Positions 1-64,000 of a stretch of 64,000 bases of DNA are shown in pieces. Within the stretch, counting starts at the first letter, position 1. Each line of letters starts with the position of its first letter. Below the pieces are notes generated by a model. It searched no databases. It worked only from the letters and a program-made list of their open reading frames with translations, and was not told where the DNA came from. The translations under genes were made by a program, and so were the position numbers. Origin of the DNA: Betaproteobacteria bacterium (GTDB taxonomy: Bacteria > Bacillota > SHA-98 > UBA4971); NCBI GenBank assembly GCA_050260395.1, contig JBLNCC010000124.1, positions 5,997 to 69,996 of the forward strand, in the 5' to 3' direction.

Positions 1-167
1 CTGGTGCTCGCACCGTTGCCATGGACAACCAACACGTCGAGGTTGTCCTCTACTTCCTTGAGCACAGCCTCGTCTCGGTCGACGACCACGACGTCGTGCC
101 CATCTTCTGAGAGTTTCCTCGCTATCTCGAACCCAACTTTTCCGGCGCCTATCACGATCGCTCTCAC
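1..167 (-). CDS. TrkA/KtrA-family K+ transport NAD-binding subunit, N-terminal fragment (gene runs off window start)
   Basis: Reverse-complement translation from GTG at 167 gives VRAIVIGAGKVGFEIARKLSEDGHDVVVVDRDEAVLKEVEDNLDVLVVHGNGAST, a Rossmann GxGxxG TrkA-N signature. Not in ORF track because <60 aa lie inside the window. Confidence 0.65.
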   Translation of the reverse strand, partial: MRAIVIGAGKVGFEIARKLSEDGHDVVVVDRDEAVLKEVEDNLDVLVVHGNGAST

Positions 168-742
168 CGGTCAAGGCCCCCACATCCGGGCCTACGAGGC
201 CCGCAAAACCCGCGTGACAGAAGGGGCAGCGTCGTTCCGGGACCAAGCAGCCGTACTTCGTGCCCTGCTCACACAAATGCCGGCATCGCCAGAAACACGA
301 ATGCCGACAGAAAAGCGCCCACACGGTATTTCTGTTTATAAGGGCCAAGGGGCCTGAACCAAGCCCATGCCCCTCAGAAAAGGCTTAACCGTCTCGAGCC
401 ACCAGGCCAGCTCTCTCGCCAGTTGGACGACATGTGGTGACATGTTATCTTCGACGTCCGACGCATCTTCTCCTGCCGGCCGCCGTGGAAGCGGCACGGC
501 ACAGTAGCCCCGACCCGCGATAGCAGCGGGGACATCCCGAACCAACCGAACTGCGGCGGCCATCTCGAGGCTGGCTGAAACCTAATGCGGGAGAAGCGGG
601 GAGGCGTCGCCTGGTTACGGAAGAGGGGTTCCGCTCAGCACAAACGGGTTTCCGGGGAACAGGCTTGTCGCGAAGCTGCCCGGCGTGACACCACCAAGCC
701 CGCATCGCTGCTTTCCGCCCCCCAAAAAACCCGGATACAAAA

Positions 743-818
<76 letters not shown>

Positions 819-826
819 TAAGAAAA

Positions 827-904
827 TGGCGGAAGCGACGGGATTCGAACCCGCGATCTCCTGCGTGACAGGCAGGTATGTTAGACCAGCTACACCACGC
901 CTCC
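827..904 (-). tRNA. tRNA-Asp (anticodon GTC)
   Basis: Reverse complement GGAGGCGUGGUGUAGCUGGUCUAACAUACCUGCCUGUCACGCAGGAGAUCGCGGGUUCGAAUCCCGUCGCUUCCGCCA. Acceptor GGAGGCG/CGCUUCC, anticodon loop CUGUCAC, CCA encoded. Confidence 0.88.
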
Positions 905-938
905 GCAAACATCTATGTGCAATTGTCGTTTTTGCTCT

Positions 939-1014
939 TGGTGGGCGAAGGCAGATTTGAACTGCCGACCCCCTCCTTGTAAGGGAGGTGCTCTCCCAAC
1001 TGAGCTATCCGCCC
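939..1014 (-). tRNA. tRNA-Val (anticodon TAC)
   Basis: Reverse complement GGGCGGAUAGCUCAGUUGGGAGAGCACCUCCCUUACAAGGAGGGGGUCGGCAGUUCAAAUCUGCCUUCGCCCACCA. Anticodon loop CUUACAA, CCA encoded. Confidence 0.88.
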
Positions 1015-1068
1015 GCTAGTCAAAGCTTCACAACGCGCCTACGCGCCTCTCGGCCCGGCGCAAGACCA

Positions 1069-1097
1069 ATTATAACCCAACCCGAAGGGCGAGTCAA
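1069..1097 (-). promoter_or_regulatory. sigma-70 promoter of the tRNA Val-Asp-Phe operon (-35 TTGACT, 17-nt spacer, -10 TATAAT)
   Basis: Minus strand reads TTGACTcgcccttcgggttgggtTATAAT. TSS would fall ~45 nt upstream of the tRNA-Val 5' end. Confidence 0.6.
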
Positions 1098-1184
1098 TAC
1101 CGCTCCGCCGTCGTTCCAGCAAGTTCATCCTTTCTCGAAACCACCGCCGGACCGGGCCCTGCAGCTTCCTACGAGAAGTGGGGA

Positions 1185-2222
1185 CTACCTCGCCCTTCGC
1201 GAGGCGTTCGCCACCTTCTCAAGGAGATCAATCTCCTCCAACGCTTTGCCCGCGCCCGTCACAACGCTCATGAGCGGATTGTCCCCGCACCTCACCGGCA
1301 TTCCCGTTTCCTTCGAGATGTAACGGTCGATGCCTCGCAGCAGCGCCCCTCCACCCGTGATGATTATCTCTTTGTCTATTACATCGCTTATGAGCTCTGG
1401 CGGGGTGTTCTCGAGCGTGCTGCGGACGCCCGCCGCTATGGCCGCCATCGGTTCCGCCAGGGCCTCCCGAACTTCCTGTGACGTTAGTGTGATGCTCTTC
1501 GGAAGACCTGTGACATAGTCCCTTCCGCGCACTTCCATGGAGAGTTCCTCTTGCAATGGCCACACCGAGCCTATGGCGATTTTCACATCCTCCGCCGTGC
1601 GCTCGCCTATCATCAGGTTGTAATTCCGCCTTACATGCCTCACTATGGCCTCATCCATGTCGTCTCCGCCCACCCTCACGGAACAGCCGGAGACAATACC
1701 ACCAAGCGAGATCACGGCGGCATTGGTCATGCCGCCCCCGATGTCCACCACCATGCTACCGGTTGGTTCTTGCACAGGGAGGCCCACACCGATAGCCGCT
1801 GCCACCGCCTCTTCAATGAGAAACGCCGCGCGGGCACCAGCCTCAATAGTGGCATCGATCACCGCCCTTCGTTCCACCTCGGTCACGTCCGCCGGAACGG
1901 ACACGATGACTCGCGGCCGCACGAGCGCTCTTCCGCGGCATCCTCTTCGGATGAGGTACCGAAGCAGATGCTTGGTCATCTCGAAATTCGCTATGACGCC
2001 CTGTTTCAGAGGGCGCACGGCACGGATGGCCCCCGGCGTCCTTCCGATCATCTGCTTGGCTTCGCTGCCAACCGCCAGCACCTCGCCGCTGACCTCATCG
2101 ATGGCGACGACCGACGGTTCAAACATAACGACGCCACGCTTGGTCACGTACACGAGTGAATTGGCCGTGCCCAGGTCTATTGCCATATCGCGGACAAAAA
2201 AGCTATACCCATTACGCGCCAC
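1185..2222 (-). CDS. mreB: rod shape-determining protein MreB/Mbl (actin-like ATPase)
   Basis: Motifs IDLGTANSLVYV, VVDIGGGMTNAAVISLGGIV, ITGGGALLRGID. Length 345 aa. Confidence 0.9.
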   Translation of the reverse strand: MARNGYSFFVRDMAIDLGTANSLVYVTKRGVVMFEPSVVAIDEVSGEVLAVGSEAKQMIGRTPGAIRAVRPLKQGVIANFEMTKHLLRYLIRRGCRGRALVRPRVIVSVPADVTEVERRAVIDATIEAGARAAFLIEEAVAAAIGVGLPVQEPTGSMVVDIGGGMTNAAVISLGGIVSGCSVRVGGDDMDEAIVRHVRRNYNLMIGERTAEDVKIAIGSVWPLQEELSMEVRGRDYVTGLPKSITLTSQEVREALAEPMAAIAAGVRSTLENTPPELISDVIDKEIIITGGGALLRGIDRYISKETGMPVRCGDNPLMSVVTGAGKALEEIDLLEKVANASRRAR

Positions 2223-2475
2223 AGTTCTGTGCTCCTTCTTCTGCCCTCGTTTCCCAGCCTTACTGCTTGTTCAGAATTGAGAGCCTGTTGTCGCCCTGGC
2301 TCTGCGCCTTAGGTATCTGGATCTTCTGTTTCTTGGGCTTCTTTTTTTCCCTTTTTGCGGGCACTTTTGCACCCAATCACGATCCCCCCAGGATCGACTA
2401 GGTCCTACGGAAAACGTAGACTTTCCCAAGAGGCTATTCTATACCGCTTCCGTCATTCCTGCCGTTCTTCTGCGC

Positions 2476-3267
2476 TCAACAAGTGTTTCCATCAGTTCCC
2501 ATTCGCACCGCGTCCACAAGCGCAGGAAGAGCCTGCCCCGCCTTGGCGTGTATGACCACGTCCGCACGGCCATCGTAGCCTGTAGGCATCAGGTTTATTA
2601 TCGCAAGATGGGGCGCCATCGCTGGGAGATAGCACACCGGCGCCACTTCAAGACTGGACCCCACGGCGATGAGAAGGTCGCACTCTGCCACCGCCTGCTG
2701 AGCCAGGAGGAAATCAACAGGCAGGGGATCTTCGAAGAGCACCACATCCGGCTTGATGAGTCCACGACACGAGCTGCATCTCGGTAGTTTGCCAAGCCTC
2801 ACCGCATCCAAGATGACCTCGATATCGTAAGCTTTGCCGCATTGTACGCACGTGCCAGTCCGCAAGTGACCGTGGACTTCGAGCACGTTCCTCGATCCCG
2901 CACGTTGATGGAGCCCGTCGATGTTCTGCGTGACCACGACGTCAACAACTCCCATTTCCTCGAGCGCGGCGATGGCTCTGTGCCCGTCGTTCGGTCGCGC
3001 GGCTTGCAGTGTTTCGATGAGCTGCACGATGAATTGGTAGAAGGATTCCGGCATCGTGCGAAAAGCAGTGGCCGAGAGCACCGCCATCGGATCGACCCGG
3101 CTCCATAGACCCGTGCCGGGGCTACGAAAGTCAGGGATACCGCTCTCCGTGGATATGCCAGCCCCGGTGAGAACGACACACTTCTCGGCGCGCCTCACCA
3201 TTCTGGCAAGCTCCGTAACTCCCCTGGAGATCGAAGATGGCTCTTCCGGAGCATCGCTTCGGGACAT
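2476..3267 (-). CDS. NAD-dependent protein deacylase, Sir2/CobB family
   Basis: GAGISTESGIPDFRS and the Zn-ribbon CxxC...CxxC (CVQCGKAY...CSSC). Start chosen at internal Met MSRSD; ORF is open back to 3315. Confidence 0.75.
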   Translation of the reverse strand: MSRSDAPEEPSSISRGVTELARMVRRAEKCVVLTGAGISTESGIPDFRSPGTGLWSRVDPMAVLSATAFRTMPESFYQFIVQLIETLQAARPNDGHRAIAALEEMGVVDVVVTQNIDGLHQRAGSRNVLEVHGHLRTGTCVQCGKAYDIEVILDAVRLGKLPRCSSCRGLIKPDVVLFEDPLPVDFLLAQQAVAECDLLIAVGSSLEVAPVCYLPAMAPHLAIINLMPTGYDGRADVVIHAKAGQALPALVDAVRMGTDGNTC

Positions 3268-3460
3268 TCTCTTTCCCCTCCACCCGTCCAAAGTTCGCGA
3301 GCGCCTGCCGTGCATTCAGCCTGCATTCCCCAGGCGAACAAGTCAGGAAGGCCCCGGGCGGCTCCCCCCTTTTTCGCCGGGCGAGCCGCCGGGGAACGAA
3401 CTCTCGCCCGGCAGGATCTACCATCGGCTAGACAAGCACATATGCGGCGCCGCGCCACAC

Positions 3461-4411
3461 CTAGTCAAGGTCAAGCCCGCGCAGTTCGGGCGCAAGCTTC
3501 CTCCGGGCGTAATGAAACAAGAACTGTTGCGCATAGCCCGCGAGTTCGCCGAACCTTTCCCGGGCAAACTGCGCTATGGTCGCCGCCGACACCTTGCTCC
3601 CGCCGAAATAGACGTAGCGCATCACCCTTGTCATCCACACATCAATCGGAAACGCCTGGTAGAATCCAAGCGAAAACAACAGGACACAGTCGGCGACCTT
3701 CTCGCCCACACCCCGCAGGCCCATCAGCTTCTCCTTTGCGCCCTCGTACCCAAGGGTGCGGAGAGCTTGGAAATCGATGCCACCGGACGCCACTCTCTCC
3801 GCTGCAGCCTTCACGTACTGTGACCTGAACCCCGCGCCGCACCTCACAAGATCGAGGACGTCCGCCGACGCGAGCCTGCCCGGCGTCGGAAAGCTGTAAT
3901 AGGGTGTCTGCGCGGGTCCGCTGCCATCGTCCGTCTGAACGCTGTCGTCGCTTTCCTGGAAGATGGGATCTCCATAGGCTCTCGCTATCCGCTCCACCGC
4001 ACGACGGATGAGGGGAATGGCGTTCCTGGCAGAAAGGATGAATGACACCAGGCATTCCCATGGTTCCTGCCGGAGCAGACGGAGCCCGCTGAACGACCTC
4101 ACCGCGGAGTCGAGCGTGGGGTCTGTGTTGCACAGCCGCTCCTCGATGCTCGCCTGGTCCACATCGAGCGAGAAGTAATCGATCGCAAGCCGAATCACCT
4201 CTTCGCAACCGGGCCTGACGAGTACGAGCGAATCACCCTCCTGCACCGCCCGAATGACCCTCCCGCGCACGACACCGGTGAACAGGCCGTCCGCGACGTC
4301 CCACCGGAAGGCTTGTCCAGATTCCAGGGTCTCCTTGAGGTTGAACGGTGATATGCCTGAGATGACCACGTCATCCCGGCGCGTCTCTATCTTCGGCACC
4401 ACCAAGCTCAT
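3461..4411 (-). CDS. 8-oxoguanine DNA glycosylase/AP lyase (OGG1-like, HhH-GPD superfamily)
   Basis: N-terminal OGG domain plus helix-hairpin-helix LMGLRGVGEKVADCVLLFSLG...FPIDVWM with the catalytic Asp region. Confidence 0.6.
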   Translation of the reverse strand: MSLVVPKIETRRDDVVISGISPFNLKETLESGQAFRWDVADGLFTGVVRGRVIRAVQEGDSLVLVRPGCEEVIRLAIDYFSLDVDQASIEERLCNTDPTLDSAVRSFSGLRLLRQEPWECLVSFILSARNAIPLIRRAVERIARAYGDPIFQESDDSVQTDDGSGPAQTPYYSFPTPGRLASADVLDLVRCGAGFRSQYVKAAAERVASGGIDFQALRTLGYEGAKEKLMGLRGVGEKVADCVLLFSLGFYQAFPIDVWMTRVMRYVYFGGSKVSAATIAQFARERFGELAGYAQQFLFHYARRKLAPELRGLDLD

Positions 4412-7161
4412 TTCGCCCCTCTTTCGAGTTCTCGTAGCAAAGTGCCCAGCTCCTCGAGGGACTCGCCGAATCCGGCGAAGTCCCCCTCCCGCAGCCGTTT
4501 GTTCGCGTCCTCGTACGCCCGAACCGCACGACCAACAAGCTCAGATAGGGCTCTGGTGGCGCTCTCCTGCGAGGACGTCTGCGGCAGCACCTGTACACCC
4601 TTCTCTGGCTCCGTGGCCGCCCCGTCGCTCGCAGCCGCGGCACCGAACGCAGCGGCCAGAGCGCCTTCCAGGGTGACGTCCATGGCCACGGCGTCGCCGA
4701 ACGAGACTATCACCCTCTTCAACTCCGGAAGATCGCTCCGCTCCGCAAGAAGATACAGCGGCTCCACGTAAAGGATTGAGTTCTCTATCGGGATGACCAG
4801 GAGGTTTCCCCGCACGACCTTCGACCCCCGCTGACTCCACAAGGTGAGCGCCTGCGATACGGCGGGATCCTGATCGATCCTCGCCTCGACCTGCATAGGC
4901 CCGTATACAAGGCGATCTTTCGGGAAAGTGTACAGCATAAGCTGCCCGTAGCGAGGGAAATCGTTTCTGGCGGCAAGCCAGGCGATCATGTTGTCTTTGC
5001 CTGATGGAGTGAACGGCACGGTGAGCAGATACTCGGGCCGCTCGTCGCCTGGCATGCGCATGAACACATAGTAGGGCTGCACGGTTTGGCGCTCGCCGCC
5101 GTATACCTCCACCGGGAATTCCCAGAAATCCTCCTGTTTGTAGAAGGCATCCGGGTCTGTCGTATGATACGTGCCGAGCACGCGAGCCTGAATCGCGAAC
5201 AGATCCTCGGGATAACGTACGTGAGCTTTCAGCGACGCAGGCATTTCGTCCATCGGCGCGAACATCCCCGGGAAGACACCAGCTAAGCTCCTTATGATGG
5301 GTTCGTCCGGGTCAGGGGTGTAAAACGTCACATCGCCGCTGTATCCATCAACAACGACCTTGACCGAGTTCCGGATGTAGTTGATTCCCTCCTCGACAGG
5401 TTGAGAATAGGGATAAAGATCGCTCACCACATACGCGTCCCACATCCAGAAGAGTCTCCCGTCCGCAAGCACCAGATACGGGTCTTTGTCGTACCTGAGA
5501 AAGGGTGCTATGGTCTTTACACGGTCGCGGATGTTCCGAATATATAACACCCGGCTGTCCTTGCTCATATCCGTGGACATCAGGAATTGCATGCTCCCAA
5601 ATCGCGCGGCGAACAAGAGCCTTCTCCAGAACGACGACAACCGGACGCCGCCGCGCCCTTCGTAAGTCGTGTAAGTACCGGATTCCCCTGCGGGGTAATC
5701 GAATTCCCGAGCGGACGTGCCGACCACTACGTACTCGTCAGTGCACTCTCCGTAGTAAATCTCGGGACGCACCACGTCAAATCCCTCGTCGCTCCGCAGT
5801 GGAATGTCCCTTATCGTGAAGCTTGGAAGCCCTTCAGCAGAAACCCGGGTCACGTCGCTCATGACCAGCCCATAGCCATGAGTATACACCAAGTGTTCAT
5901 TCACCCATGTCCTCCCCTGCTCCGGCAGTTCCGCAAGGGACAGCTCGCGCGCGCACAGCGCCATTTGCCGTGTCCGGCCGTCCACGGTGTACCTGTCGAT
6001 GTCAACATCATTGAAGTTATAGTATACCCTGATCTCCTGCAGCTGGTTCAGAGTCTGAGAAAGGGGACGCCAGTCCCAGAGCCTCATGTTCTTGATGGTA
6101 TCCCGGTGAGCGGTCACGAGCCTCTCTAGCGTTAGGTCGTTGCGGACGTCGATGGGTCGCACCTCGATGTCGTTCAAGCCGAACGCCTGCCTGGTCGCCC
6201 CGATGTTATAGCCTATGTAGGGCCGCTCTCTCGATAGTTCGTTGGGCTCCACCGAAAGCTCCTGGATAATGGCAGGGTATATCGTCCCTAAAACGAAGGA
6301 GCCAACGACAAGCATCCCGGCGGCCGCAAGAACGAGCTTCTCTCCACGGATGAAGAGGCTCGCAAGCAGCGAAGCCGCCGCAACGACCGCTGTCACAGAC
6401 AGAACCTTGAGGGCAGGCAGCGTTGCATGCACGTCCGTGTAACCCGCCCCGAACGCGACGCCCCGACTGGAGTACACGAGCGCCAACCCGGCAAGCCGAT
6501 AGCCCCAGGCCTTCAGCAAAAGGCAGAGCGTTGCCAGGCCAGCGACGTGGTGCCTGGCCCTCAGGGTCCCGGTCACGTGGGTGCCCCTCAGGCCAATGGA
6601 CCGTGTCACAATGTAGATCGCCGTCACGAGCGCCGTAGTGACGAGCGCAAGGGTCATGAGGAAAGAGTACGCGAGTCGATAAAACGGCAGGCTGAACATG
6701 TAGAAGCCGACATCCAAGCCAAACAAAGGGTCCCTCGCCCCTCCCGGCGCGCGGTGCAAGAACTGCTGAACAACCATCCAATACGAGGAGCCTTCCAAGC
6801 CAGCAAAAGCCGCCAGGAGCAGGCTCACAGCGAAGACAACAAGCCTTGCCTTTTCCGCTGTAAGCCGCACCGGGACATTGTACGAAAGCAGTGAAACCCT
6901 TTCGAAGCTCTTGGCCGCTACCCTGAGGTTAGCATAAGAAAAGACGAAGAAAGCCGCGGCAGCAACAAAGCCGACCATCACCCGTGACAATATCGGTACC
7001 CATAGCGCTTGCGGGTACCCCAATTCCCGGAACCACATAATATCTGTGACAAACGTAGCGATCCCCCGAAACGACGCAACGAAGGCCGCAACCACCACAA
7101 CTACTACGAACCAGAAACACCGCCGGATCACCGCATTCCCCCCGTCCACGCCCTGGGGCAA
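4408..7161 (-). CDS. UPF0182-family large membrane protein (COG1615), function unknown
   Basis: 917 aa. About seven N-terminal TM helices are followed by a large soluble domain, the architecture of UPF0182 proteins of Firmicutes/Actinobacteria. Confidence 0.5.
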   Translation of the reverse strand: MPQGVDGGNAVIRRCFWFVVVVVVAAFVASFRGIATFVTDIMWFRELGYPQALWVPILSRVMVGFVAAAAFFVFSYANLRVAAKSFERVSLLSYNVPVRLTAEKARLVVFAVSLLLAAFAGLEGSSYWMVVQQFLHRAPGGARDPLFGLDVGFYMFSLPFYRLAYSFLMTLALVTTALVTAIYIVTRSIGLRGTHVTGTLRARHHVAGLATLCLLLKAWGYRLAGLALVYSSRGVAFGAGYTDVHATLPALKVLSVTAVVAAASLLASLFIRGEKLVLAAAGMLVVGSFVLGTIYPAIIQELSVEPNELSRERPYIGYNIGATRQAFGLNDIEVRPIDVRNDLTLERLVTAHRDTIKNMRLWDWRPLSQTLNQLQEIRVYYNFNDVDIDRYTVDGRTRQMALCARELSLAELPEQGRTWVNEHLVYTHGYGLVMSDVTRVSAEGLPSFTIRDIPLRSDEGFDVVRPEIYYGECTDEYVVVGTSAREFDYPAGESGTYTTYEGRGGVRLSSFWRRLLFAARFGSMQFLMSTDMSKDSRVLYIRNIRDRVKTIAPFLRYDKDPYLVLADGRLFWMWDAYVVSDLYPYSQPVEEGINYIRNSVKVVVDGYSGDVTFYTPDPDEPIIRSLAGVFPGMFAPMDEMPASLKAHVRYPEDLFAIQARVLGTYHTTDPDAFYKQEDFWEFPVEVYGGERQTVQPYYVFMRMPGDERPEYLLTVPFTPSGKDNMIAWLAARNDFPRYGQLMLYTFPKDRLVYGPMQVEARIDQDPAVSQALTLWSQRGSKVVRGNLLVIPIENSILYVEPLYLLAERSDLPELKRVIVSFGDAVAMDVTLEGALAAAFGAAAASDGAATEPEKGVQVLPQTSSQESATRALSELVGRAVRAYEDANKRLREGDFAGFGESLEELGTLLRELERGAK

Positions 7162-7264
7162 CCGGCTCTTGTACTGATCGCGATGAAATCGCGCCGGTCT
7201 CGCACGTGGACTCGACCCTGATAACGGATGCTGCGCCCCAGAAACAACAGGCCTGCGGCACGCG

Positions 7265-7534
7265 TCATGAGCCGTCGCGCGTGTCGGCTTTTTTATCCTT
7301 CGTCAACCGGCACACGATTCCTGCCACAGGCGCGCCTGCGGTTCCCCTTCCAACCCATCTTTCGGCTGCACAAGATGGTAGAAAGCGCCGGGCCACGTCG
7401 AGGAACCCAAGGGCATGGCGTAGCATGACCGCCTTTACCTCAGGGTCGTCCGCCCATCTGGCCTCCTCAGTGCATATATGTCCCAGCATGAGGCATGCAT
7501 CAGCGAGTCTCGTTTCCATGGACCAAAGCTCCAT
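7265..7534 (-). CDS. hypothetical small protein (89 aa), strong SD
   Basis: AGGGGGG lies 6 nt upstream of the ATG. Non-repetitive, helical-looking sequence MELWSMETRLADACLMLGHICTEEARW.... No recognisable family. Sits between the CPBP protease and UPF0182 genes. Confidence 0.35.
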   Translation of the reverse strand: MELWSMETRLADACLMLGHICTEEARWADDPEVKAVMLRHALGFLDVARRFLPSCAAERWVGRGTAGAPVAGIVCRLTKDKKADTRDGS

Positions 7535-7585
7535 GAACAGCCCCCCTGACTTGGCCGCGGCGGCCGGGGCCCCCTCAGTGCCGCG

Positions 7586-8368
7586 TCACGCCTCACCGCG
7601 CCCCGGGATCACCGCCGCCCGCTCCCAGCGTCGCTCCGCTTTGCTCCACATCAGGCCCGCGTAGTTCAGCCACCAGTGGACGAGCCACCCAGGCCATAGC
7701 GAACCCGCCATCCCGTTCAAGATGCAGAAACCGGCGCCCAGACTCGACGGAACCACCAAGGCATACCACAAGAGGAAGGCGCTCTTGCCGCGGGTGGCCA
7801 TCCTCATCGGAATGAAGTGCAAGAGGCCGAACGCCAGGGATGACGACGCAACCGCAGCCGCTGCCGCCCACTCGGCAGGGACACCAAGACTCCTCAGCAT
7901 CGCGGCCGCTCCGGACAGCGCAAGCCCTCGGAACGCAAACTCCTCCGCAAAAGTCTGCGAGAACGTCATAGCCGCTCCCACCAGTGCAGCGCGCACAAAG
8001 CCACTATGGACGAGGGCCAGGTACGCGCCGCCAGGGTTGATCGCGCCACTGTCCACGAGGGCCCTCATGATCGGCCGGAAGAGGTATGCCTGTACCAGCC
8101 GACTCATCACGAAGGCTGTCGCCCACAGAGCACACATGTGCCACCAAGGGCATCCCGCGAGCTCCCTAACACAAAGGCCGGTTGCAAGCAGCGGGTCCCT
8201 GCCGTACACCGCCCAACCGATGATAAGTAGCGCTGTTCCCAAAAGAGGTATGCCGTCGATGGTCCCGTCCGCCCCGACATCCGCGCTTTCCTTCGACGAC
8301 CTGTTGACGTCCGCAAGCATCCTGGTGACGAAACTGAGAGCGAGGGACAAATACACGATCCCCGTCAT
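7586..8368 (-). CDS. CPBP-family (CAAX/Abi) intramembrane metalloprotease
   Basis: Multi-TM protein with the EExxxR motif (AEEFAFRGL) and FxxxH motif (FGLLHF). Confidence 0.7.
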   Translation of the reverse strand: MTGIVYLSLALSFVTRMLADVNRSSKESADVGADGTIDGIPLLGTALLIIGWAVYGRDPLLATGLCVRELAGCPWWHMCALWATAFVMSRLVQAYLFRPIMRALVDSGAINPGGAYLALVHSGFVRAALVGAAMTFSQTFAEEFAFRGLALSGAAAMLRSLGVPAEWAAAAAVASSSLAFGLLHFIPMRMATRGKSAFLLWYALVVPSSLGAGFCILNGMAGSLWPGWLVHWWLNYAGLMWSKAERRWERAAVIPGRGEA

Positions 8369-8374
8369 ACTCTC

Positions 8375-9703
8375 TCACAACCCACCTGCAAGAGCGGCTG
8401 CAACCGCCCTAGCATTCTCGACGATGGTCCGGTCGTCGCGCCAACCCGACAACAATGCCAAGTAGGCCGTCTTGTAGAACTCGCAATACGGATCGATGGC
8501 GAGGAGGCTGCCCCCCTGCGCGAGTGCATGGGCTCGGCACCCACCGCCGCAGAAGTATGCCACCTTGCATTGGGAACAACCGGGGATTTCGTTCACCTCG
8601 GGTACAACGCTCTTCCCCGCGCGGCGTATTTTCGAAAGCGAGCTACCAGGCAACCTTCCAAGGAGCATTTCGGGACGGTGCATCAAGGGACACGGATACA
8701 CTGCGCCATCCGGACCGACGCTGAGGACGCTGTACCCGGCACCGCAGCCGACTTTCACGCGTAAGTCCACTGCCGGGCCAGGGTCTCGGCCCTTTGACCA
8801 TCCCTTCGAGTCCTGACAGGTCCGCTTCACAAGCGAGGCAAAGCAGGCAAGGAGCTCCCTCGGCGCGATCGAGAGATCTGCCGCATGACACGCGCCTCGT
8901 CCCACTGGCACGAAAAGACTGAAATGGTAGCCAACGCCGAGCTCCCTGGCAAGCTTTATAATGCCTTGAACCCGCGCGAGGTTCCTCCGAGTCAGAGTGG
9001 GCACGATCTCAATCCCGCCGACGCCCGCGGACCGCAGCGCACGAATGCCCCGCATCGCGGACCCGAAGCTACCGCGACCTCGTGCCAGTTCGTGGGTAGC
9101 GGGATCGTCTGATTCGATGCTCACTTGCACCCTGGCCCCGCACTCCTTTACCAGCCTTGCTTCTTTTTCACCTATAAGGCATCCGTTGGTAAGGAGCACA
9201 ACGTCGTCGAATCTTCGTGTGGCAAACGCCAGTATGTCGCCTATATCGTCACGGAGAAACGGCTCTCCACCGCTTACGACGAGACACCGTGGTTTGCCGG
9301 TTGCAAGCACGTCTAGCACAGACAGCGCTTCATCGGTCGAGAGATCGCCGGCGCCAGGTCCATCCCCAGCCGCGAAGTAACATGCCGGGCAAGAGAGGTT
9401 GCACCTATCAGTAACGTTGAAGTACACTCGACCGAGGCTCGCCGCTTCCCCGGCCTCTACTATGAAGCCCGCGTCTAGGAGATAACGGAGGAGCCCTTCC
9501 ACCTCTTCGGAGTCAGCTCCCCGCAGGGCGCATTCCAGCGCCACAAGCTTAGTCGCCGGGAGGTTCCCAGAGTTTTCCGCGAGCTCATATGCCTCACGAG
9601 TCAACTTGATCCACTCGAGGTTTTTGGGATTCACCAGCACATACTGGCCTTCAAACTCAGACACTGGCACTTCGGGGCAGATTGTGTAGACCTTCTCATC
9701 CAC
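8375..9703 (-). CDS. radical SAM / SPASM-domain peptide-modifying enzyme with N-terminal RRE(PqqD)-like domain
   Basis: CNLSCPACYF (CxxxCxxC) about 110 aa from the N-terminus. C-terminal Cys-rich SPASM (CPLMH...CSQCKVAYFCGGGC). N-terminal QYVLVNPKNLEWIKLTREAYEL resembles a RiPP recognition element. Confidence 0.75.
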   Translation of the reverse strand: MDEKVYTICPEVPVSEFEGQYVLVNPKNLEWIKLTREAYELAENSGNLPATKLVALECALRGADSEEVEGLLRYLLDAGFIVEAGEAASLGRVYFNVTDRCNLSCPACYFAAGDGPGAGDLSTDEALSVLDVLATGKPRCLVVSGGEPFLRDDIGDILAFATRRFDDVVLLTNGCLIGEKEARLVKECGARVQVSIESDDPATHELARGRGSFGSAMRGIRALRSAGVGGIEIVPTLTRRNLARVQGIIKLARELGVGYHFSLFVPVGRGACHAADLSIAPRELLACFASLVKRTCQDSKGWSKGRDPGPAVDLRVKVGCGAGYSVLSVGPDGAVYPCPLMHRPEMLLGRLPGSSLSKIRRAGKSVVPEVNEIPGCSQCKVAYFCGGGCRAHALAQGGSLLAIDPYCEFYKTAYLALLSGWRDDRTIVENARAVAAALAGGL

Positions 9704-9740
9704 CAGTACCGAGGCCCCCCTTCGTCATCCGTCGACCGAT

Positions 9741-9822
9741 GTGAGGGTGCGTTAGCCATTGCCGCATTTCCAGCGGTTGCCGGGTTGCCGGTGTTGCACA
9801 CGGGGACGGCGCCCCAGGCGGC
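9741..9822 (-). promoter_or_regulatory. conserved 82-nt leader element, copy A (89% identical to 45696..45777), 38 nt upstream of the radical SAM gene start
   Basis: Alignment with copy B shows 9 mismatches in 82. Contains tandem TTGCCGG(G)TTGCCGGTGTTGCAC repeats and a GGGGCGCCGUCCCC hairpin. An upstream stem shows compensatory changes between copies. Confidence 0.6.
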
Positions 9823-10212
9823 GCCCGCTCCGCCTCGTTCTTGGGTTCAGGCCAGGAAAGCCTCGCCGTCGTCGACACAAACAACGGGGGCAGGCGGCGA
9901 GGCAGCAACCCGTTGTCTCGTCGCCCGCCCATGCGCCCCGCGGCCGGGCTTACCCTATCGTAACCCGATGACCCCAGAGTCTGAAAGTGAAGCAATACCC
10001 GTCGATCGCAAGGTCCATCCTGATCTTTCTGCCACCAAGCCTTCCGTACACCAAGTCCACCCCCTTTCCCCGCCTCGCGCTGCGGGAGAATTGGATGCGC
10101 TCGCCTGAGCCGGCCCAGGTCGCCTCTGACGATCTCAGTCTACCAACCCTGCGCCCGGCGCGCCATTGCCCGAACGGGGGACTTGTGGTGGCTCCAACGG
10201 ATGAACCTTGGT

Positions 10213-10710
10213 TCAACGCACGCCGCGGCTCCACACATACCTCACCGCCTGGGATCGGTTTTTTACCCTGAGCTTCTTGAATATGCTCGCCACGTGCGTT
10301 TTCACGGTGTTAACGCTGATGTACAGCTCCTGCGCGATGTCTTTGTTCCTCAAACCCTTGGCGAGGAGCCTCAGGACATCCAGCTCGGTCCTCGTGAGGT
10401 ACACCGCCGCGTCTCGTTCAAAAGGAGCCGCCTCCTCTTGACCAGCCCATGCACCGCCACCGGCTCCCCCGCTTGACGCAGAGGAGTCCTTCGGCGAAAC
10501 AGCCGGCGACTCGCGGAGCACCGCTCGGAGGCCGAGGATGTCGCCCGGGATGTCCGCGCCCGCAGCAACAACTGCCGGCGCTAAAGCCGAACAAGACGTA
10601 ATTCTCAAGGTGCCGATGACCTCCACGTCACCAATGGACACGGCAGAGTCTGGATCGACGAAACAGTCTGTCGTTCCATCGTCGAGTACGAGCACTTTCA
10701 ACCTGCTCAT
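10213..10710 (-). CDS. LuxR/GerE-family HTH transcriptional regulator (atypical N-terminal receiver-like domain)
   Basis: C-terminal LTRTELDVLRLLAKGLRNKDIAQELYISVNTVKTHVASIFKKL is a LuxR-type HTH. Confidence 0.7.
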   Translation of the reverse strand: MSRLKVLVLDDGTTDCFVDPDSAVSIGDVEVIGTLRITSCSALAPAVVAAGADIPGDILGLRAVLRESPAVSPKDSSASSGGAGGGAWAGQEEAAPFERDAAVYLTRTELDVLRLLAKGLRNKDIAQELYISVNTVKTHVASIFKKLRVKNRSQAVRYVWSRGVR

Positions 10711-11140
10711 TGCCCTCCCCCCAACGGAGTTGTGCCAGAGGGACCGACCGGAAAACCGACAGCAGTCTTAGCGAACGCCTAGCTCCCCCTTTCGCCGGCC
10801 GTTTCCGCTCCACACTCCACACTTATGTGACCATGCAGTAGCCAGGTGCCACCATATCTGGTCTATACTGCCATGTCTCAATGATAGCACCATATTTTGG
10901 AAGCGTCAAGGGCTACGGTCGCGCACACCTGCGGCGAGGTCCCCCTCACGGCTTCATCTTCATCGAGCCGCTGTTGTTGAGGCAAGGGTTGACCTCGAGG
11001 TGAGCCTCAATTCCCGAACCCAATCGTTGCTGACGTCGCAAGAATGTCCCCTGCCCGAGGCGCATACTCGCTCGAATAGGAAGGAAAGCCACCTGCCCGG
11101 AGCGAAACTCCCCGCAGGACGAATGGAGGGGTGACAAGAC

Positions 11141-13189
11141 ATGCCTGATATCGCGCTCATCGCACCGTACGATAACCTCGCGGCAGTAGCCTATGAAGTC
11201 TCGAGAAGCGTCCGAAAGCCCGTCAGAGTAGAGCGCGCTCTCCTGGGCGAGGCGCCGGCGCTCGCGCGGCGCCTCAAGAAGGAGGGGATTCAGGTCCTTA
11301 TCAGTCGCGGAGGAACGGCCCTCGTCCTGCAGGACGCCCACGACCTGGGTCTGCCGGTAGTGGAGATCCGCGTGACCGCTTACGACGTGGTGCGCGCCGT
11401 TGCGAAAGCAAAGCTTTTCGGGCGCCGCATAGCCATAGTGGGCTTTGAGAACATGGTGCTCGGCGCGAGCACGCTGAGCGAGTCAATGGACGTGGACATA
11501 AAGGAGGTCGTCCTCGAGCGCGCCCGGGATGCCGACACGATAGTCCTTGAAGCCCTCCAGGACGGGGTTGACGTCCTGATAGGTGGCGTGATAACTGTCC
11601 GAACCGCGGAGAAGCACGGTGCCAGAGCCGTGCTGATAGAATCGGGGCCCGAAGCTGTTAGGCAAGCTATCGACGAGGCTTCGCGCGTGCTGTGGGTTAA
11701 GAAACACGAGACGGCGCGGGCGGAACAGTTCAAGCTCATTATAGACAACGTGTCCGACGGCATCATTGCCGTGGACGATGCCGGGCACATCACTGTCTTC
11801 AACGAAGCAGTCCAGCGACTCACCGGCCGCGCCGCCGCCGACGTCATAGGACGACATGTAAACGAGGTGTTGCCTGAAGCCGGTTTCGCCGGAGTCCTCG
11901 CGGCCGCCTCGTCGGGCCGGGGCTGGCGCCGCGAGCCCTCGTCGAATCCTTCGTCGCAGCCTGCACTACCCGAGGTATGCCGGATAAACGGCACTCTCGT
12001 CAATGTGACCCGCGTGCCTATCGTGGTAAGCGGCTCGTGCGCCGGTGCCATCGGCACTTTCCAGGATATCAGCAGGTTGCAAGCGCTGGAAAAGGATCTG
12101 CGTAAGAGGCTCTACGCCCGCGGTCACGTGGCGCGGTTTACGTTCGGCGACATCGTAGGCACGAGCCACGCGATCCAGGCTGCCATCACCAAAGCCAAAC
12201 GCTTCGCGGGCGTGGACTCCACCGTCCTCATCCTCGGGGAGACAGGAACCGGGAAAGAGCTTTTCGCCCAAAGCATCCACAATGCGAGCGCCAGGCGTGA
12301 CGGGCCGTTCGTGGCCGTTAACTGCGCCGCGCTGCCGGAGAGCCTGCTCGAAAGCGAGCTATTTGGATACGTCGAAGGCGCCTTCACCGGGGCCAAGCGG
12401 GAAGGCAAACAAGGCCTCTTTGAGCTGGCCCATCACGGAACGATCTTCCTGGATGAAATCGCGGGCATGCCTCTGCGTCTCCAGGCGCGCCTTCTCAGGG
12501 TCCTCCAAGAAAGAGAGGTGATGCGGCTCGGGGATGACCGCACGATCCCGGTTGACGTCCGCGTCATCGCCGCCTCCAACAAAGACCTCCATAGACTCGT
12601 CGCGGAGGGCCTCTTTCAGGCGGACTTATACTACCGGCTTGACGTCCTCAAGCTCGCGCTGCCACCGTTGCGAGAACGGCCGGAGGATATACCGCTCCTG
12701 GCGGACACGTTTGCGAGGACACTATCGGCTAAGCTCGGCACGCCCTTCCACGGCTTCACCGGCGACGCACTGGCGGTCCTTTCCGCTCATCCCTGGCACG
12801 GCAACGTGAGAGAACTCAAGAACACCGTTGAGAAGTGCCTGGTCCTGTCGGAAAACGGGCTTGTCACGGATAACGACGTGCTCGATGCCATAGGAGACAT
12901 GCCCGGGCCGTGTGCGTGGCCACGCATTACCGCGAGCGACGGTAACACCCCCTCAACCGGCGGCGTTCTGCCCGGTCCCCACAACGATGGCGCGGAGCAA
13001 GACCTCGAGAGCCTGGTTAAGGCAGCGGAACGCGACAGCATAGCCCGTGCGCTCAGTGCATGCGGCGGGAACAAGAGCGAAGCCGCCCGTCGCCTCGGAA
13101 TCAACCGGACCACGCTTTGGCGCAAGCTCAAGAGCGGACACGCGCCAGCGCGGCGAGACGCACGGCGGGAAAGCAGCCGCGAACCATGA
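11141..13189 (+). CDS. sigma-54-dependent transcriptional activator (PrpR-like N-terminal domain, PAS, AAA+ sigma54-interaction domain, Fis-type HTH)
   Basis: GETGTGKELFA (Walker A) and GAFTGA (EGAFTGAKREGKQGLFE). C-terminal HTH SEAARRLGINRTTLWRKLK. Confidence 0.85.
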   Translation: MPDIALIAPYDNLAAVAYEVSRSVRKPVRVERALLGEAPALARRLKKEGIQVLISRGGTALVLQDAHDLGLPVVEIRVTAYDVVRAVAKAKLFGRRIAIVGFENMVLGASTLSESMDVDIKEVVLERARDADTIVLEALQDGVDVLIGGVITVRTAEKHGARAVLIESGPEAVRQAIDEASRVLWVKKHETARAEQFKLIIDNVSDGIIAVDDAGHITVFNEAVQRLTGRAAADVIGRHVNEVLPEAGFAGVLAAASSGRGWRREPSSNPSSQPALPEVCRINGTLVNVTRVPIVVSGSCAGAIGTFQDISRLQALEKDLRKRLYARGHVARFTFGDIVGTSHAIQAAITKAKRFAGVDSTVLILGETGTGKELFAQSIHNASARRDGPFVAVNCAALPESLLESELFGYVEGAFTGAKREGKQGLFELAHHGTIFLDEIAGMPLRLQARLLRVLQEREVMRLGDDRTIPVDVRVIAASNKDLHRLVAEGLFQADLYYRLDVLKLALPPLRERPEDIPLLADTFARTLSAKLGTPFHGFTGDALAVLSAHPWHGNVRELKNTVEKCLVLSENGLVTDNDVLDAIGDMPGPCAWPRITASDGNTPSTGGVLPGPHNDGAEQDLESLVKAAERDSIARALSACGGNKSEAARRLGINRTTLWRKLKSGHAPARRDARRESSREP

Positions 13190-13378
13190 ATCGAAACGCA
13201 GCCCCGCATCTCGCTGCATAGGCACGCGTTCAGGAGGCGGGCGCGGTGCAAGTTGCTGCATATGTTGCTATTATGCGACGCATCCGTTGCCTCCATGCTA
13301 CAGTATCGTGCCGGCGAGGCTCACGCCACGGGTGGCGCCCGTGCCTCCCAGCCAAGGGGAAGACAGTTTAGACGGCGT

Positions 13379-13394
13379 TGGCACGCAGTTTGCT
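13379..13394 (+). promoter_or_regulatory. sigma-54 (-24/-12) promoter TGGCACgcagtTTGCT upstream of the LarA-homolog operon
   Basis: Exact TGGCAC-N5-TTGC spacing (GG at 13380-13381, GC at 13392-13393). It is adjacent to a sigma-54 activator gene. Confidence 0.7.
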
Positions 13395-13585
13395 TTTGTC
13401 TTCCCGCGGGACGCGGCGCCAAGTGAGCCGGCCCCCGCGACTAGGGTTGCGGCCTGTGCCGTGCCGCGTGCTGTATGGCAGGAGCTCTCCGCCGCGCGGC
13501 GCGGTGCGACGCTGCGATACAGCGTGGCCGAGGTCCGGCACCGCGCTTCCAGTCTTGAGCTTGCTGAAGGTGAGGTGGTGTCGTC

Positions 13586-14878
13586 GTGGTCCTCCAGTTG
13601 AAATACGGAAAGTCCTGCGTGCCCCTGGACACGGGCATGCTCCGGAACCCGCGAGTGTTGACCGGTCGAGAGGCGGAACCCCTCGCCGACCTGCGAGGCG
13701 AAGTCCTTTCGAAGCTCAGACATCCGACAGGGACTGACAGCCTGCTCCACGAGGTGAAGCGCAGACATGCCAGGAATGTCGCGATCATCGTAAACGACAT
13801 CACGAGACCCACACCTTACGCCGACATACTGCCTCCTCTTCTCAGCGAGCTCCGGGAAGCGGGAATAGCCGACGCGGACGTGACGCTCGTCGTCGCCACT
13901 GGAATCCACAGAGGAATGACCGTCGAGGAGATGCAGCTGACACTGGGACGCGAAATCTGCGACACGTATCGTGTCGTGAATCATGACTGCGACGACCGCG
14001 AGAACCTGGTCCACCTGGGCACGCTCTCCTTCGGGACGGAACTCCTTGTCAACCGCATCGTCCTCCAGTCGGATTTCATCATAGCTACCGGCGTCATCTC
14101 CCCTCACTACTTCGCCGGGTTCTCCGGCGGACGCAAGGCGATCTTGCCAGGCGTATCAGGCCGGGCTACTATCTCTCACAATCACTCGCTCATGGTTTCC
14201 AAGGCAGCGGCTGTGTGTAGCCTGAATGGAAACCCGGTTCACGTCGAAATGCTTGAAGCCGCGCGCAAAGCGGGCGTGCATTTCATCGTGAACACGGTCA
14301 CGGACGGGGTGGGCAAGGTAGCGGACGTGGTCGCGGGGAACCTCGAGGAAGCGTGGCTCGAAGGCGTGAAGATATGCTCGGATTTCGTTGTGGCGCCTGT
14401 CGCCCGCGAAGTCGATGTGGCCATCGCGAGCGCGGGCGGATTCCCTAAAGACATCAACGTGTACCAGGCCCAGAAAGCCATTGATAATGCCGATCGAGCT
14501 GTAAGAAAAGGGGGCACCATCGTGCTTTTGGCCGAGTGCCCCGAAGGGTGCGGCGAGTCGACCTTTGAGACTTGGATGACTGAAGCGCACAGCCTTGACG
14601 ATATCTTCCGCCGTTTCGCGGCCGGATTCGAGCTGGGCGGGCATAAGGCATACAGCTTGGCCCGGGTCTTGCAGGACAAAGAGGTCATCCTCGTGTCGTC
14701 CCTTGATGACGCTTTCGCAAGAAAGCTCTTCTTTACCCCTGCCAGGAGTCTCGACGAGGCCCTCCGCTTGGTCGAGTCCAAACATGGCAAAGAGTACGAG
14801 TCGATCATCATGCCTTGCGCCGGAATCGTAGTTCCAGTACCGGGAGGTGGTGTGGCAGGCAAGCTCACGCTGCAATAG
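13586..14878 (+). CDS. LarA-family (nickel-pincer-nucleotide dependent) 2-hydroxyacid racemase/epimerase homolog (DUF2088 N-terminal domain)
   Basis: Approx. 430 aa. N-terminal VNDITRPTP motif and overall LarA-like length and architecture. Family assignment is from recall, not alignment. Confidence 0.5.
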   Translation: MVLQLKYGKSCVPLDTGMLRNPRVLTGREAEPLADLRGEVLSKLRHPTGTDSLLHEVKRRHARNVAIIVNDITRPTPYADILPPLLSELREAGIADADVTLVVATGIHRGMTVEEMQLTLGREICDTYRVVNHDCDDRENLVHLGTLSFGTELLVNRIVLQSDFIIATGVISPHYFAGFSGGRKAILPGVSGRATISHNHSLMVSKAAAVCSLNGNPVHVEMLEAARKAGVHFIVNTVTDGVGKVADVVAGNLEEAWLEGVKICSDFVVAPVAREVDVAIASAGGFPKDINVYQAQKAIDNADRAVRKGGTIVLLAECPEGCGESTFETWMTEAHSLDDIFRRFAAGFELGGHKAYSLARVLQDKEVILVSSLDDAFARKLFFTPARSLDEALRLVESKHGKEYESIIMPCAGIVVPVPGGGVAGKLTLQ

Positions 14879-14944
14879 CTTTGACGTAGCGTCGGAACAG
14901 ACTCGAACTGCGACGAGCACAAGGACTACAGGGAGGTAGAAGGA

Positions 14945-15910
14945 ATGCGCGCTCTTGCGAGAATCGTTGCCGTGTGTATCCTCGTGTCGCTAGCCCTGAT
15001 CGGTTCCGTGGCGTCCGCAGCTCCAAAGTTTCCCGAGAAGCCCATAAACTATCTCGTCTGTTTCGATCCGGGCGGTGAGTCTGACATAACGGCCCGCTTG
15101 CAGCAGCCTTTCCTGGAGAAGATCCTCGGCGTGAAGGTGATCATCTCGTACAAGACGGGAGGAGGCGGGGCTGTCGGCTGGTCAGAGCTCGTGCGCTCCA
15201 AACCCGATGGGTACACCATCGCGGGTGACAACCTGCCCCACACCATACTCCAGCCTCTGCAGCGTGGAGACGCAGGCTACAAGACCGAGCAGCTCAAGCG
15301 CGTGTACTGCTTCGAAAGCACCCCGAACGCGCTGGTAGTAAGGAAAGACAGTCCCTTCAAGACGCTCAAGGACCTCATCGATTACGCCAAGGAGCACCCG
15401 GAGGTCGTGACGCTTGGAGGGAGCGGGAGCTGGTCCGCCAACCACCTTGGCGTCCTTGAGCTGAACCAAGCTGCCAATGTAAAGCTGACCTACATACCAT
15501 TCACAGGCTCAGGCGCGGTGGTCCCGGCGCTGCTCGGAGGGCACGTCACCGGGCTCATGACGTACACCACCATGGCGGTTCAGTACAAGGACCAAATGCG
15601 GGTCCTCGCGGTAGCGTCCGAAAAGCGCTCGGCGGTTCTGCCTGACGCCCCCACTTTCATGGAGCTCGGTTATGACGTGGTTGAAGGCGCCTATCGAGGC
15701 GTGTCGGTCCCACCCAATACGCCTGACGAGATCGTCAAGATCCTAGCGGACGCGTTCGACAAGGTCAACCGGGACCCCGAGTTCCAAAAGAAGATGCGGG
15801 AGATGGCCTTCGATCTCGAGTTCATGGGGCCTGACGAGTATGAGAAGTTCGTCCAGACCAGGCGCGTCCACTATGAGAAGCTGCTGAAAGACCTCGGAGT
15901 CGTCAAATAG
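14945..15910 (+). CDS. tctC: tripartite tricarboxylate transporter substrate-binding protein TctC (Bug family)
   Basis: Signal peptide followed by a Bug/TctC-like fold, ~320 aa. Confidence 0.75.
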   Translation: MRALARIVAVCILVSLALIGSVASAAPKFPEKPINYLVCFDPGGESDITARLQQPFLEKILGVKVIISYKTGGGGAVGWSELVRSKPDGYTIAGDNLPHTILQPLQRGDAGYKTEQLKRVYCFESTPNALVVRKDSPFKTLKDLIDYAKEHPEVVTLGGSGSWSANHLGVLELNQAANVKLTYIPFTGSGAVVPALLGGHVTGLMTYTTMAVQYKDQMRVLAVASEKRSAVLPDAPTFMELGYDVVEGAYRGVSVPPNTPDEIVKILADAFDKVNRDPEFQKKMREMAFDLEFMGPDEYEKFVQTRRVHYEKLLKDLGVVK

Positions 15911-16090
15911 GCGCCGGATGGTGCCGGGCACGCCCCTTGAGGCGTGCCAACCGGTGTGACCCGAAGGCGTGTGCGCGGGGTCGAGGCGGCATCTCGGATG
16001 CCGTGCCGCCCCGACCCTGCGGCTCCCGCACACTGAGTCATGGGCCAGCCGGTGCGCGGCGCGAGCCAAGTCAACCGAGTGAGGATGGTG

Positions 16091-17617
16091 ATGCAAATGG
16101 ACGCCTTGGTGTCCGGGATAACGCAGGTCCTTTCCCCCGGCAATCTCCTGTTGATGCTCGTAGGCACTGTCGCCGGCCTGATCGCAGGCGCCCTGCCAGG
16201 CCTCACGGCCACGATGGCTGTAGCTCTCGTAATCCCGTTCACGTTCGTGATGCCGCCGCTTACGGGCCTCGTGACCATGGGCGCCATCTACATGTCTGCG
16301 ATATACGGCGGCAGCTTCTCGGCGATACTCATTAATACGCCCGGAACTCCCTCCTCCATCGGCACGTGCTTCGACGGATATCCAATGGCAAAGGCCGGGA
16401 GGGGCCAGGAAGCTATCGTCGTTGCCACGGTGGCTTCGGTCATCGGCGGACTGTTCGGGATAGCCGTGCTCGCGTTCCTGGCGCCGCCACTTGCGCGCAT
16501 CGCTCTCCGCTTCGGTCCCCCAGAATACTTCTGGGTCGGCGTGTTTGGCCTGAGCATAATAGCGAGCCTCGCATCGAAGTCGATTCTAAAGGGCCTCATT
16601 GCTGGAGCGGTGGGTCTGCTGATAAGCATGATCGGCATCAGCCCGGTCGGGGGAAACGTCAGGTTTACGTTCGGGGAGCCGGCCCTGCAAGGCGGGGTGC
16701 AGCTAGTGTGCGCCCTGATAGGGTTGTTCTGCATACCAGAGGTGTTGTCCCTTGTGCTCCAGGGCGCGCAGGCCTACGAGGCCGTGCGCGTGGTAAAGCA
16801 GAAGGGCGTCATCATGTCAACCGTGCGCAAGGTGCTTGGGCAGCCGGGAAACCTCCTGCGCTCCAGCATCATCGGGACAATCGTCGGGATCATACCCGGG
16901 GCGGGCGGCAACATCGCCAACCTCATCGCATACAATGAAGCCGTGCGCGCCTCGAAATACCCGGAGAAGTTCGGAACGGGGATCATCGACGGCGTCATCG
17001 CCACCGAAACGTCCAACAACGCCACGGTCGGAGGTGGGCTGATCCCCCTCCTCACATTGGGAGTGCCGGGGACACCGGTGGATGCCGTCATATACGGGGG
17101 TCTGTTGCTTCAGGGTCTCCGGCCTGGGCCGGAGCTCTTCAGCGTGCACGCAGACATCACCTATGGGTTCATCTTCTCGCTCTTCGTCGCCACCCTCATG
17201 ATGCTTGTGGTAGGGCTCGCCGTGGGGACAGCCCTTCACAGGCTTGTGTCACGCATGCCCCTGAGGTTTCTCGCGCCGTCCATCGTCTTTCTGAGCATCA
17301 TCGGGTCGTACGCGATCAGGAACAACATGGCCGACGTGTGGGTGATGCTCGGCTGCGGGATCATAGGGTACGTCCTCAAGGAACTCGATTTCAACGCAGC
17401 CCCTATCGTCCTCGGCCTCATCCTCGGGCCGATCATCGAGGAGGGCCTCCTGCAATCGCTTCTCATCTCAAGGGCGTGGCACTTCCCATGGCTCATATTC
17501 GTCAGGAGTCCCATTTCCATCATCCTCATCCTCATGACCCTGGTCTCGTTCGCGTGGCCGTACCTGTCCTCGTCTGCGGCCCGCCGCAGGAAGGAGAGTG
17601 TATATGCTGACCGTTGA
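16091..17617 (+). CDS. tctA: tripartite tricarboxylate transporter permease TctA
   Basis: Approx. 500-aa polytopic membrane protein with TctA-like repeats. Start moved to the ATG 6 nt after GAGG. Confidence 0.75.
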   Translation: MQMDALVSGITQVLSPGNLLLMLVGTVAGLIAGALPGLTATMAVALVIPFTFVMPPLTGLVTMGAIYMSAIYGGSFSAILINTPGTPSSIGTCFDGYPMAKAGRGQEAIVVATVASVIGGLFGIAVLAFLAPPLARIALRFGPPEYFWVGVFGLSIIASLASKSILKGLIAGAVGLLISMIGISPVGGNVRFTFGEPALQGGVQLVCALIGLFCIPEVLSLVLQGAQAYEAVRVVKQKGVIMSTVRKVLGQPGNLLRSSIIGTIVGIIPGAGGNIANLIAYNEAVRASKYPEKFGTGIIDGVIATETSNNATVGGGLIPLLTLGVPGTPVDAVIYGGLLLQGLRPGPELFSVHADITYGFIFSLFVATLMMLVVGLAVGTALHRLVSRMPLRFLAPSIVFLSIIGSYAIRNNMADVWVMLGCGIIGYVLKELDFNAAPIVLGLILGPIIEEGLLQSLLISRAWHFPWLIFVRSPISIILILMTLVSFAWPYLSSSAARRRKESVYADR

Positions 17618-18044
17618 TCGCATCTCCGCTCTCTTCGTGCTTGCCCTGACGTTGGCGTTCGGGGTGCAGCTCCGAGGCCTTCCGGATCTCGACGCCCTAT
17701 TCCCGGAATGGGTTCTGGCCTTAGTAGTTGTGATGTCCATCGGGTTGCTCGTCACTTCCGGGGCAGGGAAAGGCTCGCGGAAGCCCTTCAAACTCCCGAA
17801 CATGCGAACCCTCGGGGCAGCCGTGGGGCTGATGATACTGTGGCTCATCCTCATTCCGATCGCGGGATTCTACGTGGCTAGCGTGCTCGTATCCACGATC
17901 TTCGCCGCGTTCGTCGACAGCCGGGTGCGGAAGCCAAGGGCTCTTGCGATTTCGTTGGCCGTGGTCGCCGCCGAGATCGGTCTCTTCTACGTGGTGTTCG
18001 CCAACCTGCTGGATGTCCCGCTGCCGCAGGGGCTCCTCTTCTGA
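17598..18044 (+). CDS. tctB: tripartite tricarboxylate transporter small membrane subunit TctB
   Basis: 148 aa, 4 TM helices, directly follows tctA. Confidence 0.6.
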   Translation: MYMLTVDRISALFVLALTLAFGVQLRGLPDLDALFPEWVLALVVVMSIGLLVTSGAGKGSRKPFKLPNMRTLGAAVGLMILWLILIPIAGFYVASVLVSTIFAAFVDSRVRKPRALAISLAVVAAEIGLFYVVFANLLDVPLPQGLLF

Positions 18045-18136
18045 TTCTAAGGCGGCGCGCGCGGGGCGGCAGGCCCGGGGAAGGCCGTCAACGTCGCATG
18101 TCAAACCAGTCGAAACGCGTCTGGGGGACTGTTATC

Positions 18137-19219
18137 ATGGATAGAATAAGCGTCGCTGTGGTTCCTGGTGACGGAATAGGGCCCGAGGTCACCGCGGAGG
18201 CGGTCAAGGTACTCAGGGTGGCCGCGGAAGTGCACGGCGGGCTCACGTTCAGTTTCACGGAGTTCGCCTGGGGTTGCGAATATTACCTGAAGCACGGCCG
18301 CATGATGGATGAACACGGCCTTGACGCGCTTCGCGACCACCAAGCCATACTCCTGGGTGCAGTCGGGGCGCCCGGGCTGGTTCCGGACCACATTTCCCTG
18401 TGGGGCCTGCTGCTCCCCATCCGCAAGTCCTTCGACCAGTATGTGAACCTCCGGCCCATCAAGCTGCTCCGCGGGGTGCCCGGACGGTTGATAGGCAAGG
18501 GCCCGGAGGACATCGACTTCGTGGTGGTCCGCGAGAACACCGAGGGAGAGTACTCCGGGGTCGGAGGCAGGGTCCACATCGGAACGCCTTTTGAGGTCGC
18601 GATCCAAAGCAATGTTTTCACTCGCCACGGGACGGAACGGATCATGAGATACGCCTTTGACCTGGCGAGGAAGAGACAGAAAGCAAAGCGCGTCGTGTCG
18701 GTGACGAAATCCAACGCGTGCAACTACAGCATGGTTTTCTGGGACGAAGTCTTCCACGCTGTGGCCGAGGACTACCCGGACATCGAGGCAGTCCAGGTGC
18801 ACGTGGACGCGGCGGCCATGTACGTGATCACGAGGCCCGAGTGGTTCGATGTGGTTGTCGCAACAAATCTTTTCGGGGACATTCTCACGGACGAGGGCGC
18901 GGCGATCCAAGGCAGCATCGGTCTTGCGGCGGGCGCGAATCTGAACCCGGAGAAGAAATACCCGTCTATGTTCGAGCCTATCCATGGTTCCGCTCCCGAC
19001 ATCGCTGGCAAGGGAATAGCAAACCCCATCGCAACTATATGGGCGGCCGCCATGATGCTGGACTTCCTGGGATACGAAGACATGGGCGAGCTCGTCATAT
19101 CCGCCATCGAACGCACCCTCCTCGAGGACGCGCCGAAGCCGCTCGACCTCGGAGGAACAGCGAGCACGTGTGAAGTGGGCGACGCGGTTTGCGAAAGCCT
19201 CTACCGGCTGGCAGGTTAG
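18137..19219 (+). CDS. tartrate dehydrogenase/decarboxylase or D-malate dehydrogenase (isocitrate/isopropylmalate dehydrogenase family)
   Basis: IAVVPGDGIGPEV N-terminus, NLFGDILTDEGAAIQGSIGLAAGANLN, Tyr/Lys/Asp catalytic signature. Start at the Met preceded by GGGGGA. Confidence 0.75.
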   Translation: MDRISVAVVPGDGIGPEVTAEAVKVLRVAAEVHGGLTFSFTEFAWGCEYYLKHGRMMDEHGLDALRDHQAILLGAVGAPGLVPDHISLWGLLLPIRKSFDQYVNLRPIKLLRGVPGRLIGKGPEDIDFVVVRENTEGEYSGVGGRVHIGTPFEVAIQSNVFTRHGTERIMRYAFDLARKRQKAKRVVSVTKSNACNYSMVFWDEVFHAVAEDYPDIEAVQVHVDAAAMYVITRPEWFDVVVATNLFGDILTDEGAAIQGSIGLAAGANLNPEKKYPSMFEPIHGSAPDIAGKGIANPIATIWAAAMMLDFLGYEDMGELVISAIERTLLEDAPKPLDLGGTASTCEVGDAVCESLYRLAG

Positions 19220-19249
19220 GCCGCAAGCCACACCACACGCAGCCGACGC

Positions 19250-20221
19250 TCATCCGACGCCGTTGCGTGCCACCTGGCGGGCCTCCGCGCCCGTCCGGGC
19301 GGAAAACAGGGTAAAGAGCGCTATCCCCGAGACCACAAGAACGCCTCCCGCGACCGCGGTCGCAGGGGGTGTCTCTTTCAACAGCGCCATCGCCAGCAGG
19401 GTGGCGCCCACAGGCTCCCCCAGCACGCTCACGGATATCACGGATGCGCTCACGTAGCGGAGGGCCCAATTGAACACGGTGTGCCCGAGGATCGTGGGAA
19501 TCGCCGCAAGGGCGAGAAAAAGCAAGTAATCGCGGATGGGGTAGGAATAAAGGCGCGACCCGTGGACAAGACACGTGACGGCGAGGATGACGGTGCATAT
19601 ACCGTACACGACGAAGGCGTACGGCGCCACCGAAAGCCTTTGTCTCACCCCCCTGCCCACGATAACGTAACCCGCGAACATGAGAGCCGAAAGGACAGCG
19701 AGAAGGTCGCCAAAAAGCACCGACCCTCCGCCGGCCGAATCGCCGAGACCGATGACGGCCGACCCGATCACGGCACCCACCGCCCCGGCTACTGCCCAAC
19801 CAGAGACCCTCTCACCGAAGATAAGGCGGCTTGCGAGCATCACAAATAGGGGGTGCGTCTCCACGAGCACCGCCGAGCTCGCGACGGATGTGAGGGAGAG
19901 GGAGGTCATCCACGCCCCGAAGTGCACTGCGAGAAAGCCGCCGGCAAGGAGCGAGAGAGCGAAGTCCCTGCGCCCCATGGCCAACACTTCGCGCCCCCCG
20001 CCCGCAAGCACGAACGGCGCCAACATGAGCGTCGCAAGCCCCATTCTCCACGTGGCTATGACCAGAGGAGGCGCTGACGATAGCCGCACGAAAACCGACG
20101 CGGACGAGACCGCGACAACGCCTATGCCGATGGCGGCCCAGGGCGGAACCCAAGGCCGCTCGCGCGCGCCTAGCGGAAGCCCTGCTGAAGCCCGCGCCTC
20201 CCTTTCCCCCGTGGCACTCAT
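19250..20221 (-). CDS. EamA-family (DMT superfamily) transporter, 10 TM
   Basis: Two EamA repeats of hydrophobic helices. Confidence 0.6.
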   Translation of the reverse strand: MSATGEREARASAGLPLGARERPWVPPWAAIGIGVVAVSSASVFVRLSSAPPLVIATWRMGLATLMLAPFVLAGGGREVLAMGRRDFALSLLAGGFLAVHFGAWMTSLSLTSVASSAVLVETHPLFVMLASRLIFGERVSGWAVAGAVGAVIGSAVIGLGDSAGGGSVLFGDLLAVLSALMFAGYVIVGRGVRQRLSVAPYAFVVYGICTVILAVTCLVHGSRLYSYPIRDYLLFLALAAIPTILGHTVFNWALRYVSASVISVSVLGEPVGATLLAMALLKETPPATAVAGGVLVVSGIALFTLFSARTGAEARQVARNGVG

Positions 20222-20369
20222 GCGACATCACCCCAAAAGGAATCCCCGATCCCCTGCCACCGGCGTCGAAATCAGCGAGCGGCCCGCCGAGGCCTTGGGC
20301 GCGCTCCGCCCTGACGCGGTGACATAACGAGATCTCGTCTTCTCCAGCGCCCCGGCCCCCGCAGCCGCT

Positions 20370-21137
20370 TCACCCGCGAGCGCCTCGGTCGAGGCTCCCG
20401 CACGCGGGGCAGTTGGGGTCGCGCGCGGCGCTCACTTCGCGCCACGTCATGGCAAGCCCGTCAAACAAAAGCAGCCGTCCGACCAAGGCCTCGCCTATAC
20501 CTAGGATGATCTTGAGCGCTTCGAGAGCCTCGATGCTGCCCACCACCCCCGGCACCGCGCCGAGGATCCCCGCTTCTCTCGGCGACGGCACTGTGCCGGG
20601 TGGTGGAGGCGCAGGGAACAGGCACCGATAGCACGGCCCCTTGCCCGGGATGATCGTGAGCACCATGCCGTCGAACCTCAGCACCCCCGCCTCTATCAGA
20701 GGCTTGCCGGCCCTCACGCACGCGTCGTTCACCACGTATCTCGTCTCGAGGTTGTCTACGGCGTCGAGCACCACATCGTACGCCTCGATGAGCTGGGACG
20801 CGTTCTCGGCATTGAGGCTCATGCGGCAGGGAATCACGTGGACGCTGGGGTTCAATCGCCCGATCGCACGCCTCGCGGACTCAACCTTTGCGAGGCCCAA
20901 GTGGTTGACGCTGTGTAGGATCTGTCTCTGTAAATTGGAGACATCGACCACGTCGGAGTCCACCAAGCCCAGGGTCCCCACCCCGGCCGCCGCGAGATAC
21001 ATGGCTGCCGGCGACCCCAAGCCCCCGACGCCCACCACCAGGACCTTGGCCGCCCGGAGCCGTTCCTGGCCCGCCTCACCGATTTCGGGCATCACAAGCT
21101 GCCTGGAATACCGCATCTTCTCTTCATTGGTCAACAT
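20370..21137 (-). CDS. moeB: molybdopterin-synthase adenylyltransferase MoeB/ThiF family (E1-like)
   Basis: RYSRQLVMPEIGEAGQERL and GVGGLGSPAAMYLAAAGVG. C-terminal CxxC pairs. Confidence 0.8.
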   Translation of the reverse strand: MLTNEEKMRYSRQLVMPEIGEAGQERLRAAKVLVVGVGGLGSPAAMYLAAAGVGTLGLVDSDVVDVSNLQRQILHSVNHLGLAKVESARRAIGRLNPSVHVIPCRMSLNAENASQLIEAYDVVLDAVDNLETRYVVNDACVRAGKPLIEAGVLRFDGMVLTIIPGKGPCYRCLFPAPPPPGTVPSPREAGILGAVPGVVGSIEALEALKIILGIGEALVGRLLLFDGLAMTWREVSAARDPNCPACGSLDRGARG

Positions 21138-21242
21138 TTTCGCACCACCGGCCTATGCGCCAGCCCTGACGCGAGCCGGACCGAGCTGGGCTCGGTCCGG
21201 TCGCACTGTGGGTCTGGGTACCTTGGCGCCCCGCCTGGTCAT

Positions 21243-22742
21243 CTAGAGACAGCCCGATCTCTCCACCACCCGCCGGAGCGCCTTTGTAGCCTCGCGTATC
21301 ACTTCATCTTCGTCAAAGGCGAGGAGTTTCCTCCCGTACATAAGGACCCGCCCATCCACGATGGTGGTCTCCACGTCAGACGCGTTCGCCTCGTACACGA
21401 TCCGGGCTGTGACGTCCACACCATCTGCCGGGACCGCGTGGGGCGCCCGAAGGTTCAGGATCACGATATCGGCGCGCTTTCCAGGCTCGATGCTGCCGAT
21501 CTCGTCCTCCAGGCCCATTGCGCGCGCGCCGCCCATCGTCGCCATCTCCAGCACCGTAGGGGCAGGCAGCGCGGTCGGTCCGAGACGAACTTTCTGAATG
21601 AGCGCGGCGTGCCGCATCTCCCGAAACATGTCGAGGTTGTTGTTGCACGGAGCGCCGTCCGCCCCCATCGACACGAACATGCCCATCTCGAGCATCTCGG
21701 GCACCCTCGCGATCCCTGAGGCCAGCTTGAGATTGGACGACGGGCAGTGGACGACCTTCGTGCCCGAATCGCGCAGGATGGCCATCTCTTCATCGTCGAG
21801 CCAGATGCAGTGCGCAAGAACGAGGTTCTGCCCGACGAGTCCGAGCTCGCGGAGGCAAACGACGTTGCGCATGCCTCTGTCCTGCTGCACAAGCTCCACT
21901 TCGCCGCGGTTCTCCGAAGCGTGGGTGTGAACGAGCACGCCTGCGGCCCTCGCCATATCACGGACCCGCACGAGAAGCTGATCCGAGCACGACACGACAA
22001 ACCTCGGCGCGAAAGCGTAACGGATTCTACCGTCATCATGCATGTGCCACCGGTCGAGCAGCGCCTCGCTCTCACGAAGCGAATCCGGGGTGGATTCCTT
22101 GAGACTCGCGGGCACGTCGGAGCCGTAATCCATCATCACTTTCCCGGACGCGGCCCGGATGCCTGACGAGTCGATCGCCCAGAATGCGCTCTCGGTGTGG
22201 TGGACGGTCTCCATATCAATGATAGCCGTGGTTCCACCCTTGATAAGCTCGGCTATGCCGAGCATCGCGGACCAATAGACGCTTTCCTCATCGTGCGCGC
22301 CCTCGAGCGGCCAGATGCGGTTCCGCAGCCAGTCCAGGAGCTCGAGGTCGTCCGCCTGACCCCGAAAGAGCGTCTGACAGAGGTGCACATGCGCCTGGAC
22401 GAACCCCGGAAGCACGATCTTTCCCGCAGCGTCTATGACCATGTCCACGTCATGCCTGTGCACGCCCACGGGAAGCTCGTGAAACCCTGCGTCAGTCGGG
22501 CTCGAGCCGCATTCCTCGTTGCGGGCAATGTGCGCCGAACGTGCCTCGAGACCACCCGCCGCATCTGGATCTGGGCCCGGCCCGCCTCCGTCATTTGAAT
22601 GCCACCGCCCCCTGTGGCCTGACCCCGGCCAGACCACCTCGGCTATCCTCCTCCCGTCGATGAGGACGTCCGCGCCCTCCAGCACCTCTCGTCTACTGTT
22701 CATAGTGACAACGGTTCCGCCGCGGATGAGGATCTTCGCCAC
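21243..22742 (-). CDS. amidohydrolase (chlorohydrolase/guanine-deaminase/SsnA-like metal-dependent hydrolase)
   Basis: LPGFVQAHVHLCQ metal-binding His pair, HASE, and the D near the C-terminus typical of the TIM-barrel amidohydrolase superfamily. Confidence 0.7.
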   Translation of the reverse strand: MAKILIRGGTVVTMNSRREVLEGADVLIDGRRIAEVVWPGSGHRGRWHSNDGGGPGPDPDAAGGLEARSAHIARNEECGSSPTDAGFHELPVGVHRHDVDMVIDAAGKIVLPGFVQAHVHLCQTLFRGQADDLELLDWLRNRIWPLEGAHDEESVYWSAMLGIAELIKGGTTAIIDMETVHHTESAFWAIDSSGIRAASGKVMMDYGSDVPASLKESTPDSLRESEALLDRWHMHDDGRIRYAFAPRFVVSCSDQLLVRVRDMARAAGVLVHTHASENRGEVELVQQDRGMRNVVCLRELGLVGQNLVLAHCIWLDDEEMAILRDSGTKVVHCPSSNLKLASGIARVPEMLEMGMFVSMGADGAPCNNNLDMFREMRHAALIQKVRLGPTALPAPTVLEMATMGGARAMGLEDEIGSIEPGKRADIVILNLRAPHAVPADGVDVTARIVYEANASDVETTIVDGRVLMYGRKLLAFDEDEVIREATKALRRVVERSGCL

Positions 22743-24581
22743 CTACGCCACTCCTTTCGCTTCTATCCCAAGCGCCTCGATCTTCTCTCGGGTGGGCACG
22801 CCATCAAGAGTCCACCCGCGTCTGGAATAGTACTCGGGGAGCATCCTCGCCAGGTCCACTGTCACGCCTTTCGCGGGCCCTTCGGGGAGGCCTTCCGTCA
22901 GAAAACGCTTGGGAAGGGTATCGTCATCCGGCGTCATACCGCACCGCAGGTTGAAGATTCTTTCCGTATTAACGATCCTCTCGCCTATGGTAAGGAGGTC
23001 TGTCTCAGAGTAGCATCGCCCCATCGCAAATGTCAGAAGGTCCGCGACGTCCTTCGGCATGACGGCGTAAGTCGCAAACGTGCAGTACTTGCATATCTCG
23101 GCCGAGTCGCACACCGCGCCGTAGTTCTCATGCCAGATGACCATCGGGACCTTGCCGTTCTCGGTGTACGGGTTCACACAGTCAGGGCTCCCGAACCAAC
23201 GGACCCCTTCCTCCCTCGTCTTGCTAAGGAGCTCGAAGTTGGGAAGGGCGCGCAGGTGATCTCCACCCCTGCTTGCCACGGCTTCGCCCAGCGCAAAGCC
23301 CTTGCCAGTGCGCACGTCGAACGCCGGAAGCTCGAGCCCTTTCACGTGAAGGGCAAACCCCTCGCTGCCGGGGATCTCGCGAGACATCGCCTTCACGCCT
23401 TTTGCGAGGAAGGCCCCGATGCCGTCGCGGTAAGCGATCTTGCGGAGGCAATCGATGACGAAGTCCGCGTCGCCCCACTCGTATTTCTCGTCGATGAGGC
23501 CGCGCTGCGAGCATTCCATGAGGAACGCGATGCTCGTGCCGACGGATATGGTGTCAAGCCCGTAGTCGTTAGCGAGCTGATTGGCCTTGAGAATGGCTGC
23601 GAGAGACCCCACGCCCACTCTGGTTCCAAGCGTGACCATGGTCTCGTACTCTGGGCCCATGTTCTCGCACTCGTACGGCGCTGAGGTGACCCGGGCGTAG
23701 TTCTTGCAGTGCAGGATGCACGAGAAGCACGCTTTGGAAGCGAGCTTGTAGGTGTCCTGGTACACGTGGCTCGAGATCTTTTCGTAGTGCTCGAACAGGC
23801 CGAGCTGCCCGTTTCTCGTGGAAAGCCCGCCGCCCGCCTGGGCGATGTCCACAAGGATCAGCGTTCCGTACTCGGAAAAGTCCGCGTAGGTTGGATCGGC
23901 CATAAGCTTCCTGTGGCACTCCCGAACCTTCGCGAGGAACCTCTCATCGTCTGCCACCGGAATGTCGCCCGAACCGCGCACAGCAATGGCTTTGAGGTTC
24001 TTGGACCCCATGACCGCGCCCACGCCCGTGCGCCCAGCAGCATCGTGGCCGGCGGTCATGATGTTCGCGTACGGAACGAGGTTCTCACCAGCCTGGCCTA
24101 TGGCGATGACCTTGACGTCCCTCCCGTGCGTCTTCTCGAGGGCGCTCACGGTGTCGAACACGCCTCGTCCCCACAGGTGAGACGCGTCGCGCAGCTCCAC
24201 GTGGTCGTCATCGATGAACAGGTAGACCGGCCCCCTTGCCCTGCCTTCGATAATTACGGCGTCGTACCCGGCGAACCGGAGTTCAGGGCCGAAATGCCCG
24301 CCGGAGTTGGCGTCTCCGAGGAGCCCGGTGAGGGGCGACTTGCAGCCCACAGTGAACCTGCCAGAGGAGGGGGACAGAGTCCCGTCCAACGGGCCTGTGG
24401 CGATGGTCAGGACGTTCTGGGGCGACAGAGGGTCGACGTGAGCGTCAACAAGGTCGTAAAGCACTTTGGAAGTAAACCCGCGGCCTCCGAGGTAGCAGGA
24501 CTTCCACTCCTCCGGCACCCTGGTTTTGCGCGTCCGGCCGGCGGCGAGGTCCACCCAGAGCAACCTATCCATGTACGACAC
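22743..24581 (-). CDS. aor: tungsten-containing aldehyde:ferredoxin oxidoreductase (AOR family)
   Basis: N-terminal WVDLAAGRTRKTRVPEEW...YLGGRGF AOR signature, 612 aa. Confidence 0.8.
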   Translation of the reverse strand: MSYMDRLLWVDLAAGRTRKTRVPEEWKSCYLGGRGFTSKVLYDLVDAHVDPLSPQNVLTIATGPLDGTLSPSSGRFTVGCKSPLTGLLGDANSGGHFGPELRFAGYDAVIIEGRARGPVYLFIDDDHVELRDASHLWGRGVFDTVSALEKTHGRDVKVIAIGQAGENLVPYANIMTAGHDAAGRTGVGAVMGSKNLKAIAVRGSGDIPVADDERFLAKVRECHRKLMADPTYADFSEYGTLILVDIAQAGGGLSTRNGQLGLFEHYEKISSHVYQDTYKLASKACFSCILHCKNYARVTSAPYECENMGPEYETMVTLGTRVGVGSLAAILKANQLANDYGLDTISVGTSIAFLMECSQRGLIDEKYEWGDADFVIDCLRKIAYRDGIGAFLAKGVKAMSREIPGSEGFALHVKGLELPAFDVRTGKGFALGEAVASRGGDHLRALPNFELLSKTREEGVRWFGSPDCVNPYTENGKVPMVIWHENYGAVCDSAEICKYCTFATYAVMPKDVADLLTFAMGRCYSETDLLTIGERIVNTERIFNLRCGMTPDDDTLPKRFLTEGLPEGPAKGVTVDLARMLPEYYSRRGWTLDGVPTREKIEALGIEAKGVA

Positions 24582-24587
24582 CCGTCC

Positions 24588-25025
24588 TCACCTCGTTTTC
24601 AGGGCAAGGGCCCCGGTAGTGCAGAACTTCACGCACATAGGATCGCCGTGGCAGAGGTCGCAGACGAGAACGGTCCCATCGAATATGCGAACCCCGCCGG
24701 ACGGACACGCGGCGACGCACTCGCCGCACAGGTTACACGCGGCGTCGTCCACGAACACCTCCCCGTCGTCCCACGCGAGTGCCCCCCTCTTGCACGCCTC
24801 GACGCAAGGGTGCTCCGTGCAGTGGTTGCACACGTGGAGCTCTTCGCTACACCCGCGCCGGAGCACCTGTATGCGCGCCCGCTTCGGGTTGAACGCGCCG
24901 AAGTGCGCGATGGAGCAGGCAAGCTCGCAGTTCCTGCACCCGGTGCACTTCTCCGGGTTGAACACCCGGATGTCCATGTCGTTCCCGCGCCTCAGCACCT
25001 CGAGCATTTCATACCCTGAAGCCAT
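24588..25025 (-). CDS. 4Fe-4S dicluster ferredoxin-like protein (multiple CxxCxxCxxxCP motifs)
   Basis: Four CxxCxxC clusters. Start chosen at MASGYEM, which gives an ATGA overlap with the upstream hydrogenase stop. Confidence 0.6.
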   Translation of the reverse strand: MASGYEMLEVLRRGNDMDIRVFNPEKCTGCRNCELACSIAHFGAFNPKRARIQVLRRGCSEELHVCNHCTEHPCVEACKRGALAWDDGEVFVDDAACNLCGECVAACPSGGVRIFDGTVLVCDLCHGDPMCVKFCTTGALALKTR

Positions 25026-25026
25026 T

Positions 25027-26991
25027 TCATCGCGCACCTCCTCCCGCCGGTTTGACCGAAGCGCCCGTCGTGCCGGTTCCCCCGGCGGCCGGCGTACCCT
25101 CCGCGTGAGAGCCACCCGCACTTCGATCTGAGCTGTTGAGTTGAGCGGCGAGACGCACCGGGTCATGCAGGAGCTCTTTCGCCCGGCCCCCGCCCGACTC
25201 GCCCAGAAACCGCGCGTAAAGCTCGACGACACCCGGGTTTCGACGCGGGTATCGCTCCGCGATGGCTTGGTCGATAGCCCGCAGCGCCGCGCCCCGCAGC
25301 CGCTCGGGCCCGCCCTCCGCGCCCTCCTGGTTCATCGCGATCGGCTGACCGCCTCCACCTACGCAGCCGCCGGGGCAAGCCATCACTTCGACGAAGTCGT
25401 ATCGCCGCTTTCCCGCCGCCACGTCGTTCAATATCTGCCTTGCTGCCGCAAGCCCTTGGACCACAGCCACGCGCAAGGCAAGGTGGCCGAGGGTCACCGT
25501 CGCTTCAGCCACGCCTGGACCGGGAGGCCCGCTGACAACGCGTCCGTCCCCGTCCGCCTCAAGCCTCACCCCAAGCTCGTCCGCGAGCGCCCGGAGCGCC
25601 GCGTCCATGACCCCGCCCGTAGTGCCGAATATGGCCCCTGCGCCGCTTGCGCTCCCGAGGGGGTCATCGAATCCGCTCTCCTCTAGCGACTCCACGTCCA
25701 TCTCGACCGACTGAATCAGCCGAATGAGCTCGCGCGTGGTGAGGACCGCGTCGACATCGCGCAGTGCGCCCCGCATCCCCCCGGCCCCGTGGTCTGTGCC
25801 GTCGTCCGAGGCTCCAGGCGCTTCCGGGCCTAGCCCTCCTTTCCTCGCGGCCTCGAACTTCTTCGCTGTGCACGGCATCACGGACACGACGTACACGTCC
25901 TCCGGGGCCACGCCCTCGGCCTCGTGGATCACCATCTTTGCGACGGCTCCAGCCATCATGTGAGGCGACTTACATGTTGAAAGGTGCTCAGTGAGGTCGG
26001 GATACTCGGTCTCCACAAACCTCACCCACGCGGGACAACACGAAGTGAACATGGGTAACTTTCCGCCTGTTGCCAGGCGTTGCCTTAGCTCGTGCGCTTC
26101 CTCGACCGCCGTGAGGTCCGCCCCGAACGCCGTGTCGAACACCCTGTCGAACCCGAGCTTTCGCAGGGTGGCTACCATGAGCGTCGTGGAGACCGTCCCC
26201 GGCGGCTTGCCCCATGCCTCTGCGAGGGTAGCCCGGAGCGCGGGTGCCGTCTGAGCTACCATGAGGGTCCCGCGGTCCGCGAGCTGGCGCCTCACCTTAA
26301 CCAGTTCCGACCTCTCCGAGAGTGCTCCAGTGGGGCACGCGACCACGCACTGCCCGCACTCCACGCACCGCGTCGCCGCCGCTCTGTCCTCGAAGGCGAG
26401 CGAACGGCACCGCGCCCACTCCTCGCCCAGGACCCCGCGCGGCCCGGTCCGCTCGATGATGCCGCGGGCCTCCTCGACCTCGGCGGCCAACGACTCATGA
26501 GGAACGATGCCGTGCATCTTCATGCACGCCGCGACGCACCTTCCACACATGATGCACTTGTTCGGATCGCGGACTATCGCTTGGCCCGTCCTGTCCACCG
26601 TAAGCTTCTGCCGCCTCACAGGGAGCCTGCGAACACGCACGCCGAGCTCGTCGCCAAGCGCCTTCAGCTCGCAGTATGCCCTCCGCTCACACACGAGGCA
26701 CTCTCCGGGATGCTGGGCCAAGAGGAACGTCACTACCTCGCGGCGCCTTGCCACCACCCTGTCCGTCGCGGTACGAATGACCATGCCCGGCTCCACAGCA
26801 TGGTCGCATGCGGTCACCAAATCGTCCCTGCCCTCCACCTCGACCACGCACACTCCACACCCCGCGCCGCGCTCGATCCATGGATGGTGGCACAGCGTCG
26901 GCACCCGCGCTCCGGCGCGCCTCGCGGCCTCCAGGATGGTCGTCCCCTCGGGCACACAGCACGCCCGACGGTCCACCAAGACCTCCAGCAC
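25027..26991 (-). CDS. hydA: [FeFe]-hydrogenase catalytic subunit (HydA, monomeric CpI-like M3 architecture: 2Fe-2S, accessory 4Fe-4S clusters, H-cluster domain)
   Basis: H-cluster motifs L1 TSCCPAWV, L2 MPCTAKKFE, L3 EVMACPGGCVGGGGQP. Start set at GTG preceded by GGAGGTGAGG; ORF is open back to 27144. Confidence 0.8.
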   Translation of the reverse strand: MLEVLVDRRACCVPEGTTILEAARRAGARVPTLCHHPWIERGAGCGVCVVEVEGRDDLVTACDHAVEPGMVIRTATDRVVARRREVVTFLLAQHPGECLVCERRAYCELKALGDELGVRVRRLPVRRQKLTVDRTGQAIVRDPNKCIMCGRCVAACMKMHGIVPHESLAAEVEEARGIIERTGPRGVLGEEWARCRSLAFEDRAAATRCVECGQCVVACPTGALSERSELVKVRRQLADRGTLMVAQTAPALRATLAEAWGKPPGTVSTTLMVATLRKLGFDRVFDTAFGADLTAVEEAHELRQRLATGGKLPMFTSCCPAWVRFVETEYPDLTEHLSTCKSPHMMAGAVAKMVIHEAEGVAPEDVYVVSVMPCTAKKFEAARKGGLGPEAPGASDDGTDHGAGGMRGALRDVDAVLTTRELIRLIQSVEMDVESLEESGFDDPLGSASGAGAIFGTTGGVMDAALRALADELGVRLEADGDGRVVSGPPGPGVAEATVTLGHLALRVAVVQGLAAARQILNDVAAGKRRYDFVEVMACPGGCVGGGGQPIAMNQEGAEGGPERLRGAALRAIDQAIAERYPRRNPGVVELYARFLGESGGGRAKELLHDPVRLAAQLNSSDRSAGGSHAEGTPAAGGTGTTGASVKPAGGGAR

Positions 26992-27278
26992 GCCCCTCAC
27001 CTCCAATCGCCCATTCTCTCGTGATCGATCCCTTTCGTCCCCGTTCCGCCACCCGCTCACCGTTCTCGCCGGAGACCCGCGCTCGGCCGGCGCCCGGCGC
27101 CCACCGGTCCCCGCGTGGCAGTGAGGCTCGAAAACACGCTCCATATTCTAGGGAAAACACACGCCCCACTGACCTAACGTGCGCTCCGCGCAACCCCGAA
27201 AGCCTGCGTCCACTCGCTCAGAAGGCCGCCCCAACCGGCCCCGGGGCGCCGAGATCGAGCGAACGATCCCCGGACGCC

Positions 27279-27351
27279 CTCTCATAGCCAGGTTGGTTGC
27301 GGCCTCCTGGTAGAAACGCCTGAACCCACGATTATCAGGTCTATATGAGAG
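27279..27351 (-). ncRNA. guanine-riboswitch-class (purine/xanthine/8-oxoguanine variant) aptamer candidate
   Basis: Minus strand reads CUCUCAUA-UAG-[P2]-GUUUCUACC-[P3 with CCGCAA loop]-C-UAUGAGAG. It has an 8-bp P1, the conserved J2/3 GUUUCUACC, and C at the ligand-specifying J3/1 position. It sits in the leader of the hydA-fd-aor genes inside a purine catabolic cluster. Confidence 0.5.
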
Positions 27352-27446
27352 TAACGCCTTGGAGCGCTATAGTTAGTGTCTTATGAATATTCGGCGGAAA
27401 CCTCGGCACTCCTCCCTACCCCGCCGCAGCGGTCAACGACCCGCGC

Positions 27447-28838
27447 TCACATGCGGGCAGCACGGATCATCACGTCAATCTCGGGCACTTTCGCGCGCTG
27501 TGCCACCCAGTATTCCTGGCTCTTCTGCGCGTTGAGTTCCTCGACCGTCTTGCCCTGCTGCTCCACCCAGGTGTAGTACTTCAGATTGTGCCAGCGCTTT
27601 CGGTTCTCTACCGTGCCTTCGACCACGTAGTCGAGCTTGGCAGAGAGGAATATCGCCTCATAGCGACATGCCGCTTTCACGCGGTCCATCGCGCCGTACC
27701 TCTCCGAGAGCGCCCTCATCACCGACTTGTATCGGTCTATGGCGTCCGTGGCCACGGTGACGATGTTGTCGTTCGGGCCGAATCCGTAGAACTTCGCCGT
27801 CTTGATCGCACCCAGGATGTTGCACACCCCCGAGATCCCGATGATGCCCGAGAGCGTTTCCGCGGCCTCCTGGTCGATCCCCACGTCGCCTGTGAGATAC
27901 TCAAGCCCCACGGGATCGGTCAGAAGCTGAAGTCCTTTCTTGCATTCCAGGTCGTCAACGCACATCATGGCGTCCATGTTGTTCACGTTATGGATCCACG
28001 TAACGTGCTTGTCGCCGATCCCCTGGATGTCATGGGCGCCGTACCCGTTATAGGAAAGCGTGGGACATTGGATAGGCTCGAGGCCCACGATGCGCGTCTC
28101 GTAGAATACCTCTTTCAGGCGGTCGCCGGCCGCGATGGTTCCTGCCGAACCCATCGCCGATACGAACGCTGCCGTTCTCCCGTTTCCTATGCCCTTTTGG
28201 GCGAGCTCCTGGACGGCCTCGACTATGCTGTTGCCGGTGACGTAGTAGTGAAACCGGTAGTTGCCCATCTCCTCGAATTGGTTCAGGACACGCACTCGAT
28301 CTGGGTCCGCCCCAACCAATTCCTTGCACTTGTCGTAGATCTCCTTGACGTTGCTCTCGCAGCCCGGTGTCGCGATGGCACGCGCGCCGTAGAACGCTAT
28401 CCGCTCGAACCGCTCGGCGCTCATTTGCTCTGGCAGTATGACAAGAGAGTCATACCCCATCCTCGGGCCCACCCAGGCCCCGCCGATCCCGTAGTTGCCT
28501 GTGGACGGCCATACCAGCGTGTGTTCCCCCGGCCGGATCTCCCCACGGAGCTGCTTCTCCACGGCCACGGAGTACGTCGCCCCCACCTTGTGGCTGCCTG
28601 TGGGGAAGTCTCTGCTGTAAAGGAGGATGATGTTTGGCTCCACCCCCGTCAGCGCCTTCGGCACCACGAAGCACCTCACCTTGTTGTCCGGCCCTTTCCA
28701 CGTGATGTTGTACAAGTTGACGGGATCGAGCACGTCCTCCTGAAACGCCTTGAGGGCCCTCTCCCTCACGTTCGGGTTGATGCGCTCGGGATGGAGCATC
28801 TCCTCGAACGTGGGGCCATACACCAGCTTGCGTGTCAT
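27447..28838 (-). CDS. PLP-dependent fold-type II enzyme (TrpB/cysteine-synthase-like), substrate unknown
   Basis: FPTGSHKVG lysine-PLP motif and STGNYG glycine loop. 463 aa. Confidence 0.55.
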   Translation of the reverse strand: MTRKLVYGPTFEEMLHPERINPNVRERALKAFQEDVLDPVNLYNITWKGPDNKVRCFVVPKALTGVEPNIILLYSRDFPTGSHKVGATYSVAVEKQLRGEIRPGEHTLVWPSTGNYGIGGAWVGPRMGYDSLVILPEQMSAERFERIAFYGARAIATPGCESNVKEIYDKCKELVGADPDRVRVLNQFEEMGNYRFHYYVTGNSIVEAVQELAQKGIGNGRTAAFVSAMGSAGTIAAGDRLKEVFYETRIVGLEPIQCPTLSYNGYGAHDIQGIGDKHVTWIHNVNNMDAMMCVDDLECKKGLQLLTDPVGLEYLTGDVGIDQEAAETLSGIIGISGVCNILGAIKTAKFYGFGPNDNIVTVATDAIDRYKSVMRALSERYGAMDRVKAACRYEAIFLSAKLDYVVEGTVENRKRWHNLKYYTWVEQQGKTVEELNAQKSQEYWVAQRAKVPEIDVMIRAARM

Positions 28839-28856
28839 AACTCTCTCACCTTTCCG

Positions 28857-30185
28857 TTAGAACCTCTCCCACACCCTTCTCGCGAGTTCGCGCGAGCGGG
28901 CCGAGATCCTCTCCTCGTCGAGCCCCGTAAGCTTGCGGCCGCGCATGAGCACACACCCAGCCACCACCGTCGTGTCTACCAGGCCGCCGCTCATGCCGAA
29001 CAGGACGTGGCTACAGTAGTTGGAGGGGTCGAGCGGCGTCGGGGGACGGTAGTCCACGACTATCACGTCACCGGCAGCGCCCGGTTCGAGCATGCCCAGC
29101 TTGAGCCCGAAAACCCTGCGGGCGATCTCCCTGTTGTTCTGGAATGCCATTGCGGGCACCTCGCCCCACGCCGCGCTCGGGTTCTTCTCGGCAAGTTTAT
29201 GGAGGATGTTAGCGACCTTCACCGACTCGAACATATCGGCGGTGTAGCCGTCGGTCCCGAGGCCGACCCTCACTCCCCTATCCATCATCCGCAGGACGGG
29301 CGCGACGCCCACAGCGTTACCCATGTTCGACTCGGGATTGTGCACCACGTTCACGTCGCGCTCGCGCAAGATCTCCATCTCGGCCTCGCTGACGTGAACG
29401 CAGTGAGCCGCGATGGTCTTCGGACCGAGGATGCCGAAGGCGTCGAGACGCTCCACGACCCGCTTGCCCGACTTTGCCAGCGCGTCCTCCACGTCCTCGA
29501 GCCCCTCGGCCACATGAACGTGGAACCCAACGTCGAGCCCCTCAGCGGCGTCTCGGCATTTCGCCAGCGTCGCGTCGGACAGAGTGAGCTGTGCGTGGAG
29601 CCCGAACGACGCGGCGAGATGTTCGCCTCGCTCGCGCCTGCACCTCTCGATGAACCTCACGTTCTCACGGATGCCTTGGTCGGCGATATCCGCGCCGTCC
29701 CTGTCGGAGACCTCGTACGCCAGGCATGCCCTGATCCCGGCCTCGTCCACCGCGCACGCTATCTGGTCGAGGCTGCCCCGAACCGCCATCGGGCTGGCGT
29801 GATGATCGAGGATGGTGGTCGTCCCGCAACGGATGCAGTCGATGAGCGGAACCAGGGCGCTCACGTACACGTCCTCCGGCCCCAAAGCCTTGTCCAGCCT
29901 CCACCACAGACGCTCCAAGATCTGGATGAATGTGCGGGGCGGCGCGTCTTTGAGCGCCATTCCCCGCGCAAACGTGCTGTACAGGTGCATGTGGGCGTTT
30001 ATCATGCCGGGCATGATCACGCGGCCTCCGGCATCGATGAACTCGGCGTCTGGATAGCGTCGCCTCATTTCGCCCGTGGCGCCGACATCGCGGATGATGC
30101 CGCCTTCGATAGCGACCGCGCCGTCGCCCAGCACCCGTCCCTGGGCGTCGAGGGTGATGAGACGGCCTCCCCCGATGATAAGCAT
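28857..30185 (-). CDS. ssnA: SsnA-type amidohydrolase (putative aminohydrolase of the selenium-dependent molybdenum hydroxylase locus)
   Basis: MINAHMHLYSTFARG. 442 aa, the same length as E. coli SsnA. Confidence 0.65.
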   Translation of the reverse strand: MLIIGGGRLITLDAQGRVLGDGAVAIEGGIIRDVGATGEMRRRYPDAEFIDAGGRVIMPGMINAHMHLYSTFARGMALKDAPPRTFIQILERLWWRLDKALGPEDVYVSALVPLIDCIRCGTTTILDHHASPMAVRGSLDQIACAVDEAGIRACLAYEVSDRDGADIADQGIRENVRFIERCRRERGEHLAASFGLHAQLTLSDATLAKCRDAAEGLDVGFHVHVAEGLEDVEDALAKSGKRVVERLDAFGILGPKTIAAHCVHVSEAEMEILRERDVNVVHNPESNMGNAVGVAPVLRMMDRGVRVGLGTDGYTADMFESVKVANILHKLAEKNPSAAWGEVPAMAFQNNREIARRVFGLKLGMLEPGAAGDVIVVDYRPPTPLDPSNYCSHVLFGMSGGLVDTTVVAGCVLMRGRKLTGLDEERISARSRELARRVWERF

Positions 30186-30210
30186 CGTTCCGTGCCCCCT
30201 TCCGATGCGT

Positions 30211-30771
30211 TCAGTCTGCCGAATCCCCTGAGTGAACCTCTCCGTCCTGGTCCCGCGCCTTCATCCTGGCGGCCGCGTCCTCTATTGCGGAGATGATCTG
30301 GTGATACCCCGTGCATCTGCAGAGGTTGCCCGAAATGGCGCGGGCGATCTCCTCCCTCGTGGGCTCGGGATTCTCGCGAAGGAGCGCGGCTGCCGCCATA
30401 AGCATCCCCGGCGTGCAGAACCCGCACTGCACCGCGGCGTGCTCGACGAAGGCTTCCTGGAGCGGGTGAAGCCTGCCGTCCCTCGCGAGCCCCTCCACGG
30501 TCTCGACTTCGCGCCCTTCCACCTGAAGAGCCGGAACGAGGCAGGAGTTCGCGGGCTTTCCATCGAGAAGCACCGTGCAAGCACCGCACTCACCGATCCC
30601 GCACCCTTCCTTGGTACCGGTAAGCCGCAGGCGCTCGCGGAGCACGTCTATGAGCCTGTCCTCCGGCGAAACCTCGACCTCGACCGCCCGGCCATTAACC
30701 CTGAACGATACGGTCGCGTTCGTCCCCGGTTCCACTTTCCTCACTCCACGTTCACCCCCAAAGCCTGCCAT
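30211..30771 (-). CDS. xanthine dehydrogenase-family [2Fe-2S] small subunit (CoxS/XdhC-type)
   Basis: GCGIGECGACTV plant-type cluster plus a second CxxC...C cluster. Confidence 0.8.
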   Translation of the reverse strand: MAGFGGERGVRKVEPGTNATVSFRVNGRAVEVEVSPEDRLIDVLRERLRLTGTKEGCGIGECGACTVLLDGKPANSCLVPALQVEGREVETVEGLARDGRLHPLQEAFVEHAAVQCGFCTPGMLMAAAALLRENPEPTREEIARAISGNLCRCTGYHQIISAIEDAAARMKARDQDGEVHSGDSAD

Positions 30772-31628
30772 ATGGCGCGCCTAGCAACAGCCTCAAGGGC
30801 GGGCTTCTTGTAGTCGGTGGACCAACGCACCCCCGTCCTCCTCACCATTTCCTGCGCGACTTCCCGCGCTGCGGCGGCGACGACGGCGTGGTCGGGGATG
30901 CTGCCCACCAAAATCTCCTCAGCCGACGAAACCCGCGCAGGCATCGGCAGGCATGCCCCGGGAACGATCGCGGCCCGCACCACGCGTCCGGCCTCATCGC
31001 GTTCGATGACCGCAGCGCAGCTCAAGCGCGCGATCGCTAGGGCCTCCCGGCGCCCTAGCTTCACGAAGGCACACCCGCACGCCGGGGGGAGCGCGTCGAA
31101 ATACACGTTCACGAGAACCTCCCCCGGCACAGCGCGGTTCTTGTAGGGCCCATCAAATACGTCTGTGATGAGGACGTCGCGAGTGCTTCCGACGTCCGAA
31201 AGCCGAACCCTCGCGGAAAGCGCCACGAGCGCAGGGATGGTGTCGGCCGCCGGCGAGGCGTTCATTATGTTCCCGCCGATCGTCCCGCGCGCGCGGACCT
31301 GCGGCGAACCCACGCTCGCGCATGCTTCCGCGAGAAGCCGCGCCCCCTTCCTGACGATAGGGTTTCGGGCTATCTCCTCGTGCACCGTGAGCGCTCCGAT
31401 CGTGATGGTGCCGGCGCCGGTGCATACGCCCGAAAGCCCCCGAATGCGCGAGACATCCACGAGCCACCGCAGGTCACTTCGGCTCCCGTGCCGGGCCTGC
31501 CGCCTGAGCTGGACCAGGACGTCCGTGCCACCCGCGACGGCCACGGCCTGCCCAGCATGTTCCCGCAGGAATCCGCTGGCCTCCTCCAAGGTCTCCGGCA
31601 CCACGTAACCGAGTTTCAGGAGGCTCAT
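30741..31628 (-). CDS. xanthine dehydrogenase-family FAD-binding subunit (CoxM/XdhB-type)
   Basis: FAD_binding_5 fold: AGGTDVLVQL, GTIGGNI. Confidence 0.75.
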   Translation of the reverse strand: MSLLKLGYVVPETLEEASGFLREHAGQAVAVAGGTDVLVQLRRQARHGSRSDLRWLVDVSRIRGLSGVCTGAGTITIGALTVHEEIARNPIVRKGARLLAEACASVGSPQVRARGTIGGNIMNASPAADTIPALVALSARVRLSDVGSTRDVLITDVFDGPYKNRAVPGEVLVNVYFDALPPACGCAFVKLGRREALAIARLSCAAVIERDEAGRVVRAAIVPGACLPMPARVSSAEEILVGSIPDHAVVAAAAREVAQEMVRRTGVRWSTDYKKPALEAVARRAIWQALGVNVE

Positions 31629-33994
31629 GACATCTCACTTCCCCTCTTGCCGCGCGCGGCCTTGAGCGATCGCCCCAGCAGCACTCTCTCGAGGTCCAAC
31701 GGAAGCTCCCGCACTCTCCTGCCCGTCGCATGCGCCACCGCGTTCGCAATGGCCGGCGCGAGAAGCTCGCAGGTAGGCTCCCCGATGGTCTTCGCGCCGT
31801 ACGGGCCATACGAATCCGGGTTTTCCACCACGATCGGGATGACCTCTGGCACATCCACGGACGTGGCGATGAGGTACTCGTCGAAGTTCTGGGTCCTCGT
31901 GACGCCCCTCGACATTTCGACCTCCTCCAGGAGGCCGTATCCCATTCCCATGGCCACGCCGCCGTATATCTGTCCCTCCACGGTCGCGGGGTTGATGGCT
32001 CTGCCAACGTCGTGCGCGGCGGCCACCTTCAGCACTTTGACCCTGCCCGTCTCGGTGTCCACCTCGACCTCAGCTGCCTGGCAACCATACACGTACGTGA
32101 AGTAGGCCCTCCCTTGGCCGTGCTCCTCGTCCCACGAGACCTTCGGGCCCTTATACCAGCCGAAGGCCGCCATGAGCTCCCCGCGGTTGTATGCGGCCTG
32201 CGCAACCTCGCCAAAGCTCAAGCCCCGCGCGGGGTCGTCGGCGACGAATATCCTGCCTCCCGAAGACCTAAGCGCGTCGGAGGACGTTCCGAGCATCTCT
32301 CCCGCCACGCCCAGGAGCGTTTCGCGGACCTTCCGGGCGGCGTCGCGCACCGCAGACCCGCCCATGACGGTGCTGCGCGACGCCACCGTCGGGCCGCCGT
32401 CCGGGATGAGCGACGTATCGGTGTCCATGAACACCACGTCCTCCAGGTCGCACCCGAGCTCCTCCGCGGCGATCTGGCTGAAGATCGTCCGGAGCCCCTG
32501 GCCGTTCTCGGCTAAGCCTGCATACACGTATACGCTGCCGTCCTGCTGCACCGAGACGATGGCCCCCGTCGCATCAACGCCCTCCCCACCCAAGCTGACG
32601 CCGCGGTAGCTCACGGCAAGCCCGACCCCGCGGACCTTCTTCGCCCCTTCCCGCCGCGCCGCCTCAGCATATGCCCGCCTTTTCTCGCGGTACCCGATGG
32701 CCTCCGCGGCCTTTTGCATCACCTCCACAAGGCTCACCGCGTGGTCGTCGAGCGTCTGGCCGGTGGCCGTGACCGACCCTTGCCGGAAGCCGTTCTTCAG
32801 GCGCAGGTCCAGCGGATCCATGTTGAGCTCGGCGGCAAGCTCGTCCATCAAGGACTCGTGAGCGAAGATGATCTGCGGGCTTCCGAACCCCCTCATGGCG
32901 CCCGTGTACGTATTGTTCGTGTATACGCCGTACACATCTGTCTTGACGTTAGGGACCTCGTAAGGCCCAGTCGCCTGCACCACCGAGCGCCACGTCACGA
33001 ACGGCGTCATCGAGGCGTAGGCCCCTCCGTCTGCCAGGATGCGTATCTCCATGGCAAGGAGCTTGCCGTCCCTCGTAGCCCCGACCTTGTACCTGAGCAC
33101 GTATGGGTGTCGCTTGTATCCCTCGACGATGGACTCCTCGCGGGTGTTCACCATCTTCACGGGCCGTCCCGTCTTGAGGGCCGCCAGCGCTGCCCGCGCG
33201 CACATGCACGACATAACGTCGTCCTTGCCTCCGAACGACCCTCCCATCGCGCACTGAACGATCCGAACCCTGTTCAGGCTCACCCCGAGGACGTGCGCCA
33301 CGACGCGCCTCGCGGTGAAAGGGTTCTGGATCGACCCATATACCGTGACGGATCCTTCGCCCGGGTTCGGGACCGCCACCGCGGCCTCGGGCTCAATGTA
33401 CGCGTGCTCGATGAACTGGGTGCGGTACTCGCGCTCGATGACGACGTCTGACGCGGCGAACCCGGCGTCCACGTCCCCTTTGCGGACTACGTGGTGGTTT
33501 ACGATGTTGCCAGGCGCGTCGTCGTGTAGGATCGGTGCGCCCTCCGCCATGGCTTCTTCCGGCGAAAACACGGCGGGAAGCTCCTGGTACTCGACGCGCA
33601 CGAGCTCGCAAGCCCGCTCGGCCGCCTCCACGGTGGCCGCCACGGCCATTGCCACGCCATCGCCCAAATAACGCGTCTTGTCGAAGGCGAACACGGGCAT
33701 ATCCCGCCGCACCGGTCCGAAGGTCTTGGCACCAGGGATGTCCTCGTGAGTGATGACAGCAGCGACTCCCGGGACTCTCGATGCCTCGCTTGTGTCGATT
33801 CGGACGATCCTCGCGTGGGGGAACCTCGCCCGCAGCACACGTGCGTAAAGCATGCCGTCGAAGTACAGATCCGCCGCGAATTTCGCCCTGCCGGTCACCT
33901 TCTCCACCGCGTCCACACGCCTCGCCCGGTGGCGCACTATGCTGAATTCATCCTGCAGGCCGTCCCTGGCGGCCGGGTCTCCAGCATTCCCCAC
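31625..33994 (-). CDS. xanthine dehydrogenase-family molybdopterin-binding large subunit
   Basis: 789 aa. VDAVEKVTGRAKF N-terminus, GGGFGGK, Mo-pterin binding domains. Confidence 0.8.
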   Translation of the reverse strand: MGNAGDPAARDGLQDEFSIVRHRARRVDAVEKVTGRAKFAADLYFDGMLYARVLRARFPHARIVRIDTSEASRVPGVAAVITHEDIPGAKTFGPVRRDMPVFAFDKTRYLGDGVAMAVAATVEAAERACELVRVEYQELPAVFSPEEAMAEGAPILHDDAPGNIVNHHVVRKGDVDAGFAASDVVIEREYRTQFIEHAYIEPEAAVAVPNPGEGSVTVYGSIQNPFTARRVVAHVLGVSLNRVRIVQCAMGGSFGGKDDVMSCMCARAALAALKTGRPVKMVNTREESIVEGYKRHPYVLRYKVGATRDGKLLAMEIRILADGGAYASMTPFVTWRSVVQATGPYEVPNVKTDVYGVYTNNTYTGAMRGFGSPQIIFAHESLMDELAAELNMDPLDLRLKNGFRQGSVTATGQTLDDHAVSLVEVMQKAAEAIGYREKRRAYAEAARREGAKKVRGVGLAVSYRGVSLGGEGVDATGAIVSVQQDGSVYVYAGLAENGQGLRTIFSQIAAEELGCDLEDVVFMDTDTSLIPDGGPTVASRSTVMGGSAVRDAARKVRETLLGVAGEMLGTSSDALRSSGGRIFVADDPARGLSFGEVAQAAYNRGELMAAFGWYKGPKVSWDEEHGQGRAYFTYVYGCQAAEVEVDTETGRVKVLKVAAAHDVGRAINPATVEGQIYGGVAMGMGYGLLEEVEMSRGVTRTQNFDEYLIATSVDVPEVIPIVVENPDSYGPYGAKTIGEPTCELLAPAIANAVAHATGRRVRELPLDLERVLLGRSLKAARGKRGSEMS

Positions 33995-34070
33995 GTGCCT
34001 CGAGCCCCCTTTCCATTTCCAGCGCCATGTGCCGACCTCCCGCCATGCGCCGGCGCCGCGTTGTGCGCCG

Positions 34071-36431
34071 TCACGCGTCTCGGGCCCCTGCGGCCTTCCC
34101 GTCCCGTTTCTTGAGAGCCATATACACCCTCTCCGCGGTGGCCGGTATTTGTGTTACCCATATACCGGTAGCATCGTGGACGGCGTTTGTGATGGCAGGG
34201 GTGATGGGCACACACACCGCCTCCCCGATTCCCTTGGCCCCGAAGGGCCCAGATGGCTCAAGTTCCTCGACGATTATGGTCTCTATGTCCGGCGCGTCCA
34301 GGGAGGTCGGGATTATGTACGTCGAGAAATCAGGCGTCTTCGTGATCCCCCGTTCGATGACGGTATCCTCCATCAAAGCGTATCCCATCCCCATCACCAC
34401 GCCGCCCTCGGACTGCGCCTCGATGCCTGCGGGGTTTATGGCCTTGCCTGGATCTGGGATAGACACGGCCCGGAGCACCTCGACCTCGCCGGTGAGGGTA
34501 TTCACCTCTACAAGCGCAACCTGAGTGATGTAAGAGTAAATGAGATGCGGCAGGCCGAAATGCCCCTCGACACCCTTGTCGGCGACCGGCCAGATGAAGT
34601 CTCCTTCGGTTTTGGGCCTCCTGCCCTTGTCCTCCGCGAGTTGCGCGATGTCTCGGAACGAAAGGAAGCCAGCAGCAGACACGCCTTCCTGCGGTCGGCG
34701 CGGTTTGGCCCGCACGCCTCCGCGCTCGAAAGCGATGTCGTCGCGCGGCACGCCCAGCTCCTCCGCGGCCACGTCCGCGATGGCCTCACGCATCCTGGCG
34801 GCCGCGCACCGGATGGCGTTCCCGCCGGTGTACACCGAGCGAGACGCAGTGGACGTGCCGGAGTCCATGGTGCGCCCTGAATCCCCCGACACCACCACGA
34901 TGTCTCGGACGGAACACCCGAGGCTATCCGCGGCCATTTGGGCGAAGGCCGTGGTGTTGCCCTGGCCGATCTCGGGGCAGCTCACCCCCACAGCAAACCG
35001 TCCATCCGGCAGAAGCTCGATGGTGGCCGCACCGTAGTCAGGAAGCCCCAAGCCCAGCCCGCACCCGTGAAGCTCGGTCGCAAGCCCCACACCTCGCTTC
35101 TTGTAAGGGGCCGAAGGCTTTGCTTTCAATTCTTCGCGCCGCGCCCAGAGCTCGCACCTGGACGCAGCCTCGAGTGTGGCCGCCGCACCAACCGATGCCG
35201 TCATCGTATGCCCGAGAGCCGCCACATCTCCGCGGCGCAAAGCGTTCTTGAGTCGGAACTCGAGCCTGTCGAAGCCGAGGCGTTCGGCGATCATGTCTAC
35301 CTGCGTCTCCAGCGCGAACGTCACTTGGTTCGCGCCGAACCCTCGAAACGCTCCAGCGAGGCCGTTATTGGTATACACGCAGAATCCCTCCAGCCTCACG
35401 TTGGGCATGCGGTAGGGTCCGCATGAGTGCTCGATGGCAAGGTTTACGACGGGGCCACCAAGCGAGGCGTACGCGCCCGTGTCGGCGACCACGCGCACCT
35501 CGTTCGCAAGGAGCGTGCCATCCGCGGCGGCCGCGGTCTTCATGCGGATCTTCATGGGATGCCGTTTCATCCCAGCAATGACCGACTCTTCCCGCGAAAG
35601 CACGATCTTCACGGGACGCCCCGTCCGGAGCGCAAGGAGCGCGAGGTATATCTGGACCGTTATTTCGTCCTTGCCCCCGAACGCCCCGCCGGCAGGCGTC
35701 GATACGACGCGGATCTTCCTGGGGTTCATGCCGAGGGCGCGCGCTATCTGGAGCTGGTCCCTAAAGGGATGCTGGCTTCCGCACCAGACAGTGATGTTGC
35801 CCTCCTCGTCCAGAGCGGCGACGCCGCTCTCGGTCTCCATGAAGGCGTGCATTTGCCTGGGCGTGTAGTAGGTGTTCTCGACCACCACCGCGGCCTCGCG
35901 GAACGCCGCGTCCACGTCTCCCCTCTCCACCTTGATATGATGGTGGATGTTCCCGCTGGCGTGAACCTTCGGCGCGGACTCCAGCATGGCTTCCTCCGGA
36001 TCGTCCACGACGGGAAGGGGCTCGTACTCGACGTCGATGGCCCGCAGAGCCTCGCTCGCCTTTTCTTTCGAGACCGCGGCCACCAGCGCGACCGCGTCAC
36101 CCATGTAGCGCACCTTGTCAAAACAGAGAACGGGCTGGTCGGGAACAACTATGCCGAAGCCATTGAGGCCGGGCACGTCTTTGTGGGTCAGCACGGCCAC
36201 CACACCGTCCATGGCTTCGGCTTTCGAGGTATCTATCTTTTTGATAAGAGCGTGTGGGTACGCGCTCCGCAGGACAGCTCCCCAGAGCATGCCCGGAAAC
36301 GAGAGATCGGACATGAACTTGAGCTTCCCAGTCACCTTCTCCACCGCGTCGACCCGGGAAACCCGGGCCCCAACCCACCTCGGCTCGCTCAAACGCGCTC
36401 CCTCCTCCCCACCAACACGCATCTTTCGCAC
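34071..36431 (-). CDS. second xanthine dehydrogenase-family molybdopterin-binding large subunit
   Basis: 786 aa. VDAVEKVTGKLKF, GGAFGGK, GIGQG. A paralog of the 31625..33994 gene. Confidence 0.8.
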   Translation of the reverse strand: MRKMRVGGEEGARLSEPRWVGARVSRVDAVEKVTGKLKFMSDLSFPGMLWGAVLRSAYPHALIKKIDTSKAEAMDGVVAVLTHKDVPGLNGFGIVVPDQPVLCFDKVRYMGDAVALVAAVSKEKASEALRAIDVEYEPLPVVDDPEEAMLESAPKVHASGNIHHHIKVERGDVDAAFREAAVVVENTYYTPRQMHAFMETESGVAALDEEGNITVWCGSQHPFRDQLQIARALGMNPRKIRVVSTPAGGAFGGKDEITVQIYLALLALRTGRPVKIVLSREESVIAGMKRHPMKIRMKTAAAADGTLLANEVRVVADTGAYASLGGPVVNLAIEHSCGPYRMPNVRLEGFCVYTNNGLAGAFRGFGANQVTFALETQVDMIAERLGFDRLEFRLKNALRRGDVAALGHTMTASVGAAATLEAASRCELWARREELKAKPSAPYKKRGVGLATELHGCGLGLGLPDYGAATIELLPDGRFAVGVSCPEIGQGNTTAFAQMAADSLGCSVRDIVVVSGDSGRTMDSGTSTASRSVYTGGNAIRCAAARMREAIADVAAEELGVPRDDIAFERGGVRAKPRRPQEGVSAAGFLSFRDIAQLAEDKGRRPKTEGDFIWPVADKGVEGHFGLPHLIYSYITQVALVEVNTLTGEVEVLRAVSIPDPGKAINPAGIEAQSEGGVVMGMGYALMEDTVIERGITKTPDFSTYIIPTSLDAPDIETIIVEELEPSGPFGAKGIGEAVCVPITPAITNAVHDATGIWVTQIPATAERVYMALKKRDGKAAGARDA

Positions 36432-36477
36432 ACGTACTACGCCCCGCGGCGCTGACGCTCGGCCAAATCTTGCGCGC

Positions 36478-36705
36478 TCACCCGCCCCCCACCGGGGTTA
36501 GAATGTGCACGTTCGCGCCGTCCGTGAGCACGGTGTCCTCGTCCGCCCGCCGTCCGTTCACAAGGACGATGATGTACACCCTGTCCTCTATCTTGAGGCG
36601 GTCAAAGAGGTCGGAGAGCTTCGCACCCTCCTCGAATTCCATCTGGAACTTGTCCTCTTTCGCGTACTTGCGCATGGTCCCGAACAGGACAACGTTGACC
36701 TTCAT
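36478..36705 (-). CDS. MoaD/ThiS-like ubiquitin-fold sulfur-carrier protein (C-terminal GG)
   Basis: 75 aa ending ...ILTPVGGG. Confidence 0.6.
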   Translation of the reverse strand: MKVNVVLFGTMRKYAKEDKFQMEFEEGAKLSDLFDRLKIEDRVYIIVLVNGRRADEDTVLTDGANVHILTPVGGG

Positions 36706-37640
36706 GCCTGCCGAACCTCCCCGGCGTCGTCGCCCTCAGCGATGAGGCCTAATAGACCTTCATAGAGAAGGTTACACGCCATCTCCTGGCGGTAAGCCAG
36801 AGATCCCCTTATGTCGGTTATGGGCATCACGTCGCGGAACGCGAGGCGCGAGATATACCTCGCAGCAGCTGCATCAAGCTTCTTTCCGGCCAGCGCCTTC
36901 TCAACCGTGCGCGCCCTCACGACCGTGGGCGCGACCGATCCGAAAGCGACGCGCGAGTCGTCGAACGTCGTGGAATCCAAACGCCGCGCGACAAAGGCCA
37001 CGCTCACCACGGATATGGCGAGCGCCCCTCTCTGACCCAGCTTGCGGAAGAACGACACATACCCCTGCCCAAGCGCGCGGAACCTCACTCCGAGGACCAG
37101 CTCGTCCGGGGCCAGCACCGACTTCTTCGGCCCCGCGAAGAACGATTCCACCCCAATGGTCCGAACGCCCCCGGGACCCCTTACATCTACCGACGCCTCC
37201 AGCGTGAAGAGCGGCGGTATCACGTCTCCCGCCGGGGAGGCCGTGCACAGGTTACCGCCGATGGTCCCTCTTGCCCTTATTTGGGGCGAGCCCACGTGGG
37301 CGCACGCGTCAGCGAGCAACGGAGCGGCCGCCCTCACAATAGGGGACGACGCAACGTCGGCATGGGTGGTGAGTGCGCCGACCCACACCACGCCACCACG
37401 GACCGCTGCTCCGGCGGGCTTGTCCTCGCACGGCGCGGCTGCGCCATCCTCAACGCGCACCCCGCGGAGCTCCTCGAGGCGGCTGATATCCACCAGGACC
37501 GCCGGGGCACGCTTCTCCTCCTTCATCTCGACGACGATGTCGGTCCCCCCGGCTATGATCCGCGCCTCGGGCCCCCACCTGGCGAGGGCCTCGAGAGCTT
37601 CATCCACGCTTTCAGGGACCGCGACGCTAAATGGCTTCAC
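36702..37640 (-). CDS. xanthine dehydrogenase-family FAD-binding subunit (second copy)
   Basis: AGGTDIVVEM, GTIGGNL. 4-bp overlap with the moaD-like gene. Confidence 0.75.
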   Translation of the reverse strand: MKPFSVAVPESVDEALEALARWGPEARIIAGGTDIVVEMKEEKRAPAVLVDISRLEELRGVRVEDGAAAPCEDKPAGAAVRGGVVWVGALTTHADVASSPIVRAAAPLLADACAHVGSPQIRARGTIGGNLCTASPAGDVIPPLFTLEASVDVRGPGGVRTIGVESFFAGPKKSVLAPDELVLGVRFRALGQGYVSFFRKLGQRGALAISVVSVAFVARRLDSTTFDDSRVAFGSVAPTVVRARTVEKALAGKKLDAAAARYISRLAFRDVMPITDIRGSLAYRQEMACNLLYEGLLGLIAEGDDAGEVRQA

Positions 37641-38842
37641 ACCGCTCCCACCTTTGGCTTAAGCTGTATGCACTCGTAAACCGGGCATACCGTGGCGCAC
37701 ATGCCGCAGCCCTTGCACTTGTTCTCGTCTACCCTGGGCAGACGGTTGGAGTCGAGCTCGATGGCTTGGTGCCCGCCGTCCCTGCAAGCGATGTAGCAGA
37801 GGTCGTCCTTGATACACATTTCGTGATTGATCGTGGCAACCACTTTGTGCTTGCGCGAGAGCCGCGAGTGTTCAACGATGTATGGGAGGGATTTGCCAAC
37901 AAGCTCGCGAACGGAGCTCATGCCCTTTTCCTCCAGGTAAACATCGAGGCCGTCGACAAGGTCCTCGATGATCCTGAAGCCGTGCCTCATCACAGCCGTG
38001 CAGAGCTGGATGTTGGTGGCACCTACCAAGAGGAATTCCACAGCGTCTCTCCATGTGCTGATGCCGCCCACCGCAGCGATGGGGATGTCGACGGCCTTAG
38101 CGATCTCGGCCACGCACCGGAGGGCGACGGGCTTGATCGCAGGTCCGGAATAGCCACCAAAAGTTGAATAGCCGCCCACGTTTGGATAGGGAACGAACGT
38201 GTCGAGATCGATCCCGATGAGGCTCTTCAGCGTGTTGATGGCGCAGACCCCGTCAGCCCCCGACCTTTTCACGGCACGAGCTGCCGCGGTGATGTCTGCT
38301 ATCTGAGGGGTCAGCTTGATGACGACCGGGACGCGCTTCGCGGCCTCTTTCACCCACCGTGCAGTGCGCTCCGTGAACTCCGGGTCCTGGCCGATGGTGG
38401 AGCCCATACCCCTCTCTGGCATGCCGTGCGGGCATGAGAAGCTGCACTCAATCAGGTCCACGCCGGCCGCTTCCAGCCTTCGCACGAGTTCCTGCCAGTC
38501 TTCCTTTTTCGCGCCCATGATGCTCGCACCGACCACCCTGTCGGGGTATTCTTTCTTGAGAGCCCTCACGTCCTCCTCAACCTGATCGATGTGGCGCTCG
38601 GAGATGAGGTCGATGTTCTCGAGCCCCATGAGCTTCTTCTCCTCGTAATCGAGCCCCGCCATCATCGGGTACACGAGCTCGACAACCTCGGTTTCGACCG
38701 AGGTGGTCTTGAGGATCGCGCCGCCCCAACCGGCCTCGAACGCGCGCGCGACCAGCTCCGCGCTGTCCGTAGGCGGTGCGGCCGCAAGCGTGAACGGATT
38801 TGGAAATCTCACCCCACAAAACTCGATGGATAGGTCTGCCAA
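37637..38842 (-). CDS. dihydroorotate/dihydropyrimidine dehydrogenase family protein (PreA-like) with C-terminal 2x[4Fe-4S] ferredoxin domain
   Basis: DHOD/DPD TIM-barrel (GADGVCAINT) plus C-terminal CxxCxxCxxxCP x2. Confidence 0.75.
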   Translation of the reverse strand: MADLSIEFCGVRFPNPFTLAAAPPTDSAELVARAFEAGWGGAILKTTSVETEVVELVYPMMAGLDYEEKKLMGLENIDLISERHIDQVEEDVRALKKEYPDRVVGASIMGAKKEDWQELVRRLEAAGVDLIECSFSCPHGMPERGMGSTIGQDPEFTERTARWVKEAAKRVPVVIKLTPQIADITAAARAVKRSGADGVCAINTLKSLIGIDLDTFVPYPNVGGYSTFGGYSGPAIKPVALRCVAEIAKAVDIPIAAVGGISTWRDAVEFLLVGATNIQLCTAVMRHGFRIIEDLVDGLDVYLEEKGMSSVRELVGKSLPYIVEHSRLSRKHKVVATINHEMCIKDDLCYIACRDGGHQAIELDSNRLPRVDENKCKGCGMCATVCPVYECIQLKPKVGAV

Positions 38843-38934
38843 CTCCGGTCCCTCCCGTGTGCCAGAATGTGTGCGTCACCTCTCACAGCCGCTCTTCCTC
38901 TCCTGAGTGGAGCGCCACAGGTCCCCGCCGTTCC

Positions 38935-40569
38935 TCAGCGAGAGAGATCTCCCCGCGACAGATGCGAGCCTACACCCTGACCAGGCTGACCAGGCTCCGG
39001 CCCGCGCCCAGGGATCGCATCTGACGCAAGGCTGACCTTGCACCGCTTCCAGCTGCGGTTCGGAAGATAGGCATCGGGATCAAGCAGGATGCACCTAACC
39101 GGATGTTTAGTGCATATCATGAGGACCTGGTCCCGGCCGGTGAGGGTGACCTTCTCGCGCGTCTCCCACTCACCGCCCGCGAGAAGCACGTCAGCCTGGA
39201 CGGGACCGACCGCGTCGCCCGTGTTCACAAGCGAGAATTTCGTCACAAAACCTCCCCCAGGCTTCGGAGAGCACCGCGCACCGCGGATCTCGTACGCAAA
39301 ACTCGCGGTCGTGCCGAGCCATTGCTTGATGAGACCATCCACAGGTTTGCCCGACACCCTCTCCGCGATCTTTACGAACTCCGCGAGACCGGACGGCTTC
39401 GCCCTGTACATCGCCACGTGCCGCCTGAGTGTTTCGAAAAAGGCCTCGCTTCCGAGCGTGTGGTGAACGAGCCTCAACACCAGGGCTGACCTGATACAAA
39501 CGTGCCTCGGCGCGTCGAGCACGCGGCTCCTCGCCCACGACAGCACGCTTTCCTCGCCTCCCGATCCGACAGCGGAGTCAGCCGCGTACCTGTCGATCTC
39601 CTCATGGATGAGCGCAGCGTGTGCCTCATCCCCGAGAACGCGCCCGACGGTCTCGTACGCCATCGCCCGCGCCAGCGCCTCGTGGAACCATGTATCGCCG
39701 AACCCGACAGAGATCGGGCTGCCCCACCAGATATGCGCTGTTTCGTGGGCAAGAGCCGCGACAAGCCGCACGAGGTGCTCATCCCCTGGGTACTGGCGCC
39801 TGAGCACCACGGCAAAACGCCGGGTTTCCGGCTCACCAAGCATCGATATGTACGCGTCGATGACCCCGCGGAAAAGCTCCATGACCTCGGGAGCCTGTTC
39901 CGTGAGCCGAGGGCCTAGGTAAAGGTCGAGTTGTAGGCCTTTATGCGTCGCACGCTCCAGTGTGAATCTCCCGGCCGTAAGCGCAAGCCCGGAAAGGGGC
40001 TCCCGCGTCTCCCAGACGTACACGGCCCGGCCCTCGGTCTGCGACGACGAGACGAGATCCCCATCGGTTACCCCGACCATCCCTGGGAACGTCGCGCACG
40101 ACACCCTCGCCGTGAACGAATCGAACCCCGCCCCGACTGGATACCATGCTGACCTCCGCGAGAGGCGCAGGCCGCCCTCTTCTATGCGCGCCCACCTGCC
40201 GCCCGCCGGCCGGCCGCCGTATATGAAGGTAAGTCGCGCTTCCCGTCCCTCCTCGAGAGGCTCCAGCAGATAGACCCATACAGCCTTCAGCCCAGGCGCG
40301 TCCGCGAGCTCCGTTTCGCGCGTCTCCACGCGCTCGCCGTCCATGACCACAGCGCTCACGGCAAGGCCTTTGTTCAGCACGAAACAGTGCTTCGTCACGC
40401 CGGGCGCGAGCGCCTTCAGGACGAGGACAGCAGTGGCCTCGAGCTTTCCTTGTTCGACGTCGGTCCACACAGAGATGTCGTAGCGCGTGACCGTTGCTTC
40501 GTCGCCCGAGCGGGCGAGTGAAGAAAAGAGATGCGTTCGTTTTTGCCTGGCCACCCAGCCGATGCCCAT
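38935..40569 (-). CDS. M1-family (gluzincin) metallopeptidase-like protein
   Basis: HETAHIWWG followed by E 18 residues after the second His (HExxH-X18-E). Confidence 0.55.
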   Translation of the reverse strand: MGIGWVARQKRTHLFSSLARSGDEATVTRYDISVWTDVEQGKLEATAVLVLKALAPGVTKHCFVLNKGLAVSAVVMDGERVETRETELADAPGLKAVWVYLLEPLEEGREARLTFIYGGRPAGGRWARIEEGGLRLSRRSAWYPVGAGFDSFTARVSCATFPGMVGVTDGDLVSSSQTEGRAVYVWETREPLSGLALTAGRFTLERATHKGLQLDLYLGPRLTEQAPEVMELFRGVIDAYISMLGEPETRRFAVVLRRQYPGDEHLVRLVAALAHETAHIWWGSPISVGFGDTWFHEALARAMAYETVGRVLGDEAHAALIHEEIDRYAADSAVGSGGEESVLSWARSRVLDAPRHVCIRSALVLRLVHHTLGSEAFFETLRRHVAMYRAKPSGLAEFVKIAERVSGKPVDGLIKQWLGTTASFAYEIRGARCSPKPGGGFVTKFSLVNTGDAVGPVQADVLLAGGEWETREKVTLTGRDQVLMICTKHPVRCILLDPDAYLPNRSWKRCKVSLASDAIPGRGPEPGQPGQGVGSHLSRGDLSR

Positions 40570-40607
40570 CGCCTGAACCTCACCTCCGAGTTCCGTCGGG
40601 ATCCCGC

Positions 40608-41951
40608 TTACCTTAGGTAACCATCGATGACCTCAGCCGCACGCTTCCCCTCGGCCACAGCGCGCACGACAGTGGCGCCGCCGTTCACAGCGTCGCCCCC
40701 GGCGAACACCCCTTCGACCGACGTCATCCGCGTTTCGTTCCCTACCATGATGACGCCGGCCCCCTCAACGGCAAGCCCGCTGAAAAGCTCAGCGAGCCCC
40801 GGCCACGGGGCTTGGCCAGCCGCCACGATGGCGGTAGGTACCTCGATCATATGCTCAGTCCCAGGGATCATTTCTGGCCTTCTCCGCCCGCTCGAGTCAG
40901 GCTCACCCAGGCGCGTGCGGACACACTCGATTCCCGCGAGACGTCCGTCCCGGCCGATGAACCTCACGGGGCTCGTAAGGAACTCGAACCTCACGCCTTC
41001 CGCAACCGCGAATTCATACTCCCTTTTCCAGGCGGGCATTTCCTCACGTGAACGCCGGTACAGCACCACGACCTCCGACGCGCCGCAGCGCAACGCCGAG
41101 CACGCCGCGTCCATCGCCACGTTCCCACCGCCAATGACCGCCACTTTTCCAACAAGGCTCGGGCAGTCTCCGGTGGCCGTCCTCTGCAGAAACTCGCCGG
41201 CCGGCAGAACGCCAGCGAGGTCTTCTCCCGGAATCCCGAGCAACGACTGGTAGCCCAGGCCGGGAGCGAGGAAAACCGCGTGGTACGACCCGCGGATCTC
41301 GGCTGCCGACGCGTCCTTGCCCACGCAAATCCCAGGTTTCACCTCTATGGAAGGTGATGCGAGCACGGCGACTATCTCGGCTTCGGCCACCGCGAGCGGG
41401 AGCCTGTACCGGGGTATCCCGCGGACGAGGAGCCCACCCGGTTTCTGCGCGCTCTCGTAAACCGTCACCGCGTGACCGCGTCGTGCGAGCTCGTGGGCGC
41501 ACGCGAGGCCCGCAGGACCCGACCCGATCACCGCCACCCTCCTACCGGTTGGCCCGCCCGGCCCCGGCGGCTTGATCCCTCGCTTCATCTCCTCGTCTGC
41601 GACAAACCGCTGGAGCGCAGCTATTGCTATCGGTTCGGAAAGGTTCGTGCTGGAACACCTTTTCTCGCAGAGCTCCTCAGCAGGGCATACCCTCGCGCAG
41701 ACGCCCGCGAACACGTTGGCCTCGCGTATGAGCCGCGCCGCACCGATGAAGTTCTTCGTCTTCAGCCTCCGGATGAAGCCCGGCACATCCACGCCGGCCG
41801 GGCACCCCGCGACACACGGGGCGTCGTGACAGAAAAGGCACCTTGAGGCCTCGGCGAGAGCCTCGTGAATCGGAAGCCCGCCCTGGACCTCCTCGAAGCC
41901 CGTCCTCCGCGCCTCTGGTGAAAGCTCCCTCATCCTGGCTCTAGCACCCAT
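40608..41951 (-). CDS. GltD/PreT-like NAD(P)H-dependent Fe-S flavoprotein oxidoreductase (glutamate synthase small-chain family; YgfT/YgfK-type)
   Basis: 4Fe-4S cysteines (CLFCHDAPC...CP), two Rossmann GxGxxG motifs (GSGPAG, GGGNVA). Start set at an internal Met because 41952-42185 is low-complexity and contains a repeat element. Confidence 0.7.
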   Translation of the reverse strand: MGARARMRELSPEARRTGFEEVQGGLPIHEALAEASRCLFCHDAPCVAGCPAGVDVPGFIRRLKTKNFIGAARLIREANVFAGVCARVCPAEELCEKRCSSTNLSEPIAIAALQRFVADEEMKRGIKPPGPGGPTGRRVAVIGSGPAGLACAHELARRGHAVTVYESAQKPGGLLVRGIPRYRLPLAVAEAEIVAVLASPSIEVKPGICVGKDASAAEIRGSYHAVFLAPGLGYQSLLGIPGEDLAGVLPAGEFLQRTATGDCPSLVGKVAVIGGGNVAMDAACSALRCGASEVVVLYRRSREEMPAWKREYEFAVAEGVRFEFLTSPVRFIGRDGRLAGIECVRTRLGEPDSSGRRRPEMIPGTEHMIEVPTAIVAAGQAPWPGLAELFSGLAVEGAGVIMVGNETRMTSVEGVFAGGDAVNGGATVVRAVAEGKRAAEVIDGYLR

Positions 41952-42060
41952 CCGGATGACCGCCTCCTCGCCAAAACTCCGCAGCCCGGCCCAGACCAGA
42001 CCGATACCTACCGAGTAGATCCCTACCTTACGAGACGAGCTCGCGCTGCTTTGCACCACA

Positions 42061-42178
42061 CAAGTCCTGCCTAGTGTTGCCGGTGGTTGTGCGACGGGGC
42101 GTTGAGAATTCGGCCGTCCCGCGCGCCGAATTCGAACGAGGCGCGCCGCAAGCGCGCCGTCCCCGGAGCGCAACACCG
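42061..42178. repeat. nested palindrome whose 15-bp perfect inverted arms carry the core of the 82-nt leader element (copy C)
   Basis: CTAGTGTTGCCGGTG (42061-42075) is the exact reverse complement of CACCGGCAACACTAG (42164-42178). The right arm GCGCCGTCCCCGgagcGCAACACCGGCAAC matches the A/B core. Inner palindromes are GAATTCGGC...GCCGAATTC and GGCGCGCcgcaaGCGCGCC. Confidence 0.65.
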
Positions 42179-42254
42179 GCAACACTAGCTCTCTCAGAAA
42201 GAGAAACGAAGACTCATAGCCCCATGCTCAGCCTACCGGGGCGAGCGAGCGTGC

Positions 42255-43187
42255 TCAGCGCTTGTTGTTCTTGACCTGGATCATTTGAGCCACGATGGCC
42301 ACGGCGATCTCCTGGGCCGTTTGAGCGCCTATATCAAGCCCTATCGGCGCATGCACGTACGCCACGTCGGCCTGAGAGAAGCCCTCGCCGAGGAGCGCGT
42401 CGAACGTGGCACGCACCTTCGACCGGCTCCCGATCATGCCGACGTAGCATGGGCGCGGCTCGCGCCTCAGGCACTCCGTCAGGACCCTTCGGTCATGGGC
42501 GTGGCCCCGCGTTACGATGACCACGTACGTCCCGGCGTCCATCGGTATCGCGCGGGCCGCCTCCCCAAGATCCGAGACGACAACCTCATCGGCCACGAGC
42601 TTTTCCCTGTCGGCGAACTCCGGCCGGTCATCCACAACCACGACGCTGAACCCCGCCACGGTTGCGATATGGGCTACCGCCGCGCCCACGTGCCCGGCAC
42701 CGAACACTACGACTCTCGGCCTAGGCACGATGGGCTCGATGTACACCGTAGCCGCTCCGCCGCAGATCATCCCCAGATTGTCCTGGGTGCCCGGCGCAAG
42801 CTCCACCTGGACGAGCCTCGGCCTCCCGCTTGCCAGAGCATCCTCGGCCTCACGAATGATCCTGGCCTCGAGGGCTCCTCCGCCCACCGTTCCGACGGTA
42901 GCCCCGCCCGGGAAGACCAGCATCTTGAAGCCGGGAAGCCCCGGCGATGAAGCCTCGGTGGCGATCACGGTGGCGAGCGCCGCACGACCGCCTTCATCGA
43001 TGAGGCGGGCTATCTCCCTGTAGATGGCGACGGCGTCAGCTGGCCCGGCGCCCGATGCCGATCCGCGAGGACCTGACTGGGGGGCCGACCCCACTTCGGG
43101 CCTGCATTCAGGCGCCCGCCCACTCTCCGATCCATTTGCCTGTCCCGTGTTCACTCGGAGCTCGTTCCTTTCTCCCTCTTGTTTCAC
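42255..43187 (-). CDS. XdhC/CoxI-family molybdenum-cofactor insertion chaperone
   Basis: Two-domain XdhC architecture with a Rossmann-like C-terminal domain (VVFGAGHVGAAVA). Confidence 0.75.
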   Translation of the reverse strand: MKQEGERNELRVNTGQANGSESGRAPECRPEVGSAPQSGPRGSASGAGPADAVAIYREIARLIDEGGRAALATVIATEASSPGLPGFKMLVFPGGATVGTVGGGALEARIIREAEDALASGRPRLVQVELAPGTQDNLGMICGGAATVYIEPIVPRPRVVVFGAGHVGAAVAHIATVAGFSVVVVDDRPEFADREKLVADEVVVSDLGEAARAIPMDAGTYVVIVTRGHAHDRRVLTECLRREPRPCYVGMIGSRSKVRATFDALLGEGFSQADVAYVHAPIGLDIGAQTAQEIAVAIVAQMIQVKNNKR

Positions 43188-43199
43188 TTAACGGATTCA

Positions 43200-43823
43200 T
43201 CAGAAAATCCGCGTCTTCCTAATCTCCAAGGCCCGCTCGTAGTCCTCCGCCGTATCAAGGTCCGCGACCATCCCTGGCCTATCCAGCTCCACGCGGAGGA
43301 CCCGGCCTTCATGCCGCGCGATGAGGTCGAGAAGACCGCGCCCATCGTACGGCAGGTCCAGCACCTCGCGCCTCACGTCGGCTGCGAAAAGAGTCGGGTG
43401 ACCGCCGCGCCCGCGGCACGTGGGTATGACGATATCCACCTGAGGCCGCGCGCGCCGGTACGCCTGCACAACCAGACGGTAATCCTCAGCGGAGACGCCG
43501 GCCTGGTCCGCGGGAGCGACGAGGAACGCCTCGATCCCATCAGCCAGCGCGCGAACCCCGGTCTTGACTGAGGAGAGCATCCCAAGGTGGTAATCGGCGT
43601 TCACGACCACGCGCATCCTCGGGCGCGGGCGCGATGTGAGCGCCGACGCCACTGCCTGGGCTTCGTGACCGAGCACCACCACGACCTCGGAAACGTCCGC
43701 GGCGTCGAGGGCCGCGTCAACCGCGGCTTCCACTACAGTCCGGTCGCCCCAGGGCAGGGTCTGTTTGAGCCTTCCCATCCTTCGCGACTCGCCCGCCGCC
43801 AGGATCACCGCACCGCAGCTCAT
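43200..43823 (-). CDS. MobA-like NTP transferase (molybdenum cofactor cytidylyl/guanylyltransferase, MocA/YgfJ-type)
   Basis: N-terminal AVILAAGESRRMGRLKQ. Confidence 0.75.
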   Translation of the reverse strand: MSCGAVILAAGESRRMGRLKQTLPWGDRTVVEAAVDAALDAADVSEVVVVLGHEAQAVASALTSRPRPRMRVVVNADYHLGMLSSVKTGVRALADGIEAFLVAPADQAGVSAEDYRLVVQAYRRARPQVDIVIPTCRGRGGHPTLFAADVRREVLDLPYDGRGLLDLIARHEGRVLRVELDRPGMVADLDTAEDYERALEIRKTRIF

Positions 43824-44347
43824 CTTGGCTCAGGGCCGGCGCCGCCCTTTTCTTCCCCGAACGCACCCGGGCTTCCGGAACCCCCGCCGCGCCCCGCCTC
43901 CCGGAGAGCCGCCGCCGCTCTCTCGATCGCCTTCACTATCTTGGCATATCCAGTGCACCTGCAGAGGTTGCCTGATATCGCTCGCCTGATCTCGTCCTTG
44001 GTCGGCGAGGGCTCGGCATCCAGTAACGCTTTTGCTGACATGATCATCCCTGGGATGCAAAACCCGCACTGCACGGCGCCTTCGGCGACGAACGCCTCCT
44101 GGATCGGGTGAAGCTTGCCGTCGCGCTCGAGGCCTTCCACGGTCACGACGTCCTTCCCGTCCGCCTGATATGCCAGCATAAGGCAGGAGTTGACAGGCCT
44201 CCCGTCCACGAGCACCGTGCACGCGCCGCACTCGCCCTTGCCGCACCCTTCCTTCGTGCCGGTGAGGCCGAGGTCATCACGCAGAAACTCGAGCAGGGTC
44301 CGCGTCGCGGGGATATCGGCCGTGACCAGGCGACCGTTCACGCGCAC
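43820..44347 (-). CDS. xanthine dehydrogenase-family [2Fe-2S] small subunit (second copy)
   Basis: GCGKGECGACTV. Start set at GTG after GAGG (M-RVNGRLV); ORF is open back to 44455. Confidence 0.75.
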   Translation of the reverse strand: MRVNGRLVTADIPATRTLLEFLRDDLGLTGTKEGCGKGECGACTVLVDGRPVNSCLMLAYQADGKDVVTVEGLERDGKLHPIQEAFVAEGAVQCGFCIPGMIMSAKALLDAEPSPTKDEIRRAISGNLCRCTGYAKIVKAIERAAAALREAGRGGGSGSPGAFGEEKGGAGPEPR

Positions 44348-44623
44348 GTTCACCTCGAGCGTCGTCCTCGGCCCGAGAGCGGGCCTCTCTCCCGGCCCCC
44401 GCGCATCCCCCGCATCATCGCGATGGCCGACCGCATCACAACGCACACCCGCCACTCGACATCACCGACCCTTCATGAATCATTGCCGTGCAGTGCCAAG
44501 CCTTATGGCCGCCCCCGGGGCACCAGGCCAAGCCTTGGTAGATCGCCGGAAGCTCGCGCCGCTTTTCAGCATATGAGCTGCGCCCTGCTCGAACCTGTCA
44601 GGTGCGAGCGCTCACGGGCACCC

Positions 44624-45616
44624 TCATGGCCGCCCGCCCATGCAAAGCGTAAGGAGCGCCTTCTGCACGTGCAGCCTGTTCTCGGCCTCGTCGAAGACCA
44701 CCGAGTGCGGCCCGTCCATCACCTCGTCGGTGACCTCGTAGCCACGGTCGGCCGGCAAGCAGTGCATGTAGATGGAGTCCGGGGCCGTGAGCTTCATGCG
44801 CCTCTCATCGCATATCCAGTCTGTGTACTTCTTTGCGATTGCCATTGACTCATCCTTGTCCTGGGTGGTCATGAGCGCTCCCCAGCTCTTCGGGTAGACT
44901 ACGTGCGCCCCCTCGAAGGCCGCGTCCATGTCGTGGACCACTTCGAATTTCACTCCTGCCTGCCGGGCGTTTTCCTCGGCCTGCTTCATGATCTCCGGCA
45001 TCAGCCTGAACTCGGGCGGGTGAGCAAGAGTCACATCCATCCCGAACCGGGTCATGAGAAGGATGAGCGATTGCGGGACCGACATGGGCTTCATGTAGCT
45101 CGGAGCGTAAGCCCACGAGACCACGAATTTGCGCCCCCGAAGCTCGCCCGCGAACTTCTCCCTTATCGTCATGAGATCACCGAGCGCCTGGCACGGATGG
45201 TACAGGTCGCACTGCATGTTGAAGACGGGAACGCTCGACCACTTGGCGACCTCGCGTATGTACTTGTTGCCTATTCCAAAGAAGCAGTTTCGAATGGCGA
45301 TGCCGTGGCCATACCTGCTGAGGACCATCGCCGTGTCCTCCGCAGCCTCTCCGTGGCTTATCTGCAGCTTGTCGGGGGTGAGATCGTGAGCATGCCCGCC
45401 GAGCTGCGTCATGCCGGCCTCGAAGGAGTTCCGGGTCCTCGTGGACTGCTCGAAGAACATCATGAAAAGGGTCTTGTCTTGCAGGTAACGATGGGGAACC
45501 CCCATGGCGAAGAGCTTCTTGAGGTCCCAGGCGACGTCCAGGACCATCTCCAGCTCTTCCCTCGTCCACTCCTGCGTGGTGATAAAGTGTTTGCCGCGCA
45601 ATAGAGAATGCACCAT
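44624..45616 (-). CDS. carbamoyltransferase of the OTC/ATC superfamily (YgeW-like; candidate oxamate/ornithine-type catabolic transcarbamylase)
   Basis: STRTR carbamoyl-phosphate motif, HPCQ, HCLP. Confidence 0.7.
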   Translation of the reverse strand: MVHSLLRGKHFITTQEWTREELEMVLDVAWDLKKLFAMGVPHRYLQDKTLFMMFFEQSTRTRNSFEAGMTQLGGHAHDLTPDKLQISHGEAAEDTAMVLSRYGHGIAIRNCFFGIGNKYIREVAKWSSVPVFNMQCDLYHPCQALGDLMTIREKFAGELRGRKFVVSWAYAPSYMKPMSVPQSLILLMTRFGMDVTLAHPPEFRLMPEIMKQAEENARQAGVKFEVVHDMDAAFEGAHVVYPKSWGALMTTQDKDESMAIAKKYTDWICDERRMKLTAPDSIYMHCLPADRGYEVTDEVMDGPHSVVFDEAENRLHVQKALLTLCMGGRP

Positions 45617-45695
45617 GCATTCCTCCTCTTCTACCGTTTGCCCCTTCCAATGGGGCGGGCCAATCGGGACGGTCCTTCTCTAGAAGGATTTCTAA

Positions 45696-45777
45696 GTGAG
45701 GGTGCGTTAGTCCTTCCCCCATTTCCAGTAGTTGCCGGGTTGCCGGTGTTGCACTCGGGGACGGCGCCCCAAGCGGG
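45696..45777 (-). promoter_or_regulatory. conserved 82-nt leader element, copy B, 80 nt upstream of the carbamoyltransferase start
   Basis: 89% identical to 9741..9822 in the same orientation relative to its downstream gene. Confidence 0.6.
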
Positions 45778-45788
45778 GCGCGCTTCGC

Positions 45789-45824
45789 CAAAATCCGGCC
45801 CATCAGGCCAGTGGCCGGATTTTG
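45789..45824 (-). terminator. intrinsic terminator candidate after the M20 peptidase gene (AAAAUCCGGCC...GGCCGGAUUUU)
   Basis: 11-bp perfect stem flanked by an A-tract and a U-tract. Confidence 0.5.
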
Positions 45825-45885
45825 ACACCCTCCTGCAATCACCGGCAGCCCCTCCCAAAAGTCGGGAGGATTTCTGCACCCCCGT

Positions 45886-47124
45886 TTAGAAGGATCGCTC
45901 CGTTACCTGCCTGTACACCGTCGGAAACAGAGCATAGAACATGGCAGACCTCACGAGATGCTCCACGCTTACTTGATCGTCCACGGAGTGAGAGTGCCTC
46001 TCCTCGCCCGGCCCGAACCCGATTGTAGGGATGCCGAGCCTCCCCATGGTGGCGGTGCCGTCGGTCGAAAACACCCATTTGCTCGTGCGGGGCTTTTCGC
46101 CGAAGAGCGACTCAGCGCACTTCACGCCCGCCTGCACCAGAGGGTGGTCCTCCTCCAGGACCCACGTGGGGAAATACTTCTCCCAGCTCCGCCTGTATCC
46201 TGTGTAGCTCGGCGAATCGTACGTGAGCAGGCCCACATCCGCGTCTTCGGCCCCGGGCAGCGACCGGATCTCCTCGATGGATGACTCGGTGGTCTCGCCC
46301 ACTGTCATCCGTCTGTCCACGTAGATCGTGCACTCATCTGGCACGACGTTGAGCGAGCCGGTCTTGCACTCGATGGACGTCACGGCGATGGTCCCGCGCC
46401 CAAGGAACGGGTCGTCTTTGAGCCTGCCATTGAGATCCTCGATGCCCGCCACTATAGGCACCATCTTGTAGATGGCGTTCACCCCGCGCGCGGGAGCGCT
46501 CGCGTGGCACGACACGCCCTTCGTGGTCACTTTGATTTCACACCGGCCGCGATGCCCGCGGTTTATCTGCAGGCTGGTGCACTCGCCAAGCACCACGCAC
46601 TCCGGTTGAATCCCTTGAGTGGTGATCATCTCGTGGACGGCCCACCCGTCGCAGTCCTCTTCTTGCACCACTCCGGCGACGTGCAAGGTGACGTCGTCGG
46701 GAAGGAGTCTCAGGTCTGTCATGACGCGCGCGCCCCACACCATGCAGGCGATGGCAGCCTTGTTGTCAGACGCGCCGCGTCCGTATACAACGCCGTTTTC
46801 ATACTTGCCCTGGAACGGGTCCCACTTCCACGCGGCGCGGTCTCCCACGCCCACCGTATCGATGTGCGAGTCGTACAGGATCTTGCGACGCCCCGACCCC
46901 ATCGTGCCGATGACGTTGCCGATGGCGTCCACCTTCACGTCATCGAACCCGGCCCTTTCCATCTCAAGTCGGATCCGGCAGATACACTCGCCTTCATTCG
47001 TGCTGGTGCTCGGTATCGCGATTAGCTCTCGAAGAAACGTGACGATGTTCTCCCTGTATCCCTCCACAGCCTCCCTTATCTTCGTAGCTTGTTCCCTGTC
47101 CGCGCTGGCGCCGCCCAAACTCAT
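45886..47124 (-). CDS. M20-family peptidase/amidohydrolase (YgeY-like; ArgE/DapE/ACY1 family)
   Basis: HIDTVGVGD, GASDNKAA, and the E-E and H metal ligands typical of M20 dimetallohydrolases. Confidence 0.75.
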   Translation of the reverse strand: MSLGGASADREQATKIREAVEGYRENIVTFLRELIAIPSTSTNEGECICRIRLEMERAGFDDVKVDAIGNVIGTMGSGRRKILYDSHIDTVGVGDRAAWKWDPFQGKYENGVVYGRGASDNKAAIACMVWGARVMTDLRLLPDDVTLHVAGVVQEEDCDGWAVHEMITTQGIQPECVVLGECTSLQINRGHRGRCEIKVTTKGVSCHASAPARGVNAIYKMVPIVAGIEDLNGRLKDDPFLGRGTIAVTSIECKTGSLNVVPDECTIYVDRRMTVGETTESSIEEIRSLPGAEDADVGLLTYDSPSYTGYRRSWEKYFPTWVLEEDHPLVQAGVKCAESLFGEKPRTSKWVFSTDGTATMGRLGIPTIGFGPGEERHSHSVDDQVSVEHLVRSAMFYALFPTVYRQVTERSF

Positions 47125-48509
47125 CCCTCCTCCGCCCTTCGCTCCCCAGGCGCGGCCGTAACGAACCGGCCCCAACCGGGAGCTCCAACGAACTGATCAT
47201 TCCTGCACACGACCCTGCCTCGAACCATCGCCATTCTGGGCCAGCCCTGTACCCTCCTTCCCTCATAAGGCGTGTATCCCGCCTTTGAGTGAAGCTCCGG
47301 CGCGCTGATCGTGCGGACGCACCCGGGGTCGAATATCACGATGTCCGCGTCAGAGCCCGGGGCGATCGTCCCTTTCCTCGGAAACAGCCCGAACAGCCTC
47401 GCCGGGTTGTATGAAAGCATCCTCACCATGTCGCGGAGGCTCATGCCCCGGCGCACAACCCCCTCGTGATGAACAAGAGGCAGCAACGTCTCGACTCCAG
47501 GGATTCCGGGAAGCACATCGAAGCACGTCTCGCCGAAGGCCTTCTGGTCCCGCGTGAACGCGCAATGATCGGTGGCGATGACGTCGATCTCGCCGCCAAG
47601 AACGGCGTCCCAGAGCGCAGCTGTATCCGCCGCTTTTCGGAGCGGTGGCGTCATGATCAGCTCACGCGCCATGTCGCCTGAGTATTGCTCGGACGTAAGC
47701 AGAAGGTAATGGGGGCACGTCTCCGCGTATACCGTGTATCCCAATCGCCGAGCCTCACGAACCGCGTGGAGGCCGGCCGCGCTGGACACGTGGACGAAGT
47801 ACACGGGAATCCCGAGGGCGCCGAGGCTCGCGGCCACTTTCCTTATGGCTGCCGCCTCGGCCTCCGACGGGCGGGACTCGGCGTGGTGCGCGGGCGATGT
47901 CCTGCCTTCCGCCCGGAGCGCGGACTCGATCGCCTCCACGGTATCATTGTCCTCGGCGTGAACCGTCACCAGGAGCCCGGCGTTCTTCGCCGCCTCGGAC
48001 ACCGCCAGGAAGTCCGCGTCATCAAGGAGGTAACCCGCGGCACGGTAAGTCGTGAAGAGCTTGACCGCCCCGATGCCCATGCGGGCGAGCGCCGCGGCCT
48101 CGGCCTCGATGTCGGAGGGCACGTTCGTGATGGTCATGTGCAGGGCGAAGTCCACCGACGCCACGGCCGCCGCCTCGTCGATACGCGCCCGGGCGGCGCC
48201 TGCCATCGAAGCCCCTGCAACCTGGTCGGCGAAGTCGATGACGCAGGTCACGCCGCCGGACGCTGCCGAACGCATGCCCGACGCGAAGTCGTCGGCAGTA
48301 ACCGTCCCACGAGAGCGGAGGGCGAAATGGGTGTGCGCGTCTATGACCCCGGGGAGCACGTAACTGCCCGACGCGTCGAGGACCACGGCCTCCGGTGTCC
48401 GGGGCAAACCCTCGCCCACCGAGACGATCTTGCCTCCGTCCACCGCCACATCCGCGCGGAACTCCCCTTCGGCGGTCACCACGAGTCCCCCCACGATGAG
48501 GAAGTCCAT
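47121..48509 (-). CDS. D-hydantoinase/dihydropyrimidinase (cyclic amidohydrolase)
   Basis: VLPGVIDAHTHF, carboxylated-Lys region, 462 aa. Confidence 0.8.
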   Translation of the reverse strand: MDFLIVGGLVVTAEGEFRADVAVDGGKIVSVGEGLPRTPEAVVLDASGSYVLPGVIDAHTHFALRSRGTVTADDFASGMRSAASGGVTCVIDFADQVAGASMAGAARARIDEAAAVASVDFALHMTITNVPSDIEAEAAALARMGIGAVKLFTTYRAAGYLLDDADFLAVSEAAKNAGLLVTVHAEDNDTVEAIESALRAEGRTSPAHHAESRPSEAEAAAIRKVAASLGALGIPVYFVHVSSAAGLHAVREARRLGYTVYAETCPHYLLLTSEQYSGDMARELIMTPPLRKAADTAALWDAVLGGEIDVIATDHCAFTRDQKAFGETCFDVLPGIPGVETLLPLVHHEGVVRRGMSLRDMVRMLSYNPARLFGLFPRKGTIAPGSDADIVIFDPGCVRTISAPELHSKAGYTPYEGRRVQGWPRMAMVRGRVVCRNDQFVGAPGWGRFVTAAPGERRAEEG

Positions 48510-48569
48510 ATCGACCCCTCCCTTTCCCCGGCGCCTCCGTCTCTCGCCGGGCGCATGTTCGGCGGCGCG

Positions 48570-49505
48570 TCAGCGCGATATCCTCGTGCCGCTCCGGCCA
48601 TCGAGCGCCTCCAGGCACTTGTCGAGGGACGTGATTATCGCGAGCCCGCCGGACGAAGCGAAGTTTATGGACGCTTGCACCTTGGGGCCCATGCTGCCCG
48701 CCTTGAAGTGTCCCTCGGCCATGTGACGTCTGGCTTCCTCTATGGTCATGCTGTCGAGAAAGACCTGTGATGGGGTGCGGTAGTTGAGCGCAACCTTCTC
48801 CACGTCTGTCAGGATGAGCAACACATCCGCACCGATGTCCGTTCCCAGCTTAGCGCTGGCGAGATCCTTGTCGATGACCGCCTCGACGCCGCGTAGCGTG
48901 TCTCCTTCCTTGATAACGGGGATGCCGCCGCCGCCCGCAGCGATGACCACCTCTCCCCTGTCGAGGAGGCTCTCGATGGCACGCCTCTCGAATATCTGAA
49001 CAGGAAGCGGCGACGGGACCACCTTGCGCCAGCCGCGGCCGGCGTCTTCCTTCCACACCTCACCCCGCTCTGTCATGAAGCGCTTCGCCTCTTCCTCCGA
49101 GTAGAACGGGCCGATCGGTTTGGTCGGATTCGCGAAAGCGGGATCGACGGGGTCCACCACCACTTGCGTGAGCACTGTGACGACCGAGGCCCGCAGACCC
49201 TCGCGGACGATCTCGTTGTGCATGGCCTGCTGGATCATGTAACCGATGAGACCTTGGCTCTCAGCTCCGCACACGTCGAGCGGCATCGCGGGGACGATGT
49301 CGCGCGCGCTGTGGTTTTGGATGAGGATGTTCCCGACCTGCGGACCGTTGCCGTGCGTGATGACTACCCTGTGACCCCTTTTCAGAAGCTGAACGATGCT
49401 CCGGCACGTGGACCTGACGTTGTTCATCTGCTGCTCGGCGGTGCCCTTCTCGCCGGGCTTCAGAATAGCGTTGCCCCCAAGCGCCACAACGATCGTCGTC
49501 CGCAT
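48570..49505 (-). CDS. carbamate kinase
   Basis: MRTTIVVALGGNAIL N-terminus, amino-acid kinase family, 311 aa. Confidence 0.85.
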   Translation of the reverse strand: MRTTIVVALGGNAILKPGEKGTAEQQMNNVRSTCRSIVQLLKRGHRVVITHGNGPQVGNILIQNHSARDIVPAMPLDVCGAESQGLIGYMIQQAMHNEIVREGLRASVVTVLTQVVVDPVDPAFANPTKPIGPFYSEEEAKRFMTERGEVWKEDAGRGWRKVVPSPLPVQIFERRAIESLLDRGEVVIAAGGGGIPVIKEGDTLRGVEAVIDKDLASAKLGTDIGADVLLILTDVEKVALNYRTPSQVFLDSMTIEEARRHMAEGHFKAGSMGPKVQASINFASSGGLAIITSLDKCLEALDGRSGTRISR

Positions 49506-49631
49506 GTCGTCCTCTCCTCCCCCGGATGACCGGTCCGCGGTCCTCTCCCCTGTTGCCGAGAGCCACGGCCCGCCCGAATTTGGTCCATCCGTTCCCCGCC
49601 TGCCGCTGCCGCTCCCGAAATACGGAGCCTG

Positions 49632-50174
49632 TCAGAACTCCGGCGGCGTGATCGCGGAGATGAAAACGAGGTCCTTGTTGCCGACGCTCGTGATCTTGTG
49701 CGGGATAGCGCAATAGTAGTAGATGCTGTCGCCTTCCTCAAGGTGGTAGCGCTCATCCCCCACCTGTATATCCATGGCGCCCTGTAGCACCACGGTACAT
49801 TCCTCGCCAGGATGCGCCAGGGGCTCCTCGCAAGTTGAAGTGCCGGGCTTGAGCGTCGCCATCATGACCTCCATCTGTCTGTTAAGGTCGGGCGACAGGA
49901 GCTCGAACGCCAAGTGGGACCGGGGAAACTTCAGTGTCTTCCGGCTGTCCTTCCTCACCACGGGGCTATAACCGTCCGAATCGAGGAGAAAGTAGAATAT
50001 GGGCACATCGAGTGCCTCAGCGATCTTGCGCAGCGACGTAATGGACGGCTCAGCCACGTCTCTTTCGACCTGGCTCAAGAAACTCGCTGTGAGCCCCGTG
50101 AGCGCGGCGAGTTCGCTCAGGCTCTTCCCCTGTTCCCGGCGCTTTTCGCGGATCTTTTTACCGAGCAACATCAT
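49632..50174 (-). CDS. XRE-family HTH transcriptional regulator with C-terminal cupin sensor domain
   Basis: HTH_3 (KSLSELAALTGLTASFLSQVERD) plus a cupin beta-barrel. Confidence 0.75.
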   Translation of the reverse strand: MMLLGKKIREKRREQGKSLSELAALTGLTASFLSQVERDVAEPSITSLRKIAEALDVPIFYFLLDSDGYSPVVRKDSRKTLKFPRSHLAFELLSPDLNRQMEVMMATLKPGTSTCEEPLAHPGEECTVVLQGAMDIQVGDERYHLEEGDSIYYYCAIPHKITSVGNKDLVFISAITPPEF

Positions 50175-51526
50175 TCCCCCTGCGTCAGAAGGTCGCCTGC
50201 GCGCGCCCCGAGCACCCGCTCCAACTCTTCGATGGCCGGACCGACCTCTATGGGAGGGGGCGCAGCCCGCTCAGCGTTGGCGATGTCTTTGAGCCCGTTG
50301 CCGGTGGCGATGATGACAACCGTCTCCTCACGGTCTATGACGCCGCCCTCGAAAGCGGCGATAAGGCCCGCGAGGCTAGCGGCTCCGGCTGGCTCGCTGA
50401 ACACGCCGGTTGTCGACCCGAGCAACCTCATGGCGCGGAGGATCTCGTCATCCGTCACGGCAACCATGTTACCGCCGGACTCGCGCACGGCGTTCAGGGC
50501 CTTCGTCGGGTTGCGAGGCACCCCCACCGCTATGCTATCGGCCAGGGTGTTCTCGGGCCACGGCCGGAAGCGGTCGGCGCCCGACTTGAACGCCTCCACA
50601 ATGGGCTGGCATCCGGCGGCTTGGACGCCGAGGATGCGCGGAATTCGCGTTATGAGGCCGGTCCTCCAAAAGTCGTGGAAACCTTTGTACACACCGGCTA
50701 TGGTGCAGCCGTCGCCGACCGAGACCACCACCCAGTCGGGGACTCGCCACCCGAGCTGCTCGCATATCTCGAAGCTCACGGTCTTCTTGCCTTCGACGAG
50801 GTATGGGTTGATTGCAGCGTTGCGGTTGTACCAGCCCCACTTGTCAATGGCGGCCGCCGAGAGCAAGAAGGCGTCGTGGTAGGAGCCGTCTACGGAGACG
50901 ACCGAGGCACCGTACATGAGCAGCTGCATGAGTTTGCCGCGGGGAGCCCGCCTGGGCACGAAGATGCACGACCGCAGGCCCATCGACGCGGCGCACCCTG
51001 CGAGCGACGAGGCGGCGTTGCCCGTGGACGCGCAAGCGACGACGCGCCGGCCGGCCGCCTTCGCGCGGACGGCCGCGATGGCCGACGCCCGGTCCTTGAG
51101 CGACGCCGTCGGGTTCACCCCTTCGTCTTTCACGAAGACGGAGCGCGCCCCGAGGGCGCGGGCAAGGCGATGCGCGTCATAGAGCGGGGTCCACCCGATC
51201 CGAAGCGGCGGCCTCTCCCAGGCTGGGTCAACGGGCAGGAACGCCGCGTAACGCCACATGGAATCCTCGCCGGCGGCAAAGACCTCGCGGCCAGCGTCGC
51301 ACCCTTTGTCTCCGCCTATCCTGCGCGCGATGGCGTCGTAATCGTACACCACGTCCAGAATGCCCTGGTTGCCGCAGGATGGGCATGTGAGCGCCCAGCC
51401 TCCGCAGCTCTCGTGCTCCACGACCGCGCCACACGTCGTGCACTGAAGATGCTTCACATGGTCCAACTGCGGTCCCCCTGGCATCTCCCCGGAATGGCTC
51501 AAGCCGCTCCCTGCATGAATCGTCAC
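50171..51526 (-). CDS. threonine-synthase-like PLP-dependent enzyme with N-terminal Zn-ribbon
   Basis: NPTASLKDRAS lysine motif and CTTCG...CPSCG ribbon. Confidence 0.6.
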   Translation of the reverse strand: MTIHAGSGLSHSGEMPGGPQLDHVKHLQCTTCGAVVEHESCGGWALTCPSCGNQGILDVVYDYDAIARRIGGDKGCDAGREVFAAGEDSMWRYAAFLPVDPAWERPPLRIGWTPLYDAHRLARALGARSVFVKDEGVNPTASLKDRASAIAAVRAKAAGRRVVACASTGNAASSLAGCAASMGLRSCIFVPRRAPRGKLMQLLMYGASVVSVDGSYHDAFLLSAAAIDKWGWYNRNAAINPYLVEGKKTVSFEICEQLGWRVPDWVVVSVGDGCTIAGVYKGFHDFWRTGLITRIPRILGVQAAGCQPIVEAFKSGADRFRPWPENTLADSIAVGVPRNPTKALNAVRESGGNMVAVTDDEILRAMRLLGSTTGVFSEPAGAASLAGLIAAFEGGVIDREETVVIIATGNGLKDIANAERAAPPPIEVGPAIEELERVLGARAGDLLTQGE

Positions 51527-51712
51527 GTTCCGGGCTGTTTAGCGTGATTTAACAACTGGCTAATATATTCAATCCTCATTGAAGAGATCCTTCCGACCGT
51601 GGAAGGTTTTCGTCGCGAAACGGTCGCACGAAGCCCGGGAGGAATCTTGCTGCAAGCGGCGGCCACATAGACTGATGAGAGACGAGGACTCGAGTCCCGG
51701 GAGTGACGGCGT

Positions 51713-53017
51713 GTGGAATGGGGAGTGATACGCATCGTGTCCAGGGAAGGCGGGTGCCGTTTGGATCGCTTCCGCTTGCATCGCTTCGCAACATCCCGCA
51801 CCGTGTTGCTGACCGTTGGCCTGGCTCTGCTCGCGGCAGCCATCGGCGCGCGGATCCTATCTTCGCACCCTGCCACCTCCGGCGGTGGTGTCGTCCTTGC
51901 GCCGCGCGGCCGGGGCGACAGCGGCGCGCGCGTCCAGGTTCACCTCTTCTACAGCTCGGCCTGCCCAAGTTGTGAGATCGCAAGGTTGCAAGTCGCTCGG
52001 CTCGTCGCCCTGAGGCCGCAAGTCTCGGTTGTCGAGCACGACGTCGCGTTCCCCGCAAACCAGGCCTTGCTCCGGGCGTTCTGCTACGCCGCGGGCGTCC
52101 CGGCCGACTCCAGGCGCACTGTGCCCATGGTGTTCCTCGGGCCGCGCTACCTCACCTCACGCGACATCACCCTCGAGCACCTGCTGAGGCTAGTTGACGG
52201 GCACGACCCCCAGGCAGGGTCTCTCGATATCGGAGACGAGGAGATCGAGGCGGCAGAGCGCGCCTTAAGGAGAGAGGGCTCCATGCTGACCGCGGCTATC
52301 GTCGCTGCCGCAGGGTTCGTAGATGGGATCAACCCGTGTGCCTTCGCCATCCTCGTCTTCCTCGTGTCGTATCTGACGTTCGCGGGCAAAGACAGGCTGC
52401 AGATCCTCGCGACTGGCGTTGCGTTCGCAGGAGGGGTCTTCGCGACGTATGTCGCAGCGGGCTTCGGGCTGCTCAGGGTCATGCGCGCCTTCCGGGGCAT
52501 GCCCTTCGTTCACAGGGCGGTGTATTTAGCGGCCGCCGTCATGTGCTTTGCACTAGCGGCCGCGACGATACATGACTTGCTGCAAATGCGCCCGGGGTTT
52601 CCCTCCAACGTGAAGTTGAGGCTCCCCCGCCGCCTCACGAAGTTCGCCCACGCCGCGATCAAGCGTGCGGCATCCTCGCCTCATCTTGGGGCGGCGGCCC
52701 TCCTGACCGGGGCGGTCGTCGCAACCACGGAGTTCGTATGCACCGGCCAGTTGTATTTGCCTACCATCGCATACATGGTGCAGGCAGGTGGCGATTCGGG
52801 ACGACCCGCTGCCATGTTGATCCTGTACAACCTGGCGTTCATAGCGCCGATGCTATGCGCGGTTACCCTCACATATCTCGGCACGACGTCGGAACGCTTG
52901 GCGGCTTTCACGCGACGTCAGGCTACGACAGTGAAGGCTGCCATCGCACTGGTCCTGGTCTGCCTGGGGAGCTATCTCGGCCTGGAGTTTCTCGGAATGC
53001 TAGGCTTGGGGGCGTAG
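51713..53017 (+). CDS. thioredoxin-like domain fused to CcdA/DsbD-type transmembrane thiol:disulfide electron transporter
   Basis: Periplasmic-type CPSC thioredoxin-fold segment followed by 6-8 TM helices with the GINPCAF and second Cys motif of the CcdA/DsbD core. Confidence 0.65.
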   Translation: MEWGVIRIVSREGGCRLDRFRLHRFATSRTVLLTVGLALLAAAIGARILSSHPATSGGGVVLAPRGRGDSGARVQVHLFYSSACPSCEIARLQVARLVALRPQVSVVEHDVAFPANQALLRAFCYAAGVPADSRRTVPMVFLGPRYLTSRDITLEHLLRLVDGHDPQAGSLDIGDEEIEAAERALRREGSMLTAAIVAAAGFVDGINPCAFAILVFLVSYLTFAGKDRLQILATGVAFAGGVFATYVAAGFGLLRVMRAFRGMPFVHRAVYLAAAVMCFALAAATIHDLLQMRPGFPSNVKLRLPRRLTKFAHAAIKRAASSPHLGAAALLTGAVVATTEFVCTGQLYLPTIAYMVQAGGDSGRPAAMLILYNLAFIAPMLCAVTLTYLGTTSERLAAFTRRQATTVKAAIALVLVCLGSYLGLEFLGMLGLGA

Positions 53018-53128
53018 GGGTGTGGTGTGGTCGCGCTGCCGGGGCGCCCGGGTGTCGCGCAGCTTGCCTGGGTGTCAATGATACCAAGAGATAGCAGGTC
53101 GAAACGAGGTGCGGGCGCGGCCCGTGGA

Positions 53129-54538
53129 TCACGAAGCGGCATCCCCAGCATCCCGCAGCAAAGCCTGCACGGCCAGCGCGCACTCGATGCGCTTCTTCTG
53201 GATCGCGCACGCCACGGGTTCAGGGGTGAGGATATCGCCCGACGAAAAGTAGGCATTTGCGTGGCACCCGCCGCTGCAGATGAACCGCGCCCAGCACTCG
53301 GCGCAGCCGCGCTTCGTGTAGACGTGTGCGCCCCGGAACCTCTCCACGAGCACTTCATCCATTTCGCCCTCGAACACGTCGCCCATGAGGAGCTCGCGTT
53401 GCCCCACGAACTGATGGCATGGGTACACGCTCCCGTCGGGCGCCACAGCGAGATAGTCCACGCCCGAGCCGCAACCCGCGAGGCGTCGCGCAAGGCACGG
53501 GCCGCCCTCAAGATCCACGTTGAAATGGTAAAACGAGAACCCCTTTCCCTCGGCGTGTCGCTCAAGAAAGAGCGTGGCCAGGCGCTCGTATTCCCGGCCG
53601 ATGGCGTCGAGGTCGCCCGCGCGGATGCCGTAAGACGCATCCCGCCCCCCGACCACGGGCTCCACGGATATGCTCCCGCAACCGAGGTCCGCGAGGTGCA
53701 TGACGTCGGACGCGAAGTCTAGGTTCGCCCTGGTGTAGGTGCCACGGACGAAGTACGACTCGGGCGCGCGGCTTCTCACGAACCGTTGCACCTTGGGCGC
53801 GACCACATCGTAGCTCCCGCCACCTCCCGGCGCAACTCGCATCCTGTCGTGCGTCTCTTTGCGCCCGTCGAGGCTGAGCACTACGAGCATGTCATTATCG
53901 GTGAGGAACCGGGCCACGTCCTCATCGAGCAGAACCGCGTTGGTGGTCAAGGTGAAATCAATGTGCTTCCCGAGGCGCTCTGCCCTCGCCCGCCCATACT
54001 CGACGGTGGACTTCACCACACCGAAGTTGAGGAGCGGCTCGCCGCCGAAGAAATCCACGTTGAGGTTGCGGCGCTTGCCCGACCGCGCGAGGAGGAAATC
54101 TATCGCCGCCCGAGCCACCCGCTCAGGCATAAGCTCCCTCGTCATGCCGAAGTTTCCGGTCTTGCCGAAGCAGTATCGGCATCTGAGGTTACAGTCATGC
54201 GCCACGTGGAGGCAAAGGGCCTTGACGAGCACCTCGCCCGAGGGCTCGTACGGCTCGTCTGGGGCGAAAGGAGGAGAGAGCCTTCCAGATGAGACCATCT
54301 CGTCGATCTCGTCGTAAGCTTCGGCGACTGCCTCCTCACCGTGAACCGGCCCCAAGCTGCGGACGACCTCGTCTCTCGACCCAGGGCCCCCGTACGCAGC
54401 GGCCACATCGCAGGCCACGCTGTCGAGCTCGTGGAGGCCGCCTGTCTTCACATCGAGCAGAAGGTTCACCCCAAGCACCGAGAACACGTGCCAGTTGGCT
54501 TCCTTGCGGGCTTCGCGCGAGCCTCCTGCGCCGGGCAT
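53129..54538 (-). CDS. SCIFF (six-cysteines-in-forty-five) radical SAM/SPASM thioether-forming maturase (CteB-like ranthipeptide synthase)
   Basis: CNLRCRYCFG radical SAM motif, C-terminal SPASM CAECWARFICSGGCHANA, N-terminal WHVFSVLGVNLLLDVKTGGLHELD peptide-binding segment. A cognate SCIFF peptide gene lies 150 nt upstream. Start moved to the internal Met; ORF is open back to 54766. Confidence 0.8.
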   Translation of the reverse strand: MPGAGGSREARKEANWHVFSVLGVNLLLDVKTGGLHELDSVACDVAAAYGGPGSRDEVVRSLGPVHGEEAVAEAYDEIDEMVSSGRLSPPFAPDEPYEPSGEVLVKALCLHVAHDCNLRCRYCFGKTGNFGMTRELMPERVARAAIDFLLARSGKRRNLNVDFFGGEPLLNFGVVKSTVEYGRARAERLGKHIDFTLTTNAVLLDEDVARFLTDNDMLVVLSLDGRKETHDRMRVAPGGGGSYDVVAPKVQRFVRSRAPESYFVRGTYTRANLDFASDVMHLADLGCGSISVEPVVGGRDASYGIRAGDLDAIGREYERLATLFLERHAEGKGFSFYHFNVDLEGGPCLARRLAGCGSGVDYLAVAPDGSVYPCHQFVGQRELLMGDVFEGEMDEVLVERFRGAHVYTKRGCAECWARFICSGGCHANAYFSSGDILTPEPVACAIQKKRIECALAVQALLRDAGDAAS

Positions 54539-54687
54539 CCCGGGCCAAGCCCCATCGACATCCCCGTTCCCACGGACCCTGGAGCTTTCGGCCTGCCGGG
54601 CGGCCTCCAATCGCCGCGTCGCGTCTGCGCCCTGCGCCCCCGCGCTGCCCGGCCGGGCGGCGGGCTCTCGCTCGGGCCTTCGGAGGC

Positions 54688-54858
54688 TCACTTCTCGCGC
54701 TGCCGGCATACCTGATTGCCGACGGTGCACGAAGTCTTGCACGCCGACTGGCACGAGGCCTGGCATTCCTTGCAGCCGCCCACGCCGAGGCCGGCCTTCG
54801 TCGAGCCCTCGCTTACCGTGCGAATGTGCTTCGTCGCGATCTTCCGCGCCACAACCAC
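54688..54858 (-). CDS. SCIFF ranthipeptide precursor (six Cys in the C-terminal ~25 aa)
   Basis: Translation ...HIRTVSEGSTKAGLGVGGCKECQASCQSACKTSCTVGNQVCRQREK* has the invariant SCIFF core GGCxECQxSCQSACKTSCTVGNQ. GTG start sits 5 nt after AAAGGAG. Below the 60-aa ORF-track cutoff. Confidence 0.8.
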   Translation of the reverse strand: MVVARKIATKHIRTVSEGSTKAGLGVGGCKECQASCQSACKTSCTVGNQVCRQREK

Positions 54859-55238
54859 CACGTCTCCTTTATGTAAATCTCTTGCGTCAGCACCCAGGTC
54901 TCGCCGGGCCCGGATACCTGTGGCAGACCCGGGGCGTTCCAGGGAACATTATAGCATCAGCTTCCTCCACTGCGAAAGCCACCAGCCAGAATTTCCGCCG
55001 GAATCACCCAAACAGGCGTTGCCTGCTTCGTGTCCCGAGGCTATAATTATCCCGAAGTCGTTGCAGCGGGAGGTTCCCGGCCGCGTTTGCGGTCACCGGC
55101 ATGGGCTCCGCCCCGTCCCTCGAGCCGTGCGCCGATGCGGGGCGCGGCGATGCTTGTTGCCCGTGGCACGCCGTTGCCCGCAAGACCACGTTACAGGAGC
55201 AGTCGCAGGCCAGGCGACCTCCAGGGAGGAAAGCGTTC

Positions 55239-56189
55239 ATGTTGTCTGCTGTGCCATCATCATCAACCCCGCAGCGCCTGCGCGGGCTCATCCAGCTCGC
55301 CGACCCAAAGATATGGGTCGCGTCCACCGTCCCCATGTTCGTGGCGGGCGCGCTCGCTTTCGCGGACACGGGCCGCTTCGCGATAGGATGGTTCCTAGTC
55401 ACGCTCGTCGGAATCTACGCAGTTGAAGTTGGCAAGAACGCCGTGAACGAAGTGGTCGACTGGCGCTCCGGCGCCGACAGGTTCGTAGCGCCCGAGGACG
55501 CTACCCCGTTCTCCGGTGGCAAGAAGACCATAACCGGCGGCCTGCTCTCCGAGCGAGACGCCATCTGGATAGCTATGGGCAGCTTCGCACTGGCGGCCCT
55601 CGCAGGTCTACCCATCGTCCTCTTCCGGACTTGGCACGCCTTCTGGATCGCCGCGCTCGGTGGATTCCTGGCGTTCGCCTACAGCGCGCCGCCCTTCTCA
55701 TTCTGCTATCGCGGCCTCGGGGAACTCGTAGTGGGGGTGACCTTCGGCCCGCTCCTCTCGCTCGGCACCTACGTGGTCCAGACGGGGGAGCTTTCCGTGA
55801 GGCCGGTCGCGCTTGGGATCCCCCTCGGGATCCTCATCGCAAACGTCCTCTGGATCAACGAGTTCCCTGACTTCGAGGCGGACAGGCGCGCGAATAAGCG
55901 AAACCTCGTGGTCCGCATGGGGAAGGCCAGGGCCAGAGTGGTGTACGCCTGGCTCCTCGGCCTTGCCGAAGCGGCCGTCATCGGCGTGGCCGTGTACCTG
56001 CGCAACCCGTGGGCGCTTCTGGGCCTTGCGGGAAGCATGGAGGCGTGCCGCGCCGCCAAGGTCTGCTGGCGCGCATACGATTCCACGGCCGAGCTCGTGC
56101 CCGCCAACGCCGGCACGGTGAAGACCTACATCCTCACGGGCGCCGGGCTCATCGCGGGAGCATTGCTAGGACGTTGGCTGCCCTTGTAG
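55239..56189 (+). CDS. UbiA-family aromatic prenyltransferase (MenA-like)
   Basis: NEVVDWRSGAD and NEFPDFEAD(RRANK) Asp-rich motifs, 8-9 TM. Confidence 0.75.
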   Translation: MLSAVPSSSTPQRLRGLIQLADPKIWVASTVPMFVAGALAFADTGRFAIGWFLVTLVGIYAVEVGKNAVNEVVDWRSGADRFVAPEDATPFSGGKKTITGGLLSERDAIWIAMGSFALAALAGLPIVLFRTWHAFWIAALGGFLAFAYSAPPFSFCYRGLGELVVGVTFGPLLSLGTYVVQTGELSVRPVALGIPLGILIANVLWINEFPDFEADRRANKRNLVVRMGKARARVVYAWLLGLAEAAVIGVAVYLRNPWALLGLAGSMEACRAAKVCWRAYDSTAELVPANAGTVKTYILTGAGLIAGALLGRWLPL

Positions 56190-56297
56190 CATCCGGCCAG
56201 CGGCCAGCCGCCGTCCAGCTGCCACAGCGTACGGCGGTCGCGCGCCGCCCCACGCCGTGGCCGTGGGCTGAATCATGGAGTGACGGGCCCGGGGCGT

Positions 56298-56999
56298 TCA
56301 GGACCAGTCCCGTCTCTGCACCCACCATATCGACGCGGCGCAGCCCACGGCGTAGACCACGATGCCCGCGCAGGCCACAACGAGAGGGGCGGCCCAGGAC
56401 CGTCCCAGAGCCCCTAGCCAGTCAGGCGCCCGTACCTGCGCGCGTTGGAGGACCGCGGACGCGGCCATGACCACGGCGAACACGCCCAACATGACGATGC
56501 GGTTATAGGCGGCCGCCCTCGCGTATCCGAGGCAGAAGAACATCGCCAGGTACACCGCCACGAGCACCAAAAGCAAGCCGAAGAACGCCGCGACCGAGAT
56601 GAATGTCTCGACGACCAACCCCGAAACGCCCTGTGGCGCTCCGACCGGCGCTCCGATCCCGACGCTCGGTCCGATGAACCCCTCGGCGACGACGGCAAGC
56701 CCCCCGGAGAACACCGCGAAACCAACCGCCACGATGAACGTGGACACGAACTTGCTCGCGACGATGGCAGCGTCGGAAAGGGGCAGTCCCTTCAGGAAGA
56801 GGAGCGCCCCATTCTTGTCGTCGTCATAAGTGGACCTGATGGCGAACCCGTAAACGGAGAGAGTCATCTGAAGGGCGATCACCGCGCCGACGTCGCTCAT
56901 CGCGAACGCGAGACTTATCGCGATGGCCGCACCGACCGCCAGGTAAAAAGCGAGCATCCTCCTACCCTGGATGATGTCCTTCCACACGAGGTCTAGCAC
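56298..56999 (-). CDS. ABC-2 family exporter permease
   Basis: 6 TM, follows the ATPase gene with a 4-nt overlap. Confidence 0.55.
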   Translation of the reverse strand: MLDLVWKDIIQGRRMLAFYLAVGAAIAISLAFAMSDVGAVIALQMTLSVYGFAIRSTYDDDKNGALLFLKGLPLSDAAIVASKFVSTFIVAVGFAVFSGGLAVVAEGFIGPSVGIGAPVGAPQGVSGLVVETFISVAAFFGLLLVLVAVYLAMFFCLGYARAAAYNRIVMLGVFAVVMAASAVLQRAQVRAPDWLGALGRSWAAPLVVACAGIVVYAVGCAASIWWVQRRDWS

Positions 57000-58021
57000 C
57001 CTTCACTCCCCCTTACGATCGCGACCAGGATATCGTCGAGCGAAACCGGAACGACGCGCGGCCTTGTCCCGGCTAGATGCGAGATCTCCCTCTCCACGTC
57101 TCCGGAAAAAGCCTTTGTGATGCCGGTGAAGGTGAGGCCGTCGATCTTGTGCGCGGCAAACGCCCTCCCAAGGACTCCTTCCATGGCTCGTTCCACTCTC
57201 TCCCTCGCCTCGGCGACGGCAGACTCGAGGCGGGCGGGGTCGGACGCGCCCCTCGCCTCGGGCGGCAAGGGAAGGGGGAATGAAACCCTCTTCCACCTGG
57301 CAAGCACATCGTCTTTCACGTCGGAGATGACGACCCGCCCTTCATTAATGAACGTGACGTAGTCCGCGACCTTCTCCACGTCCTGTGTGATGTGGGTCGA
57401 GAGGAACACGCTCCGCTCCTCGTCCTGGATGACGGACATGAGTTCCGCCAGGACGTCGTGGCGAACGACCGGATCGAGCCCGCTCGTCGGCTCGTCGAGT
57501 ATCAGGAGCTCCGGCCTGTGCGAGAGAGCGAGCGCGAGTCCGAGCTTCACCTTCATGCCTTTGGAGAGGGCCTTCACGGGCTTCGACGGTTCTATCCCGA
57601 AGCGTTTCAGGGTCGCCCTGTAAAGGCGCGCGTCCCATGTGGGGTAGTACTTGCCGACGAAGCCGCCGAGCCAGGCGGGAGTGACCTCCTGGTAAAAATG
57701 TGGTTCCTCGCCCAGATAGCCCACATGCCTCTTCACCTCGGTCTCGAAAGCCACGTGGTCGAGGCCGAGCACCTTGACGGTGCCGCCGGACTTCCTCACC
57801 ATGTTCATTACTATCTTGATGGTCGTGCTCTTTCCCGCGCCGTTGGGCCCGAGGAACCCCATGATGTACCCCCTCGGCAACACGAAAGACACGTCCTTGA
57901 GCTCGAACTTGGGGTATTTCTTGCCCACGGCCGACAGCACGAGCGCGGGCGCTTCGGGCTGCCTGGCGCCCTTGGCCACAGCCGCCGCAGTCGCCGCCGT
58001 CGCCGCTACCGTTACCATCAC
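56993..58021 (-). CDS. ABC transporter ATP-binding protein
   Basis: GPNGAGKST, LSKGMKVKL, ILDEPTSGLD. Confidence 0.8.
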   Translation of the reverse strand: MMVTVAATAATAAAVAKGARQPEAPALVLSAVGKKYPKFELKDVSFVLPRGYIMGFLGPNGAGKSTTIKIVMNMVRKSGGTVKVLGLDHVAFETEVKRHVGYLGEEPHFYQEVTPAWLGGFVGKYYPTWDARLYRATLKRFGIEPSKPVKALSKGMKVKLGLALALSHRPELLILDEPTSGLDPVVRHDVLAELMSVIQDEERSVFLSTHITQDVEKVADYVTFINEGRVVISDVKDDVLARWKRVSFPLPLPPEARGASDPARLESAVAEARERVERAMEGVLGRAFAAHKIDGLTFTGITKAFSGDVEREISHLAGTRPRVVPVSLDDILVAIVRGSEGC

Positions 58022-58386
58022 TCCATCGCCTCCCTGAGAAGTCTCATGAGCTCCTCGTCGGTCACACCGCTTCCCCGCGCGTCGACCACGATCTCCGCAA
58101 GCCGCTCCCGGAGGGACCGCATCCGGATGGCCTTCACGCGCTCGGCATCCAGGTGAGCCACGAACGACCCCAGCCCCGCTCGCGTCACGATTATCCCCTC
58201 CGCCTCGAGCTCCGAGTAGGCTCTTTTCGTCGTTATCACGCTCGTCCCGACCTCCTCGGCGAGCTGCCGGATGGACGGCAGGCTCTCGCCCGGGGCAAGC
58301 TCGCCGGAGAGGACTTTCTCCCTGATCTGGTCCACTATCTGCTTGTACAAGGGCACGGGGTTGTTGTATGAGATGCTGATGTGCAC
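58018..58386 (-). CDS. GntR-family (YtrA-like) transcriptional regulator
   Basis: PSIRQLAEEVGTSVITTKRAYSELEAEG wHTH. Heads a GntR-ABC-ABC2 operon. Confidence 0.8.
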   Translation of the reverse strand: MHISISYNNPVPLYKQIVDQIREKVLSGELAPGESLPSIRQLAEEVGTSVITTKRAYSELEAEGIIVTRAGLGSFVAHLDAERVKAIRMRSLRERLAEIVVDARGSGVTDEELMRLLREAME

Positions 58387-58508
58387 CGCGTCACATCCTG
58401 TATATATCGTCTATACACAGTATAGACACGACGCCAGCAGGTGTCAAGGGTGGAATTCGTCGTGCGGCGATGGCGAGGTCTCTCTGGGACTTGCGGCCCC
58501 CCGCCTGT

Positions 58509-60203
58509 CTAGTTGCCGCCCTGAACTGCCAGGACCTTCACGCCATATGGTTCCAGTGTGAGTTCGAGCGAACCAAGATCCCCACCGCGCACGCTTGGCG
58601 GGCAAGGCGACGCCTGGCCCCTTAGAGCGCGCAAGCTGTACACGGCGTCGCGGTCGACGCCCGGCAGGCGACCACCGGCCGCGGCCAGCCTCGCGCGGAC
58701 CACGTCGCCGGTAACGTTCAGCGCCACCAGCACGCGGCTGCGACCGTACTCTCTGTAGAAAGCCAGGCCTGCATCTTCCCTGCTCATGTCCAGGAAAGTC
58801 AGAGACCCGCGCCTCAGGGCTGGCGTGTCGCGCCTCATGCGGCAAAGCTCCCTGTACGTAGCGCTCACAACGGGGTCCCCGGCCTCCCAACGGATCTTGA
58901 ACGGGTCGAAAAGCGAAGGCCTCTCCTCCTCGCCTATCTCCTGGCCGTTGTAGATGAGGGGAATCCCGTCGAGGGTGAATAAAAGGGTCGCCGCGACCTC
59001 GTAACCCCTGCGCCCGAGGGCGCGGATGGCCCGCAGCTGGTCGTGGTTCTCAAGATAGCGGAGCCTCAACGAGCCCACGGGGAACGAGCGCCGGTCGTTT
59101 TCGATCATGTCCCTGATCGCCTTCGCCGGAAGCTCGCCCGACAGGACCTGTGCCAGGATCTTAGGGAGGGTCTCCTCGTAAGTGACGTCGAACGCGGCCG
59201 CGTTGTGAGCGGGTTCGTGCGACTCCGCCAGCAGGAGCACGTCGGGCTTGACTGACTTCAGCGAGCGCCTCGCGGCCCGCCAGAAGTCCGTCGGCACGAG
59301 CGCCGCCACGTCACATCGGTAGCCGTCGATATCGAACTTCTCGACGTAGTGGCGCATGACGCGAATCATGTAATCCCGCAGGGCGGTGCTGGAGTAGTCG
59401 AAAGCGACCACGTCGTCCCAACCGAATCCGGCACATTGGATGTTCCCATGCTCGTCTCTGCGGTACCATTCAGGATGCGTCACCGTGAGAGGGCAATCCC
59501 GCGCGCTGTGATTCGCCACGAAATCCATGATGACGCGAAGGCCGTGGTAGTGCGCCGTTCTCACCAGCTCGTGAAGATCGGCGTCTGTTCCCAGATCGGG
59601 ATGGATGCTGAGATAGTCGTAAATCGCGTAGGGGCTACCCAAGCTTCCTTTACGCCCGTCTCTCCCTATGTCGTGGATGGGCATGAGCCAGACGCATGTA
59701 GCGCCGAGGTCAGCAATCTGCGGGATCCGCCTCGTCACACCCTCGAGGGTTCCCTCCTCGCTGAAGACCCGCGGGAATACCTCGTATATCACGGCGTCGC
59801 GAACCCAGTCGGGGCTCGTAACCGCCCTGAACCTGCCGAATCCACACGCCTCCCCTTGCGGGGCCGGCGTCCGCACCTCACCGTCCGACGCTACCTCCAC
59901 GACGGAGTTCACAGTGCCGTGCTCGTTCAGCATCATGCACGGGTTGTGCGGGTCGCGCGTCCACTCTCCATCGACGACGAACTTGTATTCGTGCGCGCCC
60001 TCCCCCAAGGGCACGACGATCTCCCACACACCGCACGGGTGCCTCCGCATCTCGCAATCAGCCGCACGCCAGTTGTTGAATTCGCCTGCAATGTAGGCCC
60101 GCGAAGCGCGCGGGTTGAAATAACGAAACTTGACCCCACGGCTTGCGCGCGCGGGGCCCAGCTCTCCCACAACCTCGCCCAACTTCCTGCCTCCCCCCAC
60201 CAC
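58509..60203 (-). CDS. glycoside hydrolase family 13 (alpha-amylase family) enzyme with N-terminal CBM48/E-set domain
   Basis: GH13 regions DFVANHS, GYRCDVA, EPAHN, NHDQLR. N-terminal FNNW...HEYKFVVDGEW. Confidence 0.75.
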   Translation of the reverse strand: MVGGGRKLGEVVGELGPARASRGVKFRYFNPRASRAYIAGEFNNWRAADCEMRRHPCGVWEIVVPLGEGAHEYKFVVDGEWTRDPHNPCMMLNEHGTVNSVVEVASDGEVRTPAPQGEACGFGRFRAVTSPDWVRDAVIYEVFPRVFSEEGTLEGVTRRIPQIADLGATCVWLMPIHDIGRDGRKGSLGSPYAIYDYLSIHPDLGTDADLHELVRTAHYHGLRVIMDFVANHSARDCPLTVTHPEWYRRDEHGNIQCAGFGWDDVVAFDYSSTALRDYMIRVMRHYVEKFDIDGYRCDVAALVPTDFWRAARRSLKSVKPDVLLLAESHEPAHNAAAFDVTYEETLPKILAQVLSGELPAKAIRDMIENDRRSFPVGSLRLRYLENHDQLRAIRALGRRGYEVAATLLFTLDGIPLIYNGQEIGEEERPSLFDPFKIRWEAGDPVVSATYRELCRMRRDTPALRRGSLTFLDMSREDAGLAFYREYGRSRVLVALNVTGDVVRARLAAAGGRLPGVDRDAVYSLRALRGQASPCPPSVRGGDLGSLELTLEPYGVKVLAVQGGN

Positions 60204-60350
60204 ACGGGCCGGAGCGTCAAGGCATAGTCCGCATCCGGCATTTCCATTATAGCGGGGAGCTTAGGCAACGGGCAAAAGAACATTCTTCCTCGCTTTCCGA
60301 TGCTGCGGGATGCCAAGCGTCCCGCATGGCCGCCCGCTGACCTTGGATCG

Positions 60351-61439
60351 TCACTCCCACCGCCAGAACCTCGCGGCGACGATGAAGGAGGCGACCGCCC
60401 ACGCCGCGAGCACGCCGACGTCGGTGACGGCGCTGTACTCCGGAGGAGCGGCGACCATGATCTGGCGAAGCAGGTCCCCGAGGTAACTCAGTGGCATGGC
60501 GTTCACCACGGGACGCAGGAACGACGGCATTATCTCGACGGGAAAGAATATCCCCGACAGGAACATCATCGGGAATTGGACCACCTGGACGAGCCCCACC
60601 CCGGCCTCCTCGGTCTTGGGGAACGCCGCGATCATATAGCCCATGCTCACGAACGTGAGCGCCCCGAGCAGCACGGCCCCAAGGAGCGACAGCCAGCTGC
60701 CGAGGATCTTCACGTGGAACACCGCATATCCGATGGCCACGATCAAAACGGTCTGGATGAGAGCCATCGTCATGCGAACCACAACCTCCGAGACCAAGAG
60801 GAGCCCCCTCCTCAAAGGCGTCGCTCCGAGGCTCTTGAGGACCTTCTGCTCCCGGAGGCTCACGGCGCGCATCGCGCCAAACAGCCCGAGCTGCATGAGG
60901 GCCATGGCGAGGATTCCAGGGAGCAGGAAGTCAACCATGCGAAGGTCCGCGCTCTCGACCGGTTGGGCCGTGACCTCAAAGACCCTAGGCCGGCCAGTCA
61001 CGCGCCTCTCCGCCTCGTTCAGGATCTGCTCAACCACGGGCACGAGGACCTGCCGGGCCGTGGGCTCCGTCTCGTTGTAGTAGACCTGCACCTTCAAGGG
61101 GTCGCCGCTGCCAGTCAGCGCGGTGAAGGATGGCATGGGGATCTCCACCACCAAGCTCCTCTCGCCTTTCCTGAGCGCCTGGATCTCGCTCTCACGATCG
61201 CCGACATGGGTCTTGAACACCGGGACTGAGCTGGCTCCCTCGGCGAGCCCCTCGCCCAACGGGTTGCCCGCATCATACACGATTCCCACGTCGTACGTGG
61301 AAGTCCCTTCGTTCGAGAATATGAAGCCAAAGAGGAGTATAAAGATCACCGGAAAGAGCAAGAACCAGAAGAGGCTCATCTTGTCGCGCCCGATGTCCCG
61401 GGCGTTGGCGAGCACAAGCTGCCAAAAGGTCCTCGTCAC
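60351..61439 (-). CDS. ABC-2 family exporter permease
   Basis: 6 TM with a large first extracytoplasmic loop. 4-nt overlap with the upstream ATPase. Confidence 0.65.
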   Translation of the reverse strand: MTRTFWQLVLANARDIGRDKMSLFWFLLFPVIFILLFGFIFSNEGTSTYDVGIVYDAGNPLGEGLAEGASSVPVFKTHVGDRESEIQALRKGERSLVVEIPMPSFTALTGSGDPLKVQVYYNETEPTARQVLVPVVEQILNEAERRVTGRPRVFEVTAQPVESADLRMVDFLLPGILAMALMQLGLFGAMRAVSLREQKVLKSLGATPLRRGLLLVSEVVVRMTMALIQTVLIVAIGYAVFHVKILGSWLSLLGAVLLGALTFVSMGYMIAAFPKTEEAGVGLVQVVQFPMMFLSGIFFPVEIMPSFLRPVVNAMPLSYLGDLLRQIMVAAPPEYSAVTDVGVLAAWAVASFIVAARFWRWE

Positions 61440-62359
61440 TCGCGTATCCTCCTTCCCGTGAGCTTCAGGAACACGTCCTCCAGGGTGGCCCGCCTGACGA
61501 CGACGTCGTCGATGTGCATCCCGCCGCCTGTTGCGAGCTGCATCAGCGCGGACATCGTGGCGGGCACGTCGCGCGTATAAAGCGTGGCGGTGTTTTCGCT
61601 GAAGCGGGCGCGAGTCACACCGGGCAGCTTTTCGAGCTTCTCCCTGTCAGCGGATATCGAGTTGGAAAACTCGACGGCCTGCTCCTGAAAGTGCTCGGAG
61701 ATCAGGTCCGACGGGGAGCCGAACGCAATGACCTTGCCGTGATCCATGACCGCAACCTTGTCGCACAGCCGCTCGGCCTCGTCCATGTAGTGCGTGGTGA
61801 GGAAGACCGTCTTCCCACGGCTCCTGATACCTCGTATGACATCCCACAGGCCCCGCCTTGCTTGCGGGTCGAGCCCGGTCGTGGGCTCATCCAGGAACAC
61901 GAGATCCGCGTCGTTCACCATAGCGAGAGCCACCCCGAGCCGTTGGACCTGCCCGCCCGAGAGCGCTCTCACGACCGTCCCCGCCTTCGCGGTGAGGCCG
62001 ACCTGCTCGATGACCTCGTCCGCCGGCACGGTTCGTTCATAGAAGCTGGAAAAGAGCGTTACAATCTCTCTCACCGTGAGCCGGGGGTATAGCCCCCGCG
62101 CTTGCAGTTGCACGCCTATGCGCGAGCGCAGCTCTCTCCCTTGCCTCGCGGGGTCCATTCCGAGCACCCACGCCTCACCCGCGTCGCGGGGACGAAGCCC
62201 CACGAGGATCTCGACTGTCGTGGTCTTGCCCGCCCCGTTGGGACCGAGCATCCCGAATACCTGGCCGCGCTCGACCCTGAGGTCGAGGCCGTCCACAGCC
62301 ACGGTCTTGCCGTAGGTCTTGCGCAAGCCCGAGACTACCACCGCATCCGTCATCCCCAT
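61436..62359 (-). CDS. ABC transporter ATP-binding protein (DrrA-like)
   Basis: GMLGPNGAGKTT, LSGGQVQRL, FLDEPTTGLD. Start at MGMTDAVVV. Confidence 0.8.
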   Translation of the reverse strand: MGMTDAVVVSGLRKTYGKTVAVDGLDLRVERGQVFGMLGPNGAGKTTTVEILVGLRPRDAGEAWVLGMDPARQGRELRSRIGVQLQARGLYPRLTVREIVTLFSSFYERTVPADEVIEQVGLTAKAGTVVRALSGGQVQRLGVALAMVNDADLVFLDEPTTGLDPQARRGLWDVIRGIRSRGKTVFLTTHYMDEAERLCDKVAVMDHGKVIAFGSPSDLISEHFQEQAVEFSNSISADREKLEKLPGVTRARFSENTATLYTRDVPATMSALMQLATGGGMHIDDVVVRRATLEDVFLKLTGRRIRE

Positions 62360-62494
62360 CCCTATCCCCCTTTCCGGATGTGCCAGCCGACGAACCCGCC
62401 TGCAGTCTGGCGTTCCACGCAGCTCTTGGGCCTTCAGCAAAGGTCAGCTTGCACGGAATTCGCCGGGCGAGGCGAGCCGGGGCACAAGCCACTT

Positions 62495-63070
62495 TCACCC
62501 GCCGCCCTCGCCGCTCCCCGCGTCGCAGCTTCGCCGGAACTCGTCCTTCGTGATCCCCATGATGACCTCGTCCCAGTACCGACCATCGTAGAAACGCTGC
62601 TCGCGGATGCGCCCTTCTTCCCTGAAACCGCACCTGAGGTAGCAACGCCGCCCGCGTTCGTTGTACTCGAAGACGCGCAGGTTCACTTTATGCATGTTGA
62701 GGAAATCGAAAGCGAAGCCCAGCGCGAGCCGAATGGCCTCCCGACCTATGCCTTTTCCGAGGAGGTCCTCCCGGCCTATAACGATACCGAGCTCGCAATG
62801 GCGGTTGCGGTAGTCGATGTTGTGAAGCCCGACGGACCCTATGTACTCGAGCTTCGGATCGTCCTTCATGGCGATCACGAAGACTCCCTCGTTCGGACCG
62901 CCCCGTTGGTGGAGCTGCCTGTCTACGAACTCCGCAGTCTGCTCCGCCGTTTGTGGAAAGAGCGGAAAGGAAAGGTAACGGTTTATGTTCTCGTTGTTCA
63001 CCCAGCGTTGGACCGCGTCCTGGTCCTCGCGCCTGAACTCCCGGAGCACGATCCTCTCGCCACGCAACAT
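62495..63070 (-). CDS. GNAT-family N-acetyltransferase (RimJ/RimL-like)
   Basis: Acetyl-CoA motif LLGKGIGREA. 191 aa. Confidence 0.75.
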   Translation of the reverse strand: MLRGERIVLREFRREDQDAVQRWVNNENINRYLSFPLFPQTAEQTAEFVDRQLHQRGGPNEGVFVIAMKDDPKLEYIGSVGLHNIDYRNRHCELGIVIGREDLLGKGIGREAIRLALGFAFDFLNMHKVNLRVFEYNERGRRCYLRCGFREEGRIREQRFYDGRYWDEVIMGITKDEFRRSCDAGSGEGGG

Positions 63071-63401
63071 CGGCCATCGCCCTCCTCAGATCGCTCTCTC
63101 TGGCATGTTGCGCTAATAGTAGCACATGCGATCCCAGGCAGGCAAGAGGGATCTGCAAGACACAGAAACCGCCATTTGACGGAAACCGCGGGCATGCGTG
63201 ATGGGGGAAAAGACGGTCTCCGTTGGACGCACGGATGGACGCACGGAGGCCGGCGCCGGGTACAAGATAGCCCGCCGGGGACACGCGGACCGCCCGCGAT
63301 CTCATCCCCGGCGGGATACCCTGCGGTTTGGACGTTTGGTCGTTTGCTGCCGAAACCGGGCACAGAGTCGATTTCTCGGGGAGTTCGTTAGGAGGCGCTG
63401 C

Positions 63402-63995
63402 TCAGGGCGCGACGCCGAAGTGATCGGCGATGCCGAGGTAGATGTAGTAGCCCTCCCGCCAAGTGTAGCCCATGTCTTTCAGACGGGCTTCCTGGTATGG
63501 ATTACTTATGTACGACGCCTCCGTGAGGATCGAAGGCATCCAGGTGTTTCGGAGCACGTAGAAGTTGGCAGTGTGAACGCCGCCGTCGGGAAGCCCTAGG
63601 CCGGACACGAGGCTTTCGTGGACTTTGTCGCGCAGGTCAAGCGCGGTCCTGTCCGCATACGTGTACGCGTACGTTTCTGTCGCGTTATAGCTCCGGTTGT
63701 ACGAGGCGTTGTGGTGCACGGAGATAAACCTATCCGCTCCCCACTCGTTAGCTGCCGCGGTCCTCTCGCCAAGGCTCACATCGACGTCGCCCGTGCGTGA
63801 CATCATCACCGTCGCCCCGCCGTACTCCACCAAGCAGTTCCGGAGGGCCGTCGCCACCCTCAGGTTCACGTCGGACTCGCGAAGCCCGGACGGACCGATA
63901 GCGCCCGGCTCGGGCCCGCCGTGACCGGGGTCAACGAAGATCTTAACGCCCTCCAGCCCACCGCGCGCCAACGCTGCGGGCGATGCTACCACCAA
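63402..63995 (-). CDS. N-acetylmuramoyl-L-alanine amidase (Amidase_3 family), probably 5'-truncated by window end
   Basis: KIFVDPGHGGPEPGA, HHNA, Zn-ligand pattern of CwlD/AmiC-type amidases. Confidence 0.7.
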   Translation of the reverse strand: MVVASPAALARGGLEGVKIFVDPGHGGPEPGAIGPSGLRESDVNLRVATALRNCLVEYGGATVMMSRTGDVDVSLGERTAAANEWGADRFISVHHNASYNRSYNATETYAYTYADRTALDLRDKVHESLVSGLGLPDGGVHTANFYVLRNTWMPSILTEASYISNPYQEARLKDMGYTWREGYYIYLGIADHFGVAP

Positions 63996-64000
63996 GATGG

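Follow-up and report, generated by a model that had tools for sequence, protein, structure and literature searches.

A palindrome in a bacterial purine-degradation cluster is probably the centre of an eroded MITE from a strongly folded repeat family

The palindrome that separates an XdhC-like from a GltD-like gene in a 64,000-nucleotide stretch of DNA, here called the window, is most probably (about 85%) the central stem and tip of an old, eroded MITE copy, a genomic parasite rather than a gene switch. It is one of three copies in the window, designated A, B, and C, and belongs to a new family of a known kind, MITEs that are probably IS630/Tc1-like.

The geometry of the palindrome largely follows the original prediction, which placed two 15-bp arms at positions 42061-42075 and 42164-42178. 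The arms exist and are perfect, with a gap of 88 nt between them, but those positions are 10 nt too low; the corrected ones are given in Table 1. Perfect 15-bp inverted repeats within 150 nt are expected ~0.02 times per 64 kb, as calculated from the base composition of the window, and the palindrome is therefore not a product of chance. The two interior palindromes that had been described were both found, as hairpins at the tip of the structure, and the first of them is the homologue of the AAAATCCGGCC/GGCCGGATTTT hairpin of type-1 elements. Hairpin 2 is missing in one subfamily. The core said to unite copies A, B, and C is indeed common to all three, but the N4 spacing ascribed to it holds for copy C only, the spacer in A and B being one nucleotide shorter (GTCCCCG-N3-GCAAC); the additional nucleotide of copy C is balanced by one more C on the opposite arm. 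The 14-mer GCAACACCGGCAAC occurs exactly three times in the window, and five times when two 2-mismatch matches are included, against 0.59 expected. BLAST and profile searches found no fourth copy in the 64-kb window.

Table 1. Positions of the palindrome, the repeat copies, and the flanking genes in the window.
Feature	Position	Strand	Description
Inverted repeat, left arm	42071-42085		CTAGTGTTGCCGGTG; perfect 15 bp; contains the family's conserved GTTGCCGGTG stem half
Inverted repeat, right arm	42174-42188		CACCGGCAACACTAG; perfect 15 bp; 100% complementary to the left arm
Tip hairpin 1, copy C	42106-42133		GAATTCGGC (42106-42114)-N10-GCCGAATTC (42125-42133)
Tip hairpin 2, copy C	42140-42158		GGCGCGC-cgcaa-GCGCGCC; read from the sequence and the family alignment
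Family core	42159-42183	+	GTCCCCG-GAGC-GCAACACCGGCAAC; query of the genome-wide scan
Exact GCAACACCGGCAAC match	9784-9797	-	
Exact GCAACACCGGCAAC match	42170-42183	+	
Exact GCAACACCGGCAAC match	45739-45752	-	
Copy A	~9737-9858	-	Partial, decayed right half (hairpin 2, core, Ta tail) upstream of a radical SAM/SPASM gene
Copy B	45692-45889	-	Type-1 element, intact, 198 bp; flanked by the ygeY-like and OTCase-like genes
Copy C	~42008-42231		Decayed type-2 copy of the probable MITE, both tails degenerate, in the XdhC-like/GltD-like spacer; from profile and by eye
GltD/PreT-like oxidoreductase gene	40608-41951	-	Start ATG 41951-41949, GGAGG upstream
XdhC-like accessory gene, upstream	42255-43187	-	

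The 118-bp nested palindrome of the original prediction is real, but it is merely the centre of a ~224-bp element. A 38-member profile of full-length elements aligns (nhmmer) with positions 42071-42221 inside an envelope of 42049-42231, and by eye the degenerate tails of copy C, which resemble the Td tail consensus, reach the outer limits given in Table 1. Because these tails run further out, the CTAG at either end of the 118 bp is not a boundary. The two CTAGs are a mutated form of the CCTGG/CCAGG stem extension of the family.

The core recurs well beyond the window, as a genome-wide search of the kind first proposed for it revealed. Exact matches to GTCCCCG-N3/4-GCAACACCGGCAAC, sought in one genome per species divided into 8-kb tiles, fall in more than 113 tiles among the matches listed, nearly all of them from seven related Bacillota MAGs. 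Among the matches listed, Yes71-24 contributes at least 27 tiles, MAG107 at least 25, MAG-64 at least 17, AS04akNAM_80 at least 15, AS02xzSISU_21 at least 13, UBA6811 at least 7, and MAG111 at least 3, and four further Bacillota MAGs contribute at least one each. Two out-of-clade matches among those listed, one in a Streptomyces coding region and one in a gammaproteobacterial MAG, look like chance. No match to Rfam was obtained, either for the window at the gathering threshold or for copies B and C at E<=1, and two blastn comparisons in distant mode gave no plasmid-borne relatives. The family is a previously undescribed one that is abundant in uncultured high-GC Bacillota from digesters and bioreactors. 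Several matches lie at contig ends, and one 7-kb contig (L046) has four copies; the family fragments assemblies in this way and could serve as a lineage marker.

Full elements are non-coding and bounded by CTAAGT...ACTTAG, and from end to end most of them fall into two size groups, 190-200 and 210-220 bp. Lengths listed for the 57 end-paired full elements run from 193 to 212 bp, which leaves no room for a transposase gene. Their terminal inverted repeats read (TA)AGTG.GGGTGC... and ...GCACCC.CACT(TA). Inward of these come a tail module, of which there are at least four alternatives (Ta to Td), then a long stem and two tip hairpins. In Td-type copies the complementarity of the ends continues along the entire tail. 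The long stem pairs GTTGCCGGTG.TTGC..GGGG with CCCC..GCAA.CACCGGCAAC, and hairpin 1 tells the types apart: it is formed by AAAATCCGGCC/GGCCGGATTTT in type-1 elements, which have a 3-nt spacer, by GAATTTGGC/GCCAAATTC in type-2 elements, which have a 4-nt spacer, and by GAAATTTGGC/GCCAAATTTC in a third type found in AS04akNAM_80.

The placement of the copies speaks for dispersal rather than for a common regulatory task. Crude gene calling places only 1 of 98 copies within a gene, and of the cores between co-directional genes 21 are sense and 16 antisense, which gives no orientation bias. Tails of each type are turned toward the start of a gene about as often as toward the end of one, and the genes next to the copies are unrelated to one another, among them dnaX, recR, spoIID, and genes for asparagine synthase, enoyl-CoA hydratase, and aldo-keto reductase. 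These observations bear directly on the idea that the palindrome is a cis-regulatory element, an operator or a leader RNA, shared by three operons of the window as part of a purine-catabolism regulon. Within the window such a role is suggested by the position of all three copies upstream of minus-strand genes, two of them in the selenium-dependent purine degradation cluster, and by the Ta tail of copies A and B, which points to the downstream start codon; in addition, one relative (L115) retains only a Ta-like remnant directly before the GltD-like ribosome-binding site. Regulation of this kind is nevertheless very improbable. Dozens of copies per genome adjoin unrelated genes with no preferred orientation and no tail type favouring gene starts, the core is antisense in copy C and sense in A and B, and copies B and C are absent in relatives in which the genes themselves are conserved (for B despite 96% amino acid identity). 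Furthermore, promoter and terminator scans found neither a sigma-70-like promoter nor a terminator at the three window copies, and Rfam offers no match. The cis-regulatory explanation is largely refuted by the genome-wide distribution, and the suggestion that an operator or a long-range structured RNA had been seeded into regulatory leaders is not supported either, given the unrelated neighbours, the lack of orientation bias, and the absence of an Rfam match.

More specific functions were also considered for the family and do not fit. The conserved block is no sigma-54 promoter, as by eye it lacks an acceptable -24/-12 spacing, and hairpin 1 is no intrinsic terminator, as only four T follow it in type-1 elements and none follow it in copy C. 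An outward promoter in the Ta tail would be expected to face gene starts, but the Ta ends are evenly divided, with 8 directed at starts and 8 at ends. Finally, a riboswitch or leader RNA agrees neither with the variable orientation and unrelated neighbour genes nor with the balance of G.U and A.C changes described below, and again Rfam has no match.

The junctions of the elements point to the way in which they may have been inserted. Of the 57 full elements, 41 have TA at both junctions, and two carry matching pairs other than TA, namely TC/TC in L013 and AC/AC in L112 (outer bases T and A). Such matching non-TA dinucleotides indicate a 2-bp target duplication and not an end encoded by the element. 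Among 21 elements selected by a regular expression, 19 have C as the left outer base and 17 have G as the right one, so that the junctions read C-TA...TA-G, the target of the IS630 type. TA duplication is a hallmark of the IS630/Tc1-mariner group, and IS630 itself prefers CTAG. Length bookkeeping and the two matching non-TA cases together suggest, with moderate confidence, a 2-bp duplication of TA at C-TA-G. A target context of CTAG or YTAR-like sequence would also suit mobilisation by an IS5-family transposase, for which the IS5-family-related MITEPsy1, which is reported to insert at CTAG or YTAA with duplication, provides a precedent (PMC3189936). However, the flanks CTAA... and ...TTAG are reverse complements and not 4-nt direct repeats, with only the central 2 nt repeated directly, and two clean pairs of filled and empty sites retain 4 nt, not 0, at the empty site, as a 2-bp duplication predicts. 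A MITE moved by an IS5-type enzyme is on these grounds scarcely credible.

This target has a bearing on where the elements come to rest. The window contains 42 CTAG sites against an expected 214, a five-fold depletion. Where an element end adjoins the 3' end of a gene, it overlaps the stop codon by exactly 3 nt in ~30% of cases. Copy B is such a case: the TAA stop of the ygeY-like gene (45886-45888) falls within its terminal CTAA, and the apparent terminator of that gene is hairpin 1 of copy B. The simplest reading is that the element inserted into a C-TAG stop, which afterwards reads C-TAA. The scarcity of CTAG in these GC-rich genomes, together with the fact that TAG is a stop, would explain why many copies sit exactly on stop codons. 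TA/CTAG targeting in a CTAG-depleted genome would in effect funnel the element onto stop codons that are restored as TAA, a choice of target that would limit harm to the host.

The copies are polymorphic for insertion between relatives. In the comparison of orthologous loci called for by the original prediction, copy C is found at the same place on a bioreactor contig (L114) whose GltD-like orthologue stands at 90% at the amino acid level; at 78% (L115) a 95-nt spacer holds only a Ta-like half element, and at 64-67%, in relatives of lower GC (L116-L121), a ~45-nt spacer contains no element. A contig of MAG-64 (L060) is syntenic with window positions 32283-40189 at ~84% nucleotide identity and carries a type-1 element after its XdhB-like gene, at a site that is empty in the window. 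Copy B is missing in L194, where the OTCase is 96% identical in amino acids and the spacer measures 61 nt against 269 nt in the window; this spacer is too diverged for the original target to be read, and it therefore shows absence only. Four further pairs of filled and empty sites were found among the tiles. In the cleanest two, L096/L055 and L086/L091, the empty site has 4 nt (CTTG and CGGG) where the filled site has C-TA...TA-G, and the other two, L090/L014 and L006/L082, are compatible but poorly aligned; the genomes with the empty sites of the four pairs are 15-20% diverged, and none has an intact CTAG. In addition, three elements (L068, L082, L097) are joined to a type-2 element at its internal CTAG. 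The distal half of the outer element is gone in each, so that the right junction of the nested copies is unreadable. The mobile family of REP/MITE type that had been suspected behind the palindrome is thus borne out by its spread over more than 113 tiles among the matches listed, its terminal inverted repeats, its TA junctions, and its presence and absence in relatives.

Short non-coding units with terminal inverted repeats, a target duplication, and dispersed polymorphic copies are characteristic of MITEs, and the elements described here have these properties, the target duplication with moderate support. In the mechanism that this suggests, an element would insert at TA, preferably within CTAG, with duplication of the TA, and a DDE transposase of the cut-and-paste, IS630/Tc1-mariner type would mobilise it in trans. 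A search of 812 kb of related sequence found neither an autonomous element or transposase with matching ends nor inverted end pairs 260-3500 bp apart, and none of its 561 ORFs was multi-copy. Five short repeat-bounded contigs (L042, L046, L070, L078, L110) carry no transposase gene; they encode SpoIID, DnaX, RecR, a deaminase, enoyl-CoA hydratase, asparagine synthase, and an aldo-keto reductase. With no partner found, the putative transposase family is read from the TA/CTAG signature. Copy C itself would have entered the short spacer between the XdhC-like and GltD-like genes in a common ancestor of this lineage and the L114 organism, and its termini would have eroded afterwards.

The element is strongly folded. 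Copies B and C form a long hairpin with a forked tip, at about -100 to -108 kcal/mol and z-scores of -3.8 to -6.5, and for copy C both strands fold strongly (z -3.8 and -6.5). Covariation was assessed on a 90-sequence core alignment with a hand-drawn structure of 32 pairs, 500 shuffles, and slid controls. In this structure 93.7% of cells are paired and 10 pairs have changed on both sides; the covariation observed was reached by 0 of 500 shuffles, and every slid control scored lower. Hairpin 1 covaries at 8 of its 11 pairs across the family, and an added C in the opposite arm offsets the difference between the 3-nt and the 4-nt spacer. The pairs on either side of a tandem G.A/A.G mismatch change from A-U to G-C and from C-G to U-A, but the mismatch itself persists. 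Most of the two-sided changes separate subfamilies and so represent few independent events, to which individual copies (L023, L045, L100) add compensatory changes of their own. The 307-nt spacer differs between the window and L114 by six substitutions, two of them at the paired positions 42075/42184 (T...A to G...C), a compensation that would arise by accident with a chance estimated at roughly 1%.

The changes confined to one side of a pair comprise 12 G.U and 10 A.C, a balance in which nothing favours one transcribed strand. The most conserved block is the inner stem and not the termini, an impression that is inflated because the search pattern itself dictated the 3' half of the long stem, so that the invariance of that half carries no weight. 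Template switching can give rise to compensatory changes in palindromes without selection. The covariation would thus mean either that the hairpins matter to the element or that template switching keeps the palindrome perfect, and it cannot tell a DNA structure from an RNA one, or selection from conversion. The conserved and covarying interior nevertheless exceeds what a transposase alone would need, which suggests that more than the recognition of ends may be selected. It is unlikely, but conceivable, that the constant core (the stem GTTGCCGGTG/CACCGGCAAC, the tandem G.A mismatch, and the two hairpins) is a functional folded nucleic acid, and that the family belongs to a REPIN-like or structure-dependent class of mobile element. 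If so, an enzyme or host factor would recognise the core as a hairpin of single-stranded DNA or RNA, the tails would only supply the ends for transposition, and the family would represent a new class of that kind and not an ordinary deletion derivative of an insertion sequence.

A related reading dispenses with the MITE altogether. The palindrome would then be a structured repeat of the REP/REPIN kind, a hairpin spread by a Y1 enzyme (RAYT or IS200-like) or retained by the host for a structural role, and not a cut-and-paste element. The host roles named for such repeats are mRNA stabilisation, termination, and nucleoid-protein binding. The fold of the whole element as one long fork-tipped hairpin would fit, as would stems that covary between subfamilies, with compensations in single copies and between the window and L114, and the conservation of the tandem G.A/A.G mismatch. 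The copies are, moreover, strictly intergenic and often lie just after genes, hairpin 1 of type-1 elements stands between runs of A4 and T4 like a weak bidirectional terminator, and the 812 kb yielded no DDE partner. The ends of the elements tell a different story: terminal inverted repeats, TA-flanked junctions, and the two matching non-TA pairs fit the staggered cut of a DDE-type enzyme, and instead of a GTAG/CTAC head there are CTAAGT/ACTTAG ends on a unit of ~200 bp. The 12 G.U and 10 A.C changes give no strand-specific RNA signal, the compensatory changes can be produced by template switching, and no RAYT gene was seen in a non-exhaustive search of the 812 kb inspected. A REP/REPIN-like origin is accordingly judged improbable, and the palindrome is best regarded as part of a MITE.

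Recognition of copy C as part of a probable MITE also clarifies the genes on either side of it. The window encodes a selenium-linked purine degradation cluster with a YgeY-family hydrolase, SsnA, two xanthine-dehydrogenase-like sets, a PuuR-like regulator, a D-hydantoinase/dihydropyrimidinase, carbamate kinase, an OTCase-like carbamoyltransferase, and PreA-like and GltD-like oxidoreductases. The long ORF 40608..42185, which contains the GltD-like gene, has its GTG start codon within the right arm of the palindrome, and its N-terminus had been predicted to be non-coding. Several observations support this prediction: in the long ORF the Pfam domain Fer4_20 is not reached until residue 94, the ATG at 41951 follows a GGAGG, the alignment with homologues begins at residue 1 of the 447-aa form encoded from that ATG, and in relatives the XdhC-like stop lies 45-95 nt ahead of the GltD-like start. 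The 78-codon extension up to 42185 is by these comparisons spurious, because distant relatives without the element have the two genes ~45 nt apart, and the start at 41951 is taken as the true one; the false extension can be removed from the annotation of the GltD/PreT-like gene. Since the genes lie 45 nt apart where there is no element, they probably form one operon.

The XdhC-like/GltD-like spacer measures 303 nt between the two genes of the window, of which copy C and its remnants account for ~224 nt, and the unusually long spacer in a purine-degradation operon is thereby explained. The hairpin of copy C is very stable and has no U-run behind it. The only demonstrable effects of the insertion are the lengthening of the spacer from ~45 to 303 nt, a stable hairpin in whatever transcript reads through, and the spurious extension of the ORF. 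Copy C presumably has little or no regulatory role and is presumably neutral for expression of the downstream gene, though it may affect the processing or stability of mRNA. In these genomes, "leaders" of this sort should not be taken for regulatory RNAs.

A comparison with known repeats places the family among the bacterial MITEs and shows where it departs from them. MITEPsy1 of Pseudomonas syringae has the same preference for CTAG or YTAA targets, but it is 100 nt long with a 4-nt duplication, whereas the present elements have a 2-nt duplication and unrelated ends. The RAYT-mobilised REP, BIME, and REPIN sequences are likewise intergenic palindromic hairpin repeats whose structure is kept by compensatory change. 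REPs consist of 20-40 nt units with a GTAG head and have no terminal inverted repeats and no TA duplication. The features that define them, the 20-40 nt unit and the GTAG head, are absent from the present family. The BOX elements of Streptococcus pneumoniae are built of interchangeable sub-sequences and are highly structured when transcribed (PMC3049150). Interchangeable parts and strong structure are thus shared with BOX, but BOX arranges modules A, B, and C in tandem with a variable number of boxB, while the present family joins a constant core to alternative tails.

The Correia elements of Neisseria (CREE/NEMIS) and the RUP element of S. pneumoniae also invite comparison. Correia elements are MITEs of the 100-155 bp class with inverted repeats and TA duplication that occur in operon transcripts and form long hairpins. 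The inverted repeats, TA duplication, and long hairpins recur here, on an unrelated sequence; for Correia elements IHF sites, promoter-like ends, and RNase III processing sites have been shown experimentally. RUP, a 107-bp MITE linked to IS630-Spn1 and the textbook case of its kind in bacteria, is likewise small, non-coding, high-copy, intergenic, and strongly folded, with terminal inverted repeats. Its target duplication is TA. RUP duplicates its target site, and its inverted repeats are similar to the ends of an IS630-family element (PMC3049150). The present family differs from RUP in having no sequence similarity to it, in its GC-rich sequence of twice the length, in a modular build with four or more tail types, and in its forked two-hairpin tip. 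A cognate insertion sequence is linked to RUP, and none was found for the elements described here in the 812 kb of related sequence; these elements land frequently on stop codons, a habit that is not a described feature of RUP.

The spacer between the XdhC-like and GltD/PreT-like genes, which holds the decayed type-2 copy C of the MITE family, was compared with its counterparts in two related organisms. The window and L114 differ by 6 substitutions over this 307-nt spacer, and two of them fall at arm positions 42075 and 42184. These positions are base-paired with each other, and because both are substituted the 15-bp repeat is still perfect in the window and in L114. L115, whose GltD-like protein is 78% identical to that of the window, carries in the same spacer (L115:2150-2243) only a half element resembling the Ta tail of the family, CCGGCAACCCGGCAGACGCTGGAAAACCCGGAGGAATCGACGAACCACCGCTTTGAG, which fills the interval between the XdhC-like stop and the ribosome-binding site with no gap. 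A search by nhmmer with the family profile returned no score for this half element, so its likeness to the Ta tail was judged by eye. This half element suggests that the spacer has been used repeatedly and independently.

At copy B, the intact type-1 copy, the ygeY-like gene takes its TAA stop from the terminal CTAA (45886-45889); the orthologue in L194, another related organism, ends in TGA three codons sooner. The 9-mer ATCCTTCTA flanks this copy, whose other end lies within 45680-45700, on both sides, touching one end and lying 5 nt off the other, beside a TCCTTCTAGAGAAGGA palindrome. The pair may represent a longer duplication or an original palindromic target.

Three chimeric copies were found in related organisms, at L068:5385-5640, on the minus strand near the end of L082, and at L097:700-1000. 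All three join the internal CTAG of an outer type-2 element to a complete element, reading GGTGCTTGC, then TA, then AGT..., and in all three the outer element lacks its distal half. It seems that the internal CTAG of type-2 elements is a hot target, or that aberrant or one-ended events gave rise to the chimeras. Elsewhere, L046 (JASEJE010000052.1), an entire contig of 7063 bp, contains four family copies in 7 kb, surrounding dnaX, recR and a deaminase gene. Each end of the contig bears one copy, the two mutually inverted; evidently the repeat breaks assemblies of the MAGs that carry it.

Over the whole window, base composition predicts about 214 occurrences of CTAG and 42 are observed, a five-fold under-representation. 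C makes up 34.3% of the plus strand and G 28.9%, a marked C-richness that agrees with the minus strand carrying most genes.

Other features of the window
Feature	Position	Strand	Details
tRNA gene cluster	746-1014	-	three genes
Radical SAM/SPASM maturase-like gene	8375-9703	-	immediately downstream of copy A
Small LuxR/GerE-type regulator	10213-10710	-	between copy A and sigma-54-dependent activator
Sigma-54-dependent activator	11141-13189	+	domains PrpR_N, PAS, Sigma54_activat, HTH_8
Purine riboswitch aptamer	27265-27368	-	RF00167, 45.9 bits, above gathering score
Radical SAM/SPASM maturase-like gene	53129-54766	-	SCIFF peptide maturase family, 547 bits

Downstream of the sigma-54-dependent activator, on the same strand, lie LarA-like, TctC, TctA and isocitrate/isopropylmalate-dehydrogenase-like genes. 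The radical SAM/SPASM gene beside the partial copy A has no equivalog-level family match. About 120 nt downstream of the riboswitch aptamer, within the purine-fermentation cluster, starts a minus-strand ORF (25027-27144) whose top NCBIfam matches are [FeFe] hydrogenase group A families. An [FeFe] hydrogenase-like gene behind a purine riboswitch is an unusual pairing.

Follow-up and report, generated by a model that had tools for sequence, protein, structure and literature searches.

A SCIFF ranthipeptide operon, very probably of the standard scfA-scfB type, from an uncultured high-GC Bacillota bacterium labelled as a betaproteobacterium

The window studied here, the whole stretch of 64,000 nucleotides to which all positions refer, very probably carries a standard scfA-scfB (SCIFF) ranthipeptide operon belonging to an uncultured high-GC Bacillota bacterium. 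The SCIFF/maturase pair is genuine, and it is an ordinary copy of the known clostridia-type two-gene system. Its precursor gene, scfA (54688..54852, minus strand), scored 71.9 bits with TIGR03973 (cutoff 50; E = 2.9e-20) and 73.3 bits with PF13165 (cutoff 27; E = 1.4e-20), the full profile being covered. The maturase gene, scfB (53129..54538, minus strand), scored 547 bits with TIGR03974 (cutoff 425; E = 3.3e-164). Considering that all of these values lie past the curated cutoffs, the family matches of both genes are far beyond chance. A sequence-only reading of the same DNA had proposed a SCIFF precursor ORF with its maturase and had named the two TIGRFAM searches as the check; both scores exceed the trusted cutoffs, and the sequence at hand contains neither a frameshift nor a stop inside the peptide ORF.

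That reading had also described the peptide gene as unannotated, a description contradicted by the public record, although the gene may still be missing from the ORF track that was used. In an exact-sequence look-up at NCBI, three proteins of the window were found as consecutive entries (MGE5594297.1-MGE5594299.1) on one 85,197-bp contig. The 54-aa peptide is MGE5594299.1, 'six-cysteine ranthipeptide SCIFF'; the 469-aa enzyme is MGE5594298.1, 'thioether cross-link-forming SCIFF peptide maturase'; and a neighbour of 434 aa is MGE5594297.1, 'cytochrome c biogenesis protein CcdA'. Thus the system is a known one, and both genes already bear their correct names in the public record of the identical sequence. 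SCIFF and ScfB have been described since 2011, structural and biochemical work is available for CteB and Tte1186, and the NCBI pipeline detects the system automatically.

We scanned species-representative genomes and collected 25 related loci, of which 23 contained clear scfB homologues. A SCIFF ORF was located directly upstream of the maturase gene in 22 of the 22 related loci for which upstream DNA was available. The closest relatives, with 60-93% ScfB identity, were uncultured MAGs labelled 'Bacillota bacterium' or 'Clostridia bacterium', and the nearest of all (L026) served as the reference for pairwise difference counts. Among 14 loci of the clade, the variable columns of the peptide core were distributed over the three codon positions as 0/0/19, with identical amino acids, and those of the whole peptide ORF as 15/14/47. 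The maturase core differed from L026 at 20/15/115 positions. Based on these codon-position patterns, we take both scfA and scfB to be functional, and purifying selection on them is strong.

The cysteine-rich core of the precursor, CKECQASCQSACKTSCTVGNQVC (54706..54774, minus strand), corresponds to residues 27-49 of the 54-aa peptide and places cysteines at positions 27, 30, 34, 38, 42, and 49. Both the spacing CX2CX3CX3CX3CX6C and the invariant SCQSACKTSCTV.NQ.C block were present, and the corresponding regular expression matched nowhere else in the window. In an alignment of 18 SCIFF sequences, all invariant columns (H, I, G, C, E, C, SCQSACKTSCTV, N, Q, and C) were found in the window peptide. 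The leader motif KHI was also kept, H and I being invariant in this alignment and K occurring in at least 90% of the sequences. In the clade of the window this motif is not N-terminal, since seven extra residues precede it; the precursor therefore reads, in order, as the extension MARKIAT, the leader KHIRTVS..., and the six-cysteine core. The extension is fixed in length and variable in sequence within the clade. Two further features distinguish the clade from canonical SCIFF peptides, namely GGCKEC in place of GGCGEC and a basic C-terminal tail (RQREK here). As judged from the aligned sequences, these departures from canonical SCIFF are small and clade-specific. A comparison of the peptide with PDB sequences gave no meaningful match.

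The maturase, 469 aa when read from ATG 54538, had CteB (5WGG/5WHY) as its top match of solved structure (E = 6.2e-142), with residues 15-459 of ScfB colinear with residues 6-450 of CteB. In Pfam it matched Radical_SAM (PF04055), Fer4_12 (PF13353), and SPASM (PF13186). The radical SAM motif CNLRCRYC (54170..54193, minus strand) has the form CX3CX2C, with C116, C120, and C123, and is identical in the CteB alignment. The SPASM domain (53180..53497, minus strand) scored above cutoff with both PF13186 (25 bits) and TIGR04085 (65.4 bits). It contains the motifs CX2CX5CX3C and GX4C with flanking cysteines, and its auxiliary Fe-S cluster cysteines C348, C356, C374, C412, C415, C421, C425, C444, and C453 are aligned with those of CteB. 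A putative leader-binding (RRE-like) region was placed at residues ~15-100 (54239..54496, minus strand), which are colinear with CteB residues 6-100 and are matched by TIGR03974 from profile position 2. A Pfam scan of ScfB yielded no PqqD/RRE match; an RRE function of this N-terminal region may be suggested by analogy with CteB. The CteB-like N-terminal peptide-binding segment claimed earlier agrees with the alignment, which is colinear from CteB residue 6 onward.

The mechanically called maturase ORF, 53129..54766 on the minus strand, would encode 545 aa, and the sequence-only reading had considered it over-extended by 76 codons. Our best estimate is the same; ATG 54538 corresponds to M77 of that ORF, and the 469-aa product at NCBI is identical. 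First of all, the HMM and CteB alignments start only at residue 92-93 of the 545-aa ORF. Moreover, the first 25 codons of this ORF overlap scfA in another frame, and distant relatives begin with ML.EANWH(V/I)F, just 7 nt past the SCIFF stop. The codon pattern of the intervening DNA is flat as well. The start of scfA's partner lies on the same strand 149 nt downstream of the SCIFF stop, which ends at 54688, and this GC-rich spacer (54539..54687, minus strand; 77% GC) differed from L026 at 42 of its 149 positions (28%), distributed as 13/15/14 over the codon positions without periodicity. The stretch M77-W92 likewise showed no codon periodicity against L026 (6/3/5). Taken together with the 469-aa product at NCBI, these observations indicate that the called ORF of 545 aa starts too far upstream. 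The GC content of the window (60-66%) accounts for the long spurious ORFs that occur in its every frame.

Between lineages and close relatives the spacer varies in length from 22 to 233 nt, by means of 9- and 12-nt tandem units; the spacer loci compared were window 54539..54687 (minus strand), L001:5800-5944, and L003:5952-5979. The 469-aa form of ScfB has the N-terminus MPGAGGSR, and the spacer, when read in the scfB frame, encodes LEAAR, QAESSR, and PGSAGAQGADATR. A different start also had to be weighed, namely GTG 54691..54689, which overlaps the scfA stop (GTGA). Translation would then proceed by termination-reinitiation and would give a ScfB of 520 aa with a hypervariable, low-complexity extension of ~50 residues. 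The expanded spacer types of 38, 128/137, 191, and 233 nt are all 2 mod 3, and in them the scfB frame has no stops and is aligned with the GTGA overlap; stops number 0-4 in the other frames. The window, L026, and L001 lack the ancestral ATG five codons ahead of N-W-H, gene callers gave 520-aa versions in near relatives, and the NCBI assembly of L027 (38-nt type) has the gene beginning at the GTGA overlap. Nevertheless, the spacer has no codon-position bias (13/15/14) and little amino-acid conservation, slippage of the 9- and 12-nt tandem units accounts for its changes in length, and chance alone often leaves frames open at 77% GC. In addition, an island round ATG 54538 (GCCCGGGATGCCC) is kept between the window and L026 amid diverged flanks, and NCBI gives 469 aa for the exact sequence. 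We consider the 520-aa start unlikely, though with a real claim to be weighed, and ATG 54538 (469 aa) remains the best estimate. That the spacer lengthens in steps of 3n was also considered as proof of coding, an argument weakened by the flat codon-position pattern and the 9/12-nt tandem units.

A broader form of the same idea is that the high-GC subclade uses GTGA termination-reinitiation in general, and that its ScfB proteins carry a disordered, hypervariable N-terminal extension of ~15 to 80 residues ahead of the leader-binding domain. We hold this to be a tentative and rather doubtful proposal. If it were true, GTGA coupling would mean stoichiometric synthesis of precursor and maturase, a kind of coupling that has not been described for SCIFF systems. 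Two other roles for the junction were rejected. An RNA attenuator or stabiliser in the spacer was suggested by a predicted hairpin, GCCUCCGA...UUGGAGGC, of -50 kcal/mol, yet its z-score was 0.28 against shuffled sequence. This hairpin was absent from the MFE structure of L026, and z ~-2.3 was reached in the L002/L003 type only. A programmed -1 frameshift fusing SCIFF to ScfB (the scfB frame being -1 relative to that of scfA) was discarded since, by inspection, no slippery heptamer precedes the stop.

The start of the precursor itself could be drawn at three in-frame GTG codons, 54861, 54858, and 54852, all of which lie downstream of the Shine-Dalgarno sequence AAAGGAG (54864..54870, minus strand; AAGGAG invariant in 13 of 13 aligned lineages). 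The longest form of the ORF (54688..54861, minus strand) has 57 codons from the first GTG and the translation MVVVARKIATKHIRTVSEGSTKAGLGVGGCKECQASCQSACKTSCTVGNQVCRQREK, as the sequence-only reading wrote it; the span which that reading gave, 54688..54858, is the 56-codon variant. It had proposed an ORF of 54-56 codons with AAAGGAG and a GTG start; the ribosome-binding site, the GTG, and the 54-codon form stand, while the start at 54858 does not, most relatives having GTA or ATA there. A precursor of 56 or 57 aa seems to us quite improbable. The gene caller did take the 56-aa form in L026 and L029, and the first GTG (54861) is kept in all lineages. Against this, GTG 54861 lies just 2 nt past GGAG, and codon 54858 is GTA or ATA, hence no start codon, in most relatives. 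Codon 54852, in contrast, is [A/G]TG in 14 of 14 loci (ATG in L010, L011, and L013), and the 54-aa form is the one carried by NCBI. Counted from 54852, the ORF has exactly 54 codons in each of the 14 clade loci. According to this comparison of sequences, GTG 54852 (54 codons plus stop) appears to be the conserved start of the peptide.

The host label deserves separate attention. In NCBI, the record of identical proteins (those of 4408..7161, 51713..53017, 53129..54538, and 54688..54852) is labelled 'Betaproteobacteria bacterium', and a naive reading would accordingly place SCIFF outside Bacillota. On the strength of the bracketed '[Betaproteobacteria bacterium]' in these protein names, the SCIFF pair might be thought to reside truly in a betaproteobacterium that had received this Clostridia hallmark by horizontal transfer. 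We regard this as extremely unlikely, considering that MAGs labelled Bacillota or Clostridia share the gene order of the 12 kb round the locus, at 80-95% amino-acid identity. Furthermore, among named sequences, the closest relatives of a UPF0182 gene at a distance of 48 kb come from Bacillota/Firmicutes MAGs, and the next from Calderihabitans, Syntrophothermus, and Peptococcaceae; the same 90% protein cluster includes a MAG protein from a 'Firmicutes bacterium'; and a sister MAG of the same BioProject is labelled Clostridia. The window also contains genes of an anaerobe type, including an [FeFe] hydrogenase, an AOR-like gene, and a PrdR-like σ54 regulator. Therefore, based on the Bacillota synteny, the relatives of the distal gene, and the anaerobe-type gene content, we judged the label to be probably wrong; it would be an error of binning or labelling and no evidence for SCIFF in Proteobacteria. 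Finally, that the enzyme is an orphan ScfB-related or QhpD/PapB-type maturase with another substrate, the small ORF being incidental, is hardly credible at all: it does match NF040492 (476 bits), TIGR03906 QhpD (272 bits), and NF047865 PapB (259 bits), but these scores are far under the respective cutoffs of 855, 453, and 340 bits while TIGR03974 is over its own, and every relative has, next to the enzyme gene, a true SCIFF gene on which purifying selection is strong.

With the scfA-scfB operon so defined, candidate expression signals can be assigned upstream of it. A σ70-like promoter was predicted at 54948..54976 (minus strand), with the -35 element TTCGCA (54976..54971), a 17-nt spacer containing TG, and the -10 element TATAAT (54953..54948). 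In a consensus scan it gave 10 of 12 matches with an extended -10, and two such sites were found in the region versus 0.4 expected. This promoter-like site lies ~90 nt upstream of the precursor, and its -10 block, GATGCTATAATGTT, is common to eight lineages (the window, L026, and L001-L006), so that a promoter role for TTCGCA-17-TATAAT may be inferred. Directly 3' of the -10 box there is a palindrome, GTTCC-CT-GGAAC (GTTCCnnGGAAC; 54936..54947, minus strand), which is kept with small changes in the close clade. Its pairs survive through G-C to G-U changes only, without compensatory double changes. It may serve as an operator or form a hairpin at the very beginning of the transcript. As for regulatory RNA in the 5'UTR, RNAalifold gave a weak consensus of -5.3 kcal/mol whose covariation term was positive, and the Rfam scan gave nothing for the 5'UTR at the gathering threshold and one spurious miRNA match only at E<=1. 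Intrinsic terminators were found neither between scfA and scfB nor after scfB.

The genes on either side of the pair had been described as a divergent UbiA prenyltransferase and a convergent Trx-CcdA fusion. The former was borne out by PF01040 (100 bits); this UbiA-family gene is MenA-like, with scores below the MenA equivalog cutoffs. The latter description was accurate in part. The convergent gene (51713..53017, plus strand; 434 aa) encodes a Trx-CcdA-like membrane protein with a CcdA/DsbD-like membrane domain (27% identity, E = 2e-17), both of whose Cys motifs are aligned to a PF02683 protein, whereas the Trx part amounts to CPSC and sub-threshold Pfam matches (E 0.02-0.05). No Pfam or NCBIfam model passed its cutoff on this protein. 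In all, 47 homologues were found, some distant ones of which carry PF07610 and PF22544, and the protein belongs to a poorly described Trx-CcdA-like family.

Functional links between scfAB and these surroundings were considered and rejected. Across the loci, the UbiA-family gene and the CcdA-like gene both failed to adjoin scfAB consistently. The CcdA-like gene is separated from scfB by an MNT/HEPN insertion in L026 and by a gap of ~1 kb in L001-L003, and it is absent from L006-L013. The upstream GntR-ABC-ABC2 genes, a conceivable exporter, are syntenic in L001-L013, but the block includes an amylase-like gene, and its link to scfAB is absent in the canonical Clostridia L014-L023. Since GntR-ABC-ABC2 is part of this longer syntenic block, no export route was identified; dedicated protease, exporter, or processing genes were not evident in the locus. 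As far as the compared gene orders indicate, the neighbours would reflect general synteny and not a conserved functional link.

Several other features were recorded at or around the locus. The insertion in L026 (L026:1988-2736) is a nucleotidyltransferase/HEPN pair resembling an MNT-HEPN toxin-antitoxin system and stands between scfB and the CcdA-like gene, where the window has 111 nt. On the far side of the CcdA-like gene, 49632..51526 (minus strand) encodes a PLP-dependent (PALP) enzyme with an N-terminal, Cys-rich, zinc-ribbon-like segment, which has a 4-nt overlap with a downstream ORF of 180 aa (49632..50174); synteny of this pair extends to L002-L004 and L006. An [FeFe]-hydrogenase group A-like ORF (25027..27144) is preceded, at a distance of ~120 nt, by a purine riboswitch (RF00167, 45.9 bits; 27265..27368, minus strand). 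The cluster at 21243..42185 contains two pucD-like xanthine dehydrogenase subunits, a GltD/AegA-like oxidoreductase, an amidohydrolase-family deaminase, and an AOR-like gene, and has the look of a locus for anaerobic purine degradation under riboswitch control. Three tRNA genes are clustered at 746..1014 (minus strand).

By analogy with the biochemistry of CteB and Tte1186, for which PMC8326336 gives a summary, the following course of maturation may be proposed. The RRE-like N-terminal region of ScfB would bind the leader of the precursor, and the [4Fe-4S] cluster of the CX3CX2C motif would reductively cleave SAM. The resulting 5'-deoxyadenosyl radical would take a hydrogen from the side chain of a core threonine, T43 or T40. 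Presented at the SPASM auxiliary cluster, C38, the fourth cysteine, would then close a non-alpha (Cγ) thioether ring. In CteA the residues reported in cross-linking are C32, T34, and T37, and the acceptor is disputed between Thr37 and Thr34 (PMC8326336); by position these residues equal C38, T40, and T43 here. The least certain step is the last, in which the mature peptide most likely would act as a regulatory or signalling molecule and not as an antibiotic. The earlier statement that the physiological function of the SCIFF pair is unknown is partly outdated in this respect: where PMC8326336 and PMC8102284 cite Chen et al. 2020, a quorum-sensing or regulatory role is given for solventogenic clostridia.

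The practical gains from this locus are that the start of the peptide is fixed at 54852, that the 545-aa maturase ORF can be set aside as a high-GC artefact, and that a doubtful taxon label is flagged. Those who study RiPP leader recognition or operon stoichiometry may find interest in the leader extension of this clade and in the spacer built of repeats.

Among known systems, CteA/CteB of Clostridium (Acetivibrio) thermocellum (5WGG, 5WHY) offers the closest parallel in the points that can be set side by side. It has the same gene order, with the SCIFF precursor directly upstream of the radical SAM/SPASM maturase. CteB is colinear with ScfB over 445 residues with identical CX3CX2C and SPASM cysteine patterns, although the window enzyme has clearly diverged from it in sequence. 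The cores of CteA and of the window peptide, ...SCQSACKTSCTV.NQ.C, do not differ, and the Cys and Thr residues reported to be cross-linked are among the shared positions. The window precursor differs from CteA in its seven extra N-terminal residues, in a Lys for the Gly of GGC-G-EC, and in its basic RQREK tail. The window also has its 149-nt GC-rich, repeat-derived spacer where more remote members of the clade have a short gap. Tte1186a/Tte1186 of Caldanaerobacter subterraneus belongs to the same family (TIGR03973/TIGR03974), the likeness being one of family membership and literature. Tte1186a was the first SCIFF peptide characterised in vitro and is reported to contain a single Cys32-Thr37 thioether (PMC8326336); these two residues correspond to C38 and T43 in the window peptide. 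QhpD (TIGR03906) and the PapB/freyrasin maturase (NF047865) are related SPASM enzymes that form thioethers with Cβ/Cγ links, and their HMMs match the window enzyme significantly. Nevertheless, the window has neither qhp genes nor a peptide with Cys-X3-Asp repeats, and the substrate encoded is a canonical SCIFF. The orphan maturases of NF040492 ('not_ScfB') likewise match over the full length, but the enzyme of the window is no orphan, since a SCIFF gene adjoins its own.
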